From: Acidobacteriota bacterium
GTDB lineage: Bacteria > Acidobacteriota > Vicinamibacteria > Marinacidobacterales > Marinacidobacteraceae
Direction: 5' to 3'
NCBI GenBank assembly: GCA_022826825.1
Contig: JAJDUD010000008.1
Coordinates: 11,643-75,642 of the forward strand
DNA: 64,000 nt
The position numbers were made by a program, and so were the translations under genes. Position 1 is the first letter of the stretch; each line of letters starts with the position of its first letter. Below, one piece after another: positions 1 to 64,000 of this stretch. Under the pieces are notes generated by a model. It did no database searches. It was not told the DNA's origin and saw only the letters and a list, made by a program, of their open reading frames with translations.

Positions 1-287
1 CCCGTCCGCCCGCCGCCGTCGTTCCGGCGACCCCGGCGATGGAACGAACGGGGACCTGGGGCCTGCCGGTGGTGCTCCGGCGGCGCCTCTTTCCGGAGGT
101 GCTGGAGCTGTCGGCGACCCGGGCGGCGGAAGATGGGGGCCGCGACCGGGGCGCCGGCCGCGTCCTCGCGCGGCACCGCCCGGACGTGGCGGTCGTCCCG
201 GCCAGCGAGCGGGAGCTGCTCGACCTCGACGACTGGGAGAGCTACGAGCGGGCTCGGCAGCCTCCGCGAGCTGTTGCGGGCGGATGA
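1..287 (+). CDS. 3' fragment of an upstream gene running off the window start. Its stop overlaps the next gene's start as ATGA.
   Basis: Open frame reaches the window edge. The tail ELLDLDDWESYERARQ looks protein-like, and the 4-bp ATGA overlap with the 284 start suggests translational coupling. Confidence 0.25.
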   Translation, partial: RPPAAVVPATPAMERTGTWGLPVVLRRRLFPEVLELSATRAAEDGGRDRGAGRVLARHRPDVAVVPASERELLDLDDWESYERARQPPRAVAGG

Positions 288-991
288 CCCTTCCCCTCCC
301 CCACCCGGCCGCGCTCCTGCTCAGCTACGGCTCGGTGGGTGCGCTGCTGCTGGCCACGGAACTTCTCCGCCGCACCGGCAAGGTAGCGCCCGAAACGGCG
401 CGCAAGGCCGTCCACGTGGGGGTGGGCCTCTGGATTGTTCCCACGGTGTTCGTGTTCGCCGACTGGCGGGTGGCGGTCGTGCCGCCGCTCACCTTCCTGG
501 CGCTGAACTACCTCATCCACCGGTTCCGGCTGTCTCCTCTCGACAGCGACCCGGCGAACCTGGGCACGGTGTTCTTCCCCATCTCGTTCGCGGTGCTCCT
601 CGCCGTCTTCTTCCGGCCGGGGGAACCCGGAAACGAGGCCTTCCTCGCGGTGGCGGGACTCCTGACCATGGCGCTCGGGGACGCCGCCGCCGCGGTGTTC
701 GGGAAGCGCTACGGCACCCGCCGCTACACCATCCTCGGCCACTCGCGGACCATGGAAGGGAGCATGGCGATGTTCCTGGTCACGGGCGTGGTCATCGCCG
801 TGGTGCTCAACACGATGGCGGGCTACTCCTGGCATCCAGCGGTCGCCTTCGGCCTGGTGACCGGGACGGCGGCGGCGGGGATTGAAGCGGTATGCCCCTT
901 CGGCAGCGACAACCTCTTCGTGCCGCTCGGGACCGCGGGAATCCTCTGGGTCCTGGTCGAGGTGAGCGGGGCCGCATTGGGCGTGGGATGA
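284..991 (+). CDS. polytopic membrane protein of the CTP-dependent polyprenol (dolichol/phytol) kinase, CdsA-like superfamily
   Basis: Several hydrophobic segments. GDAAAAVFGKRYG...TMEGSMAMF resembles the conserved motif of the dolichol/phytol kinase family. No database search was run. Confidence 0.5.
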   Translation: MTLPLPHPAALLLSYGSVGALLLATELLRRTGKVAPETARKAVHVGVGLWIVPTVFVFADWRVAVVPPLTFLALNYLIHRFRLSPLDSDPANLGTVFFPISFAVLLAVFFRPGEPGNEAFLAVAGLLTMALGDAAAAVFGKRYGTRRYTILGHSRTMEGSMAMFLVTGVVIAVVLNTMAGYSWHPAVAFGLVTGTAAAGIEAVCPFGSDNLFVPLGTAGILWVLVEVSGAALGVG

Positions 992-1035
992 GCGCGGGGA
1001 CGCGGGGACACGGGACCCGGCGCTGAAGAAAGGGA

Positions 1036-1100
1036 TTTCGCTGCGCTTTGCGCAGCGGTGCCGGTCTGAAGACCGGCGTTCCCGGCCCGGCGGCGCCGTG
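1036..1100. repeat. short fragment of the dispersed palindromic repeat family (interior module)
   Basis: GCGCAGCGGTGCCGGTCTGAAGACCGGCGTTCC...GGCGGCGCC matches the interior GCGCAGCGCGTGCCGACCAGAGGTCGGCGTTCCAAGCCGGCGGCGCC of the copies at 9.3 and 52.2 kb. Confidence 0.4.
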
Positions 1101-1194
1101 CCGCGCCCCGAGCCGGATATGGTTCCCGGCGCGGAAGCGGCCGATGTCCATCATTTCCCTCGACAAAGGGCGCGCCCTCGGAGCGGAGGTGGCC

Positions 1195-2241
1195 CGGATG
1201 GCCTGGCGTTCGCTGCAGGTTGCCGCCGCCATCTCGGTCGTGGTCGTACCGTTCGGGTACAGCATTACCGGAGCGCACTCCGATGTCCTGATGGGCCTGC
1301 TCGCGGGAGTCGCCGTCGGGATCGGGCTCAACCTGCGGATGGGAGCGCAAAACGGCCGCTCCGTCGGCATCCTCATCGGCGTGACGGTGGGCATCGCGGC
1401 CGGACTGATCGCCGGCCTGATTCCGCAAAACCCCTGGGGTCAGCTCATCCCGCCCATCCTCGCCCTCGCCATCGGCCTGACGGACGGACTCGGCGAGACC
1501 CGGATTCGCGGCTACCGCGAAGCGTTCCATGAGGCGGCCCTCGTCTCGGGCCTCCTCGGGGCGGGCCTGTTGTTCGTGCCCGACGGCATCTTTGCGGCGG
1601 TGGGATGCGCCACGATGATTGCGCCGAACACCCTCATCGTCGGGTTCTTCAACCGGGACCACACGGGCAAGCGCTATACGCGGCCTCCGATCCTCCTGGT
1701 CGTCGCCTTCGTGGCCGTCTTCGCGGTGATCACGTACCTCGTCATGCACGAAGGTGGCCGGCACCGGTCCGTCGAGATCGGCCTCTTCTCCGCGTTCTGG
1801 TCTCTCGTGGTACTGCCGGTGCCGGTCTTCCTCGGCGCCCGGACCTTCGCGATCTGGGTGCAGCCGCGGCTGCGCCTCTACGTCCAGCTCGCCGACTACC
1901 TGCGGGTGATGTGGGTGCCGATCGGCGGCTTCGCCGTCGGCTACCTCGCGATCATCGTGATCTTCTCCGGGTTCTTCGGGATGCTCGAGCGCTTCGTCCC
2001 GGGGTCGTTCAGCAGCGCTGCCGGAGCGGGCGTGCTGGACTGGGTCTCGTTCTCCTTCTACTCGGCGATCGCCGACCCCAGTTCGGCGATCCGGGCGGTG
2101 TCGGGATTCGCCCGGTTCCTGGTCGGGATCCAGCTCGTCTTCTCCATCGGCTGGGCGCTCGTGGTGTTCGCAGCGGTCATGTCGGCCATCCAGCCGCAAC
2201 TGGACGCGATCTCACGCCGCCGCGCCAACAACGGCGAATAG
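1195..2241 (+). CDS. integral membrane protein of unknown function. The track start at 1048 lies inside a repeat, so a later start was chosen.
   Basis: Multiple TM helices through the ORF. The N-terminal extension in the track overlaps the repeat fragment at 1036-1100 and reads as low-complexity Arg/Pro. Confidence 0.45.
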   Translation, partial: RMAWRSLQVAAAISVVVVPFGYSITGAHSDVLMGLLAGVAVGIGLNLRMGAQNGRSVGILIGVTVGIAAGLIAGLIPQNPWGQLIPPILALAIGLTDGLGETRIRGYREAFHEAALVSGLLGAGLLFVPDGIFAAVGCATMIAPNTLIVGFFNRDHTGKRYTRPPILLVVAFVAVFAVITYLVMHEGGRHRSVEIGLFSAFWSLVVLPVPVFLGARTFAIWVQPRLRLYVQLADYLRVMWVPIGGFAVGYLAIIVIFSGFFGMLERFVPGSFSSAAGAGVLDWVSFSFYSAIADPSSAIRAVSGFARFLVGIQLVFSIGWALVVFAAVMSAIQPQLDAISRRRANNGE

Positions 2242-2244
2242 GCC

Positions 2245-3582
2245 TCAGCCCAGCGAGCGCGCGATCAGCGAGAGAGCGGTCCCCGCTTCCTCTTCGGTGA
2301 GCGACAGGTTCGGCCGCACCCGCACCGAGCGGGGGCCGCAGCCCAGGATCAGCAGCCGGTTCTCGTAGGCGCGGGCGAGGAACGCGTCCCGCTCCGCGGT
2401 GTCCGGAAGGTCGAACGCGCACATCAGCCCCCGCCCGCGGACGGAGGTCATCCGGCCGCCGGACTCCCGGGCCAGGTCGTGGAGGCCGGCGAGGATCACC
2501 CGGCCCACCCGCGCCGCGTTCCCGACCAGGTCCTCCTCCTCGATGATCTCGAGGTAGCGGCCGAAGCGGACCATGTCCACCAGGTTGCCCCCGAAGGTGG
2601 AGTTGATCCGGGACGGAAGCTGGAAGACGTTGTCGTCCACCTCGTCCACCCGGCGGCTCGCGAGGATGCCGCAGACCTGGGTCTTCTTGCCGAAGACCAA
2701 CACGTCGGGCTCCACGCCGAAGTGCTGGTGGCACCACATCCGGCCGGTCATCCCCACCCCGGTCTGCACCTCGTCGAAGATGAGCAGGAACTCGTGCTCG
2801 TCGGCGAGCCGGCGCAGCGCCTCGAAGAACTCCCGCCGGAAGTGGAGGTCGCCCCCCTCCCCCTGGATGGGCTCGATGATGAGGCCGGCGATGTCGTCGG
2901 GGTGGGCGGCGACCGCGGCTTCGATGGCGGCGATCGCCCGCGCCTCCGCGGCTTCGGTCTCGGCCAGGTGCTCGGCCTCGGGAAACCGGATGTAGGGGTT
3001 CTCGATGCGCGGCCAGTCGAACCTGGGGAAGTAGGCCACCTTCATCGGTTCGGTGTTGGTGAGGGAGAGCGTGTAACCGCTGCGCCCGTGGAAGGCCTGC
3101 CGGAAGTGGATGATCTGGCTACCCCGCTCGCCCTTCCCGGCAGCGAGGTTCTTTCGCACCTTCCAGTCGAACGCGGTCTTGAGCGCGTTCCCGACCGCCA
3201 CCGCTCCGCCCGCGATGAAGAAGGCATGCGGCAGGCTCTCCGGAATGGCGAGCCGGGAGAACGTGTCCACGAACCGCGCCATCTCGACGGTGTAGAAGTC
3301 GGAGTTCGACGGGTTGTGGACCGCCACCCGGCCGAGCCGCTCGACGAAGGCCGGGTCCCGGACCCCCGGGTGGTTGTGGCCGATCGGGTTCGTCGCGAAA
3401 TAGGAGAAGCAGTCGAGGAAGTCCCGTCCGGTGCGGGCGCAGCGCATCCACGCGCCGTGACTTTCTTCGAGATCGAGGACGAGATCGAGTCCGTCGGTGA
3501 TGAGGTGCCGGCGGAGGATGCCGTGGACCTCGGCGGGGCCCGGATCCCGGGTAACGCCAGCGGCAATCGAACTCACGGTCAT
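2245..3582 (-). CDS. lat: class III PLP aminotransferase, L-lysine 6-aminotransferase-like
   Basis: 446 aa from the internal ATG (MTVSS...). Contains DEVQTGVGMTGRMW and FGKKTQVCG, typical of lysine epsilon-aminotransferases. The upstream 102 codons in the track are Arg/Pro-rich and judged not real. Confidence 0.65.
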   Translation of the reverse strand: MTVSSIAAGVTRDPGPAEVHGILRRHLITDGLDLVLDLEESHGAWMRCARTGRDFLDCFSYFATNPIGHNHPGVRDPAFVERLGRVAVHNPSNSDFYTVEMARFVDTFSRLAIPESLPHAFFIAGGAVAVGNALKTAFDWKVRKNLAAGKGERGSQIIHFRQAFHGRSGYTLSLTNTEPMKVAYFPRFDWPRIENPYIRFPEAEHLAETEAAEARAIAAIEAAVAAHPDDIAGLIIEPIQGEGGDLHFRREFFEALRRLADEHEFLLIFDEVQTGVGMTGRMWCHQHFGVEPDVLVFGKKTQVCGILASRRVDEVDDNVFQLPSRINSTFGGNLVDMVRFGRYLEIIEEEDLVGNAARVGRVILAGLHDLARESGGRMTSVRGRGLMCAFDLPDTAERDAFLARAYENRLLILGCGPRSVRVRPNLSLTEEEAGTALSLIARSLG

Positions 3583-3689
3583 GCCGGAAGCGTACCAAGC
3601 GCCGGCCCGGCGTTCTGATCTGGACAGGGTGACGGGAAACCACCCCGGACGAGAGTCAGTCGCCGGTTGAGGTTCGGCCGAATCTGCGA

Positions 3690-4316
3690 CTAAGCCGATT
3701 CCCGCTTCGAGAGGTCGAGATCGTGCTGCTTTCGGGGCAGGGCGAGTTCGTGGCCCTCCCGCGACGGCTCCAGATACGTGATGGACCAGTAGAAGTCGTC
3801 CAGTGGAACGAAGATTCCGTTCTCTTCGGCCCACTCGCGCATTCGTGGATTGCAGGCATGCGCCCAGGAGAGGATTTCGACTCTCCAATCACGCCGATGC
3901 ATCCTCTCGAGCGTACTGTGGAAACCGGAACCTTCGAGGTACCCCGCACCATCCCCCGTGAGCAGCACAACTGTCCCGGGATCGCCGTTGTGATCGAGCG
4001 CATCCTCCAGCATCTTCAATTGAAGATAACGGTCCGGGACTTCCTGCTCTCCGCGCGCCTGCTCCCCCCGATCGAAGAGTGAAACCTCGACACCCAAGCC
4101 CTCAATCCGGTTCCAGAGTTGGCGCAGTTCGGGCGGGACCGAGCCGGCGGCGACTGCCCGGGCGACCTCCCGGTCGGCGTGAGCGAGGCGAAACAGATTC
4201 TCGAAATGGACGCGCACGCGATAGCGCGCATCGGGACCCGCCTCCCGCTCCTCGGCGTGGCGCCGTGCCTCGATGAAGATGTTCGAGTTGTCCCAATAGA
4301 CAAAGACCGAGTTCAT
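3690..4316 (-). CDS. NYN-domain (LabA-like, PIN-related) predicted RNase
   Basis: N-terminal VFVYWDNSNIF and overall length are typical of NYN/LabA-like proteins. Confidence 0.55.
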   Translation of the reverse strand: MNSVFVYWDNSNIFIEARRHAEEREAGPDARYRVRVHFENLFRLAHADREVARAVAAGSVPPELRQLWNRIEGLGVEVSLFDRGEQARGEQEVPDRYLQLKMLEDALDHNGDPGTVVLLTGDGAGYLEGSGFHSTLERMHRRDWRVEILSWAHACNPRMREWAEENGIFVPLDDFYWSITYLEPSREGHELALPRKQHDLDLSKRESA

Positions 4317-4396
4317 CGTCGCGATTCGCCTCCTGCCCCGTGTGGACGGCGCAGCCTAGCGCAGGGTGCACCCATCCCCAATAGACTCCGGTGGAT

Positions 4397-5330
4397 GGAG
4401 GAGCGCGTGGCACGACTGTTCGTCGCCACGGCTTTGCTGTTCGGCGTTCCGGCCGGGGCGGCTGACGACGACGACCTGCCGCTCGTCGTCGAAGTGCGGG
4501 TCTTCGAGGTCCGGCGTCTGAACTCGGACTTCTCCCCGATCGAGGACCTGTCGTTCCTCGTGAACACCGATGGCTCTTCGGTCCAGGTCTCGGAATGGCT
4601 TGCGACCCTCGCCCGCCGGATCCCGGACGCCTACTTCGCCCAGCTTCTGACGTTGGGACCGGCGCCCGCCGAATCGGAAGCAGGCTGGACAGTCCGTCGG
4701 CGGGACGGGAGGCGAGCCATCCGGGCGCGATTCAGGCCGGTGCCTGACGAACCCCCATCAGCGGGTGAGCCGGCGGACGCTCCGGAGACGGGGAGACCGG
4801 AATCCCGCTTCCGGCTGGACTTCGACCTGCTCCGCGGCGGCGCCTCCGCCCAGCAGATCAGCGTGCAGAGCGCCATCGAACCCGGAATGACCCGGATGGT
4901 GAGCGGCCTCGACTTCGAAATCACGCTCAGCCGGTATCTCTCCTGGTTCCGCGAACCGGGCGACCTCCCCGCCCGGGAAGAACTCTACGAGAGCATCCGG
5001 GACCAGAACGTCTACCTGGCCTTCGGAATCACGTTCCGCCGCCAGGACCCCGCCCCGGCCCTCCCCGTGCGCCTCGAGCCACCCGAGGAACCGCGGTTCC
5101 GGGAGCTCCGCTCACCGCTCGTCGGGAACGCGGAGGGAACCCTGCGGCTCCGGGTGCACCTCGACGACCAGGGTCAGGTCGCCCACACCGAGATCCTCGA
5201 AACCACCCTCCCCGAAGTCACGCCGCGGGTCCTCGGCATCGTGTTCGGATGGCGCTTCCCGCACGCCGCGGGACGGGAGGGCCGGCTGTTCTTCCCGGTA
5301 CGGACCGTGCGGTTCGTTCCCTCCGGCTGA
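4397..5330 (+). CDS. secreted hypothetical protein, possibly with a TonB-C-like C-terminal domain
   Basis: Start moved to MEERVARLFVATALLFGVPAGAADDDD, a signal-peptide-like sequence. The upstream track portion is Arg/Gly junk. C-terminus ...LGIVFGWRFPHAA...FFPVRTVRF. Confidence 0.4.
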
Positions 5331-5414
5331 CGCGCTCCGCCCCCTCGCTTGCCGAGCGCGCGAAGGGTCTGGTACAAGGTTCCGTTCCGTTCCGTTCCTC
5401 AAGGAGAGACATTC

Positions 5415-7082
5415 ATGACTTCCCGTACGCGTTGTATCTGTAGGCGGGCTGCGCTGGGCGCGGCCCTCCTCGCTCTCGCAGCCCCCCTAGCCATTGCCCA
5501 GTCGGGCGGTCTCGGCACCATCGACTTCCCGAACTCCGGCAACGAGGCGGCCCAGAAGGACTTCCTCGACGGCGTCCGCCTCCTCCACAGTTTCGAGTGG
5601 GAGGACGCCGCCGAGGCCTTCCAGCGCGCCCAGGCCGCCGACCCGGACTTCGCGCTCGCCTACTGGGGGGAAGCGCTCAGCCATAGCGGTGGTCACCACT
5701 ATCCGCCGGGGCAGGACATGTCGAAGGCCCGGGAAGCGCTGCTGAAGCTCGCCAAGACGCGCGCGGAGCGGGTCGCGAAAGCGCCGACCGACCGTGAGAA
5801 GCAATATCTGGAGTCCGTACACATCCTCTATGGACCCGGCGACGTTCTGGAACGGAGCGAGGGCTACGAGCAGGCGCTCGCGAAGCTCTCGGCCGACTAT
5901 CCCGACGACCTCGAAGCCGCCGCGTTCCACTCGCTGGCCCTGATGCGCACCAAGGTGCGGGGCAAGGAGAGCCTGCGGGTGGACATGCGCGCGGGCGCCA
6001 TCGCCCAGCGGGTGTTCCGCGAGAACCCCGACCATCCGGGCGCCGCGCACTACGTGATCCACGCCTTCGACAACCCGGTGCAGGCCCCGGTGGCGCTCTA
6101 CGCCGCCGAGAAGTACGCGGATATCGCCCCGGCGGCGGTACACGCGCTCCACATGCCCTCGCACATCTTCGTGCAGCACGGGATGTGGGACCAGGTGCGC
6201 AGCCTCAACGACCGCTCCTACCAGGCCTCGGTGGCCCGGGCCGAGCGCAAGGGACTCTCCCCGGCGCGCTACTCGTACCACGCGCTCTACTGGCTCCTCT
6301 ACGCCTACCTCGAGGAAGGCCGCTATGACGACGGCCAGGACCTGCTCGACGAGTTCGAGGAGCTCACCAAGCGCGACGAGATGACCTCCGGAATGAAGGA
6401 GACCTGGATGCGCATGGACGCGCTGAACACCGTCGAGACCCGCCGCTGGAAGCCCCAGCCGGTGGACGACCTGGTGGCGCAACTGGGCAGCGAGGAGCCG
6501 CAGGTCGGCCATCGCACCGCGGGAGCGATGCTCTATGCGCGCGGAGCGAGCGCCGCCGAGACCGGCGACGTGGACACCGCGATGAAGGCGCACGAGGGAC
6601 TGACGAAGATCCACGAGATGCTCGCCAGCGACGAGAACCCGCGCGGCGCCGAACAGGCGCTCGTGATGGCGCACGAGATGGCTGGCCTCATCGCCAAGGC
6701 GAAGGGCGACAAGGACGGAGCGATCGCCGCCTTCCGCAAGGCGGTGATGGTCGCGGAGAGCATGGAACCGCCCTCCGGCCCGCCGGGCGAATCCCCGATC
6801 GACGCGCCCATCCAGCCGGCCCACGAACTCCTGGGTGACATGCTGCTGGACACGGGCAGCGCGGAAGAAGCCCTCGCGGTCTTCGAGACCTCACTGGAGC
6901 GGACCGCCAAGCGGCCCCACTCGCTCTACGGCGCGGCGCGCGCCGCAGCCGCCATCGGTGACGAGGAAGCGGCGGCCGACTACTACGAGCAGCTCCTGGC
7001 GACCCCGGAGCGGGGCCCGGATCTTCCCGGTCTGGAGGCCGCCGAGGCTGCAATCGGCGACACAACGACGGAACAGAACTAG
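5415..7082 (+). CDS. secreted TPR-like repeat protein
   Basis: AAGGAG lies 7 nt upstream of ATG (MTSRTRC...). Signal peptide ALLALAAPLAIAQ. Alpha-helical, Ala/Glu-rich repeats along the whole length. Confidence 0.5.
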   Translation: MTSRTRCICRRAALGAALLALAAPLAIAQSGGLGTIDFPNSGNEAAQKDFLDGVRLLHSFEWEDAAEAFQRAQAADPDFALAYWGEALSHSGGHHYPPGQDMSKAREALLKLAKTRAERVAKAPTDREKQYLESVHILYGPGDVLERSEGYEQALAKLSADYPDDLEAAAFHSLALMRTKVRGKESLRVDMRAGAIAQRVFRENPDHPGAAHYVIHAFDNPVQAPVALYAAEKYADIAPAAVHALHMPSHIFVQHGMWDQVRSLNDRSYQASVARAERKGLSPARYSYHALYWLLYAYLEEGRYDDGQDLLDEFEELTKRDEMTSGMKETWMRMDALNTVETRRWKPQPVDDLVAQLGSEEPQVGHRTAGAMLYARGASAAETGDVDTAMKAHEGLTKIHEMLASDENPRGAEQALVMAHEMAGLIAKAKGDKDGAIAAFRKAVMVAESMEPPSGPPGESPIDAPIQPAHELLGDMLLDTGSAEEALAVFETSLERTAKRPHSLYGAARAAAAIGDEEAAADYYEQLLATPERGPDLPGLEAAEAAIGDTTTEQN

Positions 7083-7097
7083 GACGGATACCGAGAA

Positions 7098-7133
7098 GGG
7101 GGCGGCCGCGCTTCGCGGCCGCCCCTGTTTTCG
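7098..7133 (+). terminator. bidirectional rho-independent terminator between convergent genes
   Basis: GGGGGCGGCCGCGCTTCGCGGCCGCCCC hairpin followed by TGTTTTCGG, sited between the stop of the 5415-7082 gene and the stop of the 7147-7836 gene. Confidence 0.55.
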
Positions 7134-7146
7134 GTGCGGCGGGCGG

Positions 7147-7836
7147 TTATTCGTCGCCGCCGAGCAGGCCCGAGCGAAGCAGGTAGTACAGCAGGGTCAC
7201 GACGCCGGTGAGCGCGGCGGCCACGTAGGTCATCGCGGCGGCGCTCAGGACCCTGGACACCCCGCGGCGTTCGCCGGGGGTGATCAGACCCGTGTCCCAG
7301 ACGAGCGCCTTCGCCCGCCGCGAGGCGTTCAGCTCCACGGGGAGCGTCACCACCTGGAAGAGCACCACCAGCGAGAAGAGCGCGATCCCGAGCTGGACGA
7401 GCCCGAAGGCGCCGAGCAGGAAGCCGCCGAGCAGCAGGATCCAGGAGACGCTGGAAGCGAAGCTCGCCGGCCGGGCGAGCACCTGGCGGAACATCAGCGG
7501 CTGGTAGCCGCTGTGGTGCTGCACGGCGTGCCCCACCTCGTGGGCGGCCACCGCCACCGCTCCCACGGTCCGTCCGCTGTACACCTCGGGCGAGAGCCGG
7601 AGCACCCGGACCCGCGGGTCATAGTGGTCGGAGAGCGCCCCGGGATGCTGTTCCACCGGGATGTGGATTCCCTGCCGCCGAAGCAGCAGCTCGGCGGTTT
7701 CCCGACCGCTGCGCCCGCTCGAGACCGGCACCCGGTTGTAACGGGCGAAGGTGCGCTTGACCTTGAACGTCGCCCACAGGGTGAGGGCGATGGCCGGGGC
7801 CAGCATGATGAAGTAGAGGGGATCGAAGAAGAACAT
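7147..7836 (-). CDS. membrane-associated zinc metallopeptidase, COG2738/YpfJ-like
   Basis: Internal start MFFFDPLYFIM matches the canonical N-terminus of this family. HEXXH present as HEVGHAVQH, with C-terminal TM segments. Confidence 0.65.
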   Translation of the reverse strand: MFFFDPLYFIMLAPAIALTLWATFKVKRTFARYNRVPVSSGRSGRETAELLLRRQGIHIPVEQHPGALSDHYDPRVRVLRLSPEVYSGRTVGAVAVAAHEVGHAVQHHSGYQPLMFRQVLARPASFASSVSWILLLGGFLLGAFGLVQLGIALFSLVVLFQVVTLPVELNASRRAKALVWDTGLITPGERRGVSRVLSAAAMTYVAAALTGVVTLLYYLLRSGLLGGDE

Positions 7837-7874
7837 GGAGAGTTGATCGGGCTCCGCGAGAGAATGAACGCCGT

Positions 7875-9170
7875 ATGGACATAACACTAGACGCCGACAC
7901 GAAGTTCCCCAACCCGGAGGACCCCGGCGTAGCGCCCCTGGCCATCAACGCCGGACGCCTCCGCGATTCGCTCGTCGCGCTCTCCCGCTTCGGCGCGCAC
8001 CCCGGCGGCGGCGCCCACCGGTTCGCCTTTTCGAAGGAAGAACTCGCGGCCCGCGCCTGGATCACCGGCGAGATGGAAGGCGCCGGACTCAGGGTGCGCA
8101 CCGACCCCGCCGGCAACCTCTTCGGCCGGCGCGAGGGCAAGGAGCCCCTGCCCGCCATCCTCTTCGGGTCCCACCTCGACACCGTGCCCCAGGGCGGCCA
8201 CTACGACGGAACCCTCGGCGTCCTGGGAGCGCTCGAGGTGCTGCGGGCCCTCGGCGAGCAACGGATCGAGACCCGCCACCCGCTCGAAATGGTCGTCTGG
8301 TGCGACGAGGAGGGCGCCCATTTCGGGAACGGCCTCTTCGGGAGCCGGGCGGCGACCGGGGCCGTCCACGACGGCGAACTGGACCGGGTGGGCGAAGACG
8401 GACTCAGCCTCCACGAATGGATCGAGCGCTACGGCCTCGATCCCCGAGCGCTGGAGCGCGCCGTCCTCGACCCGCGAAAGATCCGGGCCGCCTTCGAGCT
8501 CCACATCGAGCAGGGCGGGAACCTGGAACGGGAAGGCTGCAGGATCGCGGTGGTGGAAGGCATCGTCGGGATCCACCGTTTCGAAGTGAACGTCGGCGGA
8601 TTCCAGAACCACGCCGGAACCACCCCGATGGCCGAACGGAAGGACGCCATGCTCAGCGCCGCGCACCTGATCGTCGCCGTCCACGAGGAGATCCGCGCCC
8701 TGCCGGGCGACCAGGTCGGCAACGTCGGCCAGCTCGCCGTCTCGCCGGACGCCGCCAACGTGGTGCCGGGCGCCGTCCGGTTCCCGATCGAACTGCGGGA
8801 CCTGAAGGACGAGGTGGTGGACGACATCATCGAGCGGATCGGCGCGCGGGGCGCCCGGCTGGCGAAGGAGACGGGCTGCACCGTCGGGATCCACCGGACG
8901 CTCCGCGAGCCGCCCGCCGACATGGATCCCGGGCTGCGGGCGCTCCTCTACAAGGTCGCGCGGGAGGCGGGACACGAGCCGCTGTCGCTCCCGAGCCGCG
9001 CCGGGCACGACGCCCAGAACACGGCCCGCCACGGCATCCCCACGGCGATGATCTTCGTCCCGAGCCGGGCCGGGATCAGCCACTCCCCCGAGGAATGGAC
9101 GTCCTGGGAAGACTGCGCCCAGGGCGTGGACCTCCTCCGCCGCGCGGTCCTCGCGGTGGATGGGGCGTAG
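7875..9170 (+). CDS. M20-family Zn-dependent amidohydrolase, allantoate amidohydrolase or N-carbamoyl-L-amino-acid hydrolase type
   Basis: GSHLDTVPQGGHYDG and CDEEGAHFG metal-binding motifs. 431 aa is typical of AmaB/HyuC/AllC enzymes. Confidence 0.7.
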   Translation: MDITLDADTKFPNPEDPGVAPLAINAGRLRDSLVALSRFGAHPGGGAHRFAFSKEELAARAWITGEMEGAGLRVRTDPAGNLFGRREGKEPLPAILFGSHLDTVPQGGHYDGTLGVLGALEVLRALGEQRIETRHPLEMVVWCDEEGAHFGNGLFGSRAATGAVHDGELDRVGEDGLSLHEWIERYGLDPRALERAVLDPRKIRAAFELHIEQGGNLEREGCRIAVVEGIVGIHRFEVNVGGFQNHAGTTPMAERKDAMLSAAHLIVAVHEEIRALPGDQVGNVGQLAVSPDAANVVPGAVRFPIELRDLKDEVVDDIIERIGARGARLAKETGCTVGIHRTLREPPADMDPGLRALLYKVAREAGHEPLSLPSRAGHDAQNTARHGIPTAMIFVPSRAGISHSPEEWTSWEDCAQGVDLLRRAVLAVDGA

Positions 9171-9545
9171 GGAGCGCCAGTCTCCAGACTGGCATCGCGG
9201 CCGCAGGCCGCGAAACGCCCATGTCCGCGTCCTGCTGCACACCCCGCCGGGCATGAGAATGGCGGAAACGGCCTGGAACGCCGACCTCCGGTCGGCACAG
9301 CGGGCCGAAGGCCCGCGGGCGACGGGCCGCTATTCCCCTTGGGCGACAGAGATCCGGGAGCATCTCCTCGGCCCAGTTGCACCGCGAGAGAGGAGCATCC
9401 CGCAGGTCAGCGCCCCGCCGTGCGCTGCGCAGTCGCGCAGCGCGTGCCGACCAGAGGTCGGCGTTCCAAGCCGGCGGCGCCACCAGGGCGCGTTGGCCGA
9501 CGCGTCGGACCGCATTTTCACAACAACTGGTGAAGAGCGGCGCTC
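9171..9545. mobile_element. composite MITE-like palindromic repeat (inverted-repeat end plus B-module), a near-duplicate of 51990-52310
   Basis: Begins GGGAGCGCCAGTCTCCAGACTGGCATCGCGGCCGCAGGCCGCGAAAC straight after the TAG stop. The interior ...GCGGAAACGGCCTGGAACGCCGACCTCCGGTCGGCACAGCGGGCCGAAGGCCCGCGG...GCATTTTCACAACAACTGG aligns with 51990-52310. Confidence 0.6.
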
Positions 9546-10601
9546 CTAGGCGTGGAGGAACACTTCCCGCCCCAGCGCAGACGACTCCTGAATCGCCTTC
9601 ACCACCCGCAGCGACCGGAGCGCCTCCTCGCCGGTGAGCACCGGGTCACGCCCCTCGCGCACCGCGTCCGCCATGTCCTGGAGCTGCACCCGGTGGCGCG
9701 TCTGCGGGTAGGCCCAGGGGTCGTCCGTGTCCACCCAGTCGGGCGTCTCTGGCAACCCCTCCGGCCCCGGCACGCCTTCCACGTCCCAGACCAGGAACTG
9801 GTCGTACTGGGCGTTCGCCACCACTGTCCCCCGCTCGCCGTGGATCTCGAGCCGCGAGCGGAGCGCCGGACGGATCGCGGTGGTGCTCTCCACCACCCCC
9901 ATGGCCCCGTTCTCGAAGCGCAGCAGCGCGGTCGCGAGGTCCTCCACTTCGATGCTGTGCCGCCGGGTGGCGGTGCGCCCGGTCACCGATGCCACCGGGC
10001 CCACGAGGTGCTGCAGCAGGTCGATGATGTGGATGGACTGGGTCATCAGGCAGCCGCCACCCTCGAGCGCCGCGGTGCCGCGCCACGCCGCCCTCCGGTA
10101 GTAGGCCGGGGAACGGCTCGCCTTGTCGAAGGCGTCCGCCAGCCAGATCTCGCCCAGCCCGCCGCCGCCGAGCAATTCCCGCAGTTTGTCCGCGACCCGT
10201 CCGAAGCGCATCTGAAAGATGACGCCGAGACTCACTCCCCGCTTCCGGCAGTGCTCGACCATCCGCTCGCCCGCTTCGACGGTGGCTTCGAGGGGCTTCT
10301 CCACCAGCACGTGACGGCCGGCGTCCGCCGCCGCCAGGGTCATCTCGGCGTGGAGGCCCGTAGGGGTGGTCAGGCACACCACCTCCACTTCCGGATCGGC
10401 GATCAGCTCCCGGTAGTCGGTGTAGGCCCGCGGGTTCCCGTGCTCGGCGGCAAACGCGCGCACCCGCTCCGGGTCCCGCGAAGCGACCGCGGCCAGGAAC
10501 CCACCCTCCACGAACGCCAGCTCGCGGGCGTTGAAACCGCCCGCCATCCCGGTCCCGATCAGGCCGAACCCGACCGGCCGGCGCTCCCCGGCGCCCGGCA
10601 T
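9546..10601 (-). CDS. Gfo/Idh/MocA-family NAD(P)-dependent oxidoreductase
   Basis: N-terminal Rossmann GFGLIGTGMAGG, plus the EKP motif (VLVEKPLE) and the characteristic C-terminal domain. Confidence 0.75.
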   Translation of the reverse strand: MPGAGERRPVGFGLIGTGMAGGFNARELAFVEGGFLAAVASRDPERVRAFAAEHGNPRAYTDYRELIADPEVEVVCLTTPTGLHAEMTLAAADAGRHVLVEKPLEATVEAGERMVEHCRKRGVSLGVIFQMRFGRVADKLRELLGGGGLGEIWLADAFDKASRSPAYYRRAAWRGTAALEGGGCLMTQSIHIIDLLQHLVGPVASVTGRTATRRHSIEVEDLATALLRFENGAMGVVESTTAIRPALRSRLEIHGERGTVVANAQYDQFLVWDVEGVPGPEGLPETPDWVDTDDPWAYPQTRHRVQLQDMADAVREGRDPVLTGEEALRSLRVVKAIQESSALGREVFLHA

Positions 10602-10602
10602 C

Positions 10603-10974
10603 TCAGCGCTGGAGTTCGAGGACGATCACCTCGATGGGATCCTCGCCCCGGTTCACGTCGCCGTGCAGTTCGTCCGGGGGATCGGCGTCCAGCCAGTAGG
10701 CCTTCCCGCTCTCCCAGTGCATGGCCTTCTCGTCGCCGGCCTCGGTCACCACGTGAAGCGTCCCGCCGCGAATCGCCACGATGGCGCGGCCGTTCTCGTG
10801 CCGGTGCATGGCGAGCGGCTGGTTCGGGTAGATGAACGTCTTCCAGACCTTCAGGTGTTCGTTCTCGAACTGCGGCTCCCGGCGGGTCCGCTGCTCCTGG
10901 CCGCCGACGAGACGGGACCCGGACACGAAACCGACCAGCAGACCGAGAGACAGGACGAGCAGCAGTCGCAGCAT
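10603..10974 (-). CDS. small secreted cupin-domain protein
   Basis: Signal peptide MLRLLLVLSLGLLVGF. A two-His cupin-like core (HRHENG...HV). Confidence 0.5.
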   Translation of the reverse strand: MLRLLLVLSLGLLVGFVSGSRLVGGQEQRTRREPQFENEHLKVWKTFIYPNQPLAMHRHENGRAIVAIRGGTLHVVTEAGDEKAMHWESGKAYWLDADPPDELHGDVNRGEDPIEVIVLELQR

Positions 10975-11012
10975 GGGAGTTCCTCCGTGCAGACCGTTAG
11001 GCTAATCGCATC

Positions 11013-12092
11013 ATGGTTGAGGCTCCAAAGAACGTACCCCTCGCGATCCCGGCGGCCGCCATCGTCTTCGGCCTGGCGGCCTGCGGCGGAACCAGCGACA
11101 TCACGCTGCCCTCGGAGGAGCCGCGAACGCCCTACCGGCTGGCGACCTACCGGGCGTCCGACGCCGGGGACGGCTCGCCCCGCCCGGCCATCGTCATCGG
11201 GGAGACGATTCTGGACCTGGCCGCGGCCGACGCCCTCTTCGCCACCGAGATCAGCGCCCAACCCTACGGGTTTCCTGGCGACCTGATCGCGATCATCGCC
11301 GCCGGCGACCGGGCGCACAACCGGCTGAACCAGCTCGCGAACCATTTCGCGGGCCGCGAAGACGGGTTCCGGTTCCGGATCGAGCCCCATCGCCTGACCG
11401 CGCCGCTCCTCTACCCCGCGCATCTGCTGGCGGCGGCGGCGAACTACCGCTCCCATGCCGCCGAAATGGACGTGGAGCAGGAGGTGGACCCCGACCGGGA
11501 CGCGCCCTACCTCTTCGCCAAGTCCGCCCGCTCCGGCATCATCGGGCCGGGAGAGCCCTACCGGATCCCGCCCGGCCGTGACCGGATCGACTGGGAGGGC
11601 GAACTCGGGGTGGTCATCGGGAAGACCGCTCTCCGGGTGCCGCTCAAGGACGCGCTCGACTACGTGTTCGGTTACACGGTCGTCTTCGACGTGAGCGACC
11701 GCGGCGGCCGGTTCCGCGAGAACCCCATGCTCCCGGGCCCGGACTGGTTCTCCGGGAAGAGCGGCGACCGCGCCGCCCCGATGGGACCGTACGTCACCCC
11801 GAGCGCCTTCCTGCCCGACCCGCAAGCGCTTCGCCTCACCACGCGGATCGACGACCGGGTCGTCCAGGACGACACCACGGCCGGCATGATCTATTCGGTC
11901 GCGCACCTCGTCGCCTACGCCAGCCAGATCGTGACCCTCCACCCGGGAGACGTGATCGCCACCGGCACCCCGGACGGGGTGGGCTCGGCGCGGGAACCGC
12001 CCGAGTTCCTGAGCCCCGGCCAGACCGTGCATATCGAGATCGAGGGGATCGGCACGCTCTCCACGCCGATTGAGGCCGACGGCGACCCATGA
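11013..12092 (+). CDS. fumarylacetoacetate hydrolase (FAH) family protein, lipoprotein-like N-terminus
   Basis: WEGELGVVIGK...VFGYTVVFDVSDR is typical of FAH-fold hydrolases/isomerases. N-terminal LAACGG lipobox. Confidence 0.7.
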   Translation: MVEAPKNVPLAIPAAAIVFGLAACGGTSDITLPSEEPRTPYRLATYRASDAGDGSPRPAIVIGETILDLAAADALFATEISAQPYGFPGDLIAIIAAGDRAHNRLNQLANHFAGREDGFRFRIEPHRLTAPLLYPAHLLAAAANYRSHAAEMDVEQEVDPDRDAPYLFAKSARSGIIGPGEPYRIPPGRDRIDWEGELGVVIGKTALRVPLKDALDYVFGYTVVFDVSDRGGRFRENPMLPGPDWFSGKSGDRAAPMGPYVTPSAFLPDPQALRLTTRIDDRVVQDDTTAGMIYSVAHLVAYASQIVTLHPGDVIATGTPDGVGSAREPPEFLSPGQTVHIEIEGIGTLSTPIEADGDP

Positions 12093-13129
12093 GGGGCCTG
12101 GGAGTTCTCGCCGCGCTCCTCGCCGTGCTCGTGGCCGTGCCGCCGGCGGACGGCTACCGGCTGCGGAGCAGATACCACTGGATCCCGTCCTCCGCCGACG
12201 CGGAACGCTGGCAGCGATCCGACTTTCCGCTCCGTTTCCGGATGCTGGAAAACGACAACGTCCCCGTCGGCGTGGACCTGAACGCCAGCGCCTGGGCGGC
12301 GCTCGCCCGCCGCAGTTTCACCCACTGGACCGGAATCCCGACAGCGCAGATCGACCTCATCCTGGAAGACGAGACCGTCAAGCGTTCGGCTGCCGACCAG
12401 GACGACGGCATCAACACCATCGGGTTCTCCTCCGACGAGGCCTTCGTGGATTCGTGGTTCACGGCCTACGCCGCCTGGCGCTGGGACGGCGACCAACTGG
12501 TGGGGTGCGACATCGAGGTGAACCCCGACTTCGTGAAGAACTGGGCGCCGCAGGACCCCTACCAGCTCCTGGAGGTCGTCTTGATCCACGAGATGGGCCA
12601 CTGCCTCGGACTCGCGCACACGGAGCCGCACCCGATGCCGCTCTGGACGGATCTCCCGGTCAGGGCGGATCCGTCCTTCCTGCCCGACCCGATCATGTCC
12701 TATTCGAACTCGTACGGGGTGGAGCTCTCCGAAGACGAAATCGTGGCGGTTTCGCTGCTCTACCCGGCGCCCGGGTTCCTGGGGTCCGTTGGCTCCGTAA
12801 GCCTGGCCGTGGGTTGGGAAGAAAGTCGATTCGCCTTCGCTTACGTACAGGCGGTGCGGCCCGGCGAACCGGGCATTCCCGCCCGGCCCGGTCCGGGGAC
12901 GTTCACCGACGAGTCCGGGAACTTCCAACTGGAAGGGCTGAGTCCGGGTCACTGGATGCTCTGGTTCCACCCGATTCTCGTGACCCGCCGGAACGCCCAC
13001 GGACGCATGCTCGAGATCGCGGACGAGTCCGGCACGTCGGGTTTCGACCACTTCTGGACCTGGGTACGGGTGGGCGCGGGGCAGAACCTCCAGATGGCCG
13101 GCCTGCCCGTCCCCGGAATCAGACCGTGA
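12089..13129 (+). CDS. secreted matrixin-like (M10) zinc metalloprotease with a C-terminal beta-sandwich domain
   Basis: HEMGHCLGLAH is the extended HEXXHXXGXXH zincin motif. Signal peptide present. ATGA overlap with the upstream FAH gene. Confidence 0.65.
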   Translation: MRGLGVLAALLAVLVAVPPADGYRLRSRYHWIPSSADAERWQRSDFPLRFRMLENDNVPVGVDLNASAWAALARRSFTHWTGIPTAQIDLILEDETVKRSAADQDDGINTIGFSSDEAFVDSWFTAYAAWRWDGDQLVGCDIEVNPDFVKNWAPQDPYQLLEVVLIHEMGHCLGLAHTEPHPMPLWTDLPVRADPSFLPDPIMSYSNSYGVELSEDEIVAVSLLYPAPGFLGSVGSVSLAVGWEESRFAFAYVQAVRPGEPGIPARPGPGTFTDESGNFQLEGLSPGHWMLWFHPILVTRRNAHGRMLEIADESGTSGFDHFWTWVRVGAGQNLQMAGLPVPGIRP

Positions 13130-13596
13130 ATCCCATTCCGGCCGTTCGCCGCTTCGGGGGAGTGGCCGCCGCCGGACTCTGGTTTCTTCTCGGCTGTGCC
13201 GGGGGCTCCACTCCCCCGGTCGCTCCCAACCTGCCGGCGCCGCCGCCACCCATCTGTACCAGCGTCACCCTGGAGATGGACTTCCTCGGCCGGGGCGACT
13301 CGCCCGGGATCTCACGCGGGAGGCTCACGCTCGAGTCGACCCGGCTGGACACGTCGGTTCACTTCCAGGCGCCCTATGAGGTCCTGGTGCCGGACGGAGG
13401 CGCGAACCTGGACGTTCCCGGACTTCGTCCCACGCTCGGGGTGTTCGTCTCGGATCTCGCCTTCGACGTTCTCGGGAGCGGATACCGGCAGACCATGACC
13501 CTGGAGTGGCTTTCGGAACTGGAGTTCTACGCGCTCGAGCCGAATTGCCCACCGCTGTCCGTCTCCTGCGACGCGTCCGGCTGCACCGGGCCGTAG
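13126..13596 (+). CDS. putative small lipoprotein (GTG start overlapping the protease stop)
   Basis: LLGCAGG lipobox after a hydrophobic segment. In frame within the long track ORF 12070-13596. The start is an inference. Confidence 0.35.
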   Translation: MNPIPAVRRFGGVAAAGLWFLLGCAGGSTPPVAPNLPAPPPPICTSVTLEMDFLGRGDSPGISRGRLTLESTRLDTSVHFQAPYEVLVPDGGANLDVPGLRPTLGVFVSDLAFDVLGSGYRQTMTLEWLSELEFYALEPNCPPLSVSCDASGCTGP

Positions 13597-13783
13597 CCGC
13601 GTCCCGGCAGGCTTTTCGTTGTCGGTCGGGGAGACCTGGCCGCCTTCCCGCACGGTCCCGTTCGCTTCCGGAGCGGGGCGCCAGCCGCGCGGAGACTCCT
13701 TGAGCACGAGGCAAGGAAGTGGGCGCCAGCCGACTTCCGTTCCTCGTAGCTCGGGAATGCCGCGTGACTGTTTCCACAGGCTG

Positions 13784-15448
13784 CTAACGGCGCGGCGTAC
13801 GGGTCGCGGTTCGCGAAGCCACCACCCGCGAGTCGGGAAAAGGAGCCTCGAACCGCTCCTCCGTCCCGTCCGGCCAGCGGACCCGGAGCCCCGTGATCTC
13901 CGCGCCCGCCGGGATCCCGAAGTGGGCTACCGGCTCGCTGCTCGTGAGGTAGCCGGCCTCCGGGTTCAGGGCGCGGACCAGGCTCCGGTCGCCGAGTTCG
14001 AGCGTCACCACCGCGCCCGGGCTGGCCCGCGAGAACTCACGCGGCTCCACGATGAGGAATCCGCCTTCCCTTGAGGAGCGGTTCTCGAAGAGGCGAGCCG
14101 GCCCTCCCACGGCGGTGACCAGGACATCCAGGTCCCCGTCGCGGTCCCAGTCTCCGGTGACGAGTCCCCTGCCCACCGCTGGTGCCCCGGTGAAGCCCTC
14201 GATGGCCACTGCCTCGAAACGTCCGCTCCCGTCGCCCAGGAACGCCTGGGCGGGCTCGGCATAGACGTCGAGTCCGCCGGCGGCCGCCGTCCCTCCCTCC
14301 CGGGCGACCGCGCCGTTCACGAGCAGCAGGTCGAGGTCCCCGTCCATCTCCAGGTCGAGAAAGCGCGTTCCGAAGCCGGTCCAGGGAAGGCTCGGCAGCG
14401 CCAGCCCCAGCGCCGGGGTGTCGTCGAGGTATCCGCCGCCCTGGTTCCGGTAGAGCGTGTTCGTCTGGGCGCGGAGGTGGGTCATGAAGAGGTCGAGATC
14501 CGCGTCCCCGTCCACGTCCCCGAGCAGCACCCCCATGCTCGCTTCGGGGCGTCCCTGGGCATTCAGCGCGACGCCCAGGAAGAGGGCGGCGTCGGAGAAA
14601 GTCCCGTCCTCGCCCTGTTCCCAGAGCAGGTTGGGCTCGCCGTCGTTCGCCACGTAGAAGTCGAGCCGTCCGTCCCCGGTGAAGTCGTGGCACAGGACGC
14701 CGAGCGCCGGACGGCGTTCCGACAGGATCCCCGCCTCGGCGGACACGTCCTCGAAGGTCCCGTCGCCCCGGTTCCGGAAGAGGCCGTCGCGTTCGTAGGG
14801 AAGGCTCTGCGGCGAGCAGAAGTCGGGCTCGCCGGAAGCCGAAACGCAGTCGCGGTCCGGGTCGTTCACGAGATAGCCGCCCACGTAGAGGTCGAGGTCG
14901 GTGTCGCCGTCGTAGTCGCAAAAGGCCGCCGAACTGGACCAGCGTTCGCCGAACACGGCGGAGTCCATCCGGAGGAACGACCCGCCGCCGCCGAAGTAGA
15001 GGGCGTCCTGCCCGTAGTTCGTGACGAAGACGTCGGCGCCGCCGTCTCCGTTCACGTCCCCCACCGCGACGCCGGCGCCGTAGCCCCGGTCGAAGAGCCC
15101 GCGGGCGCCGGCGTCGTCCCGGAACGTGCCGTTCGGCTGCTGCAGAAAGAGGCGGTTGCCGGGGACTTCCGCGGGGAGGATCCCGCCCCGGTCCTCCGGA
15201 AGCGGACCCCCCTGGATCAGGTAGATGTCGAGGTCCCCGTCGCCGTCGGCGTCGAAGAGCGCGGCGCCCGAACCCATGATCGCGGGCAGCGGAAACCGCG
15301 AGAGGTCCCCGGGGTCATGGACGAACGCGACCCCCAACGTCTTCGTCACTTCAACGAGGCGGGGTTCGGTCTGCGCGGCCGCGCCCACCGCCCAGCCCAC
15401 CGCCAAGCCCGTACCGACCGCCCACCGCCGGGCTGCCGGTCCGTGCAA
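13784..15448 (-). CDS. CRTAC1-family protein (FG-GAP/VCBS repeats plus ASPIC/UnbV C-terminal domain)
   Basis: Signal peptide. Repeated DxDGDGxxD calcium-binding-like FG-GAP motifs (DADGDGDLDIY, DVNGDGGADVFV, DYDGDTDLDLY, DWDRDGDLDVL) and a UnbV/ASPIC-like C-terminus. Confidence 0.7.
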   Translation of the reverse strand: MHGPAARRWAVGTGLAVGWAVGAAAQTEPRLVEVTKTLGVAFVHDPGDLSRFPLPAIMGSGAALFDADGDGDLDIYLIQGGPLPEDRGGILPAEVPGNRLFLQQPNGTFRDDAGARGLFDRGYGAGVAVGDVNGDGGADVFVTNYGQDALYFGGGGSFLRMDSAVFGERWSSSAAFCDYDGDTDLDLYVGGYLVNDPDRDCVSASGEPDFCSPQSLPYERDGLFRNRGDGTFEDVSAEAGILSERRPALGVLCHDFTGDGRLDFYVANDGEPNLLWEQGEDGTFSDAALFLGVALNAQGRPEASMGVLLGDVDGDADLDLFMTHLRAQTNTLYRNQGGGYLDDTPALGLALPSLPWTGFGTRFLDLEMDGDLDLLLVNGAVAREGGTAAAGGLDVYAEPAQAFLGDGSGRFEAVAIEGFTGAPAVGRGLVTGDWDRDGDLDVLVTAVGGPARLFENRSSREGGFLIVEPREFSRASPGAVVTLELGDRSLVRALNPEAGYLTSSEPVAHFGIPAGAEITGLRVRWPDGTEERFEAPFPDSRVVASRTATRTPRR

Positions 15449-15450
15449 GG

Positions 15451-16146
15451 TCAGAAGTTGCGAGGCTCGAACCCGGGCGGACTCACGATGCTGGCGCTCG
15501 ATCCCACCACGCGAATCAGGAGCAGACCCCGCCGGAGCGCCATCGCGGGTGCGGATTCCGTCGCCGTCAGGTAGGCCATGGCACCGTGAACCGCCTCTCG
15601 CGAACAGTCCGGGAAGAGATCGCGGAAACGCTCCATCTTGCCGACGAACTGCCGGACGTACTCCGGCCGAAGCGTCGTCTTGACCTCGACTCCCACGGAG
15701 ACAGCGTCTCCGAGGGCCACCAGATCCATCTCGGCGACCGTCATCCCGTTCCGCGATATTCCCCGCCGCCGGACCAGGTCACCGTAAACCGGATAGCCGC
15801 CCTTCTGGAGCAGGGGAACGAGATCTCCCTCGGTCAGCGCCTCCATGAGTCGTCCGAAGCGCGCGTCGCCGTCACCCATCATGCGGTGGACCGCCCGACG
15901 CAACGCTTCCTGCGCGGCGGTTTCTCGTTCGTCGCGTTCCTTCCGCTCCTGCCGCCAGGCCGCTTCCTGCGCCTCGCGTTCCCGACGCCGGGCCGCTTCC
16001 TGCGCCTCGCGTTCCCGACTCCGGGCCGCTTCCTCAACCTCGAACCGACGGCGCCATTCCTCGTGCTCACGGATTTCCTGCGCCATCTGGCGCAGGATGC
16101 GCCATACCGACTCGGGGCTGGAGCGGAGGCGACGTTTTCGGGCCAT
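15451..16146 (-). CDS. hypothetical protein with Glu/Arg-rich coiled-coil repeats and a C-terminal PD-(D/E)xK-nuclease-like region
   Basis: Internal ATG (MARKRRLRSS). The upstream part of the track ORF overlaps the TPR gene in a different frame. Contains the tandem repeat REREAQEAARR/REREAQEAAWR. The nuclease-like call is weak. Confidence 0.4.
   Translation of the reverse strand: MARKRRLRSSPESVWRILRQMAQEIREHEEWRRRFEVEEAARSREREAQEAARRREREAQEAAWRQERKERDERETAAQEALRRAVHRMMGDGDARFGRLMEALTEGDLVPLLQKGGYPVYGDLVRRRGISRNGMTVAEMDLVALGDAVSVGVEVKTTLRPEYVRQFVGKMERFRDLFPDCSREAVHGAMAYLTATESAPAMALRRGLLLIRVVGSSASIVSPPGFEPRNF
15905..16050. repeat. 33-nt tandem direct repeat (about 2.5-3 units) inside a CDS
   Basis: GCCGCTTCCTGCGCCTCGCGTTCCCGAC(G/T)CCGG occurs twice in perfect tandem, flanked by degenerate units. 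It encodes the 11-aa E/R repeats. Confidence 0.55.
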
Positions 16147-16168
16147 GAGCGCGCAGCGAGGATTGTAG

Positions 16169-17506
16169 TCAGCGGCCCGGTTCGGGGTGCTTCGCCCGCA
16201 GCGCGGTGACGAAGCCCTCGGGTACTGCGGCGCCCAGATCCTGCGCCTCGTGGACCGCGCTCCACGCTTCCGCGAACCGGTCGAGTTCGGCGAGCGCAAC
16301 CGCCGCCAGCACCCGTGAGGCCCCGTCCTCCGGATCGAGCCGGCGAGCGCGTTCCAGCGCGGCGAGCGCCGGCTCGAAACGGCGCTGGCGGAGCAGCACG
16401 TCGCCCAGCGCAGCGTGGGTCCGCGGCTCATCGGGCCGCGATTCGAGCGACGTACGGAACTCGTATTCCGCGGCGGGAAGGTCCCCCTCGCGCGCCCGGA
16501 GCACGCCCAGCCCGAAGCGGGCGAGCGCCTGTCCCGGGTCGAGCGCCACCGCGTCGCGGTACCGGGGCTCCGCCTCGCCGGGCCGGCCCCGCTGGTCCAG
16601 CACCGCGCCGAACTCGGCGAGCACGTCGGCGTCCCGGGGACGGATCTGGGCGAGATCCCGATAGAGGATCTCGGCATCCTCCAGGCGGCCCGCGCGCCGC
16701 GCCGCCCGGGCGCGCTCCAGCAGGCGCGGGGAAGAGATGTCCCGCTCGCTCATCCGGAAGTGGATCGGGTCCTCGATCGGAGGGAGACCGGCGTCCGGCC
16801 TCCCCTCTCCGGCGCTGAGGACCTCTTCGGCGCGCTCCCGGTCTCCCGCAGCGTTCCAGGCGCGCACGAGCGCCGCGCGCACGCCGCCGGCATCCGGCGC
16901 CAGCGCCAGCGCCCGCTCGAGGAGGGAGATCGCCTCGCGGGCCTCCCCGGCGGCCAACTCGACCGAGCCGAGCCGAAAGAGCGCGAGCGCGGCGCCGGGA
17001 TCGAGGCTGAGGGCTTCCCGATAGGCCTGCCCGGCGCTCGTCCGGTCGCCGAGTTCCTCGCGCAACTCGCCAAGCAGGATGAGGCTCGGCGGATAGCCCG
17101 GATGTTCCTCGATGCCCGCGGCGAGGACTCGCGCCGCTTCCGCGGGGTCGGCGCCGCGACTGGCGTGAGCCAGCAGGTAACGCGCCGTGAGCCGGGACAC
17201 GTCTCCGGCTGGTAGAAGTTCGAGCGCCGCCCGGTAGCACTCCGCCGCCTCGGTCACGAGCCCGTGGGCCTGGAGAGTTTCGCCGTACTCCAGCCAGCGC
17301 GCCGGGTCTTCGGGCCGGGTCCGCAACGCTTCCACGAGGTCGTCCAGGCGTACGAGGATCTGCGGCTCCATACCGCGGCTGTCCACCAGGGGAGGCACCG
17401 GGGACTGCCCGAACGCCCCGTGGGCGGCGAACACGAGTACGACACCGCCGAGGAGGCCACTGCGTCCGGCCGTCGGGATCACGCCCTGTTCACCGTCGTG
17501 CGGCAC
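16169..17506 (-). CDS. secreted tetratricopeptide-repeat (TPR) protein
   Basis: Signal-like N-terminus. About eight Ala/Leu/Glu/Arg-rich 34-aa TPR-like units (AxxxYRxALxLDP pattern repeated). Confidence 0.6.
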   Translation of the reverse strand: MPHDGEQGVIPTAGRSGLLGGVVLVFAAHGAFGQSPVPPLVDSRGMEPQILVRLDDLVEALRTRPEDPARWLEYGETLQAHGLVTEAAECYRAALELLPAGDVSRLTARYLLAHASRGADPAEAARVLAAGIEEHPGYPPSLILLGELREELGDRTSAGQAYREALSLDPGAALALFRLGSVELAAGEAREAISLLERALALAPDAGGVRAALVRAWNAAGDRERAEEVLSAGEGRPDAGLPPIEDPIHFRMSERDISSPRLLERARAARRAGRLEDAEILYRDLAQIRPRDADVLAEFGAVLDQRGRPGEAEPRYRDAVALDPGQALARFGLGVLRAREGDLPAAEYEFRTSLESRPDEPRTHAALGDVLLRQRRFEPALAALERARRLDPEDGASRVLAAVALAELDRFAEAWSAVHEAQDLGAAVPEGFVTALRAKHPEPGR

Positions 17507-17785
17507 GTAGAACGGCAGAAGCTGACACCGAGGGCTCTAGCTGGTGCCCGAAACGCCATCTCCCCAATTCTGGATCCGTCGGGCATACATGTGAGATCGA
17601 AAATGCACGGTCCGAGCGCTATCTTGCGCCGGCTGCTCACGAAGGCAGGTGTTCATTCTTGCAGCCTACAAGGGCACCCTTTAGGATAGCGGATCAAATG
17701 AGCGGGCAGGTGACGCGTGGACCGGGACACACTCCGGAGCCCGAACGCGGGTCAGGTGTGACCGTAGAACAGACAGCTATGCGGA

Positions 17786-18826
17786 GTGACGGCGGCTAGG
17801 ATGCACCCATTGGACGTCGTTCTCAGCGTCGTGTTTTGTGTCCTTTTCCTTGCCGCAATCGGGCTCAGTTTCCGAAGCGGGTCCCGAGTCACTGTTGGGA
17901 CGCTAGTGGGTGGAGGATTGGTAGTCGTCGCCGTTGTTGTCCTGCCTCTCGAGAGCTTGGAATGGAGTCCTGACGGTGGAATCAGAGTCCAGACGCGGGG
18001 GCCACGAATGCGGAATGTTGAAATCTCTGTGCACAGCGTGGCGGAGGGTATTGACACGGAGCAGCTCCACGTGTTTCTTGTACCAGTTCAACATAAAGCA
18101 GTCACCCAGACTAGAAGCGGTGACACGTTCTTCTCGTTCGAAAATGTGCCAGAGGGAGCGTACAACGTGCTTCTAGCGGACCGCGCAGGGCACTTTCTGT
18201 TGGAACCTCGTACAGTGGCAGGCGACCCTACATTGGATTCAATTGACCGGTTCCCGCGGGGAATCAACGTAAGCGGGGAAGTAAGAGAACTTACAGGGCG
18301 TCCCCTGGCAAATGTCGCAGTTGGTCTGGGAGACAACGTCGCGTGGACCAGGGCCGATGGATCCTCTGGTATCGAGGGAGCCCAATCCGGCGAACGTCAA
18401 CTGCGGATACTAGGTCGTGCACAATCACTAGAGCCGATCGAGCTGGGATCAGAAGATGTGGATGCCGGAGTTCTCTATTGGCCCGACCCCGTGCGAGACG
18501 CCCAGTTTTGCGAAGAGATTCAAGTGACTGAGGATTCGGAAGGCGAGAAGAGGTGGGTATTGGTTGACCCGTCACAGACGTTTTCCCCGGACGTTGAACG
18601 TGTGTACTTCTATACACGTGTAGTGGGTGCTACAGCACCAACACAGATAATACACCGGTGGATTCATGACGACACACCTGTTGACGTCCCTCTTGATATC
18701 GAGAGCAACGATTACCGTACAAATAGTTCTCGTCAAATCGATCGAAAGCAAGGCGAGTGGAAAGTACAGGTATTGTCGAAGTCCGGAGATATTCTCGCAA
18801 CCAGGGCTTTCTGGGTTGGAGAATAG
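17786..18826 (+). CDS. membrane-anchored protein with a DUF2914-like C-terminal domain, inside a lower-GC islet
   Basis: N-terminal TM helix followed by beta-rich domains. The tail (VERVYFYTRVVGA...IIHRWIHDDTPV...GEWKVQVLSKSGDILATRAFWV) resembles the DUF2914 signature. GC is markedly lower than the flanks. Confidence 0.4.
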   Translation: MTAARMHPLDVVLSVVFCVLFLAAIGLSFRSGSRVTVGTLVGGGLVVVAVVVLPLESLEWSPDGGIRVQTRGPRMRNVEISVHSVAEGIDTEQLHVFLVPVQHKAVTQTRSGDTFFSFENVPEGAYNVLLADRAGHFLLEPRTVAGDPTLDSIDRFPRGINVSGEVRELTGRPLANVAVGLGDNVAWTRADGSSGIEGAQSGERQLRILGRAQSLEPIELGSEDVDAGVLYWPDPVRDAQFCEEIQVTEDSEGEKRWVLVDPSQTFSPDVERVYFYTRVVGATAPTQIIHRWIHDDTPVDVPLDIESNDYRTNSSRQIDRKQGEWKVQVLSKSGDILATRAFWVGE

Positions 18827-18919
18827 GTCAATCTATAACACGCACTGCTTGCCCACTAACCTACGAGTAGGCGGACTCCGGCGAACCACAAATGGCACGA
18901 CTCTGACACGGTCGCGCCC

Positions 18920-19333
18920 TTGTTTCCCACGATGAAGAAGCTACCATCGTGGGTGTTACCTACTCTGGTTGTAGGAGTGCTCCTTGTTCTGTCCTCCCTC
19001 TTGCTGGTGCGCCTATGGAGTTCGGTGGTCCTTCGGGCTCCATTTTTCGGTCGTTTGGAACCCGCCACGCTCTCGGCCCTTTCCCTCCAAGTCGTCTTAC
19101 TGTCCGCGTTCATTACGCTGTCGAGCTTCATGGTTGCCATGATCGCGTTTCTTGGCTACCGCCAGATCAAGGAGGCTGCGGTGCAGAAAGCCGTCACCGC
19201 AGCAGTGGATAAGTGCCTGGAGCGAACCGACACTGCCGTAAGTGAACGTCTGAATGAGGTTCTTGGATCCAGGGTAGAAACCGGGCCCTCTCCAGAACCA
19301 GAACTAACCGAAGAGGTCTCCGAGGAGGTCTAG
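18920..19333 (+). CDS. small two-TM membrane protein with an acidic coiled-coil tail; true start may be MKKLPSW at 18932
   Basis: Two hydrophobic helices, then a KEAAVQKAV...EEVSEEV tail. The stop lies 2 nt before the ImmA-like gene start. Confidence 0.4.
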   Translation: MFPTMKKLPSWVLPTLVVGVLLVLSSLLLVRLWSSVVLRAPFFGRLEPATLSALSLQVVLLSAFITLSSFMVAMIAFLGYRQIKEAAVQKAVTAAVDKCLERTDTAVSERLNEVLGSRVETGPSPEPELTEEVSEEV

Positions 19334-19335
19334 GG

Positions 19336-19818
19336 ATGGACAAGGAAGAATTGCTGGAAGTCATCCGGTCCCACCAGAAGGAGGCTCCGGTACCCGTCTT
19401 TAACATTGCGCGAGCGATGGGACTGACGGTACTTCGTGCCCGTTGGCCCGACGAGTGGCAGGACAAGATTTCTGGGCAAATACAACGAATCCCTGAGACA
19501 GATCAATACCGGATTCTTCTGAACGCGGCGCATCCACTAACCCGGCAACGGTTTACCTTGGCCCACGAGATCGCCCACTTCGTTCATCACAAGCATCTGA
19601 TCGGAGATGGCATCACTCACGACGCCCTGTACCGAAGTCCACTGTCCACACCGCTGGAGCGAGAAGCAAACCGGCTCGCCGGGAACATTCTGATGCCTTG
19701 GAGCTTGCTTTGGCCCAAGATGTTTAGAGCAGAAACGGACGTGCGGGAGTTAGCGGCGGAGTTCAAGGTTTCTCCAGTAGCAATGGCCATCCAGACCGGG
19801 ATTCCCTACGAGCCGTGA
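19336..19818 (+). CDS. ImmA/IrrE-family (M78) zinc metallopeptidase
   Basis: HEIAHFVHH HEXXH motif in the ImmA/IrrE context, ...EREANRLAGNILMP..., about 160 aa. Confidence 0.65.
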   Translation: MDKEELLEVIRSHQKEAPVPVFNIARAMGLTVLRARWPDEWQDKISGQIQRIPETDQYRILLNAAHPLTRQRFTLAHEIAHFVHHKHLIGDGITHDALYRSPLSTPLEREANRLAGNILMPWSLLWPKMFRAETDVRELAAEFKVSPVAMAIQTGIPYEP

Positions 19819-20340
19819 CCGCCTGAAGCTAGCCGCGAACTGCCGATTTCGGCACAAAAGCAAATGCGAGACCAGAAGATGTCGGCCTAGAAGGCAGCCT
19901 GCCGGGTTGATGCGATAGGTAGCGAGATCCTCGAACGGAGTCCGCAATGATCCTCTGAAGTCTTGCCCCGACGTCATGCGTGAACTGGCCTGCGGCTACT
20001 TGCTTCGCGCTTTCCACGGTTTGCGGGCTGCCCCTAGTGCCGCATCTAGGACACTTGGCGGATCCGTCGCTGCAGCCGTCAGCAATAACCTGACACCTAG
20101 AGCAAATCAACACTAGTGCTATGCCATCAGCCATTGCGCTCCGCCACCAGAGTCGTCATCACCTACCACCATGGAGAGGATCCCAAGAGAACCCTTCTGA
20201 TTGCGCGTCTCTAGCACGCTGAACGGGAGAAGTCAAACGCGCGACTGTCTAGTCCAGGTGCAGGGCCTCCACAGCGAGGCCTGTATAACGCCAGCGGTAA
20301 ACACCGCACTACGCTTCTTCCGGAAGGCATCAGGATTCTG

Positions 20341-22479
20341 CTATTTCGCTCGGCCGAGAGCGGGCCACAGCGTGACGACGAATCGCTCTTCACGGACCGG
20401 AATGCGCACACGGCCCCGCATTCCGTCGTAAAGCGCGTGTTCCGCGCCGGTGCTGCTCAACAAGACCTCCGGCAGGTCCGCATACACGAGGGCCAGCGCC
20501 CCATCTTCGGTCCCCGTGGGCAGGAGTTGGCCCATAAGCGCTCGCGCCTCTTCCGCGCTGATTACCTCCGGGCTGACCTCGCGGGCCTCGAGATGGAAGC
20601 GGCTTCCCGGGAACTGTTCCAGTTCGGCCACCACCGGGATCCCGGACGCGAGCAGGGGACGGAAGTTGCCCGGCACGGCGGCCACGATCTCGAAACCCGC
20701 ACGGGCGGCCCGCACCGTAGCCACCGTCTGGCCGGGATTCACGAGCGTCCCCGGCCTTACCCGTACGTCCGTCAGCACCCCACCCACCGGCACGATCAAC
20801 TGCCGTTCTTCAAGATCCGTCCTTGCCTGTTCGCTCGCGCCGCGCAGGGCCGCGAGCCCATTCCCCACCGTGGGATCCTCCGGGTTCCGCAACAGCCGCA
20901 CCAATGCATCCTCGTACTCGTGCTCTAGGCGCCGCACCTGTGCGAGTTCCGCGTGGTCGTAGAGCGTGCCGATGACGTCCCCCGGAACGACCTCCGTCTG
21001 GGGAGCGATGTGGATGGCCGCCACCGTGCCCGCCTCATTCGCCACCACAGGCACCCGTCCTTGGCTGTGGACGACCGCCATCCCCTCCGCGTACTCGGTG
21101 GCCGTTCCGAAGATCAGGAACGCCGCAAACGCGAGCAGCAGTGCCGCCATGCCGCCCACGATCCAAGATCCCCACCGCTCGGAAACGTTCAGGATGGCGC
21201 TCGGGCTCTCGGAGCGCCGCTGTTCCGCGATCGCTTCGGCGCGGAACACGGATGAGTCCACTCCGACCTCCCCTTGAAGCCGGTGGTATTCCCGAAGGAC
21301 AGCGAGCGGCGGAGCGAAGTCGCTGGCGAGCCGGCGCGCCGTATCCAACAGTTCCGGTCGGAGATGGTCGTGGGCGTCGGCCGCGTGGCACGCGAGCACC
21401 CCAAACACCGTCCCCGAATGGTCCCGGATGGGAACTGCCATCAGTCCGTGTCCGGCCCCTGGCACGAGATCCAACTCCGGATCGAAGAACACCGCGTCCT
21501 CCACGCGTTCTTCGAGCACCGCCACCCCAGACCGCGCGACGTAGGCGATCATGCCGAGCGCCGCGCTATCCGCGAACTCCTCCTGCTGCACGGCGTGGGG
21601 TCCCAGAAGAACCTCCGCCCAATCGTCGTAGGCGTACACCGTCGCCGTGATGTCCGGCATTCGCCGCTCCGCCTGAGCCGCCAAGTCCCGCAACGCGCTC
21701 TGCGCCGCACGTCTCTGTCCACGACTCGTGGCGTCGTACCACGCGAATGCCGGGAACCCGTCCTCGGTGTCCGGTCTCGGGTGAACGAGTTCGCGAAAGA
21801 CCCGCCGGAAGACAGCATTTTCGAGCGCCGCCACCGCCAGCGGGCCGAGGCGGTCCGGGTCCGGCCACCCACTGCATGCGAAGAAAACCTCGCCGGAACC
21901 GACGATGTCGCTCCAGCGGTCGGACATCACGCCCCCGCTTGCGACGAGAATCGGCCGAAGTCCGGGCAGTCGTCGGACGGTGGACCGCACCGACGCGACA
22001 TCGGGTGCCCGGTCTGGCGCACAGCCCAGCAGCAGGGCTCCCACGCTCTGCGGGTTCTGTACTTCCCGCGCGTGGACGATCTCGATCCCCTGTAGGGCCG
22101 GCGTCGCGCGACAGGGCTCGATCGCCCGTTCGTCATCCACGGCGAGGACCACCGGGACCCGGTTCGCAGCCGCGAGGGGAGAACTCGTCCAATCCTCCAC
22201 CAGCGTGAGAACCAACATCTGCACCGCGTTCTCACCACTGCCGTGCGCTGCACCCAGCCGCAGGTCCGCAACTACGGACCAAGCGCTGCCGTTGCCGGAA
22301 CCGAGACGGGCCGTGATCTCCATTCCTTCCATCGCCCCGTCGCGCACCATCACCGCCTCCGCATCCCGGACACACACCCACACCACGCCGGGACCCAGAC
22401 AACATACCCACGCGGGTAATGAAGCACCACCTGCTACCCGAAGCTGCGCAGGCCCTGAGACCCGGCGCCAGCCCTTCAC
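20341..22479 (-). CDS. fusion protein: N-terminal cytoplasmic region with a pseudo-receiver-like segment and a GAF domain, then a TM helix and a CvaA/LcnD/HlyD-type bacteriocin membrane-fusion domain
   Basis: The C-terminal 320 aa begin SVFRAEAIAEQRR...WIVGGMAALLLAFAAFLIFG, the classic N-terminus of CvaA/LcnD-type membrane fusion proteins, followed by a long periplasmic coiled-coil/beta region. The preceding ~390 aa include a GAF-like block (MIAYVARSGVAVLEERV...GLMAVPIRDHSGTVFGVLACH). 4-bp overlap with the upstream ABC gene. Confidence 0.6.
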   Translation of the reverse strand: MKGWRRVSGPAQLRVAGGASLPAWVCCLGPGVVWVCVRDAEAVMVRDGAMEGMEITARLGSGNGSAWSVVADLRLGAAHGSGENAVQMLVLTLVEDWTSSPLAAANRVPVVLAVDDERAIEPCRATPALQGIEIVHAREVQNPQSVGALLLGCAPDRAPDVASVRSTVRRLPGLRPILVASGGVMSDRWSDIVGSGEVFFACSGWPDPDRLGPLAVAALENAVFRRVFRELVHPRPDTEDGFPAFAWYDATSRGQRRAAQSALRDLAAQAERRMPDITATVYAYDDWAEVLLGPHAVQQEEFADSAALGMIAYVARSGVAVLEERVEDAVFFDPELDLVPGAGHGLMAVPIRDHSGTVFGVLACHAADAHDHLRPELLDTARRLASDFAPPLAVLREYHRLQGEVGVDSSVFRAEAIAEQRRSESPSAILNVSERWGSWIVGGMAALLLAFAAFLIFGTATEYAEGMAVVHSQGRVPVVANEAGTVAAIHIAPQTEVVPGDVIGTLYDHAELAQVRRLEHEYEDALVRLLRNPEDPTVGNGLAALRGASEQARTDLEERQLIVPVGGVLTDVRVRPGTLVNPGQTVATVRAARAGFEIVAAVPGNFRPLLASGIPVVAELEQFPGSRFHLEAREVSPEVISAEEARALMGQLLPTGTEDGALALVYADLPEVLLSSTGAEHALYDGMRGRVRIPVREERFVVTLWPALGRAK

Positions 22480-24710
22480 GAATCGTCTCCTGTAGTTCCG
22501 CCCTGCTCAGGCGCCCGTACGAGCGACGCGTATTCACCGTCCAGACTCAGCAGGTCTCCGTGTCTGCCCTCCTCAACGAGATGTCCCTCCTTCAGGACGA
22601 AGATACGGTCCGCGTTGCGGATTGTGTTCAGCCGCTGGGCGATCACGATCCTCGTGCAAGCCAGCCGCGCCAGCCGCGCCTGGATCTTCGCCTCCAGCTT
22701 CGTGTCCAGATTGCTCGTCGCTTCGTCCAGAATCAACACCGGAGGCCCGGTGGCCACCGCCCGCGCCAGCGCCAGACGCTGCATCTGTCCTCCCGAAAGG
22801 AGGAACCCGCCATCGTAGAGCATCGTGTCGTAACCCAGAGGCAGTTTCGCGATGTCATCGTGTATGGAGGCAAGTCGCGCGGCCTCAATCACCTCCGCGA
22901 GCGACATGTCCGGGTTGCCGAGCGCGATGTTCTCGCGAACAGTATCCGCCGCATACCAGTCAGTCTGTGTCACCGTGCCGATCCTGCGACGCACCTCCCG
23001 AAGGTCCAGGGTGGCGAGATCGGTTCCCGAGTACAACACGTGCCCGTTCGTGGGTTCGTAGAGTCCGAGCAACAGTTTCGCCACCGTGGACTTCCCCGCC
23101 CCCGACGGCCCGACGAACGCAACAAATTCCCCCGGGTGGATCGTGAAGGAAACGTCCTGCAAGATGTCCGGGCCCGAATCGCTGTAGCGAAACGTAACGT
23201 GCTGCATCGAGACCGTCCGTGGGTCCACATCCGTCCCAGACCCACGCACCCGACGCTCCGGTTCTGTCTCGATCACGTCCTCAATCCGGTCCACGTAGCT
23301 ACCGAGCAGGTAGATGGACGAAATCGTTCCCACTAGTTTCGACAGCGGTCCCAGGAACCCCATCGCGAAGGCGTTCATCGCCAACATGACCCCAAGGGTC
23401 ATGTGGCCGTCCAGGACGCGCATTGCCCCAACGATGAGAATCAGCATGCCGCCCACGCCCGAGAGCGCACCAGTGATGGCCCCCACGGTCGCGTTGAGAC
23501 GGTTCTGCTCGATCCCGATGTTCAACTCCTTCACGAACAGGTCCGTCCATTTCCGGGCCACCTCGCGCTCCGCGCCAATGGATTTGAGCGCCTCCATTCC
23601 CGAGAGCATCCGCACTTGGTAGCTCCGTGCCTCGGCCTGCCGTTGTATCGACTCCGAAACGAGTTCGCGCAGACGAATTCGCGTCACCGCGAACACCGTG
23701 ACCCGCAGCACGCCGAGCAGCACCACGAGCCCGGCGACCACCACGTCCGTCAGCAGCATCAGGACCAGGTACGACAGCACGAACAGCCCGTCGAGAACCG
23801 CGGAGAATGCCGTTGAGGTCAGCGCACTGCGGATCTGCACATGGCTGTTCATCCGCAGCATCAGGTCACCCGACGAGCGGTTCTGGAGATATGAGAACGG
23901 CAGGTCCATCAGCCGTTCAACGAACGATACGGTCAGCCGGGCGTCAATTCGCGACATCACCTCCACCGCAAGCCGCGAACGTACGAAGGAGAACAGCGTC
24001 GAGAACCCGGCGATCCCGATCAGCGCAATGGCCACCGTCAGCAGCAGTCCCTGGTCTTCCCGAGGTACGATTCGGTCCACTAGTAACGCCGTGAACAGCG
24101 GAATTGCCGTTCCGAGCACCTGGATCGCTGCCGACATCGCGAGAAGCTGCGGCAGGTGTCCGGAGCGCAGGATGACTCGCGCGTAATCACGCAGGACACC
24201 GCGTCCACCGGCCTTTTGCGTCCGGAACGTGTCCGTCGGCCACAACTCCACCGCCACCCCGGTGAAGTTGCGGCTGACCTCCTCCCAGGTCACGATCCGG
24301 CGGCCCGCCGCCGGATCCATTACCCGGATCCCCCGTTTCACGACCCGGTCCAGCACCACGAAGTGGCTAAACCGCCAGTGCAGGATCGCGCCGCGCTGCA
24401 GGCGGCGCAGATCCTCGATCGCATCCACCCGCAGGCCCCGTCCAGCGAGCCCGTGCTGCTCGGCGAGATGCAGCAGATCCGCGGCGTTTGTCCCATCGCG
24501 GCCCGCGGTCAGGTGGTCGCGGAGCGTATGTACGGGAATGTGTTTGCCGTGGAACGCCAGCACGCTCGCCAGGCCGGCGAGACCGCACTCCGTCGCGCCG
24601 GTCTGCTGGACCACCGGCACGGACCGTGGGCGACGGAGCGACCCGATCCCCGTGACCCGCGGTAGCGAGCCCAGGAACGACGGACGCGAGGGCTCAGCCA
24701 TCGGTGTCAC
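22476..24710 (-). CDS. lanT: peptidase-C39-domain ABC transporter (double-glycine leader-cleaving peptide exporter, LanT/CvaB-like)
   Basis: N-terminal C39 domain with catalytic Cys (QTGATECGLAGLASVLAFHG), a six-TM ABC exporter domain, Walker A GPSGAGKST, signature LSGGQMQR and Walker B ILDEATS. Confidence 0.85.
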   Translation of the reverse strand: MTPMAEPSRPSFLGSLPRVTGIGSLRRPRSVPVVQQTGATECGLAGLASVLAFHGKHIPVHTLRDHLTAGRDGTNAADLLHLAEQHGLAGRGLRVDAIEDLRRLQRGAILHWRFSHFVVLDRVVKRGIRVMDPAAGRRIVTWEEVSRNFTGVAVELWPTDTFRTQKAGGRGVLRDYARVILRSGHLPQLLAMSAAIQVLGTAIPLFTALLVDRIVPREDQGLLLTVAIALIGIAGFSTLFSFVRSRLAVEVMSRIDARLTVSFVERLMDLPFSYLQNRSSGDLMLRMNSHVQIRSALTSTAFSAVLDGLFVLSYLVLMLLTDVVVAGLVVLLGVLRVTVFAVTRIRLRELVSESIQRQAEARSYQVRMLSGMEALKSIGAEREVARKWTDLFVKELNIGIEQNRLNATVGAITGALSGVGGMLILIVGAMRVLDGHMTLGVMLAMNAFAMGFLGPLSKLVGTISSIYLLGSYVDRIEDVIETEPERRVRGSGTDVDPRTVSMQHVTFRYSDSGPDILQDVSFTIHPGEFVAFVGPSGAGKSTVAKLLLGLYEPTNGHVLYSGTDLATLDLREVRRRIGTVTQTDWYAADTVRENIALGNPDMSLAEVIEAARLASIHDDIAKLPLGYDTMLYDGGFLLSGGQMQRLALARAVATGPPVLILDEATSNLDTKLEAKIQARLARLACTRIVIAQRLNTIRNADRIFVLKEGHLVEEGRHGDLLSLDGEYASLVRAPEQGGTTGDDS

Positions 24711-24740
24711 CTGTCGTCTTCCGGATCGGAGCGTCGGCGA

Positions 24741-25688
24741 TCACTCTTCGAGAGATCCGGAACAGTCGAGAGCTAGCTCACCTTCGGCCAGTTGCGGAAC
24801 GGCCAGCACGCGCACCGGAGTTCCGGCCGGGAGTTCGTCCGAGCACAGGAGCGCCTCAAAGGTGTGCAGGAGCGTGCGAGGATCCAGTTCGGGAGAGGCG
24901 TGTATCACGAACCCGAGCACCGGCTCATGGTCCTCGAAGGTCACGGTGATCGGCGCGCCGGCAGAGAGTCCGATGGTCGCCTCGGGCGGCGCCGCGAAGC
25001 GAACGTGCCATTCGCCCGCTTCGATCGCCACCACGGGCGCCCCCCGCGTGTCGTACATCCCAGGCGAGCCGTACACCTGGTCCACCACGCCGCCTAGCGG
25101 TGCGCGCAGCGTCGCCTTGGCCGCTTCGGCGCGCGCCTGTTCCGCAGCCGTTCGCGCAGCCCCAAGTCGCGCCTCGGCGGACTCCAGACGCGCCCGGGAC
25201 ACCTCCACTTCGGCCTCCACTTCCTCGAGTTGTTCCGTAGAGAACAGCTCGGAGCGTCCCTTGCGCCGCGTGTAACGGCTGGCGGCCTGCTCCATCTCCA
25301 CCTGTGCAACCCGCAGCGACGCCTCCACTTCGGCGACTGCTGCCTGCGCCACTGCAAGAGTCCGGTCCACCGATTCAGAGTCGAACCGCGCTACTGGTTG
25401 GCCCTCCTTTACCTCGTCCCCCGGCTGTACGAACCGCTCCAGTAACCGGGCGTCAAACGGCGCCGGCACAACAATCCGCCGCTGCCGTACCACGACCCCG
25501 ACATGACCGTAGTTCGCGGGAAGCAGGCCCGGGACTGGCCTACCCACACTCACTCGTCGCTGCGACCCGGATGGCACCGGACCCGGACGCCGCCGTTCCG
25601 GTTCGCTGCCGTCGCCACAACCGACCCAGGCAGCGAAGGCGACCAATCCCGTCGCCAGAAACGCGCCATGTGCTGCTCTGTAGCTCAC
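24741..25688 (-). CDS. HlyD/RND-type periplasmic adaptor lipoprotein
   Basis: GTG start gives a signal with lipobox AAWVGCG. Coiled-coil hairpin, then ATLRAPLGGVVD, a typical adaptor beta-barrel motif. The start overlaps the lanB stop by 4 bp. Confidence 0.6.
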   Translation of the reverse strand: MSYRAAHGAFLATGLVAFAAWVGCGDGSEPERRRPGPVPSGSQRRVSVGRPVPGLLPANYGHVGVVVRQRRIVVPAPFDARLLERFVQPGDEVKEGQPVARFDSESVDRTLAVAQAAVAEVEASLRVAQVEMEQAASRYTRRKGRSELFSTEQLEEVEAEVEVSRARLESAEARLGAARTAAEQARAEAAKATLRAPLGGVVDQVYGSPGMYDTRGAPVVAIEAGEWHVRFAAPPEATIGLSAGAPITVTFEDHEPVLGFVIHASPELDPRTLLHTFEALLCSDELPAGTPVRVLAVPQLAEGELALDCSGSLEE

Positions 25689-28600
25689 CGTTTCGCGCGC
25701 GCCACCAACGAACGATAGGTCCGGCTCAGGAAATCGTAAAGCACCAACTCGTGCGCTCGCGCCGACATGGGAAACAGCCGGTTCGCGTGCATGTGGGTCA
25801 GGGTTTGCAGCAGTTCTTCGAGTGGGCATTCGAGGTCACCAGACTCCGCCAAGTCCCGGAACTGTCGGACTACCTCCTTGGTGTCTTCGGACCGCTGCTG
25901 CAGGACGGCATCGAATCCGGCGAATCGGGAGTCATCGTCCGGGTATCCGGTAACCGCCGCTTGGATATCCCGGCGCTCCGCCCGCAGCCGTCTCGCTAGG
26001 CGCCGCCGTACACTGGGGCCCACTCCGAACTCCTGTCCGAACGACTCCCGCGCCCCGGCAACAACCTGGTTTCTTTCTCCGTAGTCCAGTCCGAAGTCTG
26101 CAAGCAACCGGTCAAAACCCATCGCCACTGCCTTCCACCGGAGGACTTCATCCTCCACCCCGTCGAGCACTCCGACGACCTGGAGCGCCGCCACACTGTC
26201 CGCCCGAAACCACGCTTCTGCCAGTTCGATCCCCCGCCCCCCGCCATAGCGTTCGACCTCGCGCACGTAGGTGTCGAGGCTCACGCGATGGACGGCACCG
26301 GTGGCCAAGAACGGCTGGAGGAGCGCCGACATCCGTTCTTCCAGCGCCCGACGAGCATCCGGCCCGCCTCGAAACCGGACGCGCAAATGGTGTTCCGGGT
26401 CTCCGTACCGGATGAAAAACCACGGCTCACCCGTCGCAGTGGCTCCGTGGAGCGCTGCCAGCGGCGCGACGACCTCGCGGAGCAGCCGATCCGCCGTGCC
26501 AGCGGCAGCGTAGAGCTTGTAGTAGAGCCACTCGTCTCCCGGGATGAAGGCCCGGGAAGCGATTGGTGCCGTCACGTTCCGCTGCTTTACGCCGTCTTCC
26601 CTGACCGAGGGCGCGGCCCGCTGCCTGCGCACGAGCGGAAGGATGAACTCGTTCCGGTAAGTCCCCTCGGGGCCGCTAACGCAGCCTTCCAGATCCTCAG
26701 CGAGCGTCTCCTCTAGAACCAGGGTGGGTCGGCGCGCCCCATGATCCGCCAGCACCGCCACGCACATCGGGTTGTCCAGATCCAGCAGCAGACGGTTCTC
26801 CCCATCGACGAGACGAACGAAACGCGGAAGCTTCAGCTCCCGAACCAGGGCCAACAGTGCGTCCTCACGGGCGGCGGGCTTCTTCGCCTTCGCAATGGCT
26901 TTGTACTCCGGACGATTGCGTCCCACCATCCAGCGGGCAAGCGCGTAAATGGCACGACCCCGGGTCACTCGCGGCAGGAACGGAAGTCCGTTCAGCACCC
27001 CCCAGTTCCAGCTGAACCCCGGCGCCGTCCCGTCGTTCTGGAGCGCGCATAGAAACCGATACATCCCGGAACTACGTCGATAGTTGTGGGCTGAGGTAAG
27101 GCGTGGGCGCACGATCCTGCCGTCCTGACGCGAGCGCAGCCGAAAACTGCTACCCTCCAGACTCAGCAGCAGATCGTCCACGGTCAGCCGCTTCGGACCG
27201 GTGAGCCGCGAGTTACCGCTACAACTCAACTCGATGTCGCGGACATGAGGTCGTCGCACGACATTGCCGACTCTACCCTCCGGTGTGTGCACGATTTCGG
27301 CATAGACCACCCCGGGTTCCAGCGCCTCCTCATCTCGAAGGTGGCCGCGCACCCGCTCGAGCAACACGGGGTCGAGATCGCAGAACCTTCCCAGCAACCG
27401 GCCACCCGACGGGCCGAAGCCGCCGTGATAGAGGATCCGATATGCGCCGCTCTGCACGGCCTCCTCAGAGGCAGCCACTAGATCAAAGTGGAGTGCCACG
27501 GCCGCTGGCAGAGGGCTCTGAACCGAGGTCGCGAGGCGTGTGAGCAGGTCATCGTCCAGTTCGAGACTCGCTGGGGCTTCACCCCGGAGGTCCAGGAGGC
27601 GCTCCATCAGCGCGTCCGGCACGCCCTGCTGAGGGCTTTTTCCGCGGTTGCCCTCTGCCCCGATGTTGAGGCCGGCAAGGAGCGGCGATCCTGACTGACG
27701 TGGTCGCAGATCCGGACCAGGCACACCGAGTCCCCGTTCCGGATCGAAAACCTCTGCTAGCGGAACCTCGCGTGTCTCGTACCGCTCCCGGAAGCGGCTC
27801 TTGAGGTCACGCAACGGATCCGGTAACCGCGTCATCAGGCGGTGTAACGTGTCGGCACCGCGAAGCACCTCGTCGACGACCTCCTCGGCGAGTTGCAACT
27901 CTTCGGTTTCCTTGAACATGTCCACCTGGAGGAGCCGCTCGGTTTTCTTCTGACCGAGAGGCCCGGTCCACACCGCGTTCACCGCCGCGTACGCCTCGGG
28001 TGGTGCCGCCACTCCATGCTCGTCGAGCTGGTCGAGCGCTTCGCGTAGCTGCCGGACCGGAGTGGCTGACTCGGACAGCGCCTCGCTCGCAGCGAGAGCC
28101 TGAAGGATCTGGTCCAGCGGATCGCTACCTACGACCGCAGGCACCAGCTCCGGCACGAGCACCTGCGACTCGATGAGGTCGTCAAGGTACTCGTCGATGT
28201 CGTCCGAGTTCACATCCGCATCAGTGATGGCGAGCGTCAACGCGGCATGTAATCCAGCCAGCGGCATCGCTTTCGCGGACCGCCGCTCCAAGGCGGCCGA
28301 AAGCGCTTCGTCATTCTCGAGAAACGCCATCTCGTGCCGGTTTTCGGGACCGCGCTGTCGCGCTTCCACATACTGGTACCCGCCCGCAATGGCCGCGATC
28401 GTGTCGTTGGGGCGGTAACGGAGATTCTTCCGGACTCCTTGTTGCCTCAGGAGGCTACCGACCAACTTGGCCACCTGCGCTTGGTCAAGTGCTGAGCGAC
28501 GCCGGTAACGGTCGCGCCCAGCAAGTCTCAGGCGCGTCAGTTCGCCTACGTTCCCCACGGATACACCGGCGAACAGGCCGAATGGCGTGCATCGGTCGCA

Positions 28601-28930
28601 CATCCGCGCGAAGTACTGGACGAGCGCTCGTTCCATCCGCGCCCGCCGCCGCGTAGGTGCTTGGTCGCCCAACCCGGACAGGCGCTCCGCGAGCACTGGA
28701 CTGGCGACCCGCAGCGCATCGGCCGCGTGCGGCAACGCCAGAGCCTCCACGAGAGTTCGCCGCAGCCGGTTCCTCGTGCCTGCTCCGTCACCCGCCGCAG
28801 GGGTTGCAGTTTGGCCACTGGCTCCCCAAACAGCAAAAGTGGCGGTGGGCAGTAAGGGCGTCCGTAGCACGAAAAACCCGGATGGCCGATAGCTGTCGGC
28901 GAAACCCGATGCCCCCGTCTCAGCTGTCAC
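25685..28930 (-). CDS. lanB: class I lanthipeptide dehydratase LanB (glutamylation plus elimination domains)
   Basis: 1081 aa. N-terminal SGFFVLRTPLLP is the canonical LanB opening. The C-terminal WFFIRYGDPEHHLRVRFRG matches the SpaB_C elimination domain. Confidence 0.85.
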   Translation of the reverse strand: MTAETGASGFADSYRPSGFFVLRTPLLPTATFAVWGASGQTATPAAGDGAGTRNRLRRTLVEALALPHAADALRVASPVLAERLSGLGDQAPTRRRARMERALVQYFARMCDRCTPFGLFAGVSVGNVGELTRLRLAGRDRYRRRSALDQAQVAKLVGSLLRQQGVRKNLRYRPNDTIAAIAGGYQYVEARQRGPENRHEMAFLENDEALSAALERRSAKAMPLAGLHAALTLAITDADVNSDDIDEYLDDLIESQVLVPELVPAVVGSDPLDQILQALAASEALSESATPVRQLREALDQLDEHGVAAPPEAYAAVNAVWTGPLGQKKTERLLQVDMFKETEELQLAEEVVDEVLRGADTLHRLMTRLPDPLRDLKSRFRERYETREVPLAEVFDPERGLGVPGPDLRPRQSGSPLLAGLNIGAEGNRGKSPQQGVPDALMERLLDLRGEAPASLELDDDLLTRLATSVQSPLPAAVALHFDLVAASEEAVQSGAYRILYHGGFGPSGGRLLGRFCDLDPVLLERVRGHLRDEEALEPGVVYAEIVHTPEGRVGNVVRRPHVRDIELSCSGNSRLTGPKRLTVDDLLLSLEGSSFRLRSRQDGRIVRPRLTSAHNYRRSSGMYRFLCALQNDGTAPGFSWNWGVLNGLPFLPRVTRGRAIYALARWMVGRNRPEYKAIAKAKKPAAREDALLALVRELKLPRFVRLVDGENRLLLDLDNPMCVAVLADHGARRPTLVLEETLAEDLEGCVSGPEGTYRNEFILPLVRRQRAAPSVREDGVKQRNVTAPIASRAFIPGDEWLYYKLYAAAGTADRLLREVVAPLAALHGATATGEPWFFIRYGDPEHHLRVRFRGGPDARRALEERMSALLQPFLATGAVHRVSLDTYVREVERYGGGRGIELAEAWFRADSVAALQVVGVLDGVEDEVLRWKAVAMGFDRLLADFGLDYGERNQVVAGARESFGQEFGVGPSVRRRLARRLRAERRDIQAAVTGYPDDDSRFAGFDAVLQQRSEDTKEVVRQFRDLAESGDLECPLEELLQTLTHMHANRLFPMSARAHELVLYDFLSRTYRSLVARAKR

Positions 28931-28963
28931 CTTGGCCGCGGTTTCACAAACTCGGAACTAGAC

Positions 28964-30214
28964 TCAGGATAAGAGCAACAGGCGGTCCCACTTCGGCTCG
29001 ATGTCCGTCGTCCCGGTCAGTAGTGCTAGCCCAACGCCCGCCGAGCCAGTGAGAAACGACCCATCATCTACCCAGCCTTGGCGATTCCCGCCTACATCAC
29101 CCCACATGCGGTAACCACCCACTCCCTGGTTTGGTCGCCACCAGTTCAGGGTCGCATCAACCCAACCCCTTGCCGCGTTTGCGAACTCCGGTTCATTGTC
29201 AGTGCGTGCAAGTCGATAGAAGATCTGGGCGTTTCCCGCCGCCCCATGGCAGAGTCCGGCGTCTCGAATCCAGGCCTCGCCGGGTCGGACGCGAGCGCAG
29301 GCAAGAGCCAAGGTCCGCGCCCACTCCACGCCCTCCTGATCCCCAATTGCTTTCGCCGCCTCGAATGCCACCGCTGACGCACCAAGTGGGCCGTAGCACC
29401 ATGCCATTCGGCGACTGACCTCGGGTTCAACGCCCGGCGCAATCCATGATGGCAACGACGCTTCGGTTGGGTCTGACTTGATTGCCCTGAGCCATCGCAA
29501 ACTATCCCGAAGCAAGGGCTCGGCTCGATCCGGCTCGACCCCGAAGGAACATAGCTTCCCCAGAAGCCCACACACCCCTGGCACGCCGTGTGCTACACCC
29601 AAGTTGTAGTAGCCAGCGGGTGCCAGTTTGCGCTGCCAAGCGGGCAGAAAGTCCGCCACCGTGAACCATGTCGTCCCTTCCTTAGTCTCGACCGCCATGC
29701 GCTCAAGCGCCTCAAGAACCAAGCCAAGGCCGCGGACTGCGGAGTCGCGAGGTAGTCGTTCTACGAAATAGACGCCGACACCAACCACGCCGCTGATCAG
29801 GTCGTAGACCCGCTGGTCCGACTGCCGTGCCAAGGCTTCTGCCGCTAACCGGTCCACATGGGTTCCCACGGCATCATCCTCAGCGTCCAAATGAGTCGTA
29901 AGCCAGCCTGGACCCGCCCAGCCACCGTACAGACCCAACTGGGTGGACCTTTGGATTCGATCAAGGTCCGCATCAATCAGCGTTGAGCATGCGTTGGAGT
30001 CATCTTGAAACACCTCCGCCATGTCGGCGTAGGCATGGAAGAGAGCGGCAAGCCCACCGGGGCGACGACGGAATCCGAAGGGTACATTGGATTCTGGTTC
30101 GACCGGTCGCCGCGCCATATTGACAAGCGCTTCCCCTATACCTTTCACAATCAACCTTGCGTTTGCTTTCGATCCAGTGGGCGAGAACGTCTCGCCGGTA
30201 GGCCGTTGGGTCAT
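28964..30214 (-). CDS. lanC: lanthionine cyclase LanC
   Basis: 416 aa carrying the three LanC zinc-ligand motifs GVAHGVPG, WCYGPLG and GLCHGAAGN. Confidence 0.85.
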   Translation of the reverse strand: MTQRPTGETFSPTGSKANARLIVKGIGEALVNMARRPVEPESNVPFGFRRRPGGLAALFHAYADMAEVFQDDSNACSTLIDADLDRIQRSTQLGLYGGWAGPGWLTTHLDAEDDAVGTHVDRLAAEALARQSDQRVYDLISGVVGVGVYFVERLPRDSAVRGLGLVLEALERMAVETKEGTTWFTVADFLPAWQRKLAPAGYYNLGVAHGVPGVCGLLGKLCSFGVEPDRAEPLLRDSLRWLRAIKSDPTEASLPSWIAPGVEPEVSRRMAWCYGPLGASAVAFEAAKAIGDQEGVEWARTLALACARVRPGEAWIRDAGLCHGAAGNAQIFYRLARTDNEPEFANAARGWVDATLNWWRPNQGVGGYRMWGDVGGNRQGWVDDGSFLTGSAGVGLALLTGTTDIEPKWDRLLLLS

Positions 30215-30689
30215 GTTCTTTGACGGCTGTATTGTTCCCGTTAACCTGAAGGACCGGTTTGACTGGCCGCGCTCTCCGGCCGATCAGGCTCAGTCACACG
30301 GCACATCGAATACAAGGTTCAGCTACGCACACCAAGAGAGTCACGAGCGCAGGGTCGGCGACCGCTGCCGGGCCAGCTACGAGCGTAGAACAAACGTAAT
30401 CCCAGCGGTTTATCGGTGTCCGGAGCAAGAGTAGCGATTCAGCGAAGAACACGCACGGTCACTCCGGTTACCGGCGTACGTGTCACCTTAAGGGCGCGCA
30501 CAAGTTCATTCGCGCCTACTACCCGTAGGTAAGTGTGAGCGCACGTGGTGCTTTGCCCGTATCGCTTGTCTCCTCGTAGCCTGCCCGTGGCCTGTTGCTC
30601 TCGGATTCACCTCGTTGACCAGAACTGGATAGTCAAGCGAGCGCCGACAAGACATCAACGCGCTAAACAGCTCTGCCAGGAACCCCCGG

Positions 30690-31028
30690 TCAGCAACCTT
30701 GGTTGTTTTCCGAGTCGCAAAGACCACAGCCAGTGCCACACGAGTAACCGCATGTTGCATCGCATGTGGCATTGCACGACGCTTGACCACAGTTCGTGTC
30801 GCAGGTGGCGGTAGGGCAATCACAAGTACCCTGGCACGCCGAGACGTTGTCACAAGTATCCCCCACGACGGTCTGGGGCTCGACCCTACAGTCACCGATG
30901 CCATAGGTACATCGATCAGTATTTCGTGGTTGAGTTGGGAGGGGGTCATCGCCACCAGCGACACCGGCTAGCCGATCTTGGCTGAGCGATACGAGATTAC
31001 GTTTCTTCAGACGTAGTTTCTTCTTCAT
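30690..31028 (-). CDS. lanA: lanthipeptide precursor LanA: double-glycine leader plus an 86-aa Cys/Thr/Ser-rich core
   Basis: Internal ATG gives MKKKLRLKKRNLVSLSQDRLAGVAGG followed by DDPLPTQPRNTDRCTYGIGDCRV...CGTGCGLCDSENNQGC. The leader fits LSxx(E)LxxVxGG. The core has 15 Cys and 16 Ser/Thr, with recurring TCD/ATC units. Local GC is lower than the genome background. Confidence 0.7.
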   Translation of the reverse strand: MKKKLRLKKRNLVSLSQDRLAGVAGGDDPLPTQPRNTDRCTYGIGDCRVEPQTVVGDTCDNVSACQGTCDCPTATCDTNCGQASCNATCDATCGYSCGTGCGLCDSENNQGC

Positions 31029-31068
31029 GGTGCTGCACCTCAGGCAGCGTGGATGGTCGATTGGAGTG

Positions 31069-31113
31069 TCCCGGAAGGTGGGATCCGAGATGGACCACAC
31101 CTTCCGGGAAGGT
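31069..31113 (-). promoter_or_regulatory. inverted repeat (11-bp arms, 19-nt spacer) plus an overlapping direct copy, in the 100-bp gap upstream of lanA
   Basis: CCCGGAAGGTG...CACCTTCCGGGAAGGTG sits between the TonB-receptor stop (31132) and the lanA start (31028), with no T-run after it on the transcribed strand. Candidate operator or 5'-UTR structure. Confidence 0.35.
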
Positions 31114-31131
31114 GAACTAACAGCCCCGCGA

Positions 31132-34100
31132 TCAGAACGTGAACTTGGTCATGAACTGGAGCGTGCGGGGGAACCCGCTGCTGCACTGGATCTGACCGAA
31201 GTTGCTGTTCCCAACGACGGTGCGGGGGCCGCACCAGTTGGGCGAGTTGAAGAGGTTCAGCATCTCGAAGCGCAGGTTCAGGTTCACATCGCTGAAGATC
31301 GTCGTCGTCTTGTCGAGAGCGACATCCCAAGTGTGGAGCACTGGCGTGCGAACGGTGTCCGTGGTGTGCGGACCGGAGCCAAGCACGAAACCATCCGTCT
31401 GGGCGACATTGCCCGGGCTCAGGTAGTTCAGGTGGCTGCCAGACGGGTTGCCGCCGCCGGACACGCCGCCGCCGCTCGGGCGCTGGTGATCGAAGCCGTA
31501 CGCAGCGAGCGGATTAGAACTCTGCTTCAGAGTCAGCGGGAACCCGCTCCGCAGGATGGTCTGCGTGGAGAGCGACCAGCCGCTGAAGATGGGGTTGTCA
31601 CCTGGTATCCGGTAGTTGAGAGCGATGTTGAACTGGTGCGGAACGTGAATCCGGGATGGACCGTAATCGGCGTCCAACACCGAACACTTCCCGGTAGCAC
31701 AATCATCGGGAGTGTTGAAGATGGTGCTTTCCTCATCCGCGAGTCGGGTATTGCTCTCGTAAATGTTGTCGTTGTGGATCGCCATCGTGTAGTTGATCCG
31801 GGCGCCCCAACTGTCGCGGAACCGCTTTTCGAACTCGATCCGGGCCGAGTTGTACAGCGACTTGCCGGCGCTGACGTGGCGGGCCAGTACGTTCCGGAAG
31901 TGGGGGAACGGCCGGAGCAACTGCCCCAGCGGAAGCGTCTCGGCGCCCGCGAACGAACCGAACCGGGAGTCGCCGTAGAACGGGTTGGGATACTGATCGT
32001 TCAAACGGTCGCCAAGCGCCACGTACTGATCCGCGAGCTGGTTGATGTTGATCACCGAGTTGTTCGTGCCCCCGATCGGGAGGTCTGCGCCGGCACTGCC
32101 TACATAACCGACCTTGAACGCAAGGTCGCGGCCGATGTCGCGCTGGATGTCGAGCGACCACTTGTGGATGTAGGGGGAGGCCCGGTGTTGTTCGTTGAAA
32201 TAGACGTTGCCGCCGATGTTCTGGAACCGGCCTTTCGCGTTGCCGACCGGGTTGTCGATGCCGTTCGGGAACGGGTTCGCAACGGTGGCCTCCGGCGGGG
32301 TCCTTCCGTCGAGGCTGGTAGCGATTGAAGTCACCGCGGTATAGCCGAACGTCCCGACATCGGACGCGCCCACGCCGCTTGGAATCGCGTAGGGCGCCCA
32401 GAAGGTCGCATACCCGCCCCGAATCACTGTCTCCGGGTTCAACGTATAGGCAAAGCCGATCCGGGGACCGATCTTGATTCCAGGGGGGTCCCACTGGTGG
32501 GTTGGGGCGCCGTCGATTCCGGCATACATAAGGCCGCCGCGGAGCGGGAAGCCGGGGAGCGAGCCTTCGATGGCCGGATCGAGCCCAACCTGGATCGGGA
32601 ATGGGTTCGTGCGGTCCCAACCGACGGCGAAACCGTTGTCATCCTCCATCAGGCCGCTCTCGTGCTCAAGGCGAAGCCCCAGGTTCAACACCAGGTTTGC
32701 GCTGGGGCGCCAGTCGTCCTGGACGAAGACGCCGTAGTAGTTGATGAAGACGTCGGCGGGTTCCGCGACGGTCGCCTGTCCGCCGGACGGAATGCCCAGC
32801 AACATGTCGGCGAGCGCATTGCCGGAGGCCGCGTCCGGGGAATCCGGGTTGGGGCCGCGGGTGAAGCTTCGGTCGAAGCTCAACTGGAGCCCATTGTTGA
32901 AGCGGACCGAGTGGAGTCCCATGCGCCGGAACTGAACCCCGTACTTGACGGTGTGGTTCCCGAGGAACTGCGAGAAGGTGCCGTTGACCTCCCGCGAAGT
33001 CCATTGCACATCGGTGTTGGACCACGAACCGTGCGTCGACCCGCCGTCGCCATACTCCTCGATACTGACGCTCGGGAACTGGCCGTCATAGCCTTCCTGG
33101 CCATAGATGGAATTGATGAAGCCGCCCTGGAATCCCAGACCGCTGAACGCGCTCTGGTCGAACACCGGGTTCGAGTTCGAGTCGTTGAAGAAGGTCTGGC
33201 CGTAGCGGAGAGTCAGTACCGACGTGTCGCCGGTGATGAAGGTGTTGTTGAAGGCAACGGCGTGAACATCGCGCCCCAGCGAGGCGGCGCCGATGCCGTA
33301 GGCGGGGTGGGTCTCCGCGTTCAGAAGATCCTTGTAGTGGCCGAACGCCGGCTCCTCCGAGGTGTAGTAAAGGTAGGTCAGGGACGACTGCCAGGCCTCC
33401 GAGAAGGTATGGCTCAGGTTTCCGGTGAGTTGCCGGGCCTGCGTGCGCTGAATCCCGGAGGCTGCGATATCGCCGCCCGGACCCAGTTCGGTGAGGACCC
33501 TCGCCAACGAGGAACCCGCCGGATCGATCATGTGGGCCGGAATGACGTTGCCCGGGAAAGGACGCCGATTGCCGTTCGCGTCGAGATCGAACGGGTTGTA
33601 GATCGTGACTCCGCTCGCGGAGAAGTCGCCAGCAGCTTCAGCAGGAGTCGGCAGCGTGATCGTTACGTTCGAGGCCTGGTCGTCGTTGTAACCCTCGCCA
33701 GAAACCCAGAAGAACGTGCGGTCGCGGAAGATCGGGCCTCCGAATGACCCGCCGAGCAGGATGTAGGGGCGTTCGCTGATGTCCGAATCGGACAGCTTGC
33801 CAGCAGCCACATCCTGGGCTGTGTGGTAGTAGTACTCCCGCAGGAACTGACCGACCTTGCTGGGCCGGAATTGGTGAAGGGCGCTGCCCGCCCAGGCGTT
33901 GGTCCCGGTGCGGTGAATCACGTTGAAGACGCCGCCGCCGGTGCGGCCCATCTCGGCGTCGTAGGTGTTGATCTGGACCTTCATCTCCTGCACCGCCTCG
34001 AACACCGGGATGATGACCGTGCGGTTCCGGAGGTCGGTCGTGGAGACGCCGTCCACGGTGTAGTTGTTGCCGCGGAGCGGCCCACCACCGAGCGAGAGGA

Positions 34101-34644
34101 GGGAGGAGTTCGTCTGGTCGGACTGCTTCACCCAGAACGGGTCGCCGGTGTGGACCACGTTCGGCGTGCCCACCGACATGATGAACACGTTGCGGCCCGG
34201 GGTCGGCAGGACCTCGAGCTCCGCTCGGCTCACCGCCGAGGACACCGAGGCGGTCGCGGTCTCGATCAGCGGCGTCTCGCCGATGACCGTCACCGTTTCC
34301 TCGATGCCACCGATGGCAAGCGAGGCGTCCACCACCAGGAACGAGGCAACACCCACGAGAAGGCCCTCGCTCCGGAACGGGGCGAAGCCGCTCAGTTCAG
34401 CCTGGAGCGTGTAGGTGCCGGGCTGGACGTTGGCAAAGCTGTACTCGCCGACCGCATTCGAAACCGCGGTCCGCGAGACGCCGGTGTCCTCGTTTTCGAT
34501 GGTCACGGTGACGCCGGGAAGGACACCCCCGTCGGGGTCCTGAATCACGCCCCGGACGCCGCCCTGGAACGTCTGGGCGAAGGCGCCCGCAGTGAGTCCC
34601 AGGACGCCGAGCACCGCGGCGGTCCTAAACAAAAGCGATCTCAT
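31132..34644 (-). CDS. TonB-dependent outer-membrane receptor with an N-terminal carboxypeptidase-regulatory-like domain
   Basis: Internal ATG (MRSLLFRTAAVLGVLGLTAGAFAQ) gives a signal peptide. CarbopepD_reg-like Ig domain (GGVLPGVTVTIENEDTGVSRTAVSNAVGEYSF), a plug and a ~1000-aa barrel ending in ...TLQFMTKFTF, with a terminal aromatic residue. Confidence 0.75.
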   Translation of the reverse strand: MRSLLFRTAAVLGVLGLTAGAFAQTFQGGVRGVIQDPDGGVLPGVTVTIENEDTGVSRTAVSNAVGEYSFANVQPGTYTLQAELSGFAPFRSEGLLVGVASFLVVDASLAIGGIEETVTVIGETPLIETATASVSSAVSRAELEVLPTPGRNVFIMSVGTPNVVHTGDPFWVKQSDQTNSSLLSLGGGPLRGNNYTVDGVSTTDLRNRTVIIPVFEAVQEMKVQINTYDAEMGRTGGGVFNVIHRTGTNAWAGSALHQFRPSKVGQFLREYYYHTAQDVAAGKLSDSDISERPYILLGGSFGGPIFRDRTFFWVSGEGYNDDQASNVTITLPTPAEAAGDFSASGVTIYNPFDLDANGNRRPFPGNVIPAHMIDPAGSSLARVLTELGPGGDIAASGIQRTQARQLTGNLSHTFSEAWQSSLTYLYYTSEEPAFGHYKDLLNAETHPAYGIGAASLGRDVHAVAFNNTFITGDTSVLTLRYGQTFFNDSNSNPVFDQSAFSGLGFQGGFINSIYGQEGYDGQFPSVSIEEYGDGGSTHGSWSNTDVQWTSREVNGTFSQFLGNHTVKYGVQFRRMGLHSVRFNNGLQLSFDRSFTRGPNPDSPDAASGNALADMLLGIPSGGQATVAEPADVFINYYGVFVQDDWRPSANLVLNLGLRLEHESGLMEDDNGFAVGWDRTNPFPIQVGLDPAIEGSLPGFPLRGGLMYAGIDGAPTHQWDPPGIKIGPRIGFAYTLNPETVIRGGYATFWAPYAIPSGVGASDVGTFGYTAVTSIATSLDGRTPPEATVANPFPNGIDNPVGNAKGRFQNIGGNVYFNEQHRASPYIHKWSLDIQRDIGRDLAFKVGYVGSAGADLPIGGTNNSVININQLADQYVALGDRLNDQYPNPFYGDSRFGSFAGAETLPLGQLLRPFPHFRNVLARHVSAGKSLYNSARIEFEKRFRDSWGARINYTMAIHNDNIYESNTRLADEESTIFNTPDDCATGKCSVLDADYGPSRIHVPHQFNIALNYRIPGDNPIFSGWSLSTQTILRSGFPLTLKQSSNPLAAYGFDHQRPSGGGVSGGGNPSGSHLNYLSPGNVAQTDGFVLGSGPHTTDTVRTPVLHTWDVALDKTTTIFSDVNLNLRFEMLNLFNSPNWCGPRTVVGNSNFGQIQCSSGFPRTLQFMTKFTF

Positions 34645-35017
34645 GAGTCCCTCCTGAGTTCGTGTGAGTCCATGAGCTTGACGCCCGAGCGTGCGGGCGG
34701 TCCAGAACATTTGGTCTGCGAAGAGCCGAAACGACAAATCCACGCGATATGTCGCGGAACTTTAGGCGGTTCGGACCTGTTTCGCCAGTGCCACGGGTGG
34801 CAAAGGTCGGGCCGCCAACGCAACAACTGCCCCGATGCGTCACAAGTTCCTGTTTTTATTGACTCTTGCGCCCCTCCGCGGCGCCCCTCGGCCCGCGGGC
34901 GGCGGAGCGTGAGAATTCAAGAAATCGGACGGGATACGACGAATCAGATTCCTTCGGCCGCACTCGAAATATGACGGATGTCACAGACCGCGCGGTACGG
35001 ACCCGCGGCCTTCCCGG

Positions 35018-36178
35018 TCAGGCGCCGGCAAGCCTCGCCATCCGGCCGAAGAAATCGGCGTGGCCGGCCAGGATGCGCTCCTCCGCCTCCCGGTTCGGCT
35101 CGAGCGACCACTCCCCCCGCTCCCGGGTTCCTCCCAGCAGGATGCCGTCCGCGCGCGGCATCATGTAGAGCCCCTGGTAGAGCGCGATGTAGCGGATCTC
35201 GGGCTGCGGCAGCAGGACGGTCAACTGGCCCTTGAGCGGAACGAGTTCCTCGTCGCCGACCAGGGCGCGCGCGCCGATGCCGGTGCAGTTCACCACGCGG
35301 CGTTCCGCCAACCCGGCGATCTCGTCGAGGGAGCCGAAGTCGCGGATCCGGATCCGGCCGCCGGCGAGCTGGAAGTCCCGCATGACCGCGCCGAGATACA
35401 CCGGCGGCTCGATCATCATGGTCGTGTACTCGCGGGCGTGGCGCACCGGGAAGGGATGGGTCCCGGGCTCGAGATCGCGCGTCTCCGGAAAGAGGTCGGC
35501 GAGCCGGTCGGGCTGGCCCGGGCCTCCGAAGGCGACGTCGCTGAGCGGGTAGTTCGGGAGCCAGTACACGCCGTAGCGGACGCCCACCATCTCCTGGAAG
35601 ATCCGGTGGGAGATCCGGGCCGCCCGTTCCAGCCGGTCCTGGAACGCGTCGGTGTGCACGCGGGCGTCGGACACCGAGTAGGGGCCCCACTGGGCGCAGG
35701 CCACGTTCGAGGTGGTGTTCGGCGGGAGGTCCTTCGTATAGATGGTGACGTCCACGCCGCGCCGCTGGAGCAGGCGCGCGGTGGCGAGGCCGACGGCGCC
35801 GCAGCCGATCACCGCCGCCCGCGCCGGAGGCGGGCCGTCGCCGATGAGTTCCTCGACGGCCAGCCAGGCGCTGCCCCAGGAGAGGGTCACCCCGGCCCCG
35901 CCGTGGCCGTAGTTGTGAACGAGGATCCGGCCACCTCCCAGATCCTGGCTCTCGACCCGGAACCCGGACGGACGGAAGGGGCGGAGCCCGACCACCGTGC
36001 GGATGACCCGGTCCCGCGAGACGTTGACCGGCGGAAGCCGGAAGGAGGGCTTCGGAAGCGGATCGGGCGCCGTGCGGGCGGCCGGAACCGGCCGGCCGGC
36101 GCAGGCCGCCGCGGCGCCGGCGGCGAGGCCGGAAGCGAGCTTCACGCCGACGCCGAGAACGCGGCGGCGGGACGGCAC
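35018..36178 (-). CDS. Tat-exported FAD-dependent oxidoreductase, D-amino-acid oxidase-like
   Basis: A GTG start gives the Tat-like SRRRVLGVGVKLASGLAAG. Contains GHGGAGVTLSWGSA and the DAO-family dinucleotide-binding motif VIGCGAVG. The remainder of the track ORF is GC-frame junk. Confidence 0.55.
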   Translation of the reverse strand: MPSRRRVLGVGVKLASGLAAGAAAACAGRPVPAARTAPDPLPKPSFRLPPVNVSRDRVIRTVVGLRPFRPSGFRVESQDLGGGRILVHNYGHGGAGVTLSWGSAWLAVEELIGDGPPPARAAVIGCGAVGLATARLLQRRGVDVTIYTKDLPPNTTSNVACAQWGPYSVSDARVHTDAFQDRLERAARISHRIFQEMVGVRYGVYWLPNYPLSDVAFGGPGQPDRLADLFPETRDLEPGTHPFPVRHAREYTTMMIEPPVYLGAVMRDFQLAGGRIRIRDFGSLDEIAGLAERRVVNCTGIGARALVGDEELVPLKGQLTVLLPQPEIRYIALYQGLYMMPRADGILLGGTRERGEWSLEPNREAEERILAGHADFFGRMARLAGA

Positions 36179-36319
36179 GGGAGGCGGCCTGGCGGTCCCC
36201 GGAACGGTGAGCGGTAGCGGCGGCAACGGGTTTCCTATACTAGGCGAGGTACGGCTCGCCGGGCTCCCCGCCGGATGACCGGATCGGATGACGCGCCGGC
36301 CCGCCGGGAGGCGAACGAC

Positions 36320-37045
36320 ATGGATCGCAGACTCTTTCTGAAGGCCGCGGCCACGGTGAGCGGCGCCGGTATCGTGGGCGTGAACGACCGCGCCGAAGCG
36401 CTCGAGCACGAGATGATGCACCTGCTCGAGGCCCCCGAGCGTCCGCCGCTCGCGAAGTCCGAGGACGAGGAACCGCTCTCGGTCATGCCGGCGAAGCCGA
36501 CGCTCCTCGATTTCTTCGAGCACCGCTTCGCGCCGGCCTCCCACGTGCTGCAGAGCGCCACCCGGGCGATGAAGCACGGCATGAGCGAGGAGATCATCCT
36601 CGCCTGCCTGCTCCACGACCTCTCGGTGATGAACCTGGTGCGCGCCGACCACGGCTGGTGGGGCGCCCAGATGCTCGCGCCGTACGTGCCCGAGAAGGTC
36701 TCGTGGGCCATCCGCTACCACCAGGCGCTGCGCTTCTTCCCCGACCCGTCCGTCGGCTACGAGTACCCCGAGATGTACGTGCGGATGTTCGGCGCCGACC
36801 ACGAGCCGGAGCCCTACATCAAGGCCGCCTACGAGTACGCCCGGAACCACAAGTGGTACATGGAAGCGCGGTCCATCACCATGCACGACGACTACAGCTT
36901 CGAGCGAGGTGCCGAGGTCTCGATCGATCCGTTCGTGGACATCATCGGCCGGCACTTCAAGCAGCCGAAGGAGGGGCTCGGCTACGACAACAGCCCCACG
37001 GCGCACATGTGGCGGACGATGATCAACCCGCGGCGGAGGTTGTAG
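36320..37045 (+). CDS. Tat-signal HD-domain phosphohydrolase-like protein
   Basis: MDRRLFLKAAATVSGAGIVG twin-arginine signal. HD motif (LLHDLS) with additional His residues. Confidence 0.55.
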   Translation: MDRRLFLKAAATVSGAGIVGVNDRAEALEHEMMHLLEAPERPPLAKSEDEEPLSVMPAKPTLLDFFEHRFAPASHVLQSATRAMKHGMSEEIILACLLHDLSVMNLVRADHGWWGAQMLAPYVPEKVSWAIRYHQALRFFPDPSVGYEYPEMYVRMFGADHEPEPYIKAAYEYARNHKWYMEARSITMHDDYSFERGAEVSIDPFVDIIGRHFKQPKEGLGYDNSPTAHMWRTMINPRRRL

Positions 37046-37064
37046 GGGGAGCTCAAGGAGCGCA

Positions 37065-37284
37065 GGGAGCGCCGGTCTTCAGACCGGCATCGCCCGCACA
37101 GCGGGCGAAACTCCTGGGCTTCACTTCGCCGCATGGCGCCCCCGTCAAGGCGAGTGGCGCGACGACAACTGCGCGCGCCTACTTCGCTTTCGCCATCTTC
37201 GTTTCGAGTCCCCGCAATGTGGCGCGATGGCGCCGGGAGTTTCGCGGCCTACGGCCGCGATGCCAGTCTGAAGACTGGCGCTCC
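37065..37284. mobile_element. MITE-like palindromic element (about 220 bp) with two-hairpin terminal inverted repeats
   Basis: Left end GGAGCGCCGGTCTTCAGACCGGCATCGCCCGCACAGCGGGCGAAACTCC. Right end GTTTCGCGGCCTACGGCCGCGATGCCAGTCTGAAGACTGGCGCTCC. The ends are reverse complements and each holds two stem-loops. Inserted about 20 nt after a TAG stop. Confidence 0.65.
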
Positions 37285-37340
37285 TTGCTTGTCCTGCGCA
37301 GCACCGTCCCCGTTTGGGGTAGCGCGGTGACCCGGCGCGC

Positions 37341-38660
37341 CTATTCGTTGGAAGAGCGCTTCGCCAGCAGGTACACGACGGCTCCCGCCGCCGCCGTCGC
37401 AAGGCCAAGCATGGACTCTCCGGGCCGCTCCAGCAACGTATAGCCGAGCGTCCAGGCGCTCATCCCCAGGAAGAACAGCGGAACGAACGGGTACAGGGGG
37501 GTCTGGAACCGCCCGGGGACGGCGCCGGGGATCTTCCCGGCGCGGAGGCGGAAGACTCCGGCGACCGCAGCGGCCGTCATCAGGTTGAGGGTGAACCCGG
37601 CGTAGAGCAGGATCTGCTCGAAGGTGCCTGAGTAGAGCAACACCAGCGTGATGCCGAGCTGCAGGAGCAGCGCGCGGTGCGGAACGCCACCCTCGGTGGC
37701 GCGTCCGAGCGGCCTGAGGAAGGGCTCGTCCTCCCCCATGGCGCGGACCACCCGTGGGCCGAGAAAGACCATCGCGCTCACCGTGGAGGCCAGGACCAGA
37801 CCGAGCACCGCGGCCATCACCCGGCCCCCGGTGGCGCCCAGGATCCGCTCGGCCGCCAGGTACCCGATCTCGATCCTTCCGGCGAGGTCCTCCAGCGGGA
37901 CGGCCCGCAGGATGACGAAGTTCACCAGGACGTAGAGGACGGTGACGAGCAGGGTGCCGGCCACCAGCGCGCGGGCGAGCCGCTCGGGACGTCTCAGGTC
38001 CCCGACGATGTACACCGCGGCGTTCCAGCCGGTGTACGCATACGAGACGAACACGAGGGAGACCGCGAACCCCGGGCTCAGCAGCAACCCGAAGTCCCCC
38101 GGTTTCGGGACGAGCGGCGTCGAGACCCCGCCGGCCCAGAACCCCATGCAGCAGAACGCGATGACCAGCAGGATCTTGGCGGCGGTGAGGACGTTGTTGA
38201 CCCCGCTGCTCCACCCGACCGGCAGCGAGTGCACGGCGGTGAACGCGATCACGGTCCCCGCCGCGAAGTGGACCGGCTCGATCCCCGGAAACAGCGGCTG
38301 CAGGTAGGTCGCCATCGCCACCGCCGCGAGCGCGGTGGGCGCGGCGAAACCCATGGTCGCGGAAACGCAGCCGGCGGCGAATCCGGCGGCCGGATGGAAG
38401 CTCCGGCGGAGCAGGTTGTACTCGCCCCCGGAGCGCGGCAGCGCGGCTCCCAGCTCGCCGTAGACGAGCGCCCCCGCGAGGGCGACCAGCCCGCCGACGA
38501 CCCAGAGCAGGAGCGCCGGGAATGCGGAAGGAACCGCCGCGACCTGAAAGCCCAGGCTCGTGAAGACCCCGGTCCCGATCATGTTCGCCACCACGAACAT
38601 GGCGGCGGTCCACAGCGAGAGACCGAGACCCCGATGCGGGCCTCCACTGCCGCTGGTCAC
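37341..38660 (-). CDS. APC-superfamily amino-acid permease
   Basis: 12 TM helices. N-terminal GTGVF and GGEY motifs (ANMIGTGVFTSLG, ALPRSGGEYNLLRR). Confidence 0.75.
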   Translation of the reverse strand: MTSGSGGPHRGLGLSLWTAAMFVVANMIGTGVFTSLGFQVAAVPSAFPALLLWVVGGLVALAGALVYGELGAALPRSGGEYNLLRRSFHPAAGFAAGCVSATMGFAAPTALAAVAMATYLQPLFPGIEPVHFAAGTVIAFTAVHSLPVGWSSGVNNVLTAAKILLVIAFCCMGFWAGGVSTPLVPKPGDFGLLLSPGFAVSLVFVSYAYTGWNAAVYIVGDLRRPERLARALVAGTLLVTVLYVLVNFVILRAVPLEDLAGRIEIGYLAAERILGATGGRVMAAVLGLVLASTVSAMVFLGPRVVRAMGEDEPFLRPLGRATEGGVPHRALLLQLGITLVLLYSGTFEQILLYAGFTLNLMTAAAVAGVFRLRAGKIPGAVPGRFQTPLYPFVPLFFLGMSAWTLGYTLLERPGESMLGLATAAAGAVVYLLAKRSSNE

Positions 38661-38734
38661 TGTCGGGTCGCTCCGTCCGCCTGGGATGAACTACCGATCG
38701 AGCGTCGCCACGACCACTGAATGGACGACGGGAG

Positions 38735-38830
38735 TCTGCCGTGAAAATGCAGCCTCGGCGGTCCGCCGACCGGTGTGATGGCTCACCGGCTGGACTGCAT
38801 TTTCAGAGCAACTGGCCGGCGTTCCTAGCG
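38735..38830. repeat. short palindromic element related to the terminal motif of the composite repeat
   Basis: GTGAAAATGCAG...CTGCATTTTCAGAGCAACTGG: inverted 12-mers flank a GC hairpin. CTGCATTTTCACA(R)CAACTGG also ends the copies at 9.5 and 52.3 kb. Confidence 0.4.
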
Positions 38831-39307
38831 GACCGCGATCATGTCGATCTCGAGGAGCGCGCCGAGCGGGATGTCGGCTACCGCCACCGTGGTGCGCACC
38901 GGCGGGATCGCGTCCTCCGGAAAATAGGACGCGTACACCTCGTTCATCGCCCCGAAGTCGTTCACGTCGGCAAGGAACACTCCGCTTCGGACCACGTTCC
39001 CGAAGCCGAGACCGGCCTCCTCGAGAACCGCCTGGAGGTTCTGCATGACCTGGTGGGTCTGCTCGGCGATGCCGCCCTCGACGAGTCCCCCGCCTTCGTG
39101 GTTGAGCGCGATCTGCCCGGCGAGGAAGACGATGTCCCCGTATTCGATTCCCGCGGAATAGGGACCGACGGGAGGGATGCGGCCGTCGAGGCGCGATTTT
39201 TCGGGCTTCGGGACTTCGACGTCCACGTTCACCGGCCCGGTGCAGGACAGGGCCAGGAGCGACAGCAGGGCGCCGCCGAGAGCGAGACGGGAACAAGAAG
39301 AGCGCAT
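38825..39307 (-). CDS. RidA/YjgF/TdcF-family enamine/imine deaminase with an N-terminal lipoprotein signal
   Basis: Internal ATG gives MRSSCSRLALGGALLSLLALSCTG, a lipobox. The C-terminal ...PVRTTVAVADIPLGALLEIDMIAV fits the RidA fold. Confidence 0.6.
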   Translation of the reverse strand: MRSSCSRLALGGALLSLLALSCTGPVNVDVEVPKPEKSRLDGRIPPVGPYSAGIEYGDIVFLAGQIALNHEGGGLVEGGIAEQTHQVMQNLQAVLEEAGLGFGNVVRSGVFLADVNDFGAMNEVYASYFPEDAIPPVRTTVAVADIPLGALLEIDMIAVR

Positions 39308-39359
39308 GGACAGATCCTCCGGGGATGGCGCCGGATAGTACCGGGGCATCTCGCTTACG

Positions 39360-39890
39360 ATGCCGCGCATGTGGGAGACGCCCCAACCCGGCGAGTGCGC
39401 CGACTACTACCACGGCTATATCCGCCAGGTCCCGGCCGGCGAAGATCTCCCGCAGGCGGCGCTCCAGGAAATGGAGACTCTCCGCTCCCTCCTGGCCGGC
39501 GTTCCCGAAGAGGCGTCGGCGCGGGGATACGCGCCCGGGAAGTGGTCCATCCGCGAGGTCGTGGGCCACGTAGCCGACGTGGAGCGCATCATGTCGGTGC
39601 GGGCGCTCCGCTTCGCCCGGGGCGACGAGTCGGCGCTACCGGGCATGGAACAGGATCCCTACGTGGCCGCGTCCGGCCACGGGGAACGCTCGCTCGAATC
39701 CCTGCTCGACGAGCTGGAGACGATCCGCCACGCCACCGTGAGCCTCATGCGGTCGTTCGACGAGACCGCGCTCGACCGGAGCGGGGAGGCAAGCGGCGCC
39801 CGCGCCACCGTGCGCGCGGTCTGCTATCTCACGGTGGGACACGCCATCCACCACCGGCGCGTCCTGGAAGAGCGGTACCTGGCGGCCTGA
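39360..39890 (+). CDS. DinB/YfiT-like (DinB_2) metal-dependent four-helix-bundle protein
   Basis: HxxxH...H arrangement (VVGHVADVERIMS ... TVGHAIHHRRVLEE) typical of the DinB_2 superfamily. Confidence 0.5.
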   Translation: MPRMWETPQPGECADYYHGYIRQVPAGEDLPQAALQEMETLRSLLAGVPEEASARGYAPGKWSIREVVGHVADVERIMSVRALRFARGDESALPGMEQDPYVAASGHGERSLESLLDELETIRHATVSLMRSFDETALDRSGEASGARATVRAVCYLTVGHAIHHRRVLEERYLAA

Positions 39891-39892
39891 CG

Positions 39893-40579
39893 ATGCCGCC
39901 GGGCCTGTTCGCGGCGCTGGTCGTCGCGGCCCTGACGCTCCTCGGCATCGGGGCGCGCTACCACGTTCACGGAGACCTGCACGCACTTCATTCCCTCCTC
40001 AGCCTCTTCCTCTCGATCAACCTGCTGATCTGCTACTGGGAGATCTGTCTCTTCCTCCGGCGGGACCTCGTCGAGACGCGCACCGCGTACTGGCGCGAGT
40101 GGCGGGAGCGGACGGGCCGGACCCCGGCCGTCCAGTTCCTCCGGACGAAGGTCCCGCTGGCCCGGATGCTGTCGCCGGCGGTATGGGCAGATGTCTGGGC
40201 GGCCTACTCCCAGTACGACAGTTCCTACGCGGACCGCCGCACGTTCGGATTCAACGTGGACATCGTCAACGGGTTTCTCACTCCGGTCCCCACGCTGATC
40301 GTGTACGCGGCCATCACGTTCCACTTCCTCCCCGCCCTCCTGACGGGCATCGTCGGAGTCATCCTGTTCTGGCAGGTGATGTACGGGGCATCGGTCTACC
40401 TGATCAGCTTCTTCGTGGCCGGACGGCAGACGCGGATCAGCCGGCGGGAGCTGTACACCTGGATCGTGGCGCCCAACTCTCCCTGGATGGCAGGCGGACT
40501 GCTCGGGGTGTACGTCTCGATCCGCCTGATCACGGACGGCGACTACGGCGTGCTGGGCTGCTCGCCGCCTCCGCCCTGA
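39893..40579 (+). CDS. integral membrane protein of unknown function
   Basis: ATG 3 nt after the previous stop. 4-5 TM helices, with aromatic-rich loops (YSQYDSSYADRRTFGFNVD). The longer upstream track ORF 38741-40579 is an artefact. Confidence 0.45.
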   Translation: MPPGLFAALVVAALTLLGIGARYHVHGDLHALHSLLSLFLSINLLICYWEICLFLRRDLVETRTAYWREWRERTGRTPAVQFLRTKVPLARMLSPAVWADVWAAYSQYDSSYADRRTFGFNVDIVNGFLTPVPTLIVYAAITFHFLPALLTGIVGVILFWQVMYGASVYLISFFVAGRQTRISRRELYTWIVAPNSPWMAGGLLGVYVSIRLITDGDYGVLGCSPPPP

Positions 40580-41817
40580 TCGGCGGCGCGGGAGTGTCTT
40601 TCCGGGGTCGGATGGCCACGGGCCGCCAGCGCGGCCACCAGCGAGACGGCGCCCATCCCCACACCCGCCAAGGCGACCGCCTGAAATCCGAACTGCGTCA
40701 TCAGGACCCCCGACGCCACGCAGGCGACACCCGCCCCCAGCCAGTTCAGCGAATCGGCGAGCCCCTGCCGGCGTACCTTGGCCGGTGAGTCCGGCCCTTC
40801 GGAAATCAGCGCGCTGGCCGCCACGAAAGCGAGGGACCAGCCGAGACCCACGAGGTAGAGGGCGATCCCCAACTCCAGACCGCGGCCGGGACCGAACGCG
40901 GCCAGCAGGCCCGCCGCCAGCAGCGTCGCGCCGCCGAGCCCGATGATCGGACGCTCCCCGAAGCGGTCGCAGAGAAGGCCGACGACCGGAGACAGGGCAA
41001 ACATGCCCAGATTGTGGGCGCCCATCATGGCTCCGAGCCCGGCCAGGGAACCTCCGCTCCCCATCATCTGGAGCGGTGCCATCGTCATGAGGATCATCAT
41101 CGAGGCCTGCGCCGCGACCAGCGCGACGATGGCGAGCCCGAACGTCCGTCCGAGCGATTCCGCGGCGGCCGGCTGAGCGGCGGGGGCAACCCCCGGTTCG
41201 ACCGGGCGAACCCCAAGCGAAGGCCGCGCCCGGAGTGACCGGCTCCTGAGGAACAGGATCCCGCCGGCGCCGTAGAAGACCGCCGCGCACAGATACGCGA
41301 GCGAAAACGCATCCCCTTCGCCGGCCCCGACGATGCGCTCGATCCATCCGAAGATGAGCGGCGCGATGAAGGCGCCGGCCACCGCCACCCAGACCACCAG
41401 CCCGATCGCCCGCCCGCTCTTGCTGGCCGGGACCAGGAGCGCCGCCGTATAGCGGGTAAGGTGATAGGCGGCGTAGCCGCAGCCGAGCATCAGGCTCGCA
41501 CCGAGGTGGACGGCGAAGCCCGCTTCCCACCACGCCGAGAGCGCGAGGCCCACCGCGGCGCAGGCGGCGAAACTGAGGCCGAGCCCCAGGGAGAACGGCC
41601 GGCCGCGCCTCGAGAAGAGCCAGGTGAGGATGGGGGTGCCGGCCGCCACCCCCAGAATCAGGGCGGCGTTCGGGAGGCCGATCCAGGCGGAGTCCGGAAG
41701 GTATCTCCGGGAAAGGAGCGGTGTGATCGACAGCACCAGCAGATAAGCCGTCGACGCGAACATCGCCCCCGTGAGCAGGACGCCGAAGGCCCGCGCCGGA
41801 CGCTTCCTCGCGGCCAC
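40543..41817 (-). CDS. MFS transporter
   Basis: 12 predicted TM segments in two 6-TM halves. Loop motif GLLCDRFGERP. Confidence 0.7.
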   Translation of the reverse strand: MAARKRPARAFGVLLTGAMFASTAYLLVLSITPLLSRRYLPDSAWIGLPNAALILGVAAGTPILTWLFSRRGRPFSLGLGLSFAACAAVGLALSAWWEAGFAVHLGASLMLGCGYAAYHLTRYTAALLVPASKSGRAIGLVVWVAVAGAFIAPLIFGWIERIVGAGEGDAFSLAYLCAAVFYGAGGILFLRSRSLRARPSLGVRPVEPGVAPAAQPAAAESLGRTFGLAIVALVAAQASMMILMTMAPLQMMGSGGSLAGLGAMMGAHNLGMFALSPVVGLLCDRFGERPIIGLGGATLLAAGLLAAFGPGRGLELGIALYLVGLGWSLAFVAASALISEGPDSPAKVRRQGLADSLNWLGAGVACVASGVLMTQFGFQAVALAGVGMGAVSLVAALAARGHPTPERHSRAADQGGGGEQPSTP

Positions 41818-41823
41818 GGATGG

Positions 41824-42960
41824 CTATCCAGGGGGATCCAGGAGGCGCGCATGCAGGTCCGTCAGGGCCCTTTGGACCTCGGGCGCCAGGCTCCGCCCGG
41901 TGGCGAGCGCCGCGCGGTCCGGATCCGACAGGCCGAGTTCCGCGGCCCAGGCCTGCAGCTCCTCGACCGCGTCGTCCTCCGGGCCGACGCCCCAGGCTCC
42001 CGGCACGAGGCGCAGTTCGTGAAGCCCGGCCATGCCGGCCGCCTGGATGCGGTCCCGGTAGGAGAGCACTTCCGGCAACACGAAATCGTCCAGGGTCCCG
42101 ACGACCTCGATGACCGGGCGCTCCAGGGCGACCGGCGGCGCCGGCAGCACCGGACTCGGCGCCGCGGCCACGGCGTCATGGAAGGGCCAGAACCGGCTGC
42201 CCTCGAGGCCGATCCCGGCAGCCGCGGCGTAGGCGGCGAGACCGGCGTCGGACGTTTCCCGATCCGCGGCGAGGGCGAGGCGGGCGCTGCGCCGGCGGGA
42301 CGCTCCCTCCGGATCACCCAGCGTCGCGGCCACCAGCACCACCCCCGCGAAGGTCTCGTCCGGCGCCGCGGCCCCGTAGCGCGCCAGTCCGCCCCCTTCC
42401 CCGTAGCCGAGAAGGATCGTGCGGTCGGGGTCCATCGCGAGGCGCGGCCGGATCTGGTCGAACATCAGGCGGGCGAACGCCTCGGTGAGCCGGTAGCCGT
42501 CGGGGCCCGCTCCGACCCCGGCCCGGTCGAAACTCGCCCAGGCGAACCCCCGGTCGAGGGCCCACCAGCCGATCAGGTCGTCGAGCTCGGTCTCGCCGCT
42601 CCCGAGGTCGGCGCCCTCGAGCCCGCGCCGGATCCCTCCGAGGCCGCGATGAGCCCCGATGACCAGGGTGCCGTTCCAATCCGGCGGCCGCAGCGGATGC
42701 CGTAGCACGAAGCGGCGCGGCGGCTCACCGGGCGGCAGTCCCCGCCCCGGCGGCACGGACGCCAGAAAACCCTGCGTGACGAGCGCGTCGCCGTAAACGC
42801 GTCCCGGAAGGAGCGTCTCGCGCCCTCCGTGGATGTAGAGGTAGAGGCGGGCGTCGCAGGAGAGGCTGAAGAAGCCCCCCAGCAGAACCGCGAGCGGCAA
42901 GGAAGAGCGGCGGAGTACAGAAAAGAGCCCCGGGGTCCCTCGGAAGGCGCTGGGCCTCAT
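41824..42960 (-). CDS. secreted hypothetical protein, weakly alpha/beta-hydrolase-like
   Basis: Signal peptide. No clear GxSxG nucleophile (only GYGEGGG). Function unassigned. Confidence 0.35.
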   Translation of the reverse strand: MRPSAFRGTPGLFSVLRRSSLPLAVLLGGFFSLSCDARLYLYIHGGRETLLPGRVYGDALVTQGFLASVPPGRGLPPGEPPRRFVLRHPLRPPDWNGTLVIGAHRGLGGIRRGLEGADLGSGETELDDLIGWWALDRGFAWASFDRAGVGAGPDGYRLTEAFARLMFDQIRPRLAMDPDRTILLGYGEGGGLARYGAAAPDETFAGVVLVAATLGDPEGASRRRSARLALAADRETSDAGLAAYAAAAGIGLEGSRFWPFHDAVAAAPSPVLPAPPVALERPVIEVVGTLDDFVLPEVLSYRDRIQAAGMAGLHELRLVPGAWGVGPEDDAVEELQAWAAELGLSDPDRAALATGRSLAPEVQRALTDLHARLLDPPG

Positions 42961-43281
42961 CGCAGTGCGGAGCGGCGGGGGCGGGCGCTGTCTGCGCTCC
43001 TGCCCCTGACCGTCGGCCCCGCTTCTGCCGTCGTCAGTGGTCAGGACCCCGGGAACTCGTCCCGTGAGTGCCGGGCCCCGGTGCGGCTCGGGAAGTCCTC
43101 TTCAGACCCTCCCGGAACCCCGGTTGGGGCCCGGAGCGCAAAGTCGTCCGGCGGTGCGGTCATTTCCGACCCCCTTTCCGAGACTGGGTCATTGCCGTTC
43201 TCTGATTCGCGTTTGTACCGCCGCCCGGACAGCCATGTCAACCCCACCGGAGCCCCGTCCGCGCCGCCCGGAACGGACGAT

Positions 43282-45111
43282 CTACCGCGAAGGGAGCTCG
43301 CCGTGCACGACCTCCCCCTCCACCATGGTGGCCACGATGCGCTCGCGCATGGAGAAGAGGAGTTCGGGGTCGTCCTCGAGCGCATCGAGCCCCGCGAGGT
43401 CGAGCACCACCAGATCCGCCAGCCGGCCCGGTTCCAGGCTCCCGCGGTCCTGCTCGTCGTGGGTCAGAAAGGCGCCGTTCCAGGTGTAGGAGCGGAGCGC
43501 TTCCGCGATGGTCACCGTCTCGTCCTCACCGTGCGCCACGCCCGACTTCTGGTCCTTCCGGGTCAGCAGCGCGTAAAACCCCATCCAGGGGTTGTGGGTG
43601 GTCACCCCGTAGTCGGAGCCGGAGGCCATGATGACGCCGCCCCGCATGTAGCTGCGGAAGGGCTGGAGGCGGGCCATCCGTTCCGGGCCCGAGTTGGCGG
43701 CGAAGGAGAACCCCTGCTGCCAGTTGAAGACCGGGTTGGTGGCGGCGACGATGCCGTAGCGGGCCATGTCGTCGAGGACCCGCGTCTTCGGTTCGATGGG
43801 GAAGTAGGCGTGGATCACGCTCCACCGGAGGTCGGGGAGTTCGCCGCTCTCTTCCTTCATCTCGTCGAGCAGCTTCATGTAGAGATCGACGGTCTGCCGC
43901 ATCGACATGTCCCCGCAACTGTGCGTGTGGAGGTCCCAGCCGTGGCTGCGGATGGCGCGGTACTGCGCCTCCCGCTCGGGGTAGCTCTCGACGACCGGAT
44001 TCCCCAGGTTGCGCTCCCCTTCGAGTTCGTCCCACATGTGGAAGGGTTCGGACATCCAGGCGCTCCGGGTTCCCACGCCCCCGTCGCCGTACACCTTGAC
44101 GCCGCGCCAGCGGAGGAAGCGGTCCCCCAGGTTGTTGACCTTGATCCCGTCGAGATGGGTGGAGATCGCCTCGGGGGCATGGGTGTTGAAGGTCCCCTCG
44201 TACACGGCGGCGATGCGCAGCCGCAGATAGCCGCGGTTGAAGGCCTCCTGGTAGACCCGCATGTTGTGGCCCATCCGGGACGAGGGGTCCACGATGGAGG
44301 TCACGCCGAGCGCGAGCAGTTCCGCGACCCCCAGCCGGACGCTCTCGACGTCGTCCTCGAAGTCGTCCGGCGGCGGCCGCTCCGTCACCAGGCGTGAAGC
44401 CCGCGACCCGAGAAAGACTCCCGTCGGAACCTCCCGGGTGACGGTCTCGCCATCCACCGTGAGCTCGCGCGATTCGCGCAGGATCTGGTCCTCGAAGGTG
44501 AAGTCCGCGGGATCCTCGAGCCACCACGAGGGCCAGGTGGACGAATCGCCGTCCTCGATCCCCATCCGCCCGAACACCTCGGTGTTCACCGCTACCCCCC
44601 GATAGACGCGGTAGAGCGCCACCGGGTTGTCGGGCGCGGCCTCGTCGAGCATCCAGCGGGTGACCATCCGCGGGTACTTGAACTGGTCCCAGCGGCGGCC
44701 CACCACCCAGTCGCCGGGCGGGATGCGGCTCTCGGCGATCCGGTCGCGCACCCCGGCCGCGATGTCTTCGGCCGACTCGGCGTAGCTGAGTTCCACGCCG
44801 CTGGTGATGTCCCGGCCCAGCGAAAGGAAGTGGATGTGCGAGTCCTGGATGCCGGGGATCACCGTCTTCCCGGAGAGGTCCACGGTCCGGGTGTGGGGAC
44901 CGGCAAGGGCGGCGACGTCGGCGGCCGACCCCACCGCCACGATGCGGCCGTCCTTGACGGCGAGGGCCTCGGCGAGCGAGTCCCCGGCGTCCACGGTCCG
45001 CACCTCGGCGCCGGTGAGCACCAGGTCGGGTTCGGGGTACCACTGGGCCGCGGCGATCCCCGGGAGCACCAGGAACAGGCAAGCGATGGGAAGGGCATGG
45101 GACCTGCGCAT
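43282..45111 (-). CDS. secreted Amidohydro_3-family metal-dependent amidohydrolase
   Basis: Signal peptide MRRSHALPIACLFLVLPGIAAA. Metal-binding GIQDSHIHF. 609 aa. Confidence 0.75.
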   Translation of the reverse strand: MRRSHALPIACLFLVLPGIAAAQWYPEPDLVLTGAEVRTVDAGDSLAEALAVKDGRIVAVGSAADVAALAGPHTRTVDLSGKTVIPGIQDSHIHFLSLGRDITSGVELSYAESAEDIAAGVRDRIAESRIPPGDWVVGRRWDQFKYPRMVTRWMLDEAAPDNPVALYRVYRGVAVNTEVFGRMGIEDGDSSTWPSWWLEDPADFTFEDQILRESRELTVDGETVTREVPTGVFLGSRASRLVTERPPPDDFEDDVESVRLGVAELLALGVTSIVDPSSRMGHNMRVYQEAFNRGYLRLRIAAVYEGTFNTHAPEAISTHLDGIKVNNLGDRFLRWRGVKVYGDGGVGTRSAWMSEPFHMWDELEGERNLGNPVVESYPEREAQYRAIRSHGWDLHTHSCGDMSMRQTVDLYMKLLDEMKEESGELPDLRWSVIHAYFPIEPKTRVLDDMARYGIVAATNPVFNWQQGFSFAANSGPERMARLQPFRSYMRGGVIMASGSDYGVTTHNPWMGFYALLTRKDQKSGVAHGEDETVTIAEALRSYTWNGAFLTHDEQDRGSLEPGRLADLVVLDLAGLDALEDDPELLFSMRERIVATMVEGEVVHGELPSR

Positions 45112-45171
45112 AGGGCTGGACTCTAACGGCGGAAAGGCTCGCTACGCTTCCCTCCCCCCCGGAGGAAACCC

Positions 45172-46902
45172 ATGCGCTTCTCGTCTCTTCTCGCGCTTTC
45201 CGCCTCGCTTCTCCTTCCGTTCGGCTGCGGCCCGCAGGCGCCGGACATCGGCGGGCCCGCCGACCTGGTGCTGCTCGGCGGCCGGGTGGTGACGGTGGAT
45301 CCCGGCCAACCGGAGGCAGAGGCCGTGGCGGTGCGGAACGGAAAGATCGCCGCGCTGGGCACCACCGCCGAGATCGAGGCGACCGCCGGCCCGGACACCG
45401 AGGTCATCCAGCTTGACGGCCGCCTCGCGATCCCCGGGTTCATCGAGGGTCACGGCCACTTCATGGGCGTCGGGAACGCCCAGATGATCCTGAGGCTGGG
45501 GGAAGCGGCGAACTGGAACCGGATCGTGGACATGGTGGCCGAGGCGGTCGCGGAGGCCCCGCCGGGCGGCTGGATCGAAGGGCGTGGCTGGCACCAGGAA
45601 AAGTGGGACGAAATCCCGGGAGGCGCGGTCGAGGACCTGCCGCACCACCTGGGCCTCTCGGAGATCTCCCCGGAGAACCCGGTTCTGCTTCGGCACGCGA
45701 GCGGCCACGCCGCCTTCGCGAACGCCCTGGCGATGGAACTGGCCGGCATCGACCGGAATACGCCCGATCCGCCGGGAGGCACCATCGTGCGCGACGCCGG
45801 CGGCAACGCCACCGGCGCGCTGCGGGAGACGGCCCAGCGCCTCGTCGCCAGGGCCCGCGACCGGGCGATGGCGGAGCGGAGCGAAGAAGAGATCCGGGCC
45901 GAGCTGGAGCTGCAGCTCGAGTTGGCCGCGGAGGAGTCGCTGCGAAAGGGTGTGACGTCCTTCCAGGACGCCGGCTCTTCCTTCGAAATGATCGACTTCT
46001 TCCGCGAGATGGCGGAGGAGGGACGGCTTCCGGTCCGCCTCTACGTGATGGTCCGCGGACAGTCCAACGAGGAGATGGACGCCCGGCTCGCGGACTACCT
46101 GATGACGGACCACGCGGACGGGTTCCTCACCGTGCGCTCCATCAAGCGGGTGGTGGACGGGGCGCTCGGGGCGCACGGCGCCTGGCTCCTCGAGCCCTAC
46201 GACGACATGCCGTCGAGCGTCGGGCTGGTCATCGACGAGGTCGCCGACATCGAGGAGACCGCCCGGATCGCGATCGGGCACGGCTTCCAGGTCGCCACCC
46301 ACGCCATCGGCGACCGGGGCAACCGGGAGATCCTCGACGCCTACGAACGGGCCTTCGGAGAGGCCGGAGTGAACGGTGCGGACCTGCGCTTCCGCATCGA
46401 ACACTCGCAGCACATCCACCCGGACGACATTCCACGGTTCGGTGAACTGGGGGTGATCGCCTCGATGCAGGCCGTGCACGCCACCTCGGACGGCCCCTGG
46501 GTGCCGGAGAAGCTCGGCGACGAACGGGCGCGGACCGGGGCCTACGTGTGGCGGTCGCTCCTCGATGCCGGGGCTGTCGTGACCAACGGGACCGACGCCC
46601 CGGTGGAGGATCTCGATCCCATCCCTAGCTACTTCGCCACGGTGACCCGCGAACTGGCGGACGGGACCCGGTTCTACCCCGAAGAAGCCCTCACCCGCGA
46701 GGAAGCGCTCCATTCCTACACGATGGCGAACGCCTGGGCGGCCTTCGAAGAGGACGTGAAGGGAAGCCTGACGCCGGGCAAGTACGCCGACATCGTCGTG
46801 CTCACGAAGGACATCCTCACGGTGCCGGACGAGGAAGTCCGGGACGCGAGGGTGGCGATCACGATCGTCGGGGGCGAGGTCGCCTACCGGGCCGGCGAGT
46901 GA
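45172..46902 (+). CDS. lipoprotein Amidohydro_3-family metal-dependent amidohydrolase, a paralogue divergent from the 43282-45111 gene
   Basis: LLLPFGCG lipobox. GFIEGHGHF metal site and HAIGDRGN in the C-terminal region. Confidence 0.75.
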   Translation: MRFSSLLALSASLLLPFGCGPQAPDIGGPADLVLLGGRVVTVDPGQPEAEAVAVRNGKIAALGTTAEIEATAGPDTEVIQLDGRLAIPGFIEGHGHFMGVGNAQMILRLGEAANWNRIVDMVAEAVAEAPPGGWIEGRGWHQEKWDEIPGGAVEDLPHHLGLSEISPENPVLLRHASGHAAFANALAMELAGIDRNTPDPPGGTIVRDAGGNATGALRETAQRLVARARDRAMAERSEEEIRAELELQLELAAEESLRKGVTSFQDAGSSFEMIDFFREMAEEGRLPVRLYVMVRGQSNEEMDARLADYLMTDHADGFLTVRSIKRVVDGALGAHGAWLLEPYDDMPSSVGLVIDEVADIEETARIAIGHGFQVATHAIGDRGNREILDAYERAFGEAGVNGADLRFRIEHSQHIHPDDIPRFGELGVIASMQAVHATSDGPWVPEKLGDERARTGAYVWRSLLDAGAVVTNGTDAPVEDLDPIPSYFATVTRELADGTRFYPEEALTREEALHSYTMANAWAAFEEDVKGSLTPGKYADIVVLTKDILTVPDEEVRDARVAITIVGGEVAYRAGE

Positions 46903-47318
46903 CGGGTTCGGGGTCAACCCTCGTCGGCGTCTACGGAACGCTGAAGCGCGGCCACGCGAACCACCGGGCGTTCCTCGCCGGCTTCCCCCTCGTCCGCGCC
47001 GGCGCGGTCCGGATCCCCTTCCGGCTCTTCGGCAACGAGGAGTACCCGATGCTGGTCCCCGCCCGGGACGTGAACCCGGTCGTCATCGAGACCTACCGGG
47101 TTGACGCGGCGACGGTCTCGCAACTCGACGCCTTCGAGGGGCAGTTCGGCTACCGGCGGGTGGAAGTCGTCCCGGAGGACGAGACCGAGCCGGTCGCGCT
47201 CTACGTCCACCCGGGGCCGCCGCCGCCCGGTTTCGTCCCCGCCCCCGGCGGCGAATGGAACGGGGAACCGGCGGCCTTCGCGGGCGCCCTGGCCCGGGTT
47301 CGCGCCCGACGGGGGTAG
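46899..47318 (+). CDS. gamma-glutamyl cyclotransferase-like (AIG2/GGCT fold) protein
   Basis: VYGTLKRG motif and the catalytic Glu context (FGNEEYPML). GTG start overlaps the upstream stop. Confidence 0.6.
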   Translation: MTGSGSTLVGVYGTLKRGHANHRAFLAGFPLVRAGAVRIPFRLFGNEEYPMLVPARDVNPVVIETYRVDAATVSQLDAFEGQFGYRRVEVVPEDETEPVALYVHPGPPPPGFVPAPGGEWNGEPAAFAGALARVRARRG

Positions 47319-47331
47319 CATCCGCCGCCCT

Positions 47332-48165
47332 ATGCGCTACGCCACCCTCCTCGTCCCCGGAAGGGGTGAAACCCCCGCCGCCGTCTCTCCGGACGGCGCC
47401 CGCTACCTCCCCCTCGACGGGCCCGGATCCCTGGCCGAGCGGTTGGGAAGCCCCCTGCCCCGGCCGGACACCGGCTGGGAGACCGCGCCCCGCATCGCCG
47501 ATGTCCGGTTCCTGCCCCTCATCCCCCGTCCGGGCGCGCTCTGGTGCGTGGGCCTCAACTACGAGGACCACCGGCTCGAAACGGGGCGGGCCAAGGCCGA
47601 CTATCCGACCCTCTTCACCCGGTTTCCGGCCAGCCTGGCCGGTCACGGGGAGGCGCTGGTGCGTCCGTCGGTCTCGCACCAGCTCGACTACGAAGCCGAG
47701 CTCGCGGTCGTGATCGGCCGAACCGCGCGGCACGTCGCCGAAGAGGCGGCGCTTGAATACGTGGCGGGCTACGCCTGCTTCAACGACGCCTCGGTGCGCG
47801 ACTACCAGGGACACAGCAGCCAGTTCGGCCCGGGGAAGAACTTCTGGCGGACGGGCGGGTTCGGTCCCTTCCTGGTCACTCCGGACGAAGTCCCCGATCC
47901 CCAGGACCTGGCGATCGGAACACGGCTGAACGGCGAGGTCGTCCAGCGGAGCCACACCTCGCAGATGACCTACCCGGTGCGCGAGCTGATCGCCTACCTC
48001 TCCCGGATCCACCCCCTGCATCCCGGGGACGTGATCGCCACCGGCACCCCGTCAGGCGTGGGGGTCGCCCGCGATCCCCAGCTCTTCATGAAGCCGGGCG
48101 ACACCGTTGAAGTGGAGATCGGAAGCGTTGGCGTGCTGCGGAACACGGTCGTTGACGAAGTCTGA
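47332..48165 (+). CDS. fumarylacetoacetate hydrolase (FAH) family protein, second copy in the window
   Basis: DYEAELAVVIGR and ATGTPSGVG, the canonical FAH-fold motifs. The in-frame ATG (MRYATLL) was chosen over the TTG at 47101. Confidence 0.7.
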   Translation: MRYATLLVPGRGETPAAVSPDGARYLPLDGPGSLAERLGSPLPRPDTGWETAPRIADVRFLPLIPRPGALWCVGLNYEDHRLETGRAKADYPTLFTRFPASLAGHGEALVRPSVSHQLDYEAELAVVIGRTARHVAEEAALEYVAGYACFNDASVRDYQGHSSQFGPGKNFWRTGGFGPFLVTPDEVPDPQDLAIGTRLNGEVVQRSHTSQMTYPVRELIAYLSRIHPLHPGDVIATGTPSGVGVARDPQLFMKPGDTVEVEIGSVGVLRNTVVDEV

Positions 48166-48186
48166 AACGGGCCCGGCGACGCTGGG

Positions 48187-48546
48187 TCAGGCGAACGGCA
48201 CGACCCGTGAACGGAGGATTCGCCGGTCGCGGGTGAGCAGGGGCACGCCGTAGGCCACGCTCGTGGCCGCAATCAGCTCGTCCGCAGGGTCGGCCCGGAA
48301 GTCCAGCCGGTTCATGGCGGCCGCCACCCGGAGATCGAGCGGCCAGACGTGGACCCGCTTCAGCCAGGACCGGAACTCCTGATCGTCCAGATCCACGGAA
48401 ATCCGCCCGAGCCGAGCCAGGGAGACGATCTCCCACAACACGATCGCGGCGATGCTCCACGGATGCGCCGCCAAAACGGCCTCTTCACGGGATCGGAGAT
48501 CGCCCGTGAACCCATGCAGCAGGACGTGGGTGTCAAGGTTGATCAT
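48187..48546 (-). CDS. vapC: PIN-domain toxin VapC
   Basis: MINLDTHVLL...: a 119-aa PIN domain with conserved acidic residues. Overlaps the upstream antitoxin gene by 14 nt. Confidence 0.7.
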   Translation of the reverse strand: MINLDTHVLLHGFTGDLRSREEAVLAAHPWSIAAIVLWEIVSLARLGRISVDLDDQEFRSWLKRVHVWPLDLRVAAAMNRLDFRADPADELIAATSVAYGVPLLTRDRRILRSRVVPFA

Positions 48547-48781
48547 CCGACTCCCAGGCGATCCCGGTGGAAAGGAGGTCGCCTTGAACCGTCATCTTCC
48601 CGCGCATGCAGCCAATGAGGGAAGCCGGGCTCGAGGGGTACGGGATCACGTGGGCGATCGGCCGGCCACGCCGGGTCAGGACGACTCCTTCGCTACCCAG
48701 CCGTTTCAACAACGCGAGGCAGTGAGCCTTGAACTCACTCACGGTGACCGTAGGAGGCGCAGTCGGCGTGTCATGGATCAT
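48533..48781 (-). CDS. Phd/YefM-type antitoxin
   Basis: 82 aa. TVTVSEFKAHCLALLKRL...GVVLTRRGRPIAHVIP matches the Phd/YefM fold consensus. Lies immediately upstream of vapC. Confidence 0.6.
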   Translation of the reverse strand: MIHDTPTAPPTVTVSEFKAHCLALLKRLGSEGVVLTRRGRPIAHVIPYPSSPASLIGCMRGKMTVQGDLLSTGIAWESDDQP

Positions 48782-48888
48782 GTTGCAGTCCCCGCGAGAA
48801 CGTCGAGATGGTCATGTATTGTGACCATTTCGGGATACCGGGTCAACGGCGCGGGGTTCGTGGCCGATGCCGAACGGGCGCCGCCCGG

Positions 48889-49887
48889 TCAGTAGCCGCG
48901 GCGCCGGTCCACCACGTTCCGGAGACGCCGCCCCGCAAAGAAGCGGGCCATGTTGTCGAGGGCGATCGAGAACACCAGCGGGATGTAGTTCTCGATGTCG
49001 TCCGCCCCCACGTGCGGCGTGATGAAGAGGTTGGGGGCGTCCCAGAGCGTGCTGTCCGGGGGATGCGGTTCCGGCCACACCACGTCGACAAAGGCGCCCC
49101 CGAGCCGCCCGCTCCGGAGCCCCGCTTCCAGCGCCGCCTGGTTGATCAGCCGGCCCCGGCCCAGGTTCACGATCCCCGCTCCTTCCGGCAGCAGCGCGAG
49201 TTCCTCTTCTCCGAGGATCTCCCGCGTGTCCGAAGTCAGGGGAGCGGCGAGCACCACGTAGTCGGCCCGCGGCAGGGCCGCCGGCAGTTCGCCGGGTCGG
49301 AACAGTTCGTCCACGAACCGATGGGGCCGGGCCGTGCGGCGGACTCCGAGGACCCGCATGCCGAGCGTGCGCGCGGCTTCCGCCGCGCCCGTCCCTACGG
49401 CGCCCAGCCCGATCACGAGCGCGGTCTTGCCGGGAAGGGTCCCGGTCTGGATCTTCTTCCAGGTCCGCGCCCGCTGGTGCTCGGCGAGCCGGGGGAGCCG
49501 CGTGTGGAGGGCGATGAGCCCCATCAGGACGTACTCGAAGGACTTCTTCGTGTGGACACCGCTCGCGGTGATCAGCTTCACGCCGGCCGGGAGCCAGTCC
49601 AGCGGGTACAGGTGGTCCACCCCGGCGCCGATGAGCTGCACCCAGCGGAGCTTCGGGGCGCGGTCGCCGAGACCCGGCCGCGGGAACTTCCAGCCGATGA
49701 GCACATCCGCGTCGCGAACTCCCTGGACGAAGCCGGCCTCGTCATCCGAATAGGTGGGACGGAGGCGGCGGAAGGCGTCCGGAAACGCCCTTCCCGCGTT
49801 CTCGAAGCGCTCCCGGTCCAGCCGGTAGTGGCCGGATTCGCTCGGGTCGGTCGCCAGGTGAACGCGGAGGGTCTCGGGAATGCTCAT
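48889..49887 (-). CDS. D-isomer-specific 2-hydroxyacid dehydrogenase family, NAD-binding
   Basis: GLGAVGTGAA Rossmann motif, catalytic R/E/H arrangement (ITPHVG), 332 aa. Confidence 0.75.
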   Translation of the reverse strand: MSIPETLRVHLATDPSESGHYRLDRERFENAGRAFPDAFRRLRPTYSDDEAGFVQGVRDADVLIGWKFPRPGLGDRAPKLRWVQLIGAGVDHLYPLDWLPAGVKLITASGVHTKKSFEYVLMGLIALHTRLPRLAEHQRARTWKKIQTGTLPGKTALVIGLGAVGTGAAEAARTLGMRVLGVRRTARPHRFVDELFRPGELPAALPRADYVVLAAPLTSDTREILGEEELALLPEGAGIVNLGRGRLINQAALEAGLRSGRLGGAFVDVVWPEPHPPDSTLWDAPNLFITPHVGADDIENYIPLVFSIALDNMARFFAGRRLRNVVDRRRGY

Positions 49888-49961
49888 GAGGGGCGGGGTC
49901 CTTTCGCCGATGGGCCGGCAGCCCGGTAGCGATGGAGAGACTAAGCCAGCACAATGCGCCG

Positions 49962-51728
49962 ATGGCTGACACTCGTTCCTCCTCCTCTTTCGCGCCGCCG
50001 CCGGGACCGGAGCGGCTCGCCTGGAACCGGCGCCGGTTCATGGCCGGGCTCTCCGGGCTGGGGCTCGGCTCCACCCTGCTTCCCGGAGCGCTCACCGCCT
50101 GCGCGGGAGATGCGGACACCGTGTCGGTCGGGATGCTGCGCACCGCCCAGCAACTCGCCGGGCTGGAGTTCTCCGACGACGAACTCTCGTTGGTGGCCGA
50201 GCGGCTGAACGGAGAGCGCAGCCCGCTGGACGCCTACCAGGGCATCCGGGATCCGGAGATCCACAACCACCAGCCGCCGTCGTTCGTGTTCCATCCGCTC
50301 CCCCCGGGCAAGCCGATGCCGGAAACGGCCGGCGGAATGCAGCCGTCCCGGCCGGAGGTGTCCCGTCCCGAGTCCGATACCGACCTCGCCTTCCTTCCGG
50401 TCACCCACCTTGCCCGGCTCGTGGAGACCCGCCAGGTCACCTCCACGGAACTCACGGAGCTCTACCTCGCACGGCTCAAGGAGTTCGACCCGGTCCTGCT
50501 CTGCGTGGTCAACCTGACCGAGGATCTCGCCCGGGAGCAGGCGGCGCGCGCCGACGAGGAGATTGCCGCCGGCAACTACCGCGGGCCGCTCCACGGAATC
50601 CCGTGGGGCGCGAAAGACCTGCTCGCGGTCAAGGGGACGAAGACCACCTGGGGCGCCACTCCGTACCGGGAACAGGCGATCGAGGAGGACGCCACCGTCT
50701 ATACGAAGCTCACGGAAGCAGGCGCCGTGCTCGTCGCCAAGCTGACGATGGGCGCGCTGGCGTCGGGAGACCGCTGGTTCGGCGGCCGGACCCGGAATCC
50801 CTGGAACACCGAACAGGGATCGAGCGGCTCCTCCGCCGGACCGGGATCGGCGACCGCCGCCGGCCTGGTGGGGTTCTCCATCGGCACCGAGACGCGCGGT
50901 TCCATCATCTCGCCCTCGACCCGGAACGGCATCACGGGGCACCGGCCGACCTTCGGCCGGGTGAGCCGGGCGGGCGCCATGGCGCTCTCCTGGACCATGG
51001 ACAAGATCGGGCCCATGTGCCGGAGCGCCGAGGACTGCGCGCTGGTGTTCGAGGCCATCCGCGGCGCCGACGATCTGGACCGCGCGGTCCAGGACCCGCC
51101 CTTCGCGTGGGACGCGTCCGCGGATCCCACGGCGCTCCGGGTGGGGTACGACCGGGCGGCGGTCGAGGACGAGATCGAGGACGATCCGGAAGATCCGGAT
51201 CAGGTGGCGGCCCGCCGCACGGCGCAGGAGAACACGCGGGCGGCGATCGAAGTCCTGCGCGGGGCGGGAATCACCATTACCCCGTTCGACCTCCCCGAAC
51301 TCGACTGGAACGACCTCTCCTTCGTACTGTCCGCCGAGTCCGCCGCCGCCCACGACGCGCTGGCCCGGAGCGGCGCCGACCTCGCCATGAAGGAACCCCC
51401 GGAGGAGAGCCGCTGGCCGGATACGTTCCGCACGTACCGGTTCGTCCCCGCGGTGGAGTACATCCAGGCGATGCGGGTGCGGACCCGGATCATGCGCGAG
51501 TTCGACGCAGCGTTCGGAGACCTGGACCTCTTCATCGGGTCGAACCTGGGCCTTACCAACCTGACCGGACATCCCGAGGTCTGCATGCCGAACGGTTACC
51601 ACGAGGGGTCGCCGACGAGCCTGCGCATGACCGGGAAGCTCTACGGAGACACGGAGATCCTGACGCTCGCGCACGCGTATCAGCAACTGACCGACTTCCA
51701 CCTCAGGAAGCCGCCGGTAGGTGGGTAG
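49962..51728 (+). CDS. Tat-exported amidase-signature (AS) family amidase
   Basis: Twin-arginine signal NRRRFMAGLSGLGLGS. The AS region GGSSGGSAAAV is present as GSSGSSAGPGSAT, and the catalytic Ser-cisSer-Lys context (KDLLAVKG) is present. Confidence 0.75.
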   Translation: MADTRSSSSFAPPPGPERLAWNRRRFMAGLSGLGLGSTLLPGALTACAGDADTVSVGMLRTAQQLAGLEFSDDELSLVAERLNGERSPLDAYQGIRDPEIHNHQPPSFVFHPLPPGKPMPETAGGMQPSRPEVSRPESDTDLAFLPVTHLARLVETRQVTSTELTELYLARLKEFDPVLLCVVNLTEDLAREQAARADEEIAAGNYRGPLHGIPWGAKDLLAVKGTKTTWGATPYREQAIEEDATVYTKLTEAGAVLVAKLTMGALASGDRWFGGRTRNPWNTEQGSSGSSAGPGSATAAGLVGFSIGTETRGSIISPSTRNGITGHRPTFGRVSRAGAMALSWTMDKIGPMCRSAEDCALVFEAIRGADDLDRAVQDPPFAWDASADPTALRVGYDRAAVEDEIEDDPEDPDQVAARRTAQENTRAAIEVLRGAGITITPFDLPELDWNDLSFVLSAESAAAHDALARSGADLAMKEPPEESRWPDTFRTYRFVPAVEYIQAMRVRTRIMREFDAAFGDLDLFIGSNLGLTNLTGHPEVCMPNGYHEGSPTSLRMTGKLYGDTEILTLAHAYQQLTDFHLRKPPVGG

Positions 51729-51746
51729 CAGCGCCAGGGAGCGCGA

Positions 51747-52310
51747 GGAGCGCCGGTGTTCACACCGGCATCGCCCCGCGCCGCGGGGCGAAACTCCCGC
51801 CGCCATTCCTCCGCAGGTCGCGGCGCGCGACTGGGACGGCGCAGCGCCGTCGGGCAACATCCAACGACGTTTCGCCGTCCACGATGGAGCCCACGTGATG
51901 CGGAAGCAGAGCCGGGGGAGTTTCGTGGCCTGCGGCCACGATGCCGCACCCCCACCGGGATAAACACCCATGCGCGCGTCCTCCTACGCACCCCGCTTGT
52001 CATGAAAACAGCGGAAACGGCTGGGAACGCCGACCTCCGGTCGGCACAGCGGGCCGAAGGCCCGCGGACGACGTGCCGCTAATCGTCTCGGGCGACAGAG
52101 GTCCGGGAGCGTCCCCTTCGCCCGGTTGCACCGAGAGAGAACCATCCCGCAGGTCGGCGCCCCGCCGTGCGCTGCGCGGTCGCGCAGCGCGTGCCGACCA
52201 GAGGTCGGCGTTCCAAGCCGGCGGCGCCATCACGGCGGTTCACCGACCCGCCGGACTGCATTTTCACAGCAACTGGGCCTCGCCGCTCTCGGCGCTCACG
52301 TCACTTTCTC
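51747..52310. mobile_element. compound repeat: a right-truncated MITE copy followed by a B-module copy, the latter nearly identical to 9230-9545
   Basis: Starts GGAGCGCCGGTGTTCACACCGGCATCGCCCCGCGCCGCGGGGCGAAACTCCC about 20 nt after the amidase TAG. The second half GCGGAAACGGCTGGGAACGCCGACCTCCGGTCGGCACAGCGGGCCGAAGGCCCGCGG...CTGCATTTTCACAGCAACTGG matches the copy at 9.2-9.5 kb. Confidence 0.6.
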
Positions 52311-52381
52311 CACAGGCTGTTAAGGCTGCTCGTCCGGATGGCGCCGCCCGCCTGCGTCACTCCCGTGAGTACGATTGCCCG

Positions 52382-53449
52382 GTGCCCCGAATCCTCCTCC
52401 TGACGCCGCTCCTTCTCGTGGCGGCCGCGGTTCTCCCGGCCGGCGCCCAGCCAGAACTCCCACCCGAAGAAACCGTCTTCCACACGTTCTCCATCGCGGC
52501 CGTCGACCCCGAGACCGGTGAATCCGGGGTCGCGGTGACGACCCGGAACCCGTGCGTCGCGAACGGGGTCCCCTGGGTGCGGGTCGGCGTGGGCGCCGTC
52601 GCCACCCAGGCGCGGACGCGCACCCAGTACGGCGAGGAACTGCTCAGCCGGCTGGCCGCCGGGATGTCGGCGGAGGAAGCTCTCCGCGAGCGCCTCGCCG
52701 AGGACGAGGGGGCTCCCTATCGGCAGGTCGGCGTGGTGGGCCTTTCCGGCGGGGTGGCCCAGCACACCGGTTCCGAGGCGCGCTACTGGGCGGGACACCG
52801 GTCCGGGCCGGACTACGCGGCGCAGGGGAACCTGCTCGTCGGTCCCGAGGTGGTGGACGCGGTGGCCGAGGACTTCGAGGGCACGCGGGGCAGCGGACTC
52901 TCCCTCGCGGACCGCCTGGTCTCCGCCCTCGAGGCCGGCCAGGCGGCGGGTGGCGACGCCCGGCGCGGCCGCCGCCAGTCGGCGGGAGTCCTGGTGGCGG
53001 ATCCCCGTGAGGGCGGATCGCGGCGCGACGACGGCATCTCCACGCACATCAACGTCTGCGAGCACGCGACGCCGGTCGCCGAACTCCGCCGCATCCACGA
53101 CGCGGTGAGCCAGAAGCTCGGCTACCGGACGCTCACCATGTTCGCCGGCAGCGACGTCGTGCAGCTCCGGGTCCTGATCTCGGAAGGCGGCTGCGCGGCG
53201 GATGCCGACCTGGTCGGGGAGGACGGGGACCTCGGGAGTCCCGCCCTCCGGATCTTCGACGCGGACCTTGCCGGCGCGGTGGACGCCTGCCGGGAGGCGT
53301 TCGGACTTTCGACTCCCGAGAGCGGCGGCTCCCCCGCCGGATTCGCGGACCGCGAGTTCGTGGACCGCCTCTGGGAGCTGGTGGAGTCGAGGGAGCTCGG
53401 CGACGCGGTGCGGCGCCGCCTCGCTCCCCTCCGCCGCATCACCCGCTGA
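52382..53449 (+). CDS. secreted DUF1028-family (Ntn-hydrolase-like) protein
   Basis: A GTG start gives the signal [50 protein letters not shown] matches the DUF1028 N-terminal core. Confidence 0.55.
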
Positions 53450-53478
53450 ACGAATCGCCCGAGCCCGGAGGAAGCCGA

Positions 53479-54555
53479 ATGCCCCAGACCGCCGCCGGAC
53501 GCCCGGTCCGGATCGACCTGCGCAGCGACACCGTCTCGCTCCCGACCCCGGAAATGCGGGCGGCGATGGCCGCCGCCGAGGTCGGCGACGACGTGTACGG
53601 CGACGACCCCTCGGTCCGCCGTCTCGAGGAGCGCACCGCCGAAGTCCTGGGCAAGGACGCCGCGGTCTTCACGCCCACGGGCACGATGAGCAACCAGATC
53701 GCCATCCGCTGCCAGACGGAGCCGGGGGACTTGGTCCTCGCCGAACGGCGGGCCCACGCCTACCTGGTCGAGAGCGGCGGTCCCGCCGCGCTCTCGGGCG
53801 CCACCATCGTGGGGCTGGAAGGGGAACGAGGCGTCTTCTCGGCCGAGCAGGTTCGGGCGGCGGTGCGGACGCCGCACCCGATGGTGCCGGACGCCTGCTA
53901 TCCGGTGGCCCGACTGCTCGCCGCCGAGAACACGCACAACGGGGCCGGCGGCGCGGTCTGGCCGCTCGATGTCCTGCAGGACGTCGCGGACACCGCGCGG
54001 GGCCTCGGCCTCGGCACCCACCTCGACGGAGCGCGCCTCTGGCACGCCACCGCGGCCACCGGCATCCCCGAGAGCCGCTACGCCAGCGGTTTCGACACGG
54101 TGAGCGTCTGTTTCTCCAAGGGGCTCGGTGCGCCGATGGGTTCCTGCCTCGCGGGTCCCGCGCCCCTGATCCGGCGGGCGCGCCGCTTCCGCCAGCTCTT
54201 CGGCGGCGGTTTCCGCCAGGCCGGCATCGTCGCGGCGGGCGCCCTCCATGCCCTCGAACACCACCGGGAACGGCTCCCCGAGGACCACCGCCGGGCGCGC
54301 CGGCTGGCCGAAGGGCTGGGCGAACTGTCCGGGACCTCCGTGGACGTGGACGGGGTGGAGACGAACATCGTCCGTTTCCGGACCCCGGGGATGAACGCCT
54401 TCCGGCTCGCCGAAGGGCTGCTCGACCGCGGTATTGCGGTGCTGCCGGCGACGCCGGACGCCATGCGGGTCATCCCGCACCTGGGCATCTCCGACGAGGA
54501 CGTCGAGGAGGCGCTCGGCGCCTTCGCCGAGGTCCTGAGCGCGGTCCCCGCGTAG
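53479..54555 (+). CDS. ltaE: low-specificity L-threonine aldolase / beta-eliminating lyase family PLP enzyme
   Basis: [14 protein letters not shown] is the canonical LtaE N-terminus. [11 protein letters not shown] holds the PLP-lysine. Confidence 0.7.
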
Positions 54556-54569
54556 GGCTCGCCGAACTC

Positions 54570-54790
54570 CGGCAGCCACCGTGGCGCGCCGGCTTGGAAC
54601 GCCGGCCTCCGGCCGGCACGCGCTGGCCGCAAGGCCAGTGCACGGCGCTCGTTGCTTACCCTCACGGGCCCTCCGAATCCATAGGGAGCGCCGGTTCGGC
54701 CTGGCTCACGCGCACCGGAAGAACGGGCCCGGCCTCCGCCGGTTTGAGGGGCCGAAACGCGCCCGGAACGTGCTACCGTCCGCCGCTCGT
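54570..54790. repeat. degenerate copy of the palindromic repeat family, reverse orientation
   Basis: GCGCCGGCTTGGAACGCCGGCCTCCGGCCGGCAC is the reverse-complement counterpart of GTCGGCGTTCCAAGCCGGCGGCGCC. Also contains GGGAGCGCCGGTTCGGCC. Confidence 0.3.
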
Positions 54791-56799
54791 TGAGCGACTC
54801 CACCGCGTCCCGCCGCCCGTTCGACGAGGTCGATGCGCAGGCGATCGCCGCCATCCGGGGGCTCGGCATCGACGCGGTCGAGAAGGCGAATTCCGGCCAT
54901 CCGGGCCTGCCCATGGGAGCGGCTCCCATGGCCTGGGTGCTCTGGAGCCGCCATCTCAGGACGTGCCCGAGCGATCCCGACTGGCCGGACCGGGACCGCT
55001 TCGTCCTCTCGGCGGGCCACGGCTCGATGCTGCTCTACGCCCTGCTGCATCTCGCGGGCTATCCGGTGAGCCTCGACGACATCCGGGACTTCCGGCAGTG
55101 GGAAAGCCGCACCCCGGGGCATCCGGAGACGTTCGCGACCCCGGGAGTCGAGGCGACCACCGGGCCGCTCGGGCAGGGGGCGGGGAACTCGGTGGGCATG
55201 GCCATTGCCGAGCGGGCGCTCCGCGCGCGGTTCCCGGGGCTCGTGAACCACCGGGTGTTCGCGCTGGTTTCCGATGGCGACCTGATGGAGGGGGTGGCGT
55301 GCGAAGCGGCTTCGCTCGCCGGGCAACTCGGGCTCGGGCGGCTGGTGTGGCTCTACGACCAGAACGACGTCACCCTCGACGGACCGGCCTCGCTCTCCTT
55401 CTCGGTGGAGGACGTGGCGGCCCGCCACCGCGCGCTCGGCTGGCACGTGCAGACCGTTGCCGACGGCAACCACGATCTGGACGGGATCGACGCGGCGATC
55501 GCGGCCGCGGTGGCCGAGAGCGAGCGGCCGTCGCTCGTCGTGGTGAACACGACCATCGGCTACGGCGCCCCCAACAAGGCCGGGACTTCGGCCGCCCACG
55601 GGGCTCCGCTGGGTGTGGGCGAGGCGGCCGCCGCCAAGGCGGCGCTGGGGCTCGACCCGGAGACGGCCTTCGCCGTTCCGGAGGGGGTCCGCGAGCGCTG
55701 CGCGGATCGGGCCGGACAGGGAAGGGCCGCGCGGAACGCGTGGTACGGGAGGCTGGCTCACGCTCGGGCGGAGGCGCCGCAACGGGCCGCCGAACTGGAG
55801 CGTCGCCTCCAGAAGGGGCTGCCGGACGGCTGGGATGAAGGGCTTCCGGCCTTCGGTCCCGAGGACCGGCTCGCCACCCGGGACGCGTCCGGGAAGACCA
55901 TGAACGCCCTGGCGGCGCGGGTCCCGGAGTTCTTCGGCGGCGACGCGGACCTTTCGTGTTCCACGAAGACGGCGCTCGCGGGCCTCGGCTCCCAGTCCGC
56001 CGCCGACGCCGGCGGCCGCAACCTCCACTACGGCGTCCGCGAGCACGCGATGGGCGCCGCGGCGAACGGAATCGCCTATCACGGCGGGTTCCGCACCTTC
56101 GCCTCCACGTTCTTCTGCTTCGCCGACTACATGCGGCCCTCGGTGCGGCTGGCGGCGCTCTCGGGGCTGCCGGTGGTCTACGTCTGGACGCACGACTCGG
56201 TGGGGGTGGGCGAAGACGGCCCGACGCATCAGCCCGTCGAGCACCTCATGTCGCTCCGCGCCATGCCGAACCTCCACGTGGTCCGTCCTGCCGACGCGAA
56301 CGAGACGGTGGAGGCGTGGCGCCACGCGCTGCGCCGCACCGTGGGGCCGACCGCGCTGGTCCTGACCCGGCAGAAGGTGCCGACCCTGACCACCCCGGAA
56401 CGGGCCTCGGGCCTGCAGCGCGGCGGCTACGTGCTCCGGAACCCGGCGTCGGCGCTCCGGGCGGTGGTGATCGCCACCGGCTCCGAGGTGTCGCTCGCGG
56501 TCGCCGCCGCGGAGCGGCTCGATGCCGAGGGTCTCGGGGTCCGGGTGGTGTCCCTGCCGTGCTGGGAGCTGTTCGAGGCGCAGAGTCCGGCGTATCGGGA
56601 GAGCGTGCTGCCGGCCGGGATCCCGCGCGTCGCGGTGGAGGCCGGCGCAACGCTCGGCTGGGAGCGCTACGTGGGGCGCGGCCCGGTCGTCGGCGTGGAC
56701 CGCTTCGGCGCCTCCGCCCCCGGCGCCGAGGTCGCGGCGCGGCTCGGCCTCACCGAAGACGCGGTCGCCGCCGCCGCCCGGTCCGCGGTCGGCAGCTAG
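54790..56799 (+). CDS. tkt: transketolase
   Basis: 669 aa. N-terminal ThDP motif ...[14 protein letters not shown]..., a GDG-x-MEG ThDP-binding stretch ([14 protein letters not shown]) and a transketolase C-terminal domain. Confidence 0.85.
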
Positions 56800-56806
56800 C
56801 GGCAGC

Positions 56807-57420
56807 GGAGCGCCGGTCTCCGACCGGCATCGCCCGCGCAGCGGGCGAAACTCCCGGGCTTCCCTTCGCCGCATGGCGCCCTCGCCCAAGGGAACGGCGC
56901 AGCGACAACTGCGCGCGCGTACATCGCGACAGGACCGAAGTTTCGCGGCCTGCGGCCGCGATGCCGGTCGGAGACCGGCGCTCCACTGCTGCGCGCGCTT
57001 GGTGCGGGGCGGCGTTGTGGTGGTGGGGGGAGTGTGACAAGCGTGAATGGCGGCGTGCGGGTATCGCGGCCCGCGGGGGCCACGAAACCGCGTTCCGACA
57101 ATCCGCCCGAAGTGCGCACGGCAGTGGAGCGCCGGTCTCCGACCGGCATCGCCCGCGCAGCGGGCGAAACTCCCGGGCTTCCTTTTGCCGCATGGCGCCC
57201 TCGCCCAAGGGAACGGCGCAGCGACAACTGCGCGCGCGTACGTCACTTCGTCGTCTTCGTTTCGGGTATCCGCGACGGGGCCGGAGTTTCGCGGCCAGCG
57301 GCCGCGCTGTCGGTCGGAGACCGGCCCACCCCGACCGCGCGCGCTTGGCGCGGGGGAGTGTGGTGGTGGTGGGCGGGGGGTGACGAGCGTGAATGGCGGC
57401 GGGAGGGTGTCCGCCAACTC
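56807..57420. mobile_element. tandem duplication (two units of ~318 bp) of the MITE plus about 140 bp of flank
   Basis: Unit 1 runs 56807-57124 (intact TIRs GGAGCGCCGGTCTCCGACCGGCATCGC...GCGATGCCGGTCGGAGACCGGCGCTCC). Unit 2 runs 57125-57420 (degenerate right TIR). Both are followed by TGCGCGCGCTTGG(T/C)GCGGGG...GTGGTGGTGGG...GTGA(C)AAGCGTGAATGGCGGCG. Starts 8 nt after the tkt TAG. Confidence 0.65.
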
Positions 57421-57432
57421 GACCAGGCAGCC

Positions 57433-58236
57433 TCAGCCCTCCCACACCAGGAAGTGGCTTTGCCAGCGGGATAGCGGGCTCTCCCCCGTCGCCTGGAAGT
57501 GGTTCCACGCCTCGATCGCGGTCATCGGCGTCTCCAGACTCCGGGGATTCCGGAACGTGTAGGTGGGGCCGCCACGCTCTTCCTCGCGGGCGTAGGTCCG
57601 GACGTCGCGCCGCAGGTCCGGGCGCTCCATGTCGAAGGGAACCAGGTCCGTCGTGGCCCCCACCCCGTCGTGCCGGAACCCGGGGGCCGCGCGCAGCAGT
57701 CCGGCCACCCGTTCCTCGCCGTACTGCGCCGAGACGCTCAGCAGCAGCACGCCGCCCGGTTTCAGGTAATCCCGGGCGCCCCGGACGACCACCCGCCGCA
57801 TCTCGAAGCCGTCTCCCACCGGGCTCGACGAGGGAGGGTTCGCAATCATGAAGTCGGTCGTGTCCCGGAACGCCGCGAGCACTCGCCGGCCTTCCGCCGA
57901 GGCCGGTTGGTAGGCGTCCGATTCGACGAACCGGACCCTGTCGTCCACCTGGTTGGCGCGGGCGTTCTCCCGGGCCGCCGCCACGCCGCGGGGGTCGAGT
58001 TCCAGCCCGAGCACCTCCTCCACCCCGGCGAGCCGGGCGGCGGCGATGGCGAGCAGCCCGGAACCGCTGCCCCAGTCGAGCCCGCGTCCCCGAAAGCGGC
58101 CGGTGTCGGCCGCGATCGCCTTCAGGGCGATCCGGCTGGCGGGCGTGGGAACGAAAGCGCCCTCCGGATGGTGGATCCGGAGGGGCTCCGCGCCGAGGGC
58201 GGAAGGGACGGGGATTTCGCTGTGCTCCGGCGCCAT
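57433..58236 (-). CDS. class I SAM-dependent methyltransferase (small MTS/HemK-like)
   Basis: SAM-binding LDWGSGSGLLAIA (motif I) and a substrate-binding IANPP motif. Confidence 0.6.
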   Translation of the reverse strand: MAPEHSEIPVPSALGAEPLRIHHPEGAFVPTPASRIALKAIAADTGRFRGRGLDWGSGSGLLAIAAARLAGVEEVLGLELDPRGVAAARENARANQVDDRVRFVESDAYQPASAEGRRVLAAFRDTTDFMIANPPSSSPVGDGFEMRRVVVRGARDYLKPGGVLLLSVSAQYGEERVAGLLRAAPGFRHDGVGATTDLVPFDMERPDLRRDVRTYAREEERGGPTYTFRNPRSLETPMTAIEAWNHFQATGESPLSRWQSHFLVWEG

Positions 58237-58393
58237 CGGGACGGGAATCTACCTGTTGACGCGCGACTCGCCGGACTGGCCGGGCTACCGCCTGGAGGTC
58301 CCCTTCGGGAGCACCCGCCGACGCTCCCGGCCGGGGGTCCCGGCGGTGCGCGGGCCGCGTCAGCGGCCGGCTCCGCCGGGATGGCTGCCGATC

Positions 58394-61345
58394 CTAGAAC
58401 TCCAGGCGGAAGGCGAACTGCGCCGCCCGCGGACCGTAGGCGGTGGAAGTGATCTGTCTCGGAGCGCCGAAGCTGCTCGAGTCGAGGACCCCGTTGTAGC
58501 GGCCGTAGTTCTCGTGGTTGAGCAGGTTGAAGACCTCGGCGATCGCAGAGACTCTCACCGGTCCGAAGTTGAAGATCTTCGAGAGGCGAACGTCAACCTT
58601 GTGCAGCGCCTCGCCCAGCAGCGCGTTCCTCGGCGCCTCGTTGCCGGGGCCGGTCCCGATCACGTCGGGTCCGTCGAAGCGATGCAGAACATCCGGATTC
58701 ACGATGATCGGATCTCCAAGATTCAGGCGATTCCGGCTGGCACTCTTCCCGTACGGCCGGCCGCCGACGGTCGTATCGAAGCGGTTTCCGGAGCCGTAGA
58801 AGTAGGCGCCCGAGATCGAGAAGTCGTACGGAAGCTGGTAGATCCCGTTGATACGGAACGTGTTCCGCTGAAGGTCGAGGGCGTTGGCCCACTCGGCGTC
58901 GGGGTCGAACGTGTTGTTGGGGAAGTCGAACCAGCCACGGGTGTCGTCACGCTTGAAGAAGATGTAGGTGTGCGTCACGTTGACCTGGAAGTTGTCCCGG
59001 AACCGGCGTCGCAGCCCGCTGGAGAGCCCCAGGTAGTCCTGCTTGCCGGTGCTCTCGATGTAGCGGATCCGGGTGAAGTTGGGATCCAGCCGGCCGGGCA
59101 CGTTGTAGCCCGTCACCGGATCGTAGATCTGGTTCGGGTCGGTGGCGCGCGGGGTGTTGGTTTCCTTCCAGTGGAGCAGATCGGTCTCGAATCCCCACAA
59201 CGTACCGAGCTGCTTCTGGAAACCGATCGAGGTCTGCCACGTGTACGGCAGGGCGAAGTTGTGGGCGATCGTCCGCGGCGCCTGGGGCGGAACCGGCACT
59301 TCACCGTTCAGGATCTGCTGCGGCGTCACTCCCCGGGTGGGATCCTGCAAGAAGCCCGGCATCCCGTCGTTCGGGAAAGAGTTCACCAGAATTCGCTGAC
59401 CGTTGAAGGACTGCTGGCTGAACGTGACGTTCGACGAGCTGATCGTGTGATAGATGCCCGATCCGCCGCGAATGACCAGATCGCCGGTACCGCCGACGTC
59501 ATACGCGAATCCGCCGCGGGGCGCGAAGTTGTTGGTGTCGCGGATGTCCCACTTGAACAGGGAGTCTCCGGCCTGGCGGCCCTCGCTCGGTCCGGCAAAC
59601 GGCGTCATGATGTCGTTGCCCGGCGGCGCCAGAGCACCCCAGTCCAGGTCGTAGCGGACGCCGAAGTTCACGACCAGGTTGTCGTTCACCCGCCAGGTGT
59701 CGGCCAACCAGACGGCCCAGGTCGGACGGGGGATATCAATGATCCAGTTGCCGACGTTCTGGCTGAAGCGGGCCACCGTGTGGTCGAGCCCGCTCACGTC
59801 CCAGCAACTCGGGTTGGTGGCGCACTCGATAGGGAAACGGCGTTCGAGGTCGGCGGGACGCTCGTTGAAGATGAACTCGCCCCTCTCGAGCAGGTGCCAC
59901 TCGCCGCCGTCCTTCCAGCTCAGGAACTCGCCGCCCAGTTTCAGGTCATGTTCCGTCTTGTCCCAGTTCAACTGAAAACGGGCGGAGAACACGTCCTGAG
60001 TGAACAACTGCGGGAAATTCCGCGGTCCACCGAACGTGATCCCCGGAAAGACGTAGTTCGGTTGACAACTGGACTGATCCTGCTGTGGCTGGCCGAAGGT
60101 CTGGTCACAGCCGCCAATCGAAGCATCGGCCAGCTTGTTCGTCCACTCGAAGCCGTTGTAGCCGAGCTTCAACTCGCTGAAGATTTCCGGGCTCCACAGA
60201 TGACTCCACGTCGCGAGCACGTTCGTTGAGTCCTGCGTGCGCGCCCGGGCGTTTGAAGGGTGCGCTGAACTCGACAGGTTGAACGCGGTCTCGAAATCCC
60301 AGTAGGAGACCCGGTAGGAGAGCTGATCGTTGTCGGAAGCGGTGTGATCGACGCGGGCGGTGAAGCTGTTCTGCGTTTCCGGCGTCTCGAACACCCACTC
60401 CTGGTTCGGGAGGCGGGCCGGCTGGACGAAGACGCTGCCCGGCTGTCGCTCGTACTCGTACGAGACGAAGTAGTGGACCTTGTCCTCAACGATGGGGCCA
60501 CCGAGCACCCCACCCACCTGCTGGTTCTCGAACGGCAGCACTTCTTCGGCGATGTGATCCTCGGCGTTGAAGCGGTCGTCACGGAAGTACCCGTAGAGGC
60601 TGCCGGTGAAGTTGTTGGTGCCCGAGCGGGTGATGGCGTTCACCTGCCCTCCGGAGGAGCGGCCCTGGGTAACGTCGAATTGACTCGTGACGATCTGGAA
60701 CTCGGCGATGGCCTCACGGCTGAACTTGGGTTGACCGAAACCGGAACTCGCCACCTGCTGGGTGATCTGCTGGCCATCCAGATTGAGCTGGAAGCTCTCG
60801 TCCCGGGTGATGCCTGGACGATTGTTGTTGGTGTCGTTGGCGGTGATGCCCTTCACGAGCAGGGCGAGCTCCATCCAGTTGCGCCCCTGCACCGGCAGGT
60901 CGTCCATCATGCGGCGATCCACGTTGCCGGCCACTTCCGAGGACACCAGGTCCACGAGGGGCGCCTCCGCGGTGACGGTGATCGTCTCCTCGACGCCCGC
61001 GAGCGCCATCTGGATCGTGATGTCGGCGTTCTGACCCACCAGCAACTCCATCTCCGGCACGACCATGTTGGCGAAGCCGGACAGGGTCGCTTCCACCCGG
61101 TATACGCCGGGTGGCAGCGCGGGCGCCCGGAACGCCCCCGAGTCGTCGGTTACCGCCACGGTCTGCCGCCCGGTGTTGTTTTCGACGACCAGGACCGTGA
61201 CCCCGGGGAGAGCGCCTCCGGAGGTGTCCTCCACCGTTCCGGAGAGCGTCGCGGATTCCTGGGCCACCACGGCGACAGGGAGCAACAGAAGGCCCGCGAA
61301 GGCGAGCACCGACCACCGGCACATCCAATTCTGCATGACAGCCAC
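58394..61345 (-). CDS. TonB-dependent outer-membrane receptor with an N-terminal carboxypeptidase-regulatory-like domain, second copy
   Basis: Signal peptide. Ig-like GGALPGVTVLVVENNTGRQTVAVTDDSGAFR, a plug, and a long barrel ending ...QFAFRLEF. Confidence 0.7.
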   Translation of the reverse strand: MAVMQNWMCRWSVLAFAGLLLLPVAVVAQESATLSGTVEDTSGGALPGVTVLVVENNTGRQTVAVTDDSGAFRAPALPPGVYRVEATLSGFANMVVPEMELLVGQNADITIQMALAGVEETITVTAEAPLVDLVSSEVAGNVDRRMMDDLPVQGRNWMELALLVKGITANDTNNNRPGITRDESFQLNLDGQQITQQVASSGFGQPKFSREAIAEFQIVTSQFDVTQGRSSGGQVNAITRSGTNNFTGSLYGYFRDDRFNAEDHIAEEVLPFENQQVGGVLGGPIVEDKVHYFVSYEYERQPGSVFVQPARLPNQEWVFETPETQNSFTARVDHTASDNDQLSYRVSYWDFETAFNLSSSAHPSNARARTQDSTNVLATWSHLWSPEIFSELKLGYNGFEWTNKLADASIGGCDQTFGQPQQDQSSCQPNYVFPGITFGGPRNFPQLFTQDVFSARFQLNWDKTEHDLKLGGEFLSWKDGGEWHLLERGEFIFNERPADLERRFPIECATNPSCWDVSGLDHTVARFSQNVGNWIIDIPRPTWAVWLADTWRVNDNLVVNFGVRYDLDWGALAPPGNDIMTPFAGPSEGRQAGDSLFKWDIRDTNNFAPRGGFAYDVGGTGDLVIRGGSGIYHTISSSNVTFSQQSFNGQRILVNSFPNDGMPGFLQDPTRGVTPQQILNGEVPVPPQAPRTIAHNFALPYTWQTSIGFQKQLGTLWGFETDLLHWKETNTPRATDPNQIYDPVTGYNVPGRLDPNFTRIRYIESTGKQDYLGLSSGLRRRFRDNFQVNVTHTYIFFKRDDTRGWFDFPNNTFDPDAEWANALDLQRNTFRINGIYQLPYDFSISGAYFYGSGNRFDTTVGGRPYGKSASRNRLNLGDPIIVNPDVLHRFDGPDVIGTGPGNEAPRNALLGEALHKVDVRLSKIFNFGPVRVSAIAEVFNLLNHENYGRYNGVLDSSSFGAPRQITSTAYGPRAAQFAFRLEF

Positions 61346-61672
61346 CTTCCTTATGTCCTACCTAGTTTCCAAGGTACGTTCCAACGTTAGGAGCTTTCGA
61401 TTCGGAAAGTCAAACGTGAAACCGAAGGCGGTAACCCATTGATTTTAGGTTCTCTTTTGCAGTCCTGATTGGCACTCGAACGGCCTCTTGGGTTCGCCGC
61501 GCGCGGCGGCACTCCGGGACTCGAGCCTGTGGGCCGGTCGCCGAATTCCGGTATCCAAAGGCCACCCAAGCGCGCGTCCGCCGCGTCCTTTCCCTCCCGC
61601 GGAACGGGCGCATCGGAGTGGTCCGTTATTTTTGCGGCTCTCGTTCGGCGTCTGCTATGTTGCGGACGGGGT

Positions 61673-63748
61673 ATGCGGAAGAGATCGTGGCGGATGCGTC
61701 ATCCGGCTTTCGTCCTTCTGCTGTGGTCGATCACGGCATCCGCCGCTCCGGCGCAGGAGCTGACTCCCGACCACCGCCGGTGGCTGGAGGAAGAGGTCAC
61801 CTACGTCATCACGGAACGGGAAGCGGACGTCTTCCGGGCGCTGGGCACGGCGGACGAGCGAGACCGATTCATCGAGGCGTTCTGGCGGAAACGGGATCCG
61901 GTCCCGGGCACTCCCGGAAACGAGTTCCGGGAGGAGCATTACCGGCGTCTGGACTACGCCAACCGCGAACTCCGGGGCGCAGCGTTCTCGCCCGGTTGGA
62001 GGACGGACCGGGGCCGGATGCACATCATCCTGGGTCCGCCCCGCAGCATCGAGACGTTCGACAACTACAACCAGCTCTACACGAGCCAACTCTGGTTCTA
62101 CCACGGCGACCCGGAAAGGAACCTGCCATCGTTTTTCTACCTGCTCTTCTTCAAGCGGCAGGACGCGGTCCAGTATCGGCTGTTCATTCCGGGCGCGGAC
62201 GTTCCGGGAGACCTGCTGCGGGGCCCCGCGCGCTCGTTTCCCGAGCGGAACATGGAACAACTCGTTCGGATTTCGCCGGAGCTGGCGCGGGCCGCGCTCG
62301 CCGTGGACGCGTCGGAAGCCATCGACATCATGGGTGGCACCGTCGGCCTCGGATCCGAGGCCGCCATGGCGCGCATCGAGGCGTCGCCGAAGTTCGCGAT
62401 CCGCACCGACTACCTCGACGCCTGGGAACGCTACGGCCGCCGGGTATCGGCGGAGTACTCGTTCAACTTCGTGCCCAGCGAGGACAGTTTCGCGGTGCTG
62501 GTCGGTCCGGACAGCACGTCCTACCTCCACTTCAGCATCGAGCTCGACCTCGAAGACCTGCCGATGGACACGAGCCGCGACGGCTCGCGCTTGTTCACGA
62601 CGATCGACGCCAGCCTCGAGGTACGCGACCGCGAGGGCCGCCTGATACTCACGGACGAGAGGGAGGCCTTCGTCCAATTGTCGAAGGAGCAGTTGGACAC
62701 GATCCGGGGTTCGAGGTTCGCCTACCAGGACGGTGTCCCGCTGGCCCCGGGTGACTACGAGGTGATGCTCATCCTGCGCAATCGCGTGTCCCGTCAGTAC
62801 ACGGTGGCGGAGCGCTCGGTGAGCGTCACCGATCCGCCGCGCGGCCGGCCGGCGCTGAGCGACGTCGTGCTGGGCTTTCGGACCGAGGTGATGCCGGACG
62901 GCTTGGGAACGTTCAAGACGTTTCAGGCTGGCGCGACGCGGGTTCACCCCGCCCCCGGGGGCATCTTCGCGACCGGCGAAACCGTGCACTGCGTCCTTCA
63001 GGTGCTCGCGGCCGACCCCTCGCACGAGCTGCATTTCGCCGTGTTCCGGGGGGACGAGGTGGTGGCGGAACGCGTCCGCGCCGTCCTCGGCACGGAGCCG
63101 CCCTTCATCGAGGAGCAGTTCAGCCTGGAGGGCGCGCCAGCGGATCGCTACGAACTTCGGGTACGGCTTCAGAACGCCGGCGGGAGCGTGTTGGCCGAGA
63201 GGACCGCGCCGCTCTCGATCTCGCCGCGCGGGAGCATTCCGCGGGCGGGCCTGTTCGCCCGCCGGAGCTTCAACGCCGCGCGGCGCGCCCTGGTGGCGGT
63301 CGTCCTCGGCGACCAGCACTGGGCGATGGAGGATTTCGCCGCGGCCGAGCGGCTCTTCGAGCGGGCTGCCGCGGAAGCGGATCCGGAAGTCCCGCAGGCG
63401 CAGTGGAAGCTCGCCGCTTCCTACCTTCGCTCCGGCAGGGCCGAATCGGCCCTGCGTCTTCTCCTGCCCTTACAGTTCGAGCACGCTGATCGCTACGAGG
63501 TGGTCGTCGGCCTCGGACTTGGCTTCTATCTGAGGGGCAACCTCGAGGCGGCCGTCCCGCACCTGGCGAAGGCCGTCTCGCTGAGGCCGCCGCAACCCGG
63601 CATTCTCAACGCGCTGGGCGACGCCTATGTGCGGTTGGGAGACAAGGCGAGGGCTCGCGAAGTCTTCGAACGCTCGGTCGCCATCGACCCCGAACAGCAC
63701 GACATTCAGGAGCGTCTCGCCGAACTCGAACTCGGCAATCCGCCCTGA
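61673..63748 (+). CDS. GWxTD-domain protein with C-terminal TPR repeats
   Basis: Signal peptide. PGWRTDRG is the family-defining GWxTD motif, and the surrounding RLDYANRELRGAAF...WRTDRGRMHIILGPP context matches. The C-terminal ~180 aa hold TPR-like repeats. An alternative start is 61694 (MRHPAFV). Confidence 0.65.
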   Translation: MRKRSWRMRHPAFVLLLWSITASAAPAQELTPDHRRWLEEEVTYVITEREADVFRALGTADERDRFIEAFWRKRDPVPGTPGNEFREEHYRRLDYANRELRGAAFSPGWRTDRGRMHIILGPPRSIETFDNYNQLYTSQLWFYHGDPERNLPSFFYLLFFKRQDAVQYRLFIPGADVPGDLLRGPARSFPERNMEQLVRISPELARAALAVDASEAIDIMGGTVGLGSEAAMARIEASPKFAIRTDYLDAWERYGRRVSAEYSFNFVPSEDSFAVLVGPDSTSYLHFSIELDLEDLPMDTSRDGSRLFTTIDASLEVRDREGRLILTDEREAFVQLSKEQLDTIRGSRFAYQDGVPLAPGDYEVMLILRNRVSRQYTVAERSVSVTDPPRGRPALSDVVLGFRTEVMPDGLGTFKTFQAGATRVHPAPGGIFATGETVHCVLQVLAADPSHELHFAVFRGDEVVAERVRAVLGTEPPFIEEQFSLEGAPADRYELRVRLQNAGGSVLAERTAPLSISPRGSIPRAGLFARRSFNAARRALVAVVLGDQHWAMEDFAAAERLFERAAAEADPEVPQAQWKLAASYLRSGRAESALRLLLPLQFEHADRYEVVVGLGLGFYLRGNLEAAVPHLAKAVSLRPPQPGILNALGDAYVRLGDKARAREVFERSVAIDPEQHDIQERLAELELGNPP

Positions 63749-63770
63749 CCCGACCGTGGAGTAACGCCCT

Positions 63771-64000
63771 ATGCATCGAAATCCTGACAGGCGCCTGTCG
63801 CTGATTCTCGCCGGCGCGATGGTTCTGGCTTCCGGAGCGCTGGCGCAACCGCGACGCGGAGCCACGTACCCGGCGTCACGGCACGGCGGGAACTACATGC
63901 ACAACTTCTACTTCCCGCCGGCGCCGAGCTCGACTCCCTGGGCCCCGGACTGGTCGCCCGATGGGGAGTGGATCGCGGTCGCGATGAGCGGGTCGATCTG
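63771..64000 (+). CDS. 5' fragment of a secreted protein, possibly TolB-like beta-propeller; runs off the window
   Basis: Signal peptide LSLILAGAMVLASGALAQ. WSPDGEWIAV resembles a TolB/PD40 repeat. Confidence 0.3.
   Translation, partial: MHRNPDRRLSLILAGAMVLASGALAQPRRGATYPASRHGGNYMHNFYFPPAPSSTPWAPDWSPDGEWIAVAMSGSI

Follow-up and report, generated by a model that had tools for sequence, protein, structure and literature searches.

The repeats scattered through the intergenic gaps of this DNA probably belong to a REP/BIME (REPIN)-like family of extragenic repeats that carry two hairpins each and are specific to their lineage. The analysis covered a stretch of 64 kb, referred to here as the window, in which 15 modules were detected in seven intergenic gaps with a covariance model (R1, built from 99 unique modules; E<1e-5). 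With up to 3 mismatches allowed, the motif GGAGCGCC-RGTCTYCRGACYGG-CATCGC occurred five times in the window, whereas 100 shuffles gave an expectation of 0. The repeat family of the original prediction proved to be genuine, non-coding and non-autonomous.

Module structure and copies in the window

Each module is about 60 nt long and is composed of GGAGCGCC, hairpin 1, GGCATCGC, hairpin 2 and GCGAAAC-TCCC. Hairpin 1 has a stem of 7 bp with the loop TTCA or TCC, and is followed by the linker GGC-A-TCGC. The stem of hairpin 2 is 7-9 bp long and mostly carries a GNA triloop (mainly GCA, GAA or GTA) with a C:G closing pair. DNA mini-hairpins of the type d(C-GNA-G) are exceptionally stable, and the loops of hairpin 2 match this type. 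The bases preceding the module head show only a degenerate C-Y-A, with C in 62% of cases, T or C in the middle and A in 64%, and GTAG is rare at this position.

Both hairpins of the module are maintained through compensatory change. In the set aligned with the covariance model (A2), 96% of the cells were paired, compared with 83% after shuffling and 25-50% when the partners were slid, and both sides were altered in 9 of the 15 pairs across hairpins 1 and 2. The unfitted alignment (A1) gave the same pairing picture. The hairpins contained 7 G.T and 12 A.C mismatches, and this lack of strand-specific wobble indicates that the constraint is Watson-Crick on both strands, as expected of DNA hairpins. 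The unpaired linkers GGAGCGCC, GGCATCGC and GCGAAAC were near-invariant, although orthologous genes of the same genomes were only 83-86% identical. The variant of hairpin 1 was specific to the lineage (GGTCTTCAGACC in some genomes, GGCCTCCGGCC in others), while the stems of hairpin 2 varied within each genome. A GGAG:CUCC closing stem, turning the module into a three-way junction, was considered as well and was rejected, as no covariation was found and the A:U pair was broken in 17 of 99 sequences.

The features located in the window are listed in Table 1. The full unit had been predicted to be bounded by a 48-bp inverted repeat made of two hairpins, and the dimer at 37066-37284 was exactly of this form, with inverted ends of 48-50 bp and 94% complementarity. 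Folded as single-stranded DNA, it reached -82.5 kcal/mol (z = -8.45). The predicted loci did contain modules, with the exception of 38735-38830, where only a head fragment and a tail motif were found and no full module; an inverted pair of the tail motif of the 318-bp unit, CTGCATTTTCA..CAACTGG, was present at 38737-38830.

Table 1. Positions of repeat modules, units and fragments in the window
Feature	Position	Strand	Evidence or context
Solo degenerate module GGAACGCC-GGTCTTCAGACC-GGCACCGC-TGCGCAAAGCGCA-GCGAAATCCC	1021-1086	-	R1, 61.2 bits, E = 1.6e-15
Solo canonical module; head abuts TAG stop of M20 peptidase gene (7875-9170)	9167-9230	+	R1
318-bp subfamily unit; head-to-head diverged modules 9271-9334(+) and 9406-9471(-), then tail motif GCATTTTCACAACAACTGG	9213-9530	.	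R1
Head stutter GGAGCTCAA GGAGCGCAG, two degenerate 9-nt head copies	37048-37065	+	2 nt past TAG stop of ORF 36275-37045
Canonical head-to-head dimer, 219 bp; modules 37062-37125(+) and 37225-37288(-), interior ~120 bp	37066-37284	.	R1
Head-like fragment TAG-GAACGCCGG, overlapping stop of RidA-like gene (38825-39370, minus)	38737-38830	-	No R1 match
Stutter CAGCGCCAGGGAGCGCGA, directly after amidase TAG stop	51729-51746		
Head-to-head dimer with truncated right module; 51743-51808(+) and 51906-51956(-)	51747-51956	.	R1
Second copy of 318-bp subfamily; modules 52020-52083(+) and 52153-52218(-)	51962-52276	.	R1
Solo diverged module GGAACGCC-GGCCTCCGGCC-GGCACGCGC-TGGCCGCAAGGCCA...	54592-54657	+	R1, 35.7 bits, E = 3.6e-8
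Solo head TAGGGAGCGCCGG, same gap as module 54592-54657	54685-54699		
Head-to-head dimer, 178 bp; 56803-56865(+) and 56926-56988(-); 7 nt past transketolase TAG stop	56807-56984	.	R1
Head-to-head dimer with decayed right module; 57122-57184(+) and 57272-57334(-)	57126-57334	.	R1

The original prediction had treated all copies as a single family. This held for the canonical unit, but the window also holds a second subfamily, a unit of about 318 bp made of diverged modules that start with GGAACGCC. Its two copies in the window were 87% identical, and further copies were found at five other loci (L035, L040, L043, L053 and L065). The stretch 56807-57420, listed in the original prediction as one locus, was a tandem duplication, in which the block 56800-57065 recurred as 57119-57411 with 81% identity (block length ~320-346 bp).

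Distribution, arrangement and search for a mobilising enzyme

The same module was present in at least 11 Vicinamibacteria/Acidobacteria MAGs, at 74 loci or more. There were 215 module matches in 582 kb of DNA taken from 11 of these MAGs, which is far beyond the number in the window, and the density far from the seed matches was about 42 modules per Mb. The family numbers some 10^2 to 10^3 copies in each genome. The MAGs OZ219815/OZ219816, OY821641, OZ220713, OZ244986 and CBDHFO010000017 were rich in modules, and CAXXLQ010000004 carried them as well. Among close strains, ERZ23495295 scaffold_2395 was 98.2% identical to the window. The family is confined to a clade of Vicinamibacteria, and its hosts are a small group of marine and sponge-associated Acidobacteria. 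No module match was obtained in plasmid and phage collections, and among the 11 stretches from a metagenome scan, full-strength modules were seen only in those from LXNJ01 (L079, L084). No Rfam family matched the whole window at gathering scores. At E up to 10, the matches in two repeat loci were at chance level only, and the one to MIR1437 reflects the long hairpin. A search for tRNA genes also came up empty. A search of the literature by sequence and by clade returned no description of this repeat, and the double-hairpin family appears to be undescribed so far.

The similarity between copies was not limited to short GC-rich palindromes. Whole dimers of 165-235 bp, interiors included, were 75-81% identical between the window and other genomes; for the dimer at 37066-37284, this identity applied over the full length to dimers at five loci (L024, L039, L042, L066 and L068). 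Dimers at unlinked loci of one genome were 80-89% identical and none exceeded 93%, which speaks against a recent burst, and the recent activity suggested in the original prediction was accordingly not borne out. In the gap 3' of the orthologous amidase gene, the sets of modules differed among the window, L029, L026 and L062. As no precise pair of filled and empty sites was recovered, the case for mobility rests on this differing module content at orthologous gaps.

Modules occurred as singletons (about 43% of the clusters), as head-to-head dimers of ~165-235 bp with a conserved interior, and as arrays in which linker motifs join the modules head to tail. Adjacent pairs were head-to-head in 37 cases, head-to-tail in 50 and tail-to-tail in 6. 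Arrays were read at L022 (period 142), L012 (period 93) and L047. None of 21 dimers had a target-site duplication, with lengths of 2-9 nt and offsets from -3 to +8 covered; for 3 nt or more at the element ends, the only matches were internal GCGC palindromes. A TA duplication of the IS630/Correia type was rejected too, as TA lay on both sides of only 1 of the 21.

The modules were extragenic, and seemingly intragenic cases were artefacts of ORF over-extension. The flanking genes were syntenic housekeeping genes. Gaps between convergent genes accounted for 19 of the 48 classifiable clusters, compared with 58 of 309 background gene pairs, and divergent gaps were depleted. The modules were oriented head-first to the upstream gene in 45 cases and tail-first in 12, with heads 0-60 nt past the stop codon. 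Of the 57 genes that had a module within 60 nt, 36 ended in TAG, compared with 110 of the 303 that had none (p = 2e-4). Over all loci, the 45 nt upstream of heads contained the head heptamer GGAGCGC 49 times, against about 3 expected. No canonical terminators were detected at the repeat loci.

The prediction that the window holds no transposase was upheld by Pfam scans of its ~59 ORFs, tblastn with approximate Y1 transposase queries and a scan for RAYT motifs, all of which were empty. Over the window and the 74 module-bearing loci (~590 kb), no Y1/HUH or other transposase was found. The best tblastn match to approximate E. coli RAYT and IS608 TnpA queries was at E 1.1, in ORFs that are ordinary genes, and regular expressions for the HUH and Y..NP (RAYT) motifs gave no match. 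When the 3,310 ORFs of the loci were clustered all against all, nothing but paralogues of housekeeping genes or translated repeats came out. Genes that lie between inverted modules were considered as transposase candidates and rejected; these were a PIN toxin-antitoxin pair (L032), an asparaginase-like gene (L049), ETF genes (L066) and an M20 peptidase/HipA pair (L054). No parent IS sharing the module ends was found in ~650 kb. The same ~650 kb contained none of the IS200/IS605 or RAYT partners raised in the original prediction, and the link to such a partner is one that we infer. RAYT genes are usually single-copy.

Comparison with known repeats and competing explanations

REP, BIME and REPIN elements and their RAYT transposases are known from Enterobacteria, Pseudomonas and Stenotrophomonas (PMC3733652; Bertels & Rainey 2011, PMC3116915), and REPs are found predominantly as head-to-head dimers and clusters (Di Nocera et al. 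2013, PMC3733652). The present modules are like these elements in being extragenic and present in hundreds of copies, REPs reaching about 100 or more per genome, and in having compensatory hairpins beside invariant unpaired bases, with lineage-specific variants. They also share the occurrence as singletons, mainly head-to-head dimers (with spacers of 20-100+ bp in REPs) and mosaic clusters, the lack of target-site duplications and the preference for the 3' ends of genes. Whereas a REP consists of a single hairpin of 20-40 nt, the module combines two different ones in ~60 nt. The GTAG/CGTC tag, by which REP superfamilies are defined, is absent, the modules show a 9-nt head stutter and an association with TAG stops that REPs do not, and no RAYT gene was found in the window or in the 74 module-bearing loci. 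The dimers, at 165-235 bp, are longer than REPINs, their interior is conserved, and no identical "master" copies were found among them. In active REPIN populations, many copies are usually identical. The missing enzyme, the absent GTAG/CGTC tags, the longer two-hairpin module and the lack of identical copies count against a REPIN-like reading.

RAYT-like TIRYT genes with double-palindromic TIRs have been reported, including in Acidobacteria, and in the TIRtron families RAYT-like tyrosine transposases are flanked by long TIRs, which are found singly, as dimers or in clusters (PMC3733652). The modules resemble the TIRYT repeats in occurring in these same three forms and in that some TIRs are double palindromes. 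They differ in that the TIRYT repeats share the TIR motif GGGGWSAS, whereas only the related linker motif GGGGACGG recurs here, and in that no TIRYT gene was found beside the modules. The Acidobacteria named in the TIRYT survey belong to a different class from the Vicinamibacteria. The supplements of PMC3733652 held no sequence match to the module. The PATEs of the IS200/IS605 family also have hairpin ends without target-site duplication and are mobilised by a single-strand HUH enzyme. Their ends are, however, asymmetric, with the hairpins on one strand, whereas the ends here are inverted copies. PATEs insert 3' of a fixed tetra- or pentanucleotide, and at the modules no such target was seen, only the degenerate CYA upstream. 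The association with TAG stops hints at a target, but it is not a fixed one. Neither TnpA nor TnpB was found near modules by tblastn with approximate queries and a motif scan.

A REP-like structural role, the alternative raised in the original prediction, fitted the data better than its main reading, a MITE. The latter would be an internally deleted IS of the DDE type whose 48-bp TIRs are recognised by a transposase in trans. The dimers are indeed small (165-235 bp) and non-coding, with long near-perfect inverted repeats and a conserved interior, and they recur at many loci; the 219-bp unit with its 48-50 bp ends is a short non-coding unit bounded by TIRs, as a MITE should be. The Correia/NEMIS, RUP and ERIC MITEs (reviewed in PMC10969869) are likewise short, non-coding and intergenic, with TIRs, long hairpins and many copies. 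These families nevertheless have target-site duplications (TA for Correia) and a parent IS family (PMC10969869), whereas the modules have no duplication, commonly occur as solo ends and head-to-tail arrays, and have no parent IS in sight. Since TIR-dependent cut-and-paste transposition does not yield single modules or head-to-tail arrays, the excess of these forms over TIR-bounded units weakens the case for a MITE further. What looks like a TIR is in fact two hairpins with compensatory substitutions, which is a feature of single strands, and neither an IS with these ends nor a DDE transposase was seen in ~650 kb. A strict MITE is therefore very unlikely, and the target-site duplications proposed as a check on it were absent from all 21 dimers.

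It is possible, but unlikely, that the modules are non-mobile structural elements maintained by the host, acting as bidirectional 3'-end hairpins (terminators or mRNA stabilisers) or as binding sites of a conserved host protein, and multiplied through local duplication, slippage and recombination. The near-invariance of the three linkers relative to orthologous genes, the orientation of heads toward the upstream gene just past its stop, and the location in gaps without canonical terminators all agree with such a role. The tandem duplications and the 9-nt head stutter are signs of local expansion, and the lack of recent identical copies fits as well. On the other hand, whole dimers 75-89% identical were recovered from many unlinked loci and from more than one genus, which indicates that the sequence was dispersed and not reinvented. 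The modules also differ at orthologous gaps, and as G.U pairs were not in excess over A.C, nothing favours the RNA strand. Maintenance by the host is nevertheless compatible with the preferred, REP-like explanation as a later domestication. It is hardly conceivable that the modules form a CRISPR-like array, degenerate or orphan, or represent integron attC sites, even though hairpin 2 and the GAAAC after it recall the 3' half of certain CRISPR repeats, weak Rfam CRISPR-DR matches were seen (E about 4-5) and some arrays, such as those at L022 and L012, are regular. The "spacers" of these arrays are identical to one another, which makes the arrays tandem duplications, and the modules occupy both strands in inverted pairs; these two observations effectively refute the idea. 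Moreover, neither cas genes nor an integrase were found in the window, no Rfam family reached threshold, the flanks are syntenic housekeeping genes, and GAAAC/GTTTC is located at the inner and not the outer ends of the dimer, with no fit to attC core sites.

In the preferred REP/BIME (REPIN)-like explanation, copies would have spread as folded single-stranded DNA, cut and rejoined by an enzyme specific for both sequence and structure whose gene lies elsewhere in the genome. The most likely candidate would be a RAYT/TIRYT-like HUH Y1 transposase acting in trans, and the modules may then have been retained as stable 3'-end hairpins for transcripts without canonical terminators. Statistically, the head stutter and the preference for TAG are solid, and the REP/RAYT model leaves both unexplained. 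They might indicate that the module is the substrate of a single-strand DNA nuclease or recombinase other than a RAYT, inserting next to TAG, typically at stop codons, although this is decidedly unlikely. Such an enzyme would recognise the two hairpins and the invariant linkers, and the 9-nt GGAGCGC stutter would be its footprint; if true, this would represent a new mobilisation system and not another REP family.

Significance for the Vicinamibacteria

The Vicinamibacteria, which abound in soils, sediments and sponges, are known almost only from MAGs. We know of no earlier description of their repeat content. A dense, highly conserved repeat that reaches 10^2 to 10^3 copies in a genome accounts for breaks in their assemblies, provides a clade-specific marker and marks the 3' ends of genes that have no canonical terminators. 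The two-hairpin module, with its invariant linkers and lineage-specific compensation, is also a ready substrate for finding the protein that binds or cuts it. Should this protein be a RAYT or TIRYT, the partnership of REPs and RAYTs would reach a further class, and with a novel module architecture; otherwise, the placement beside TAG and the stutter of the head suggest something new.

Module copies in the window and in related genomes

The repeat was analysed as a module of about 60 nt with two hairpins, whose head is the GGAGCGCC/GGAG end and whose tail is the GCGAAAC-TCCC end; a head-to-head pair is referred to as a dimer. The left-end motif GGAGCGCC-RGTCTYCRGACYGG-CATCGC had five matches in the window at three mismatches or fewer, and none in 100 dinucleotide-preserving shuffles. 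All of the repeat loci of the original prediction were recovered by repeat detection and self-BLAST, and its description of the unit ends at 37066-37284 (219 bp; GGAGCGCC GGTCTTCAGACC GGCATCGC CCGCACAGCGGGC GAAACTCC and an inverted copy) agreed with the sequence. A covariance model was built from an unfitted alignment of 99 unique modules, and a search of the window with filters off (E<1e-5) identified 15 modules, spread over seven intergenic gaps. The region 38735-38830, listed as a copy, had no match to this model and consists of a partial head plus a tail motif, not of a module. Inside the long loci at 9171-9545 and 51747-52310, listed as copies, lies a second repeat of ~318 bp (9213-9530 versus 51962-52276, 87% identical). 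This second repeat is a head-to-head pair of diverged modules, each beginning GGAACGCC. In line with the original statement, no transposase turned up when ~59 ORFs of the window were scanned with Pfam.

The window DNA is metagenomic, and the 37-kb locus is shared at 98.2% identity with ENA contig ERZ23495295 (PANK22-1 scaffold_2395). One genome per GTDB species was scanned with the pattern GGAGCGCC-N11-14-GCATCGC-N12-16-GAAACNYC, which matched at least 74 stretches. Among the matches listed, 72 stretches belong to 11 MAGs labelled Vicinamibacteria, "Candidatus Marinacidobacterium" (Acidobacteriota, class Vicinamibacteria) or Acidobacteria bacterium; the remaining two (Corynebacterium and an Acidimicrobiaceae MAG) were discarded as chance matches, having neither hairpins nor a match to the model. 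The listed stretches contained 215 modules in 582 kb, a copy number far beyond that of the window. More than 1.5 kb away from any seed match, module density in these stretches was ~42 per Mb, which extrapolates to hundreds of copies in a genome of 4 Mb; with 15 modules in 64 kb, the window exceeds this background density. Eleven stretches of the JGI metagenome collection matched, with full-strength modules only in the LXNJ01 stretches (L079, L084) and model scores of only 27-35 bits in three others. The plasmid and phage collections searched gave no match to the module. Five of the module-bearing stretches fetched from other genomes (L026, L029, L036, L043 and L062) have orthologous segments in the window, with nucleotide identities of 77-91%.

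Structure of the module

The module consensus is (G-C-Y-A) GGAGCGCC, hairpin 1, GGC-A-TCGC, hairpin 2, GCGAAAC-TCCC-(RYCGCCA). In the unfitted alignment, paired cells amounted to 94.8%, compared with 85.1% in shuffled versions and 33-46% with partners slid, and 8 pairs had changes on both sides. In 150 modules aligned with the covariance model, paired cells reached 96% (25-50% in slid versions) and both-side changes occurred in 9 of 15 pairs (258 cells), values that no shuffle attained; this alignment was fitted to the structure and is biased towards it, and the unfitted one agrees. Both hairpins are under selection. A closing stem GGAG:CUCC showed no covariation and was dropped. As G.T pairs (7) were not in excess of A.C pairs (12), the modules keep Watson-Crick pairing on either strand, with no strand specificity.

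Single modules folded into two hairpins as single-stranded DNA, and a 227-nt dimer folded at -82.5 kcal/mol (z = -8.45). The loop of hairpin 2 is mainly GCA, GAA or GTA with a C:G closing pair, which is the motif of the exceptionally stable d(C-GNA-G) DNA mini-hairpins, and one stem variant has tandem G.A/A.G pairs. Hairpin 1 varies by lineage (GGTCTTCAGACC or GGTGTTCACACC in some genomes, GGCCTCCGGCC in others), and hairpin 2 has several stem variants per genome. The unpaired linkers show hardly any variation even between genomes in which orthologous genes share only 83-86% identity, which points to continuing sequence-specific recognition. In one module variant the hairpin 1 loop is ~20 nt longer (..CAGTTCTCCCGGTGGGG..), giving 85-nt matches to the model.

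Gene context and turnover

Modules are extragenic, and those seemingly within genes lie at the ends of over-extended ORFs. The 48 classifiable clusters occupied 19 convergent, 23 tandem and 6 divergent gaps, against a background of 58, 184 and 67 adjacent gene pairs, all counted with a rough in-house gene caller based on third-codon-position GC content. In 45 cases the head pointed towards the upstream gene, in 12 the tail. Heads frequently begin 0-30 nt past the stop codon, and in several cases overlap it as TAGGAGCGCC; 36 of 57 genes followed by a module ended in TAG, compared with 110 of the 303 others (Fisher p = 2e-4). In addition, the heptamer GGAGCGC recurs upstream of heads with a period of 9-16 nt, as a head stutter (49 copies within 45 nt, ~3 expected). 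The stutter and the TAG association are reproducible oddities, unexplained by the standard picture of REP repeats and their RAYT transposases. Neither canonical intrinsic terminators nor sigma-70 promoters were detected at the repeat loci.

In the gap 3' of an orthologous amidase gene, the module set differs among the window, L029, L026 and L062, so module content turns over on a species-divergence timescale. Mean dimer identity was 77% within and 69% between genomes. Unlinked dimers of one genome were just 80-89% identical and the only pair above 90% was a local tandem duplicate; the recent activity originally suggested is thus not borne out as a recent burst.

Several other differences and features were recorded. 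The gap at 975-2252 of the window is ~1.2 kb longer than its orthologue (L036 2746-2988), which contains two modules and also a stutter of the head, repeated five-fold. The gap that separates the beta-eliminating lyase gene from the transketolase gene measures 202 bp in the window, including a solo module (54542-54744), and in L062 it comprises ~1.7 kb of other sequence with no module (1420-3133). A ~720-bp segment (48168-48887) with a PIN-domain toxin gene (48187-48546, -) and a small neighbouring ORF is missing from the otherwise collinear L029 (4008-4013), so a toxin-antitoxin cassette has been inserted or deleted here. GC is reduced (0.59-0.67) around a class I lanthipeptide gene cluster (20341-30214, -) that includes the LanB, LanC, ABC exporter and HlyD-like genes of the table, and precursor peptide genes may be present around 30.2-31 kb. 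GC falls to 55% at 18000-20000, a possible foreign or regulatory island with the DUF2914, small ORF and IrrE/Peptidase_M78-like entries of the table. An ORF with no convincing Pfam domain (15451-16677, -) contains a repeat of 33-bp period in three tandem copies (15939-16042), probably encoding an 11-residue protein repeat.

Coordinates of features in the window and in module-bearing stretches (L handles)
Feature	Stretch and position	Strand	Details
Head-to-tail array	L022		six units, 142 bp each
Head-to-tail array	L012		three units, 93 bp each
Head-to-tail array	L047		units ~84 bp
Linker motif GGGGACGG(CGC)	L022 1072-1830; L012 697-948; L047 5603-6002; L026 4120-4770; window 37290-37320		
Flanking modules, one side	L032 1434-1497, 1531-1588	+	heads outward, 1.8 kb apart
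Flanking module, other side	L032 3196-3259	-	heads outward, 1.8 kb apart
PIN-domain gene of toxin-antitoxin pair	L032 2731-3159		antitoxin-like ORF upstream
Head stutter	window 37048-37065; 51729-51746		
Expanded-loop module variant	L022 1862-1946; L062 5339-5423; L061 4580-4664; L067 5645-5729		covariance model matches
ORF in extra DNA versus L036	window 1048-2241		third-position GC 0.90; no Pfam hit; adjoins solo module 1021-1086
LanB dehydratase	window 25685-28930	-	
LanC cyclase	window 28964-30214	-	
ABC exporter	window 22476-24710	-	C39 peptidase domain
HlyD-like genes, two	window 20341-22479; 24741-25829	-	
DUF2914 protein	window 17786-18826		
Small ORF	window 18920-19333		
IrrE/Peptidase_M78-like gene	window 19336-19818		

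Arrangement and nature of the family

Neighbouring modules less than 400 bp apart were head-to-head in 37 cases, head-to-tail in 50 and tail-to-tail in 6, and solo modules made up 43 of 99 clusters. Head-to-head pairs mostly span ~165-235 bp with the GGAGCGCC ends outward. Head-to-tail arrays are tandem repeats of a module plus linker, and a linker motif, GGGGACGG(CGC), is found repeatedly beside and between modules, as is its complement. In L032 (1434-3259), inverted modules, with the two ends 1.8 kb apart, enclose a toxin-antitoxin pair and one further ORF; either a cassette was inserted within a dimer or module pairs are able to carry cargo.

The sequence between modules is the same in every unit of the arrays of L022, L012 and L047, so these are not CRISPR arrays, and an attC reading was likewise rejected. 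The MITE label of the original prediction, which would imply a classic DDE-derived element, is contradicted by how common solo modules and head-to-tail arrays are, by the covariation of the hairpins and by the missing target duplications. Inverted symmetry of the dimers reaches ~3 nt past GGAG, through a variable CYA. Direct repeats of 3 nt or longer were absent from the ends of all 21 precisely bounded dimers, whatever the offset; TA was present on both flanks in only one of the 21. A non-mobile structural element of the host is compatible with the conservation and placement of modules and may well describe their present-day role, but leaves unexplained the dispersal of whole dimers over unlinked loci and genera.

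The modules form a family of structured repeats, dispersed outside genes and lacking target duplications, with selection on two hairpins and on unpaired linkers. In REP families, the predominant arrangement is a head-to-head dimer with a spacer of 20-100 bp, clusters occur commonly and lineages have their own variants (PMC3733652). The module family is organised alike, and REP/BIME was chosen as the model for this reason. REPs have a single hairpin of 20-40 nt with a GTAG or CGTC tag; this feature is missing here, so the family was not filed as REP in the strict sense and is called a REP/BIME-like variant. RAYT-like "TIRYT" genes are reported to have long flanking TIRs, part of which are double palindromes, and Acidobacteria are listed among the carriers (Di Nocera et al. 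2013, PMC3733652). The linker motif is similar to, but not the same as, the GGGGWSAS of TIRYT-flanking TIRs.

Under the REP/BIME-like reading, modules would disperse as folded single-stranded DNA, processed in trans by a RAYT- or TIRYT-type HUH/Y1 enzyme, and would be retained through the stable 3' hairpin that they give to convergent and tandem transcripts. No RAYT- or TIRYT-type gene was found in the ~650 kb searched (window and module-bearing loci). Rfam had no matching family, and literature searches by sequence and by clade found no description of this repeat. The module family represents a new form of a well-known type of element, in a host clade known almost solely from MAGs.

Follow-up and report, generated by a model that had tools for sequence, protein, structure and literature searches.

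A tandem REPIN cluster, very probably part of a REP/REPIN-RAYT system, behind the transketolase gene of an Acidobacteriota bacterium

In a 64,000-nt window of an Acidobacteriota genome (the whole stretch of DNA that was analysed), the gap between the convergent genes for a transketolase (tkt) and a methyltransferase is taken up by two head-to-tail units. The locus raises the question of what kind of element was duplicated here, how old the duplication is and why the array begins so close to a TAG stop codon. The initial annotation had read it as a fresh tandem duplication of a MITE together with its flank, and the outline of that reading, a small, non-autonomous and presumably mobile inverted-repeat element in tandem copies, holds. 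We conclude that the array is very probably a REP-type cluster of a REP/REPIN-RAYT system in marine and sponge Acidobacteriota (Vicinamibacteria and relatives); once recognised, the locus itself is ordinary, a tandem REPIN cluster. To our knowledge, work on REPIN-RAYT systems has been confined almost entirely to Proteobacteria, and the family described here would extend them to uncultured marine and sponge-associated Acidobacteriota.

Layout of the array

The array lies between tkt (54790-56799, plus strand; ORF list, Pfam transketolase domains on homologues), whose TAG stop (56797-56799) keeps its position in orthologues, and the methyltransferase gene (57433-58236, minus strand; TGA stop at 57433-57435, MTS/PrmA domains), which is the orthologous neighbour in the related loci L092, L094 and L097 too. 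Alignments and two pairs of direct repeats, 56800-56925 versus 57119-57244 (97%) and 56925-57065 versus 57271-57411 (83%), delimit two plus-strand units at 56800-57118 and 57119 to about 57415, the second of which breaks off just ahead of the methyltransferase stop. The units had previously been placed at 56807-57124 and 57125-57420; their head-to-tail order stands, but both boundaries move 6-7 nt to the left, because a common CGGCAG(C/T) tail precedes each octamer. Tandem Repeats Finder did not report an array at 56800-57415 because it is too diverged and gapped.

Unit 1 comprises the tail, a REPIN, a linker module, a decayed arm and a spacer. Its left arm (56807-56854, plus strand; 47.1 bits), defined by score, fold and covariation, consists of the octamer GGAGCGCC (56807-56814), hairpin 1 (56812-56828, GCCGGTC-TCC-GACCGGC), the motif GGCATCG, hairpin 2 (56831-56847, with the triloop GCA) and then CGAAACTCC. 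The interior (56855-56937, plus strand) lacks 28 nt that are present in unit 2, in the copy at 37 kb and in all units of the sister genome locus L091, and is followed by an intact right arm (56938-56984, minus strand; 53.6 bits) with a hairpin 2 of the type GCGGCC-GCA-GGCCGC. The REPIN at 56800-56992 has a predicted fold of -84.6 kcal/mol (z=-9.6). Next come the linker module (56985-57058, plus strand; ACTGCTGCGCGCGCTTGG...GAATGGCGGCGTGCGG) and a decayed reverse arm (57061-57096, minus strand; end GCGTTCC) in which, compared with L016 945-995, hairpin 2 is kept and hairpin 1 is gone; a minus-strand octamer match lies at 57096.

Unit 2 (plus strand) comprises the tail CGGCAGT, a REPIN with a full-length interior and a copy of the linker (57326-57411, plus strand; a direct repeat with 84% identity over 75 nt). 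Its left arm is intact (57126-57173, plus strand; 47.9 bits). The right arm (57283-57325, minus strand) retains its hairpins, shows two mismatches and scores 31.8 bits against 53.6 in unit 1, which bears out the earlier description of a degenerate right terminal repeat in the second unit; its terminal GGCGCTCC is changed to GGCCCACC and its GGCATCG to GACAGCG.

The linker had been described as some 140 bp of adjacent sequence. It is no unique flank, as the same module adjoins another arm in a different genome at a non-orthologous locus (L016, 872-973); it is also present in every L091 unit. What was duplicated along with the REPIN is thus a repeat in its own right.

The arm family and its association with RayT genes

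The basic module, or arm, measures about 50 nt and begins with a 5′ tail, GGAGCGCC or GGAACGCC. Two hairpins follow, the first of 6-7 bp, with a conserved single-stranded spacer (GGCATCG or GGCAC) between them, and CGAAAC often comes after the second. Two arms inverted around an 80-110 nt interior make up a REPIN, which as single-stranded DNA or as RNA folds into a long hairpin. The 28 variants of hairpin 1 and 49 variants of hairpin 2 have mean stems of 4.7 and 4.2 bp, respectively, versus 0.7 in shuffles. Across 43 distinct arms, 11 base pairs form in 95-100% of cases, and 6 covary (GC↔AT, CG↔TA, GC↔CG). Both stems are thus maintained by compensatory changes in many marine and sponge Acidobacteriota genomes, each of which has its own hairpin-1 variants. 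The unusual length of the two-hairpin arm makes this covariation very clean; it defines what a RayT probably reads and offers a ready substrate for biochemistry.

Searches of the whole window gave no Rfam match at the gathering threshold, chance-level hits only at permissive thresholds (E 0.3 or higher) and no tRNA. It is extremely improbable that the locus encodes a structured non-coding RNA or is a CRISPR-like array in which the hairpin ending in GAAAC is a processed RNA repeat. Hairpin 2 with GAAAC weakly resembles CRISPR repeats (CRISPR-DR28, 18.7 bits against a threshold of 35; CRISPR-DR29, 19.1 against 39), and regular direct arrays occur at L036 and L089, but every Rfam family remains below threshold, the "spacers" in the arrays are near-identical instead of unique, and the arms occur in both orientations and as palindromic doublets. 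Moreover, the covariation fits single-stranded DNA equally well, and the genes flanked by arrays are RayT genes, not cas genes.

Elements occupy at least eight intergenic sites in the window. A composite at 9 kb (9171-9546) occupies all of the space from one TAG stop to another. It combines an A-type arm (9171-9216), a B-type REPIN (arms from 9275 on the plus and 9467 on the minus strand; the module ends in CAACTGG at 9530) and a truncated A arm (9531-9546), which has an intact counterpart in L081 and whose octamer overlaps a minus-strand stop (9546-9548); the B-type module breaks into the hairpin-1 loop of this arm. The full-length REPIN between convergent genes at 37 kb (37057-37284) carries an extra octamer iteration (37057-37064) in addition to its arms (37066-37114, plus strand; 37236-37284, minus strand). 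Behind the TAG stop of an amidase gene, a further composite (51738-52290) contains an octamer iteration (51738), an A-type arm (51747), a variant right arm (51917-51969) and a B-type REPIN (52024-52214) with flanking modules.

In a pattern scan, the arm core was found at 83 or more loci, mostly from about 12 Acidobacteriota genomes, and about 0.53 Mb of DNA from related Acidobacteriota contains 172 arms by our count. Pairs in '+-' order are the commonest arrangement; overall, the arms occur as inverted pairs 150-320 nt in size, as singles and as direct arrays such as that of L036 (6 x 142 nt). The same intergenic sites hold different elements in different lineages, and recombination could be an alternative source of such presence/absence differences between genomes. 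Viral contigs did not contain the arm core. About 20 loci outside Acidobacteriota among the matches listed lack the octamer and hairpin 1 and were left out as not being arms; several of them share one sequence context across phyla that resembles a conserved coding motif. An apparent 175-nt "filled site" opposite an empty site of the window (L069, 1491-1667) was rejected as an assembly artefact with homopolymers and Ns.

Terminal inverted repeats of about 48 nt around a short interior, as found here, are what a classical MITE would have, that is, a deletion derivative of an insertion sequence with a DDE transposase that is mobilised through its ends. Such an element would land on stops by choosing TAG-containing targets (TA, CTAG), and the tandem pair would be very recent. 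The 9 kb composite between TAG and TAG and an element at L010 with TA on either side are suggestive in this respect, and TA|GGAGCGCC junctions occur at 9 of the 172 arms against 1.7 expected, 6 of the 9 being CTAG. However, the flanks of about 130 arms contain no consistent direct repeat: the bases outside the octamer are inverted rather than direct and are subfamily-specific, the two TSD-like cases just named (TAG/TAG and TA/TA) stand alone, and target-site duplications of TAG, TA or CTAG fit isolated copies only. There are also arms that stand alone or follow one another in direct tandem arrays. A transposase that binds double-stranded DNA would not need covarying stems, the tandem pair arose before the sister strain split off (see below), and the arm-flanked genes are RayT genes; no insertion sequence with these ends was seen in about 0.6 Mb of related DNA (loci fetched). 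Two candidate autonomous elements bracketed by arms were discarded: a 1.8 kb segment at L054 holds small ORFs like a toxin-antitoxin pair and no transposase-like ORF, and a 3.4 kb segment at L032 has housekeeping genes inside. A classical MITE is therefore very unlikely, and we replace that label by REP doublet (REPIN) on the strength of hairpin covariation, missing target-site duplications, single arms, direct arrays and RayT flanking.

The link to RayT rests on related genomes and metagenome contigs; the 64-kb window itself contains no RayT gene. The Y1_Tnp gene at L064 matches PF01797, and together with two homologues it scores 92-97 bits against a cut-off of 80 for the NCBIfam equivalog NF047646 (REP-associated tyrosine transposase). 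Inverted arm arrays flank all six independent RayT loci fetched (L064, L088, L089/90, L084-87, L098/99 and L100/101); the arms at L100 are identical over their first 23 nt to the one at 56807 of the window, and L098 belongs to the same MAG as loci syntenic with the window. Two observations speak against this reading: the RAYT-flanking arms mostly have GGCAC after hairpin 1 and not GGCATCG...CGAAAC, and an exact A-type arm lies beside a RayT gene only at L088, clearly upstream only.

Judging by the RAYT and IS200/IS605 enzymes that have been studied, we infer that RayT mobilises these arms. The enzyme, an HUH/Y1 tyrosine transposase whose single-copy gene lies between inverted arrays of such arms, would recognise the hairpins in single-stranded DNA and spread doublets without target-site duplication. 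Copies would persist where they are harmless, chiefly downstream of gene 3′ ends and above all in convergent gaps.

The closest parallel is Pseudomonas fluorescens SBW25, in which REPINs form ordered tandem clusters "including the flanking sequences" and clusters lie beside RAYT genes (Bertels & Rainey 2011, PMC3116915). Shared features are inverted palindromic doublets that yield a long hairpin, an extragenic location, singlets that resemble decaying doublets, tandem clusters of REPIN plus flank (two units here, three in L091) and higher-order clusters around a cognate single-copy RAYT gene. The host phylum differs (Acidobacteriota here, Gammaproteobacteria there), as does the arm, which is about 50 nt long with two hairpins and conserved single-stranded spacers here and a single REP of about 20-25 nt there. 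The GTAG tag is absent here, and the arrays beside RayT hold 6-11 copies per side. The Acidobacteriota family is known from sequence, and its mobility is a probable property by comparison.

REPs tagged with GTAG or CGTC lie mostly between convergent or unidirectional ORFs, and GTAG termini supply TAG stops to them (Di Nocera et al. 2013, PMC3733652). The present repeats likewise lie mainly between convergent and unidirectional ORFs, and their termini often give the flanking ORF its TAG. Neither tag occurs, however: the 5′ tail is GGAGC or GGAAC (GGTCC or GGTGC in L084), the tag is GGAGCGCC or GGAACGCC, and it is a T in front of (A)GGAGCGCC, rather than the tag itself, that gives rise to the TAG. 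The GTAG/CGTC tag is the mark of the two superfamilies in that study, not of RAYT association as such. The same study places a distinct Acidobacteria group among the "TIRtron"/TIRYT transposases (PMC3733652), compared with which the transposases found here exceed the NCBIfam RAYT equivalog cut-off.

Escherichia coli REP/BIME elements with TnpA-REP share the mosaic of palindromic units in alternating orientation, the linker motifs, the position at gene 3′ ends and the insertion of other repeats into palindromes (here the B-type module in the A arm at 9531). They differ in sequence, size and two-hairpin layout; the likeness is one of arrangement and is not taken to extend to binding by gyrase, IHF or Pol I. 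With classical MITEs such as Correia elements and IS630/Tc1-derived repeats, the family shares small size, terminal inverted repeats, many intergenic copies and non-autonomy. It differs from them in lacking a TSD and, in the loci fetched, a DDE partner, in having independent arms that also stand alone or in direct arrays, and in a stem covariation that points to recognition as single-stranded hairpins.

Age and history of the array

The duplication had been called fresh. Against this, the sister genome (L091; tkt 98% identical) carries three units at the same site, and units 1 and 2 are 89% identical, less than the 93.6% found at four-fold sites of tkt between the two genomes. Because the units are less alike than neutral sites and the sister has three of them, the duplication is not recent. 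Unit 1 is 93% identical to the first unit of L091. The two halves of the window units differ in divergence, with 97.6% identity over the left 123 nt and 82.8% on the right (p=8e-5), and the 28-nt internal deletion falls in unit 1, not in unit 2. These comparisons indicate a duplication that probably predates the split from the sister strain, with a left half alone that looks recently homogenised.

Ordered REPIN clusters usually arise through unequal recombination or slippage between repeats. The composite of REPIN, linker module and decayed arm may likewise have been amplified head to tail by either process before the sister split, with the copy number shifting afterwards (two here, three in the sister). 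Later, 28 nt would have been lost from unit 1, the right arm of unit 2 would have begun to decay, and the left halves would have been homogenised, probably by gene conversion. The present array was thus probably produced by recombination and conversion.

Clusters of this kind also affect assemblies and gene calls: contig L096 stops 52 nt past tkt, and a 234-aa ORF was spuriously called over the L091 array.

Repeat ends, TAG stops and convergent genes

All four window copies considered begin close to a TAG stop, as had been noted. Measured from stop to arm octamer, the distances are 0 nt (stop 9168-9170), 20 nt, or 11 nt to the extra octamer iteration (37043-37045), 18 nt, or 9 nt to the octamer iteration (51726-51728), and 7 nt (56797-56799). 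In two further cases, minus-strand TAG stops are overlapped (9546-9548 and 38825-38827). The gene names M20 peptidase, amidase and transketolase agree with Pfam, but the supposed HD protein has no Pfam match; our codon-usage caller missed the gene at 36275-37045, which was added by hand.

TAG ends about 43% of the genes in the window, and four of four is weak on its own (about 0.03); the bias is significant because of the wider sample. A survey of copies in related DNA revealed a positional bias relative to stop codons that includes a TAG excess. With orthologous ends collapsed, genes with an octamer within 30 nt of their end terminate in TAG in 60% of cases, compared with 31% of controls (OR 3.3, p=7e-4); uncollapsed, the values are OR 4.0 and p=3e-5 (stratified by genome, CMH z=3.9). 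Because tightly coupled genes end in TGA in 87% of cases, so that the raw enrichment is partly an operon artefact, the test was repeated without operon-coupled genes, with OR 3.0 and p=0.0025. The arm pattern itself served to find the loci, and the gene ends came from our own codon-usage caller; these position statistics could be biased on both counts. The whole family shows this closeness to TAG stops.

It arises in part because TAG is the only codon that the tail (A)GGAGCGCC can abut or overlap. As with GTAG REPs, a repeat end may supply or share the stop. Targeting or selection may contribute as well. The tkt stop is kept in relatives with quite different elements at different distances and was therefore not created by the present element.

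Elements are strongly enriched between convergent genes: 32 of 66 occupied intergenic regions are convergent, versus 31 of 250 empty ones (OR 6.6, p=1.5e-9). That the outer end of the arm faces the stop in 68 cases and not in 17 is expected from inverted pairs and was not counted as evidence. The enrichment could mean that copies are kept or recruited behind stops as a selected 3′-end RNA element whose long GC-rich hairpin acts on the transcript, as a bidirectional terminator, a block to 3′ exonucleases or a brake on the terminating ribosome; an origin through RayT would be compatible with such a role, which we consider conceivable although rather unlikely. E. coli REPs stabilise upstream mRNA and cut translation when about 15 nt or less from the stop. 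Here, 40% of stop-facing arms lie within 30 nt of the stop and none less than 16 nt from a start, the whole spacer is filled in four convergent gaps, copies lie closer to one stop than a uniform placement predicts (mean minimum fraction 0.15 vs 0.25, n=19), and different lineages re-occupy the same intergenic sites with different elements.

The same pattern, however, is predicted by purifying selection against near-promoter insertions. The array has no T-tract, and no canonical (Rho-independent) terminator of stem-loop and T-tract was found in 56600-57600; elsewhere in this genome such terminators do serve convergent genes, for example at 7100-7135 in the window. A terminator needs neither conserved single-stranded motifs nor flanking by RayT, and decaying arms (that of unit 2 and that at 57061-57096) speak against strong constraint on each copy. 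Any effect of the elements at the RNA level would come on top of the REPIN-RAYT reading preferred here.

A bolder version, in which the two-hairpin modules are the standard 3′-end signal of convergent genes in symbiont Acidobacteriota, with the Shine-Dalgarno-like tail (A)GGAGCGCC at or over the TAG, is speculative and has little probability in our estimate. If it were true, the tail would be set at the TAG by RayT insertion at (C)TAG or by selection, and both RF1 termination and what becomes of the mRNA 3′ end would be tied to a hairpin melted by the terminating ribosome; this would account for the TAG bias and for the repeated re-occupation by lineage-specific variants. Within the REPIN-RAYT reading, the TAG association in a second, unrelated REP family suggests that repeat ends may share stop codons in REPs generally and not as a quirk of the GTAG class.

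Arm architecture and association with RayT genes

The repeat downstream of the transketolase gene (tkt), which the initial annotation called a MITE, is a REPIN, an inverted doublet of REP arms, because genes for REP-associated tyrosine transposases (RayT) in related genomes are flanked by inverted arrays of these arms, the defining REP-RAYT arrangement. Each arm is a module of ~50 nt, and the A-type arm consists of GGAGCGCC, hairpin 1, ATCG, hairpin 2 and GAAAC(TCC). At the tkt array, hairpin 1 is GCCGGTC-TCC-GACCGGC, and hairpin 2 is GCCCGC-GCA-GCGGGC in left arms and GCGGCC-GCA-GGCCGC in right arms. The arms of one element may differ, each keeping its local hairpin while long-range pairing is weakened; the copy at 37 kb has CCGGTC...GACCGG in one arm and CCAGTC...GACTGG in the other. 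The B-type arm is built similarly (GGAACGCC, hairpin, GGCAC, hairpin); B-type doublets adjoin A copies at 9.2-9.5 kb and 52.0-52.3 kb, and further B-type occurrences lie at 1.04, 38.7 and 54.6 kb. The unusual feature of this REPIN family is the two-hairpin arm.

A motif search of the related loci and the window returned a sole HUH/Y1 gene, at 193-924 of the related locus L064, which matches Pfam Y1_Tnp; upstream of it lies a single B-type arm, and downstream lie five inverted copies. This gene and two homologues scored 92-97 bits against a cut-off of 80 for the NCBIfam equivalog REP-associated tyrosine transposase. We examined the DNA surrounding five more RayT homologues, and the arms point inward on both gene sides at every RayT locus examined. 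Loci L089/L090 carry 6-9 arms upstream and 10-11 downstream (GGAGCGCC, then GGTCTTCAGACC or GGTGTTCACACC, then GGCACC), and L084-87 carry three upstream and five downstream in a short single-hairpin form (GGTCCGCC-GGCCTCCAGGCC-GGCA). Inverted arrays lie on both sides at L098/99 (GGAACGCC-GGTCTCCGACC-GGCAC) and L100/101 (GGAGCGCC-GGTCTCCGACC-GGCAC), and the window arm at 56807 is identical to the L100/101 arms over its first 23 nt. The exact A-type arm, in its full GGCATCG...CGAAAC form, was found beside RayT only at L088, upstream of the gene. All RayT loci come from related genomes, with none in the 64-kb window; a single MAG (JAJEIY01) holds L098, L016 and L081, the last of which is syntenic with the window at ~86% nucleotide identity. 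Such REP-RAYT systems have hardly been described before in Acidobacteriota. In both L098 (2064-3400) and L100 (2079-3624), RayT and its inverted arrays lie between guanylate kinase and coaBC, in opposite orientations relative to these genes, the arrangement that would arise were the segment flipped by recombination between the inverted arrays.

Scanning one genome per species for the arm core yielded at least 83 loci; of those listed, ~62 belong to around 12 MAGs of Acidobacteriota (Vicinamibacteria, Candidatus Marinacidobacterium and sponge-derived bins); the remainder, in other phyla, were rejected as chance matches that have neither octamer nor hairpin 1. The loci hold 28 variants of hairpin 1 and 49 of hairpin 2, with mean stem pairing of 4.7 and 4.2 bp, respectively, compared with 0.7 bp for shuffled sequences. 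Among the 43 distinct arms that share the commonest geometry, pairing reaches 95-100% at each of the 11 stem pairs, and six of the 11 switch among GC, CG, AT and TA. Because the stems covary while the unpaired motifs (octamer, GGCATCG and CGAAAC) stay constant across loci, a double-stranded transposase binding site is disfavoured, and the pattern suggests that a single strand is recognised in folded form, together with specific unpaired bases. A consistent target-site duplication was not found in the arm flanks, where the 2-7 nt beyond the octamer are inverted and subfamily-specific (CTC, CTT, CCA, GCA and so on), and Rfam contained no family matching the arms.

Arms are arranged as inverted pairs 150-320 nt apart, as singles, or as direct tandem arrays (L036, 6 x 142 nt; L017; L037). 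Very regular direct arrays, repeating every 80, 85, 120 or 142 nt, comprise 5-11 arms (L089 2429-2900 and 3770-4570; L090; L036 1067-1830; L064 1030-1570), the longest being those that flank RayT genes. Spurious ORFs are called across arrays, e.g. at L089 3615-4481 and L100 3175-4386.

Structure and history of the array downstream of tkt

The convergent genes for transketolase (54790-56799, plus strand, TAG stop at 56797-99) and a methyltransferase (57433-58236, minus strand, stop at 57433-35) are separated by 633 nt that contain two head-to-tail units, W1 and W2. The repeat search returned direct repeats of 97% identity between 56800-56925 and 57119-57244 (319 nt start to start) and of 83% between 56925-57065 and 57271-57411 (346 nt), and Tandem Repeats Finder reported no array at this locus. 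Both units open with a 7-nt tail, CGGCAG(C/T), followed by a left arm, the interior, a right arm in inverted orientation and then ~75-90 nt; a 28-nt internal deletion sits in unit 1, and the long interior is present in unit 2, the 37 kb copy and the copy at the related locus L051. The initial sequence observation was largely right; both tandem units and the degenerate right arm of unit 2 were recovered, with the proposed boundaries falling 6-7 nt too far right. The part read as duplicated adjacent flank (56985-57058 in unit 1) proved to be a repeat module, which recurs at 872-973 of L016, a non-orthologous locus in another genome, upstream of a glycine-cleavage T gene. There, as in the window, it is bordered by the end of one arm and by another arm's inner side; in unit 1, a decayed reverse arm (57061-57096, minus strand) follows it.

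The array is also not the fresh duplication first proposed. In L091, whose tkt product shares 98% amino acid identity with that of the window, three tandem units (La, Lb and Lc) follow the stop, each of which retains intact arms and the long interior. More distant tkt loci carry a single unrelated arm 13 nt past TAA (L092, 94%) or 47 nt past TAG (L094, 93%), or one reverse arm ~100 nt past TAG (L097, 89%). Unit identities are 93% for W1-La, 90% for W2-Lc, 95% for Lb-Lc and 89% for W1-W2. Because the W1-W2 divergence exceeds the neutral-site divergence between the two genomes (93.6% identity at four-fold degenerate sites of tkt), the array predates the window/L091 split, after which the unit copy number changed. 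W1 and W2 share 97.6% identity over their left 123 nt, compared with 94-95% for W2 against any L091 unit, and 82.8% over their right parts (left/right contrast, p = 8 × 10−5). We infer that the left halves were probably homogenised later by gene conversion and that the right half of unit 2 decayed, in an older REPIN tandem cluster of variable copy number. This layout is exactly like the tandem REPIN clusters that Bertels and Rainey described in Pseudomonas fluorescens, where tandem repeats including flanking sequences are the commonest higher-order REPIN structure and clusters also lie beside each RAYT gene (PMC3116915).

In L091 (4508-4530), a 12-nt duplication after the tkt stop (TAG CGGCAGCAG TAG CGGCAGC GGAGCGCC) creates a second in-frame TAG. 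Gene and array share microhomology where they join, since the tail CGGCAGC is similar to the final codons of tkt (GGC AGC). The assemblies that contain L069 and L096 break or degrade at or near repeat-bearing intergenic regions, with homopolymer runs and Ns at L069 1491-1667 and, in L096 (tkt 90% amino acid identity), a contig end 52 nt past the stop.

Position relative to gene ends and TAG stops

Gene ends were taken from a codon-usage gene caller trained on these same data. Of the intergenic regions with arms, 32 are convergent, 27 tandem and 7 divergent, compared with 31, 178 and 41, respectively, of the unoccupied regions at the same loci, an enrichment in convergent regions (OR 6.6, p = 1.5 × 10−9). 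The 116 outermost arms comprise 82 that face a stop and 34 that face a start. From the stop, 33 of the 82 are no more than 30 nt away and 14 no more than 7 nt, and the distance from any arm to a start is at least 16 nt. Because empty convergent spacers are short (median 57 nt), any tolerated insertion would land near a stop, and these distances by themselves fall short of proving targeting. Elements do lie somewhat nearer one stop than under uniform placement (mean minimum fraction 0.15 versus 0.25, n = 19), a comparison confounded by other repeat modules in the spacers.

The initial annotation had noted four window copies that begin just after TAG stops, which alone is weak evidence at a TAG share of ~43% of gene ends in the window. 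This adjacency holds family-wide: TAG ends 28 of 46 genes with an octamer within 30 nt downstream and 94 of 333 others (OR 4.0, p = 3 × 10−5; stratified by genome, z = 3.9). Because closely spaced genes mostly use TGA (60 of 69 genes within 15 nt of the next), the raw enrichment is partly an operon effect. It persisted against uncoupled genes (62% versus 36%, OR 3.0, p = 0.0025), within convergent pairs (67% versus 39%, p = 0.02) and after orthologous gene ends were collapsed (25/42 versus 72/232, OR 3.3, p = 7 × 10−4). The bias is also partly geometric, because the tail is usually (A)GGAGCGCC, which only TAG can overlap or abut; TAG accounts for seven of the eight gene ends at distance ≤0 from the octamer, and 9 of 172 arms have a TA|GGAGCGCC junction versus 1.7 expected. 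Stops are shared in the same manner by GTAG REPs, the ends of which reportedly "often provide" the TAG of ORFs beside them (PMC3733652). The position of the tkt stop, mostly TAG, is conserved across lineages that carry different elements at 7, 13, 47 and ~100 nt, and this stop is therefore older than the present element.

No T-tract terminator was found in the tkt array. Because a textbook intrinsic terminator (GGGGCGGCCGCG-CTTC-GCGGCCGCCCC then TGTTTT) lies between convergent genes at 7100-7135, the organism uses canonical terminators. RNA-level roles are known for E. coli REPs, and the array could possibly act as a 3′ stabiliser, as a roadblock or on terminating ribosomes.

Further repeat copies and minor features

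An arm's outer end often carries the terminal octamer in two or three iterations, (GGAGCGCN)n, which fill the space from the stop codon to the arm proper (37057-37073 and 51738-51754; also L036 1040-1075, L015, L033 and L053); slippage and footprints of repeated events are candidate causes. Three members of the repeat superfamily were missing from the initial list: an inverted pair of a module ending ...GCATTTTCAGAGCAACTGG (38700-38827), whose GGAACGCC end overlaps the TAG stop (38825-27) of a RidA-like gene; a single B-type arm (54596-54650) 40 nt past the TAG of a beta-eliminating lyase gene; and a B-type arm (1036-1083) between genes at 991 and 1144. At L054 1433-3260, inverted arms bracket ~1.8 kb with two small ORFs that, by sequence, look like an antitoxin/PIN-toxin pair. 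G+C content falls from ~0.70 elsewhere in the window at ~17500-20340 (0.55 at 18-20 kb) and 28470-31130 (0.59 at 30-32 kb); the codon-usage caller placed no confident genes in either stretch, and both may be foreign or non-coding DNA.

At 9524-9548, the junction between a B-family or 'C' module, whose end is ...GCATTTTCACAACAACTGG, and an A-type arm falls exactly in the arm's hairpin 1 loop (GGAGCGCC-GCTC-TTCA|CCAGTTG...); the arm is intact at the orthologous L081 7472-7530. Related junctions (…AACTGG|GCC-hairpin) occur in L006, L008, L061, L064 and L067, and it seems that one repeat family inserts into another's hairpin loop or recombines there. Past the same M20-peptidase stop, the window (9171-9216) and L069 (3747-3791) have an arm in the same position, and the two arms agree fully in hairpin 2 and the spacers. 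In hairpin 1 they are distinguished by one loop base and by two base-pair changes, both fully compensated, and each arm has the version that dominates in its own genome. This difference suggests that lineage-specific master copies replaced or gene-converted the arms and that drift is not its source.
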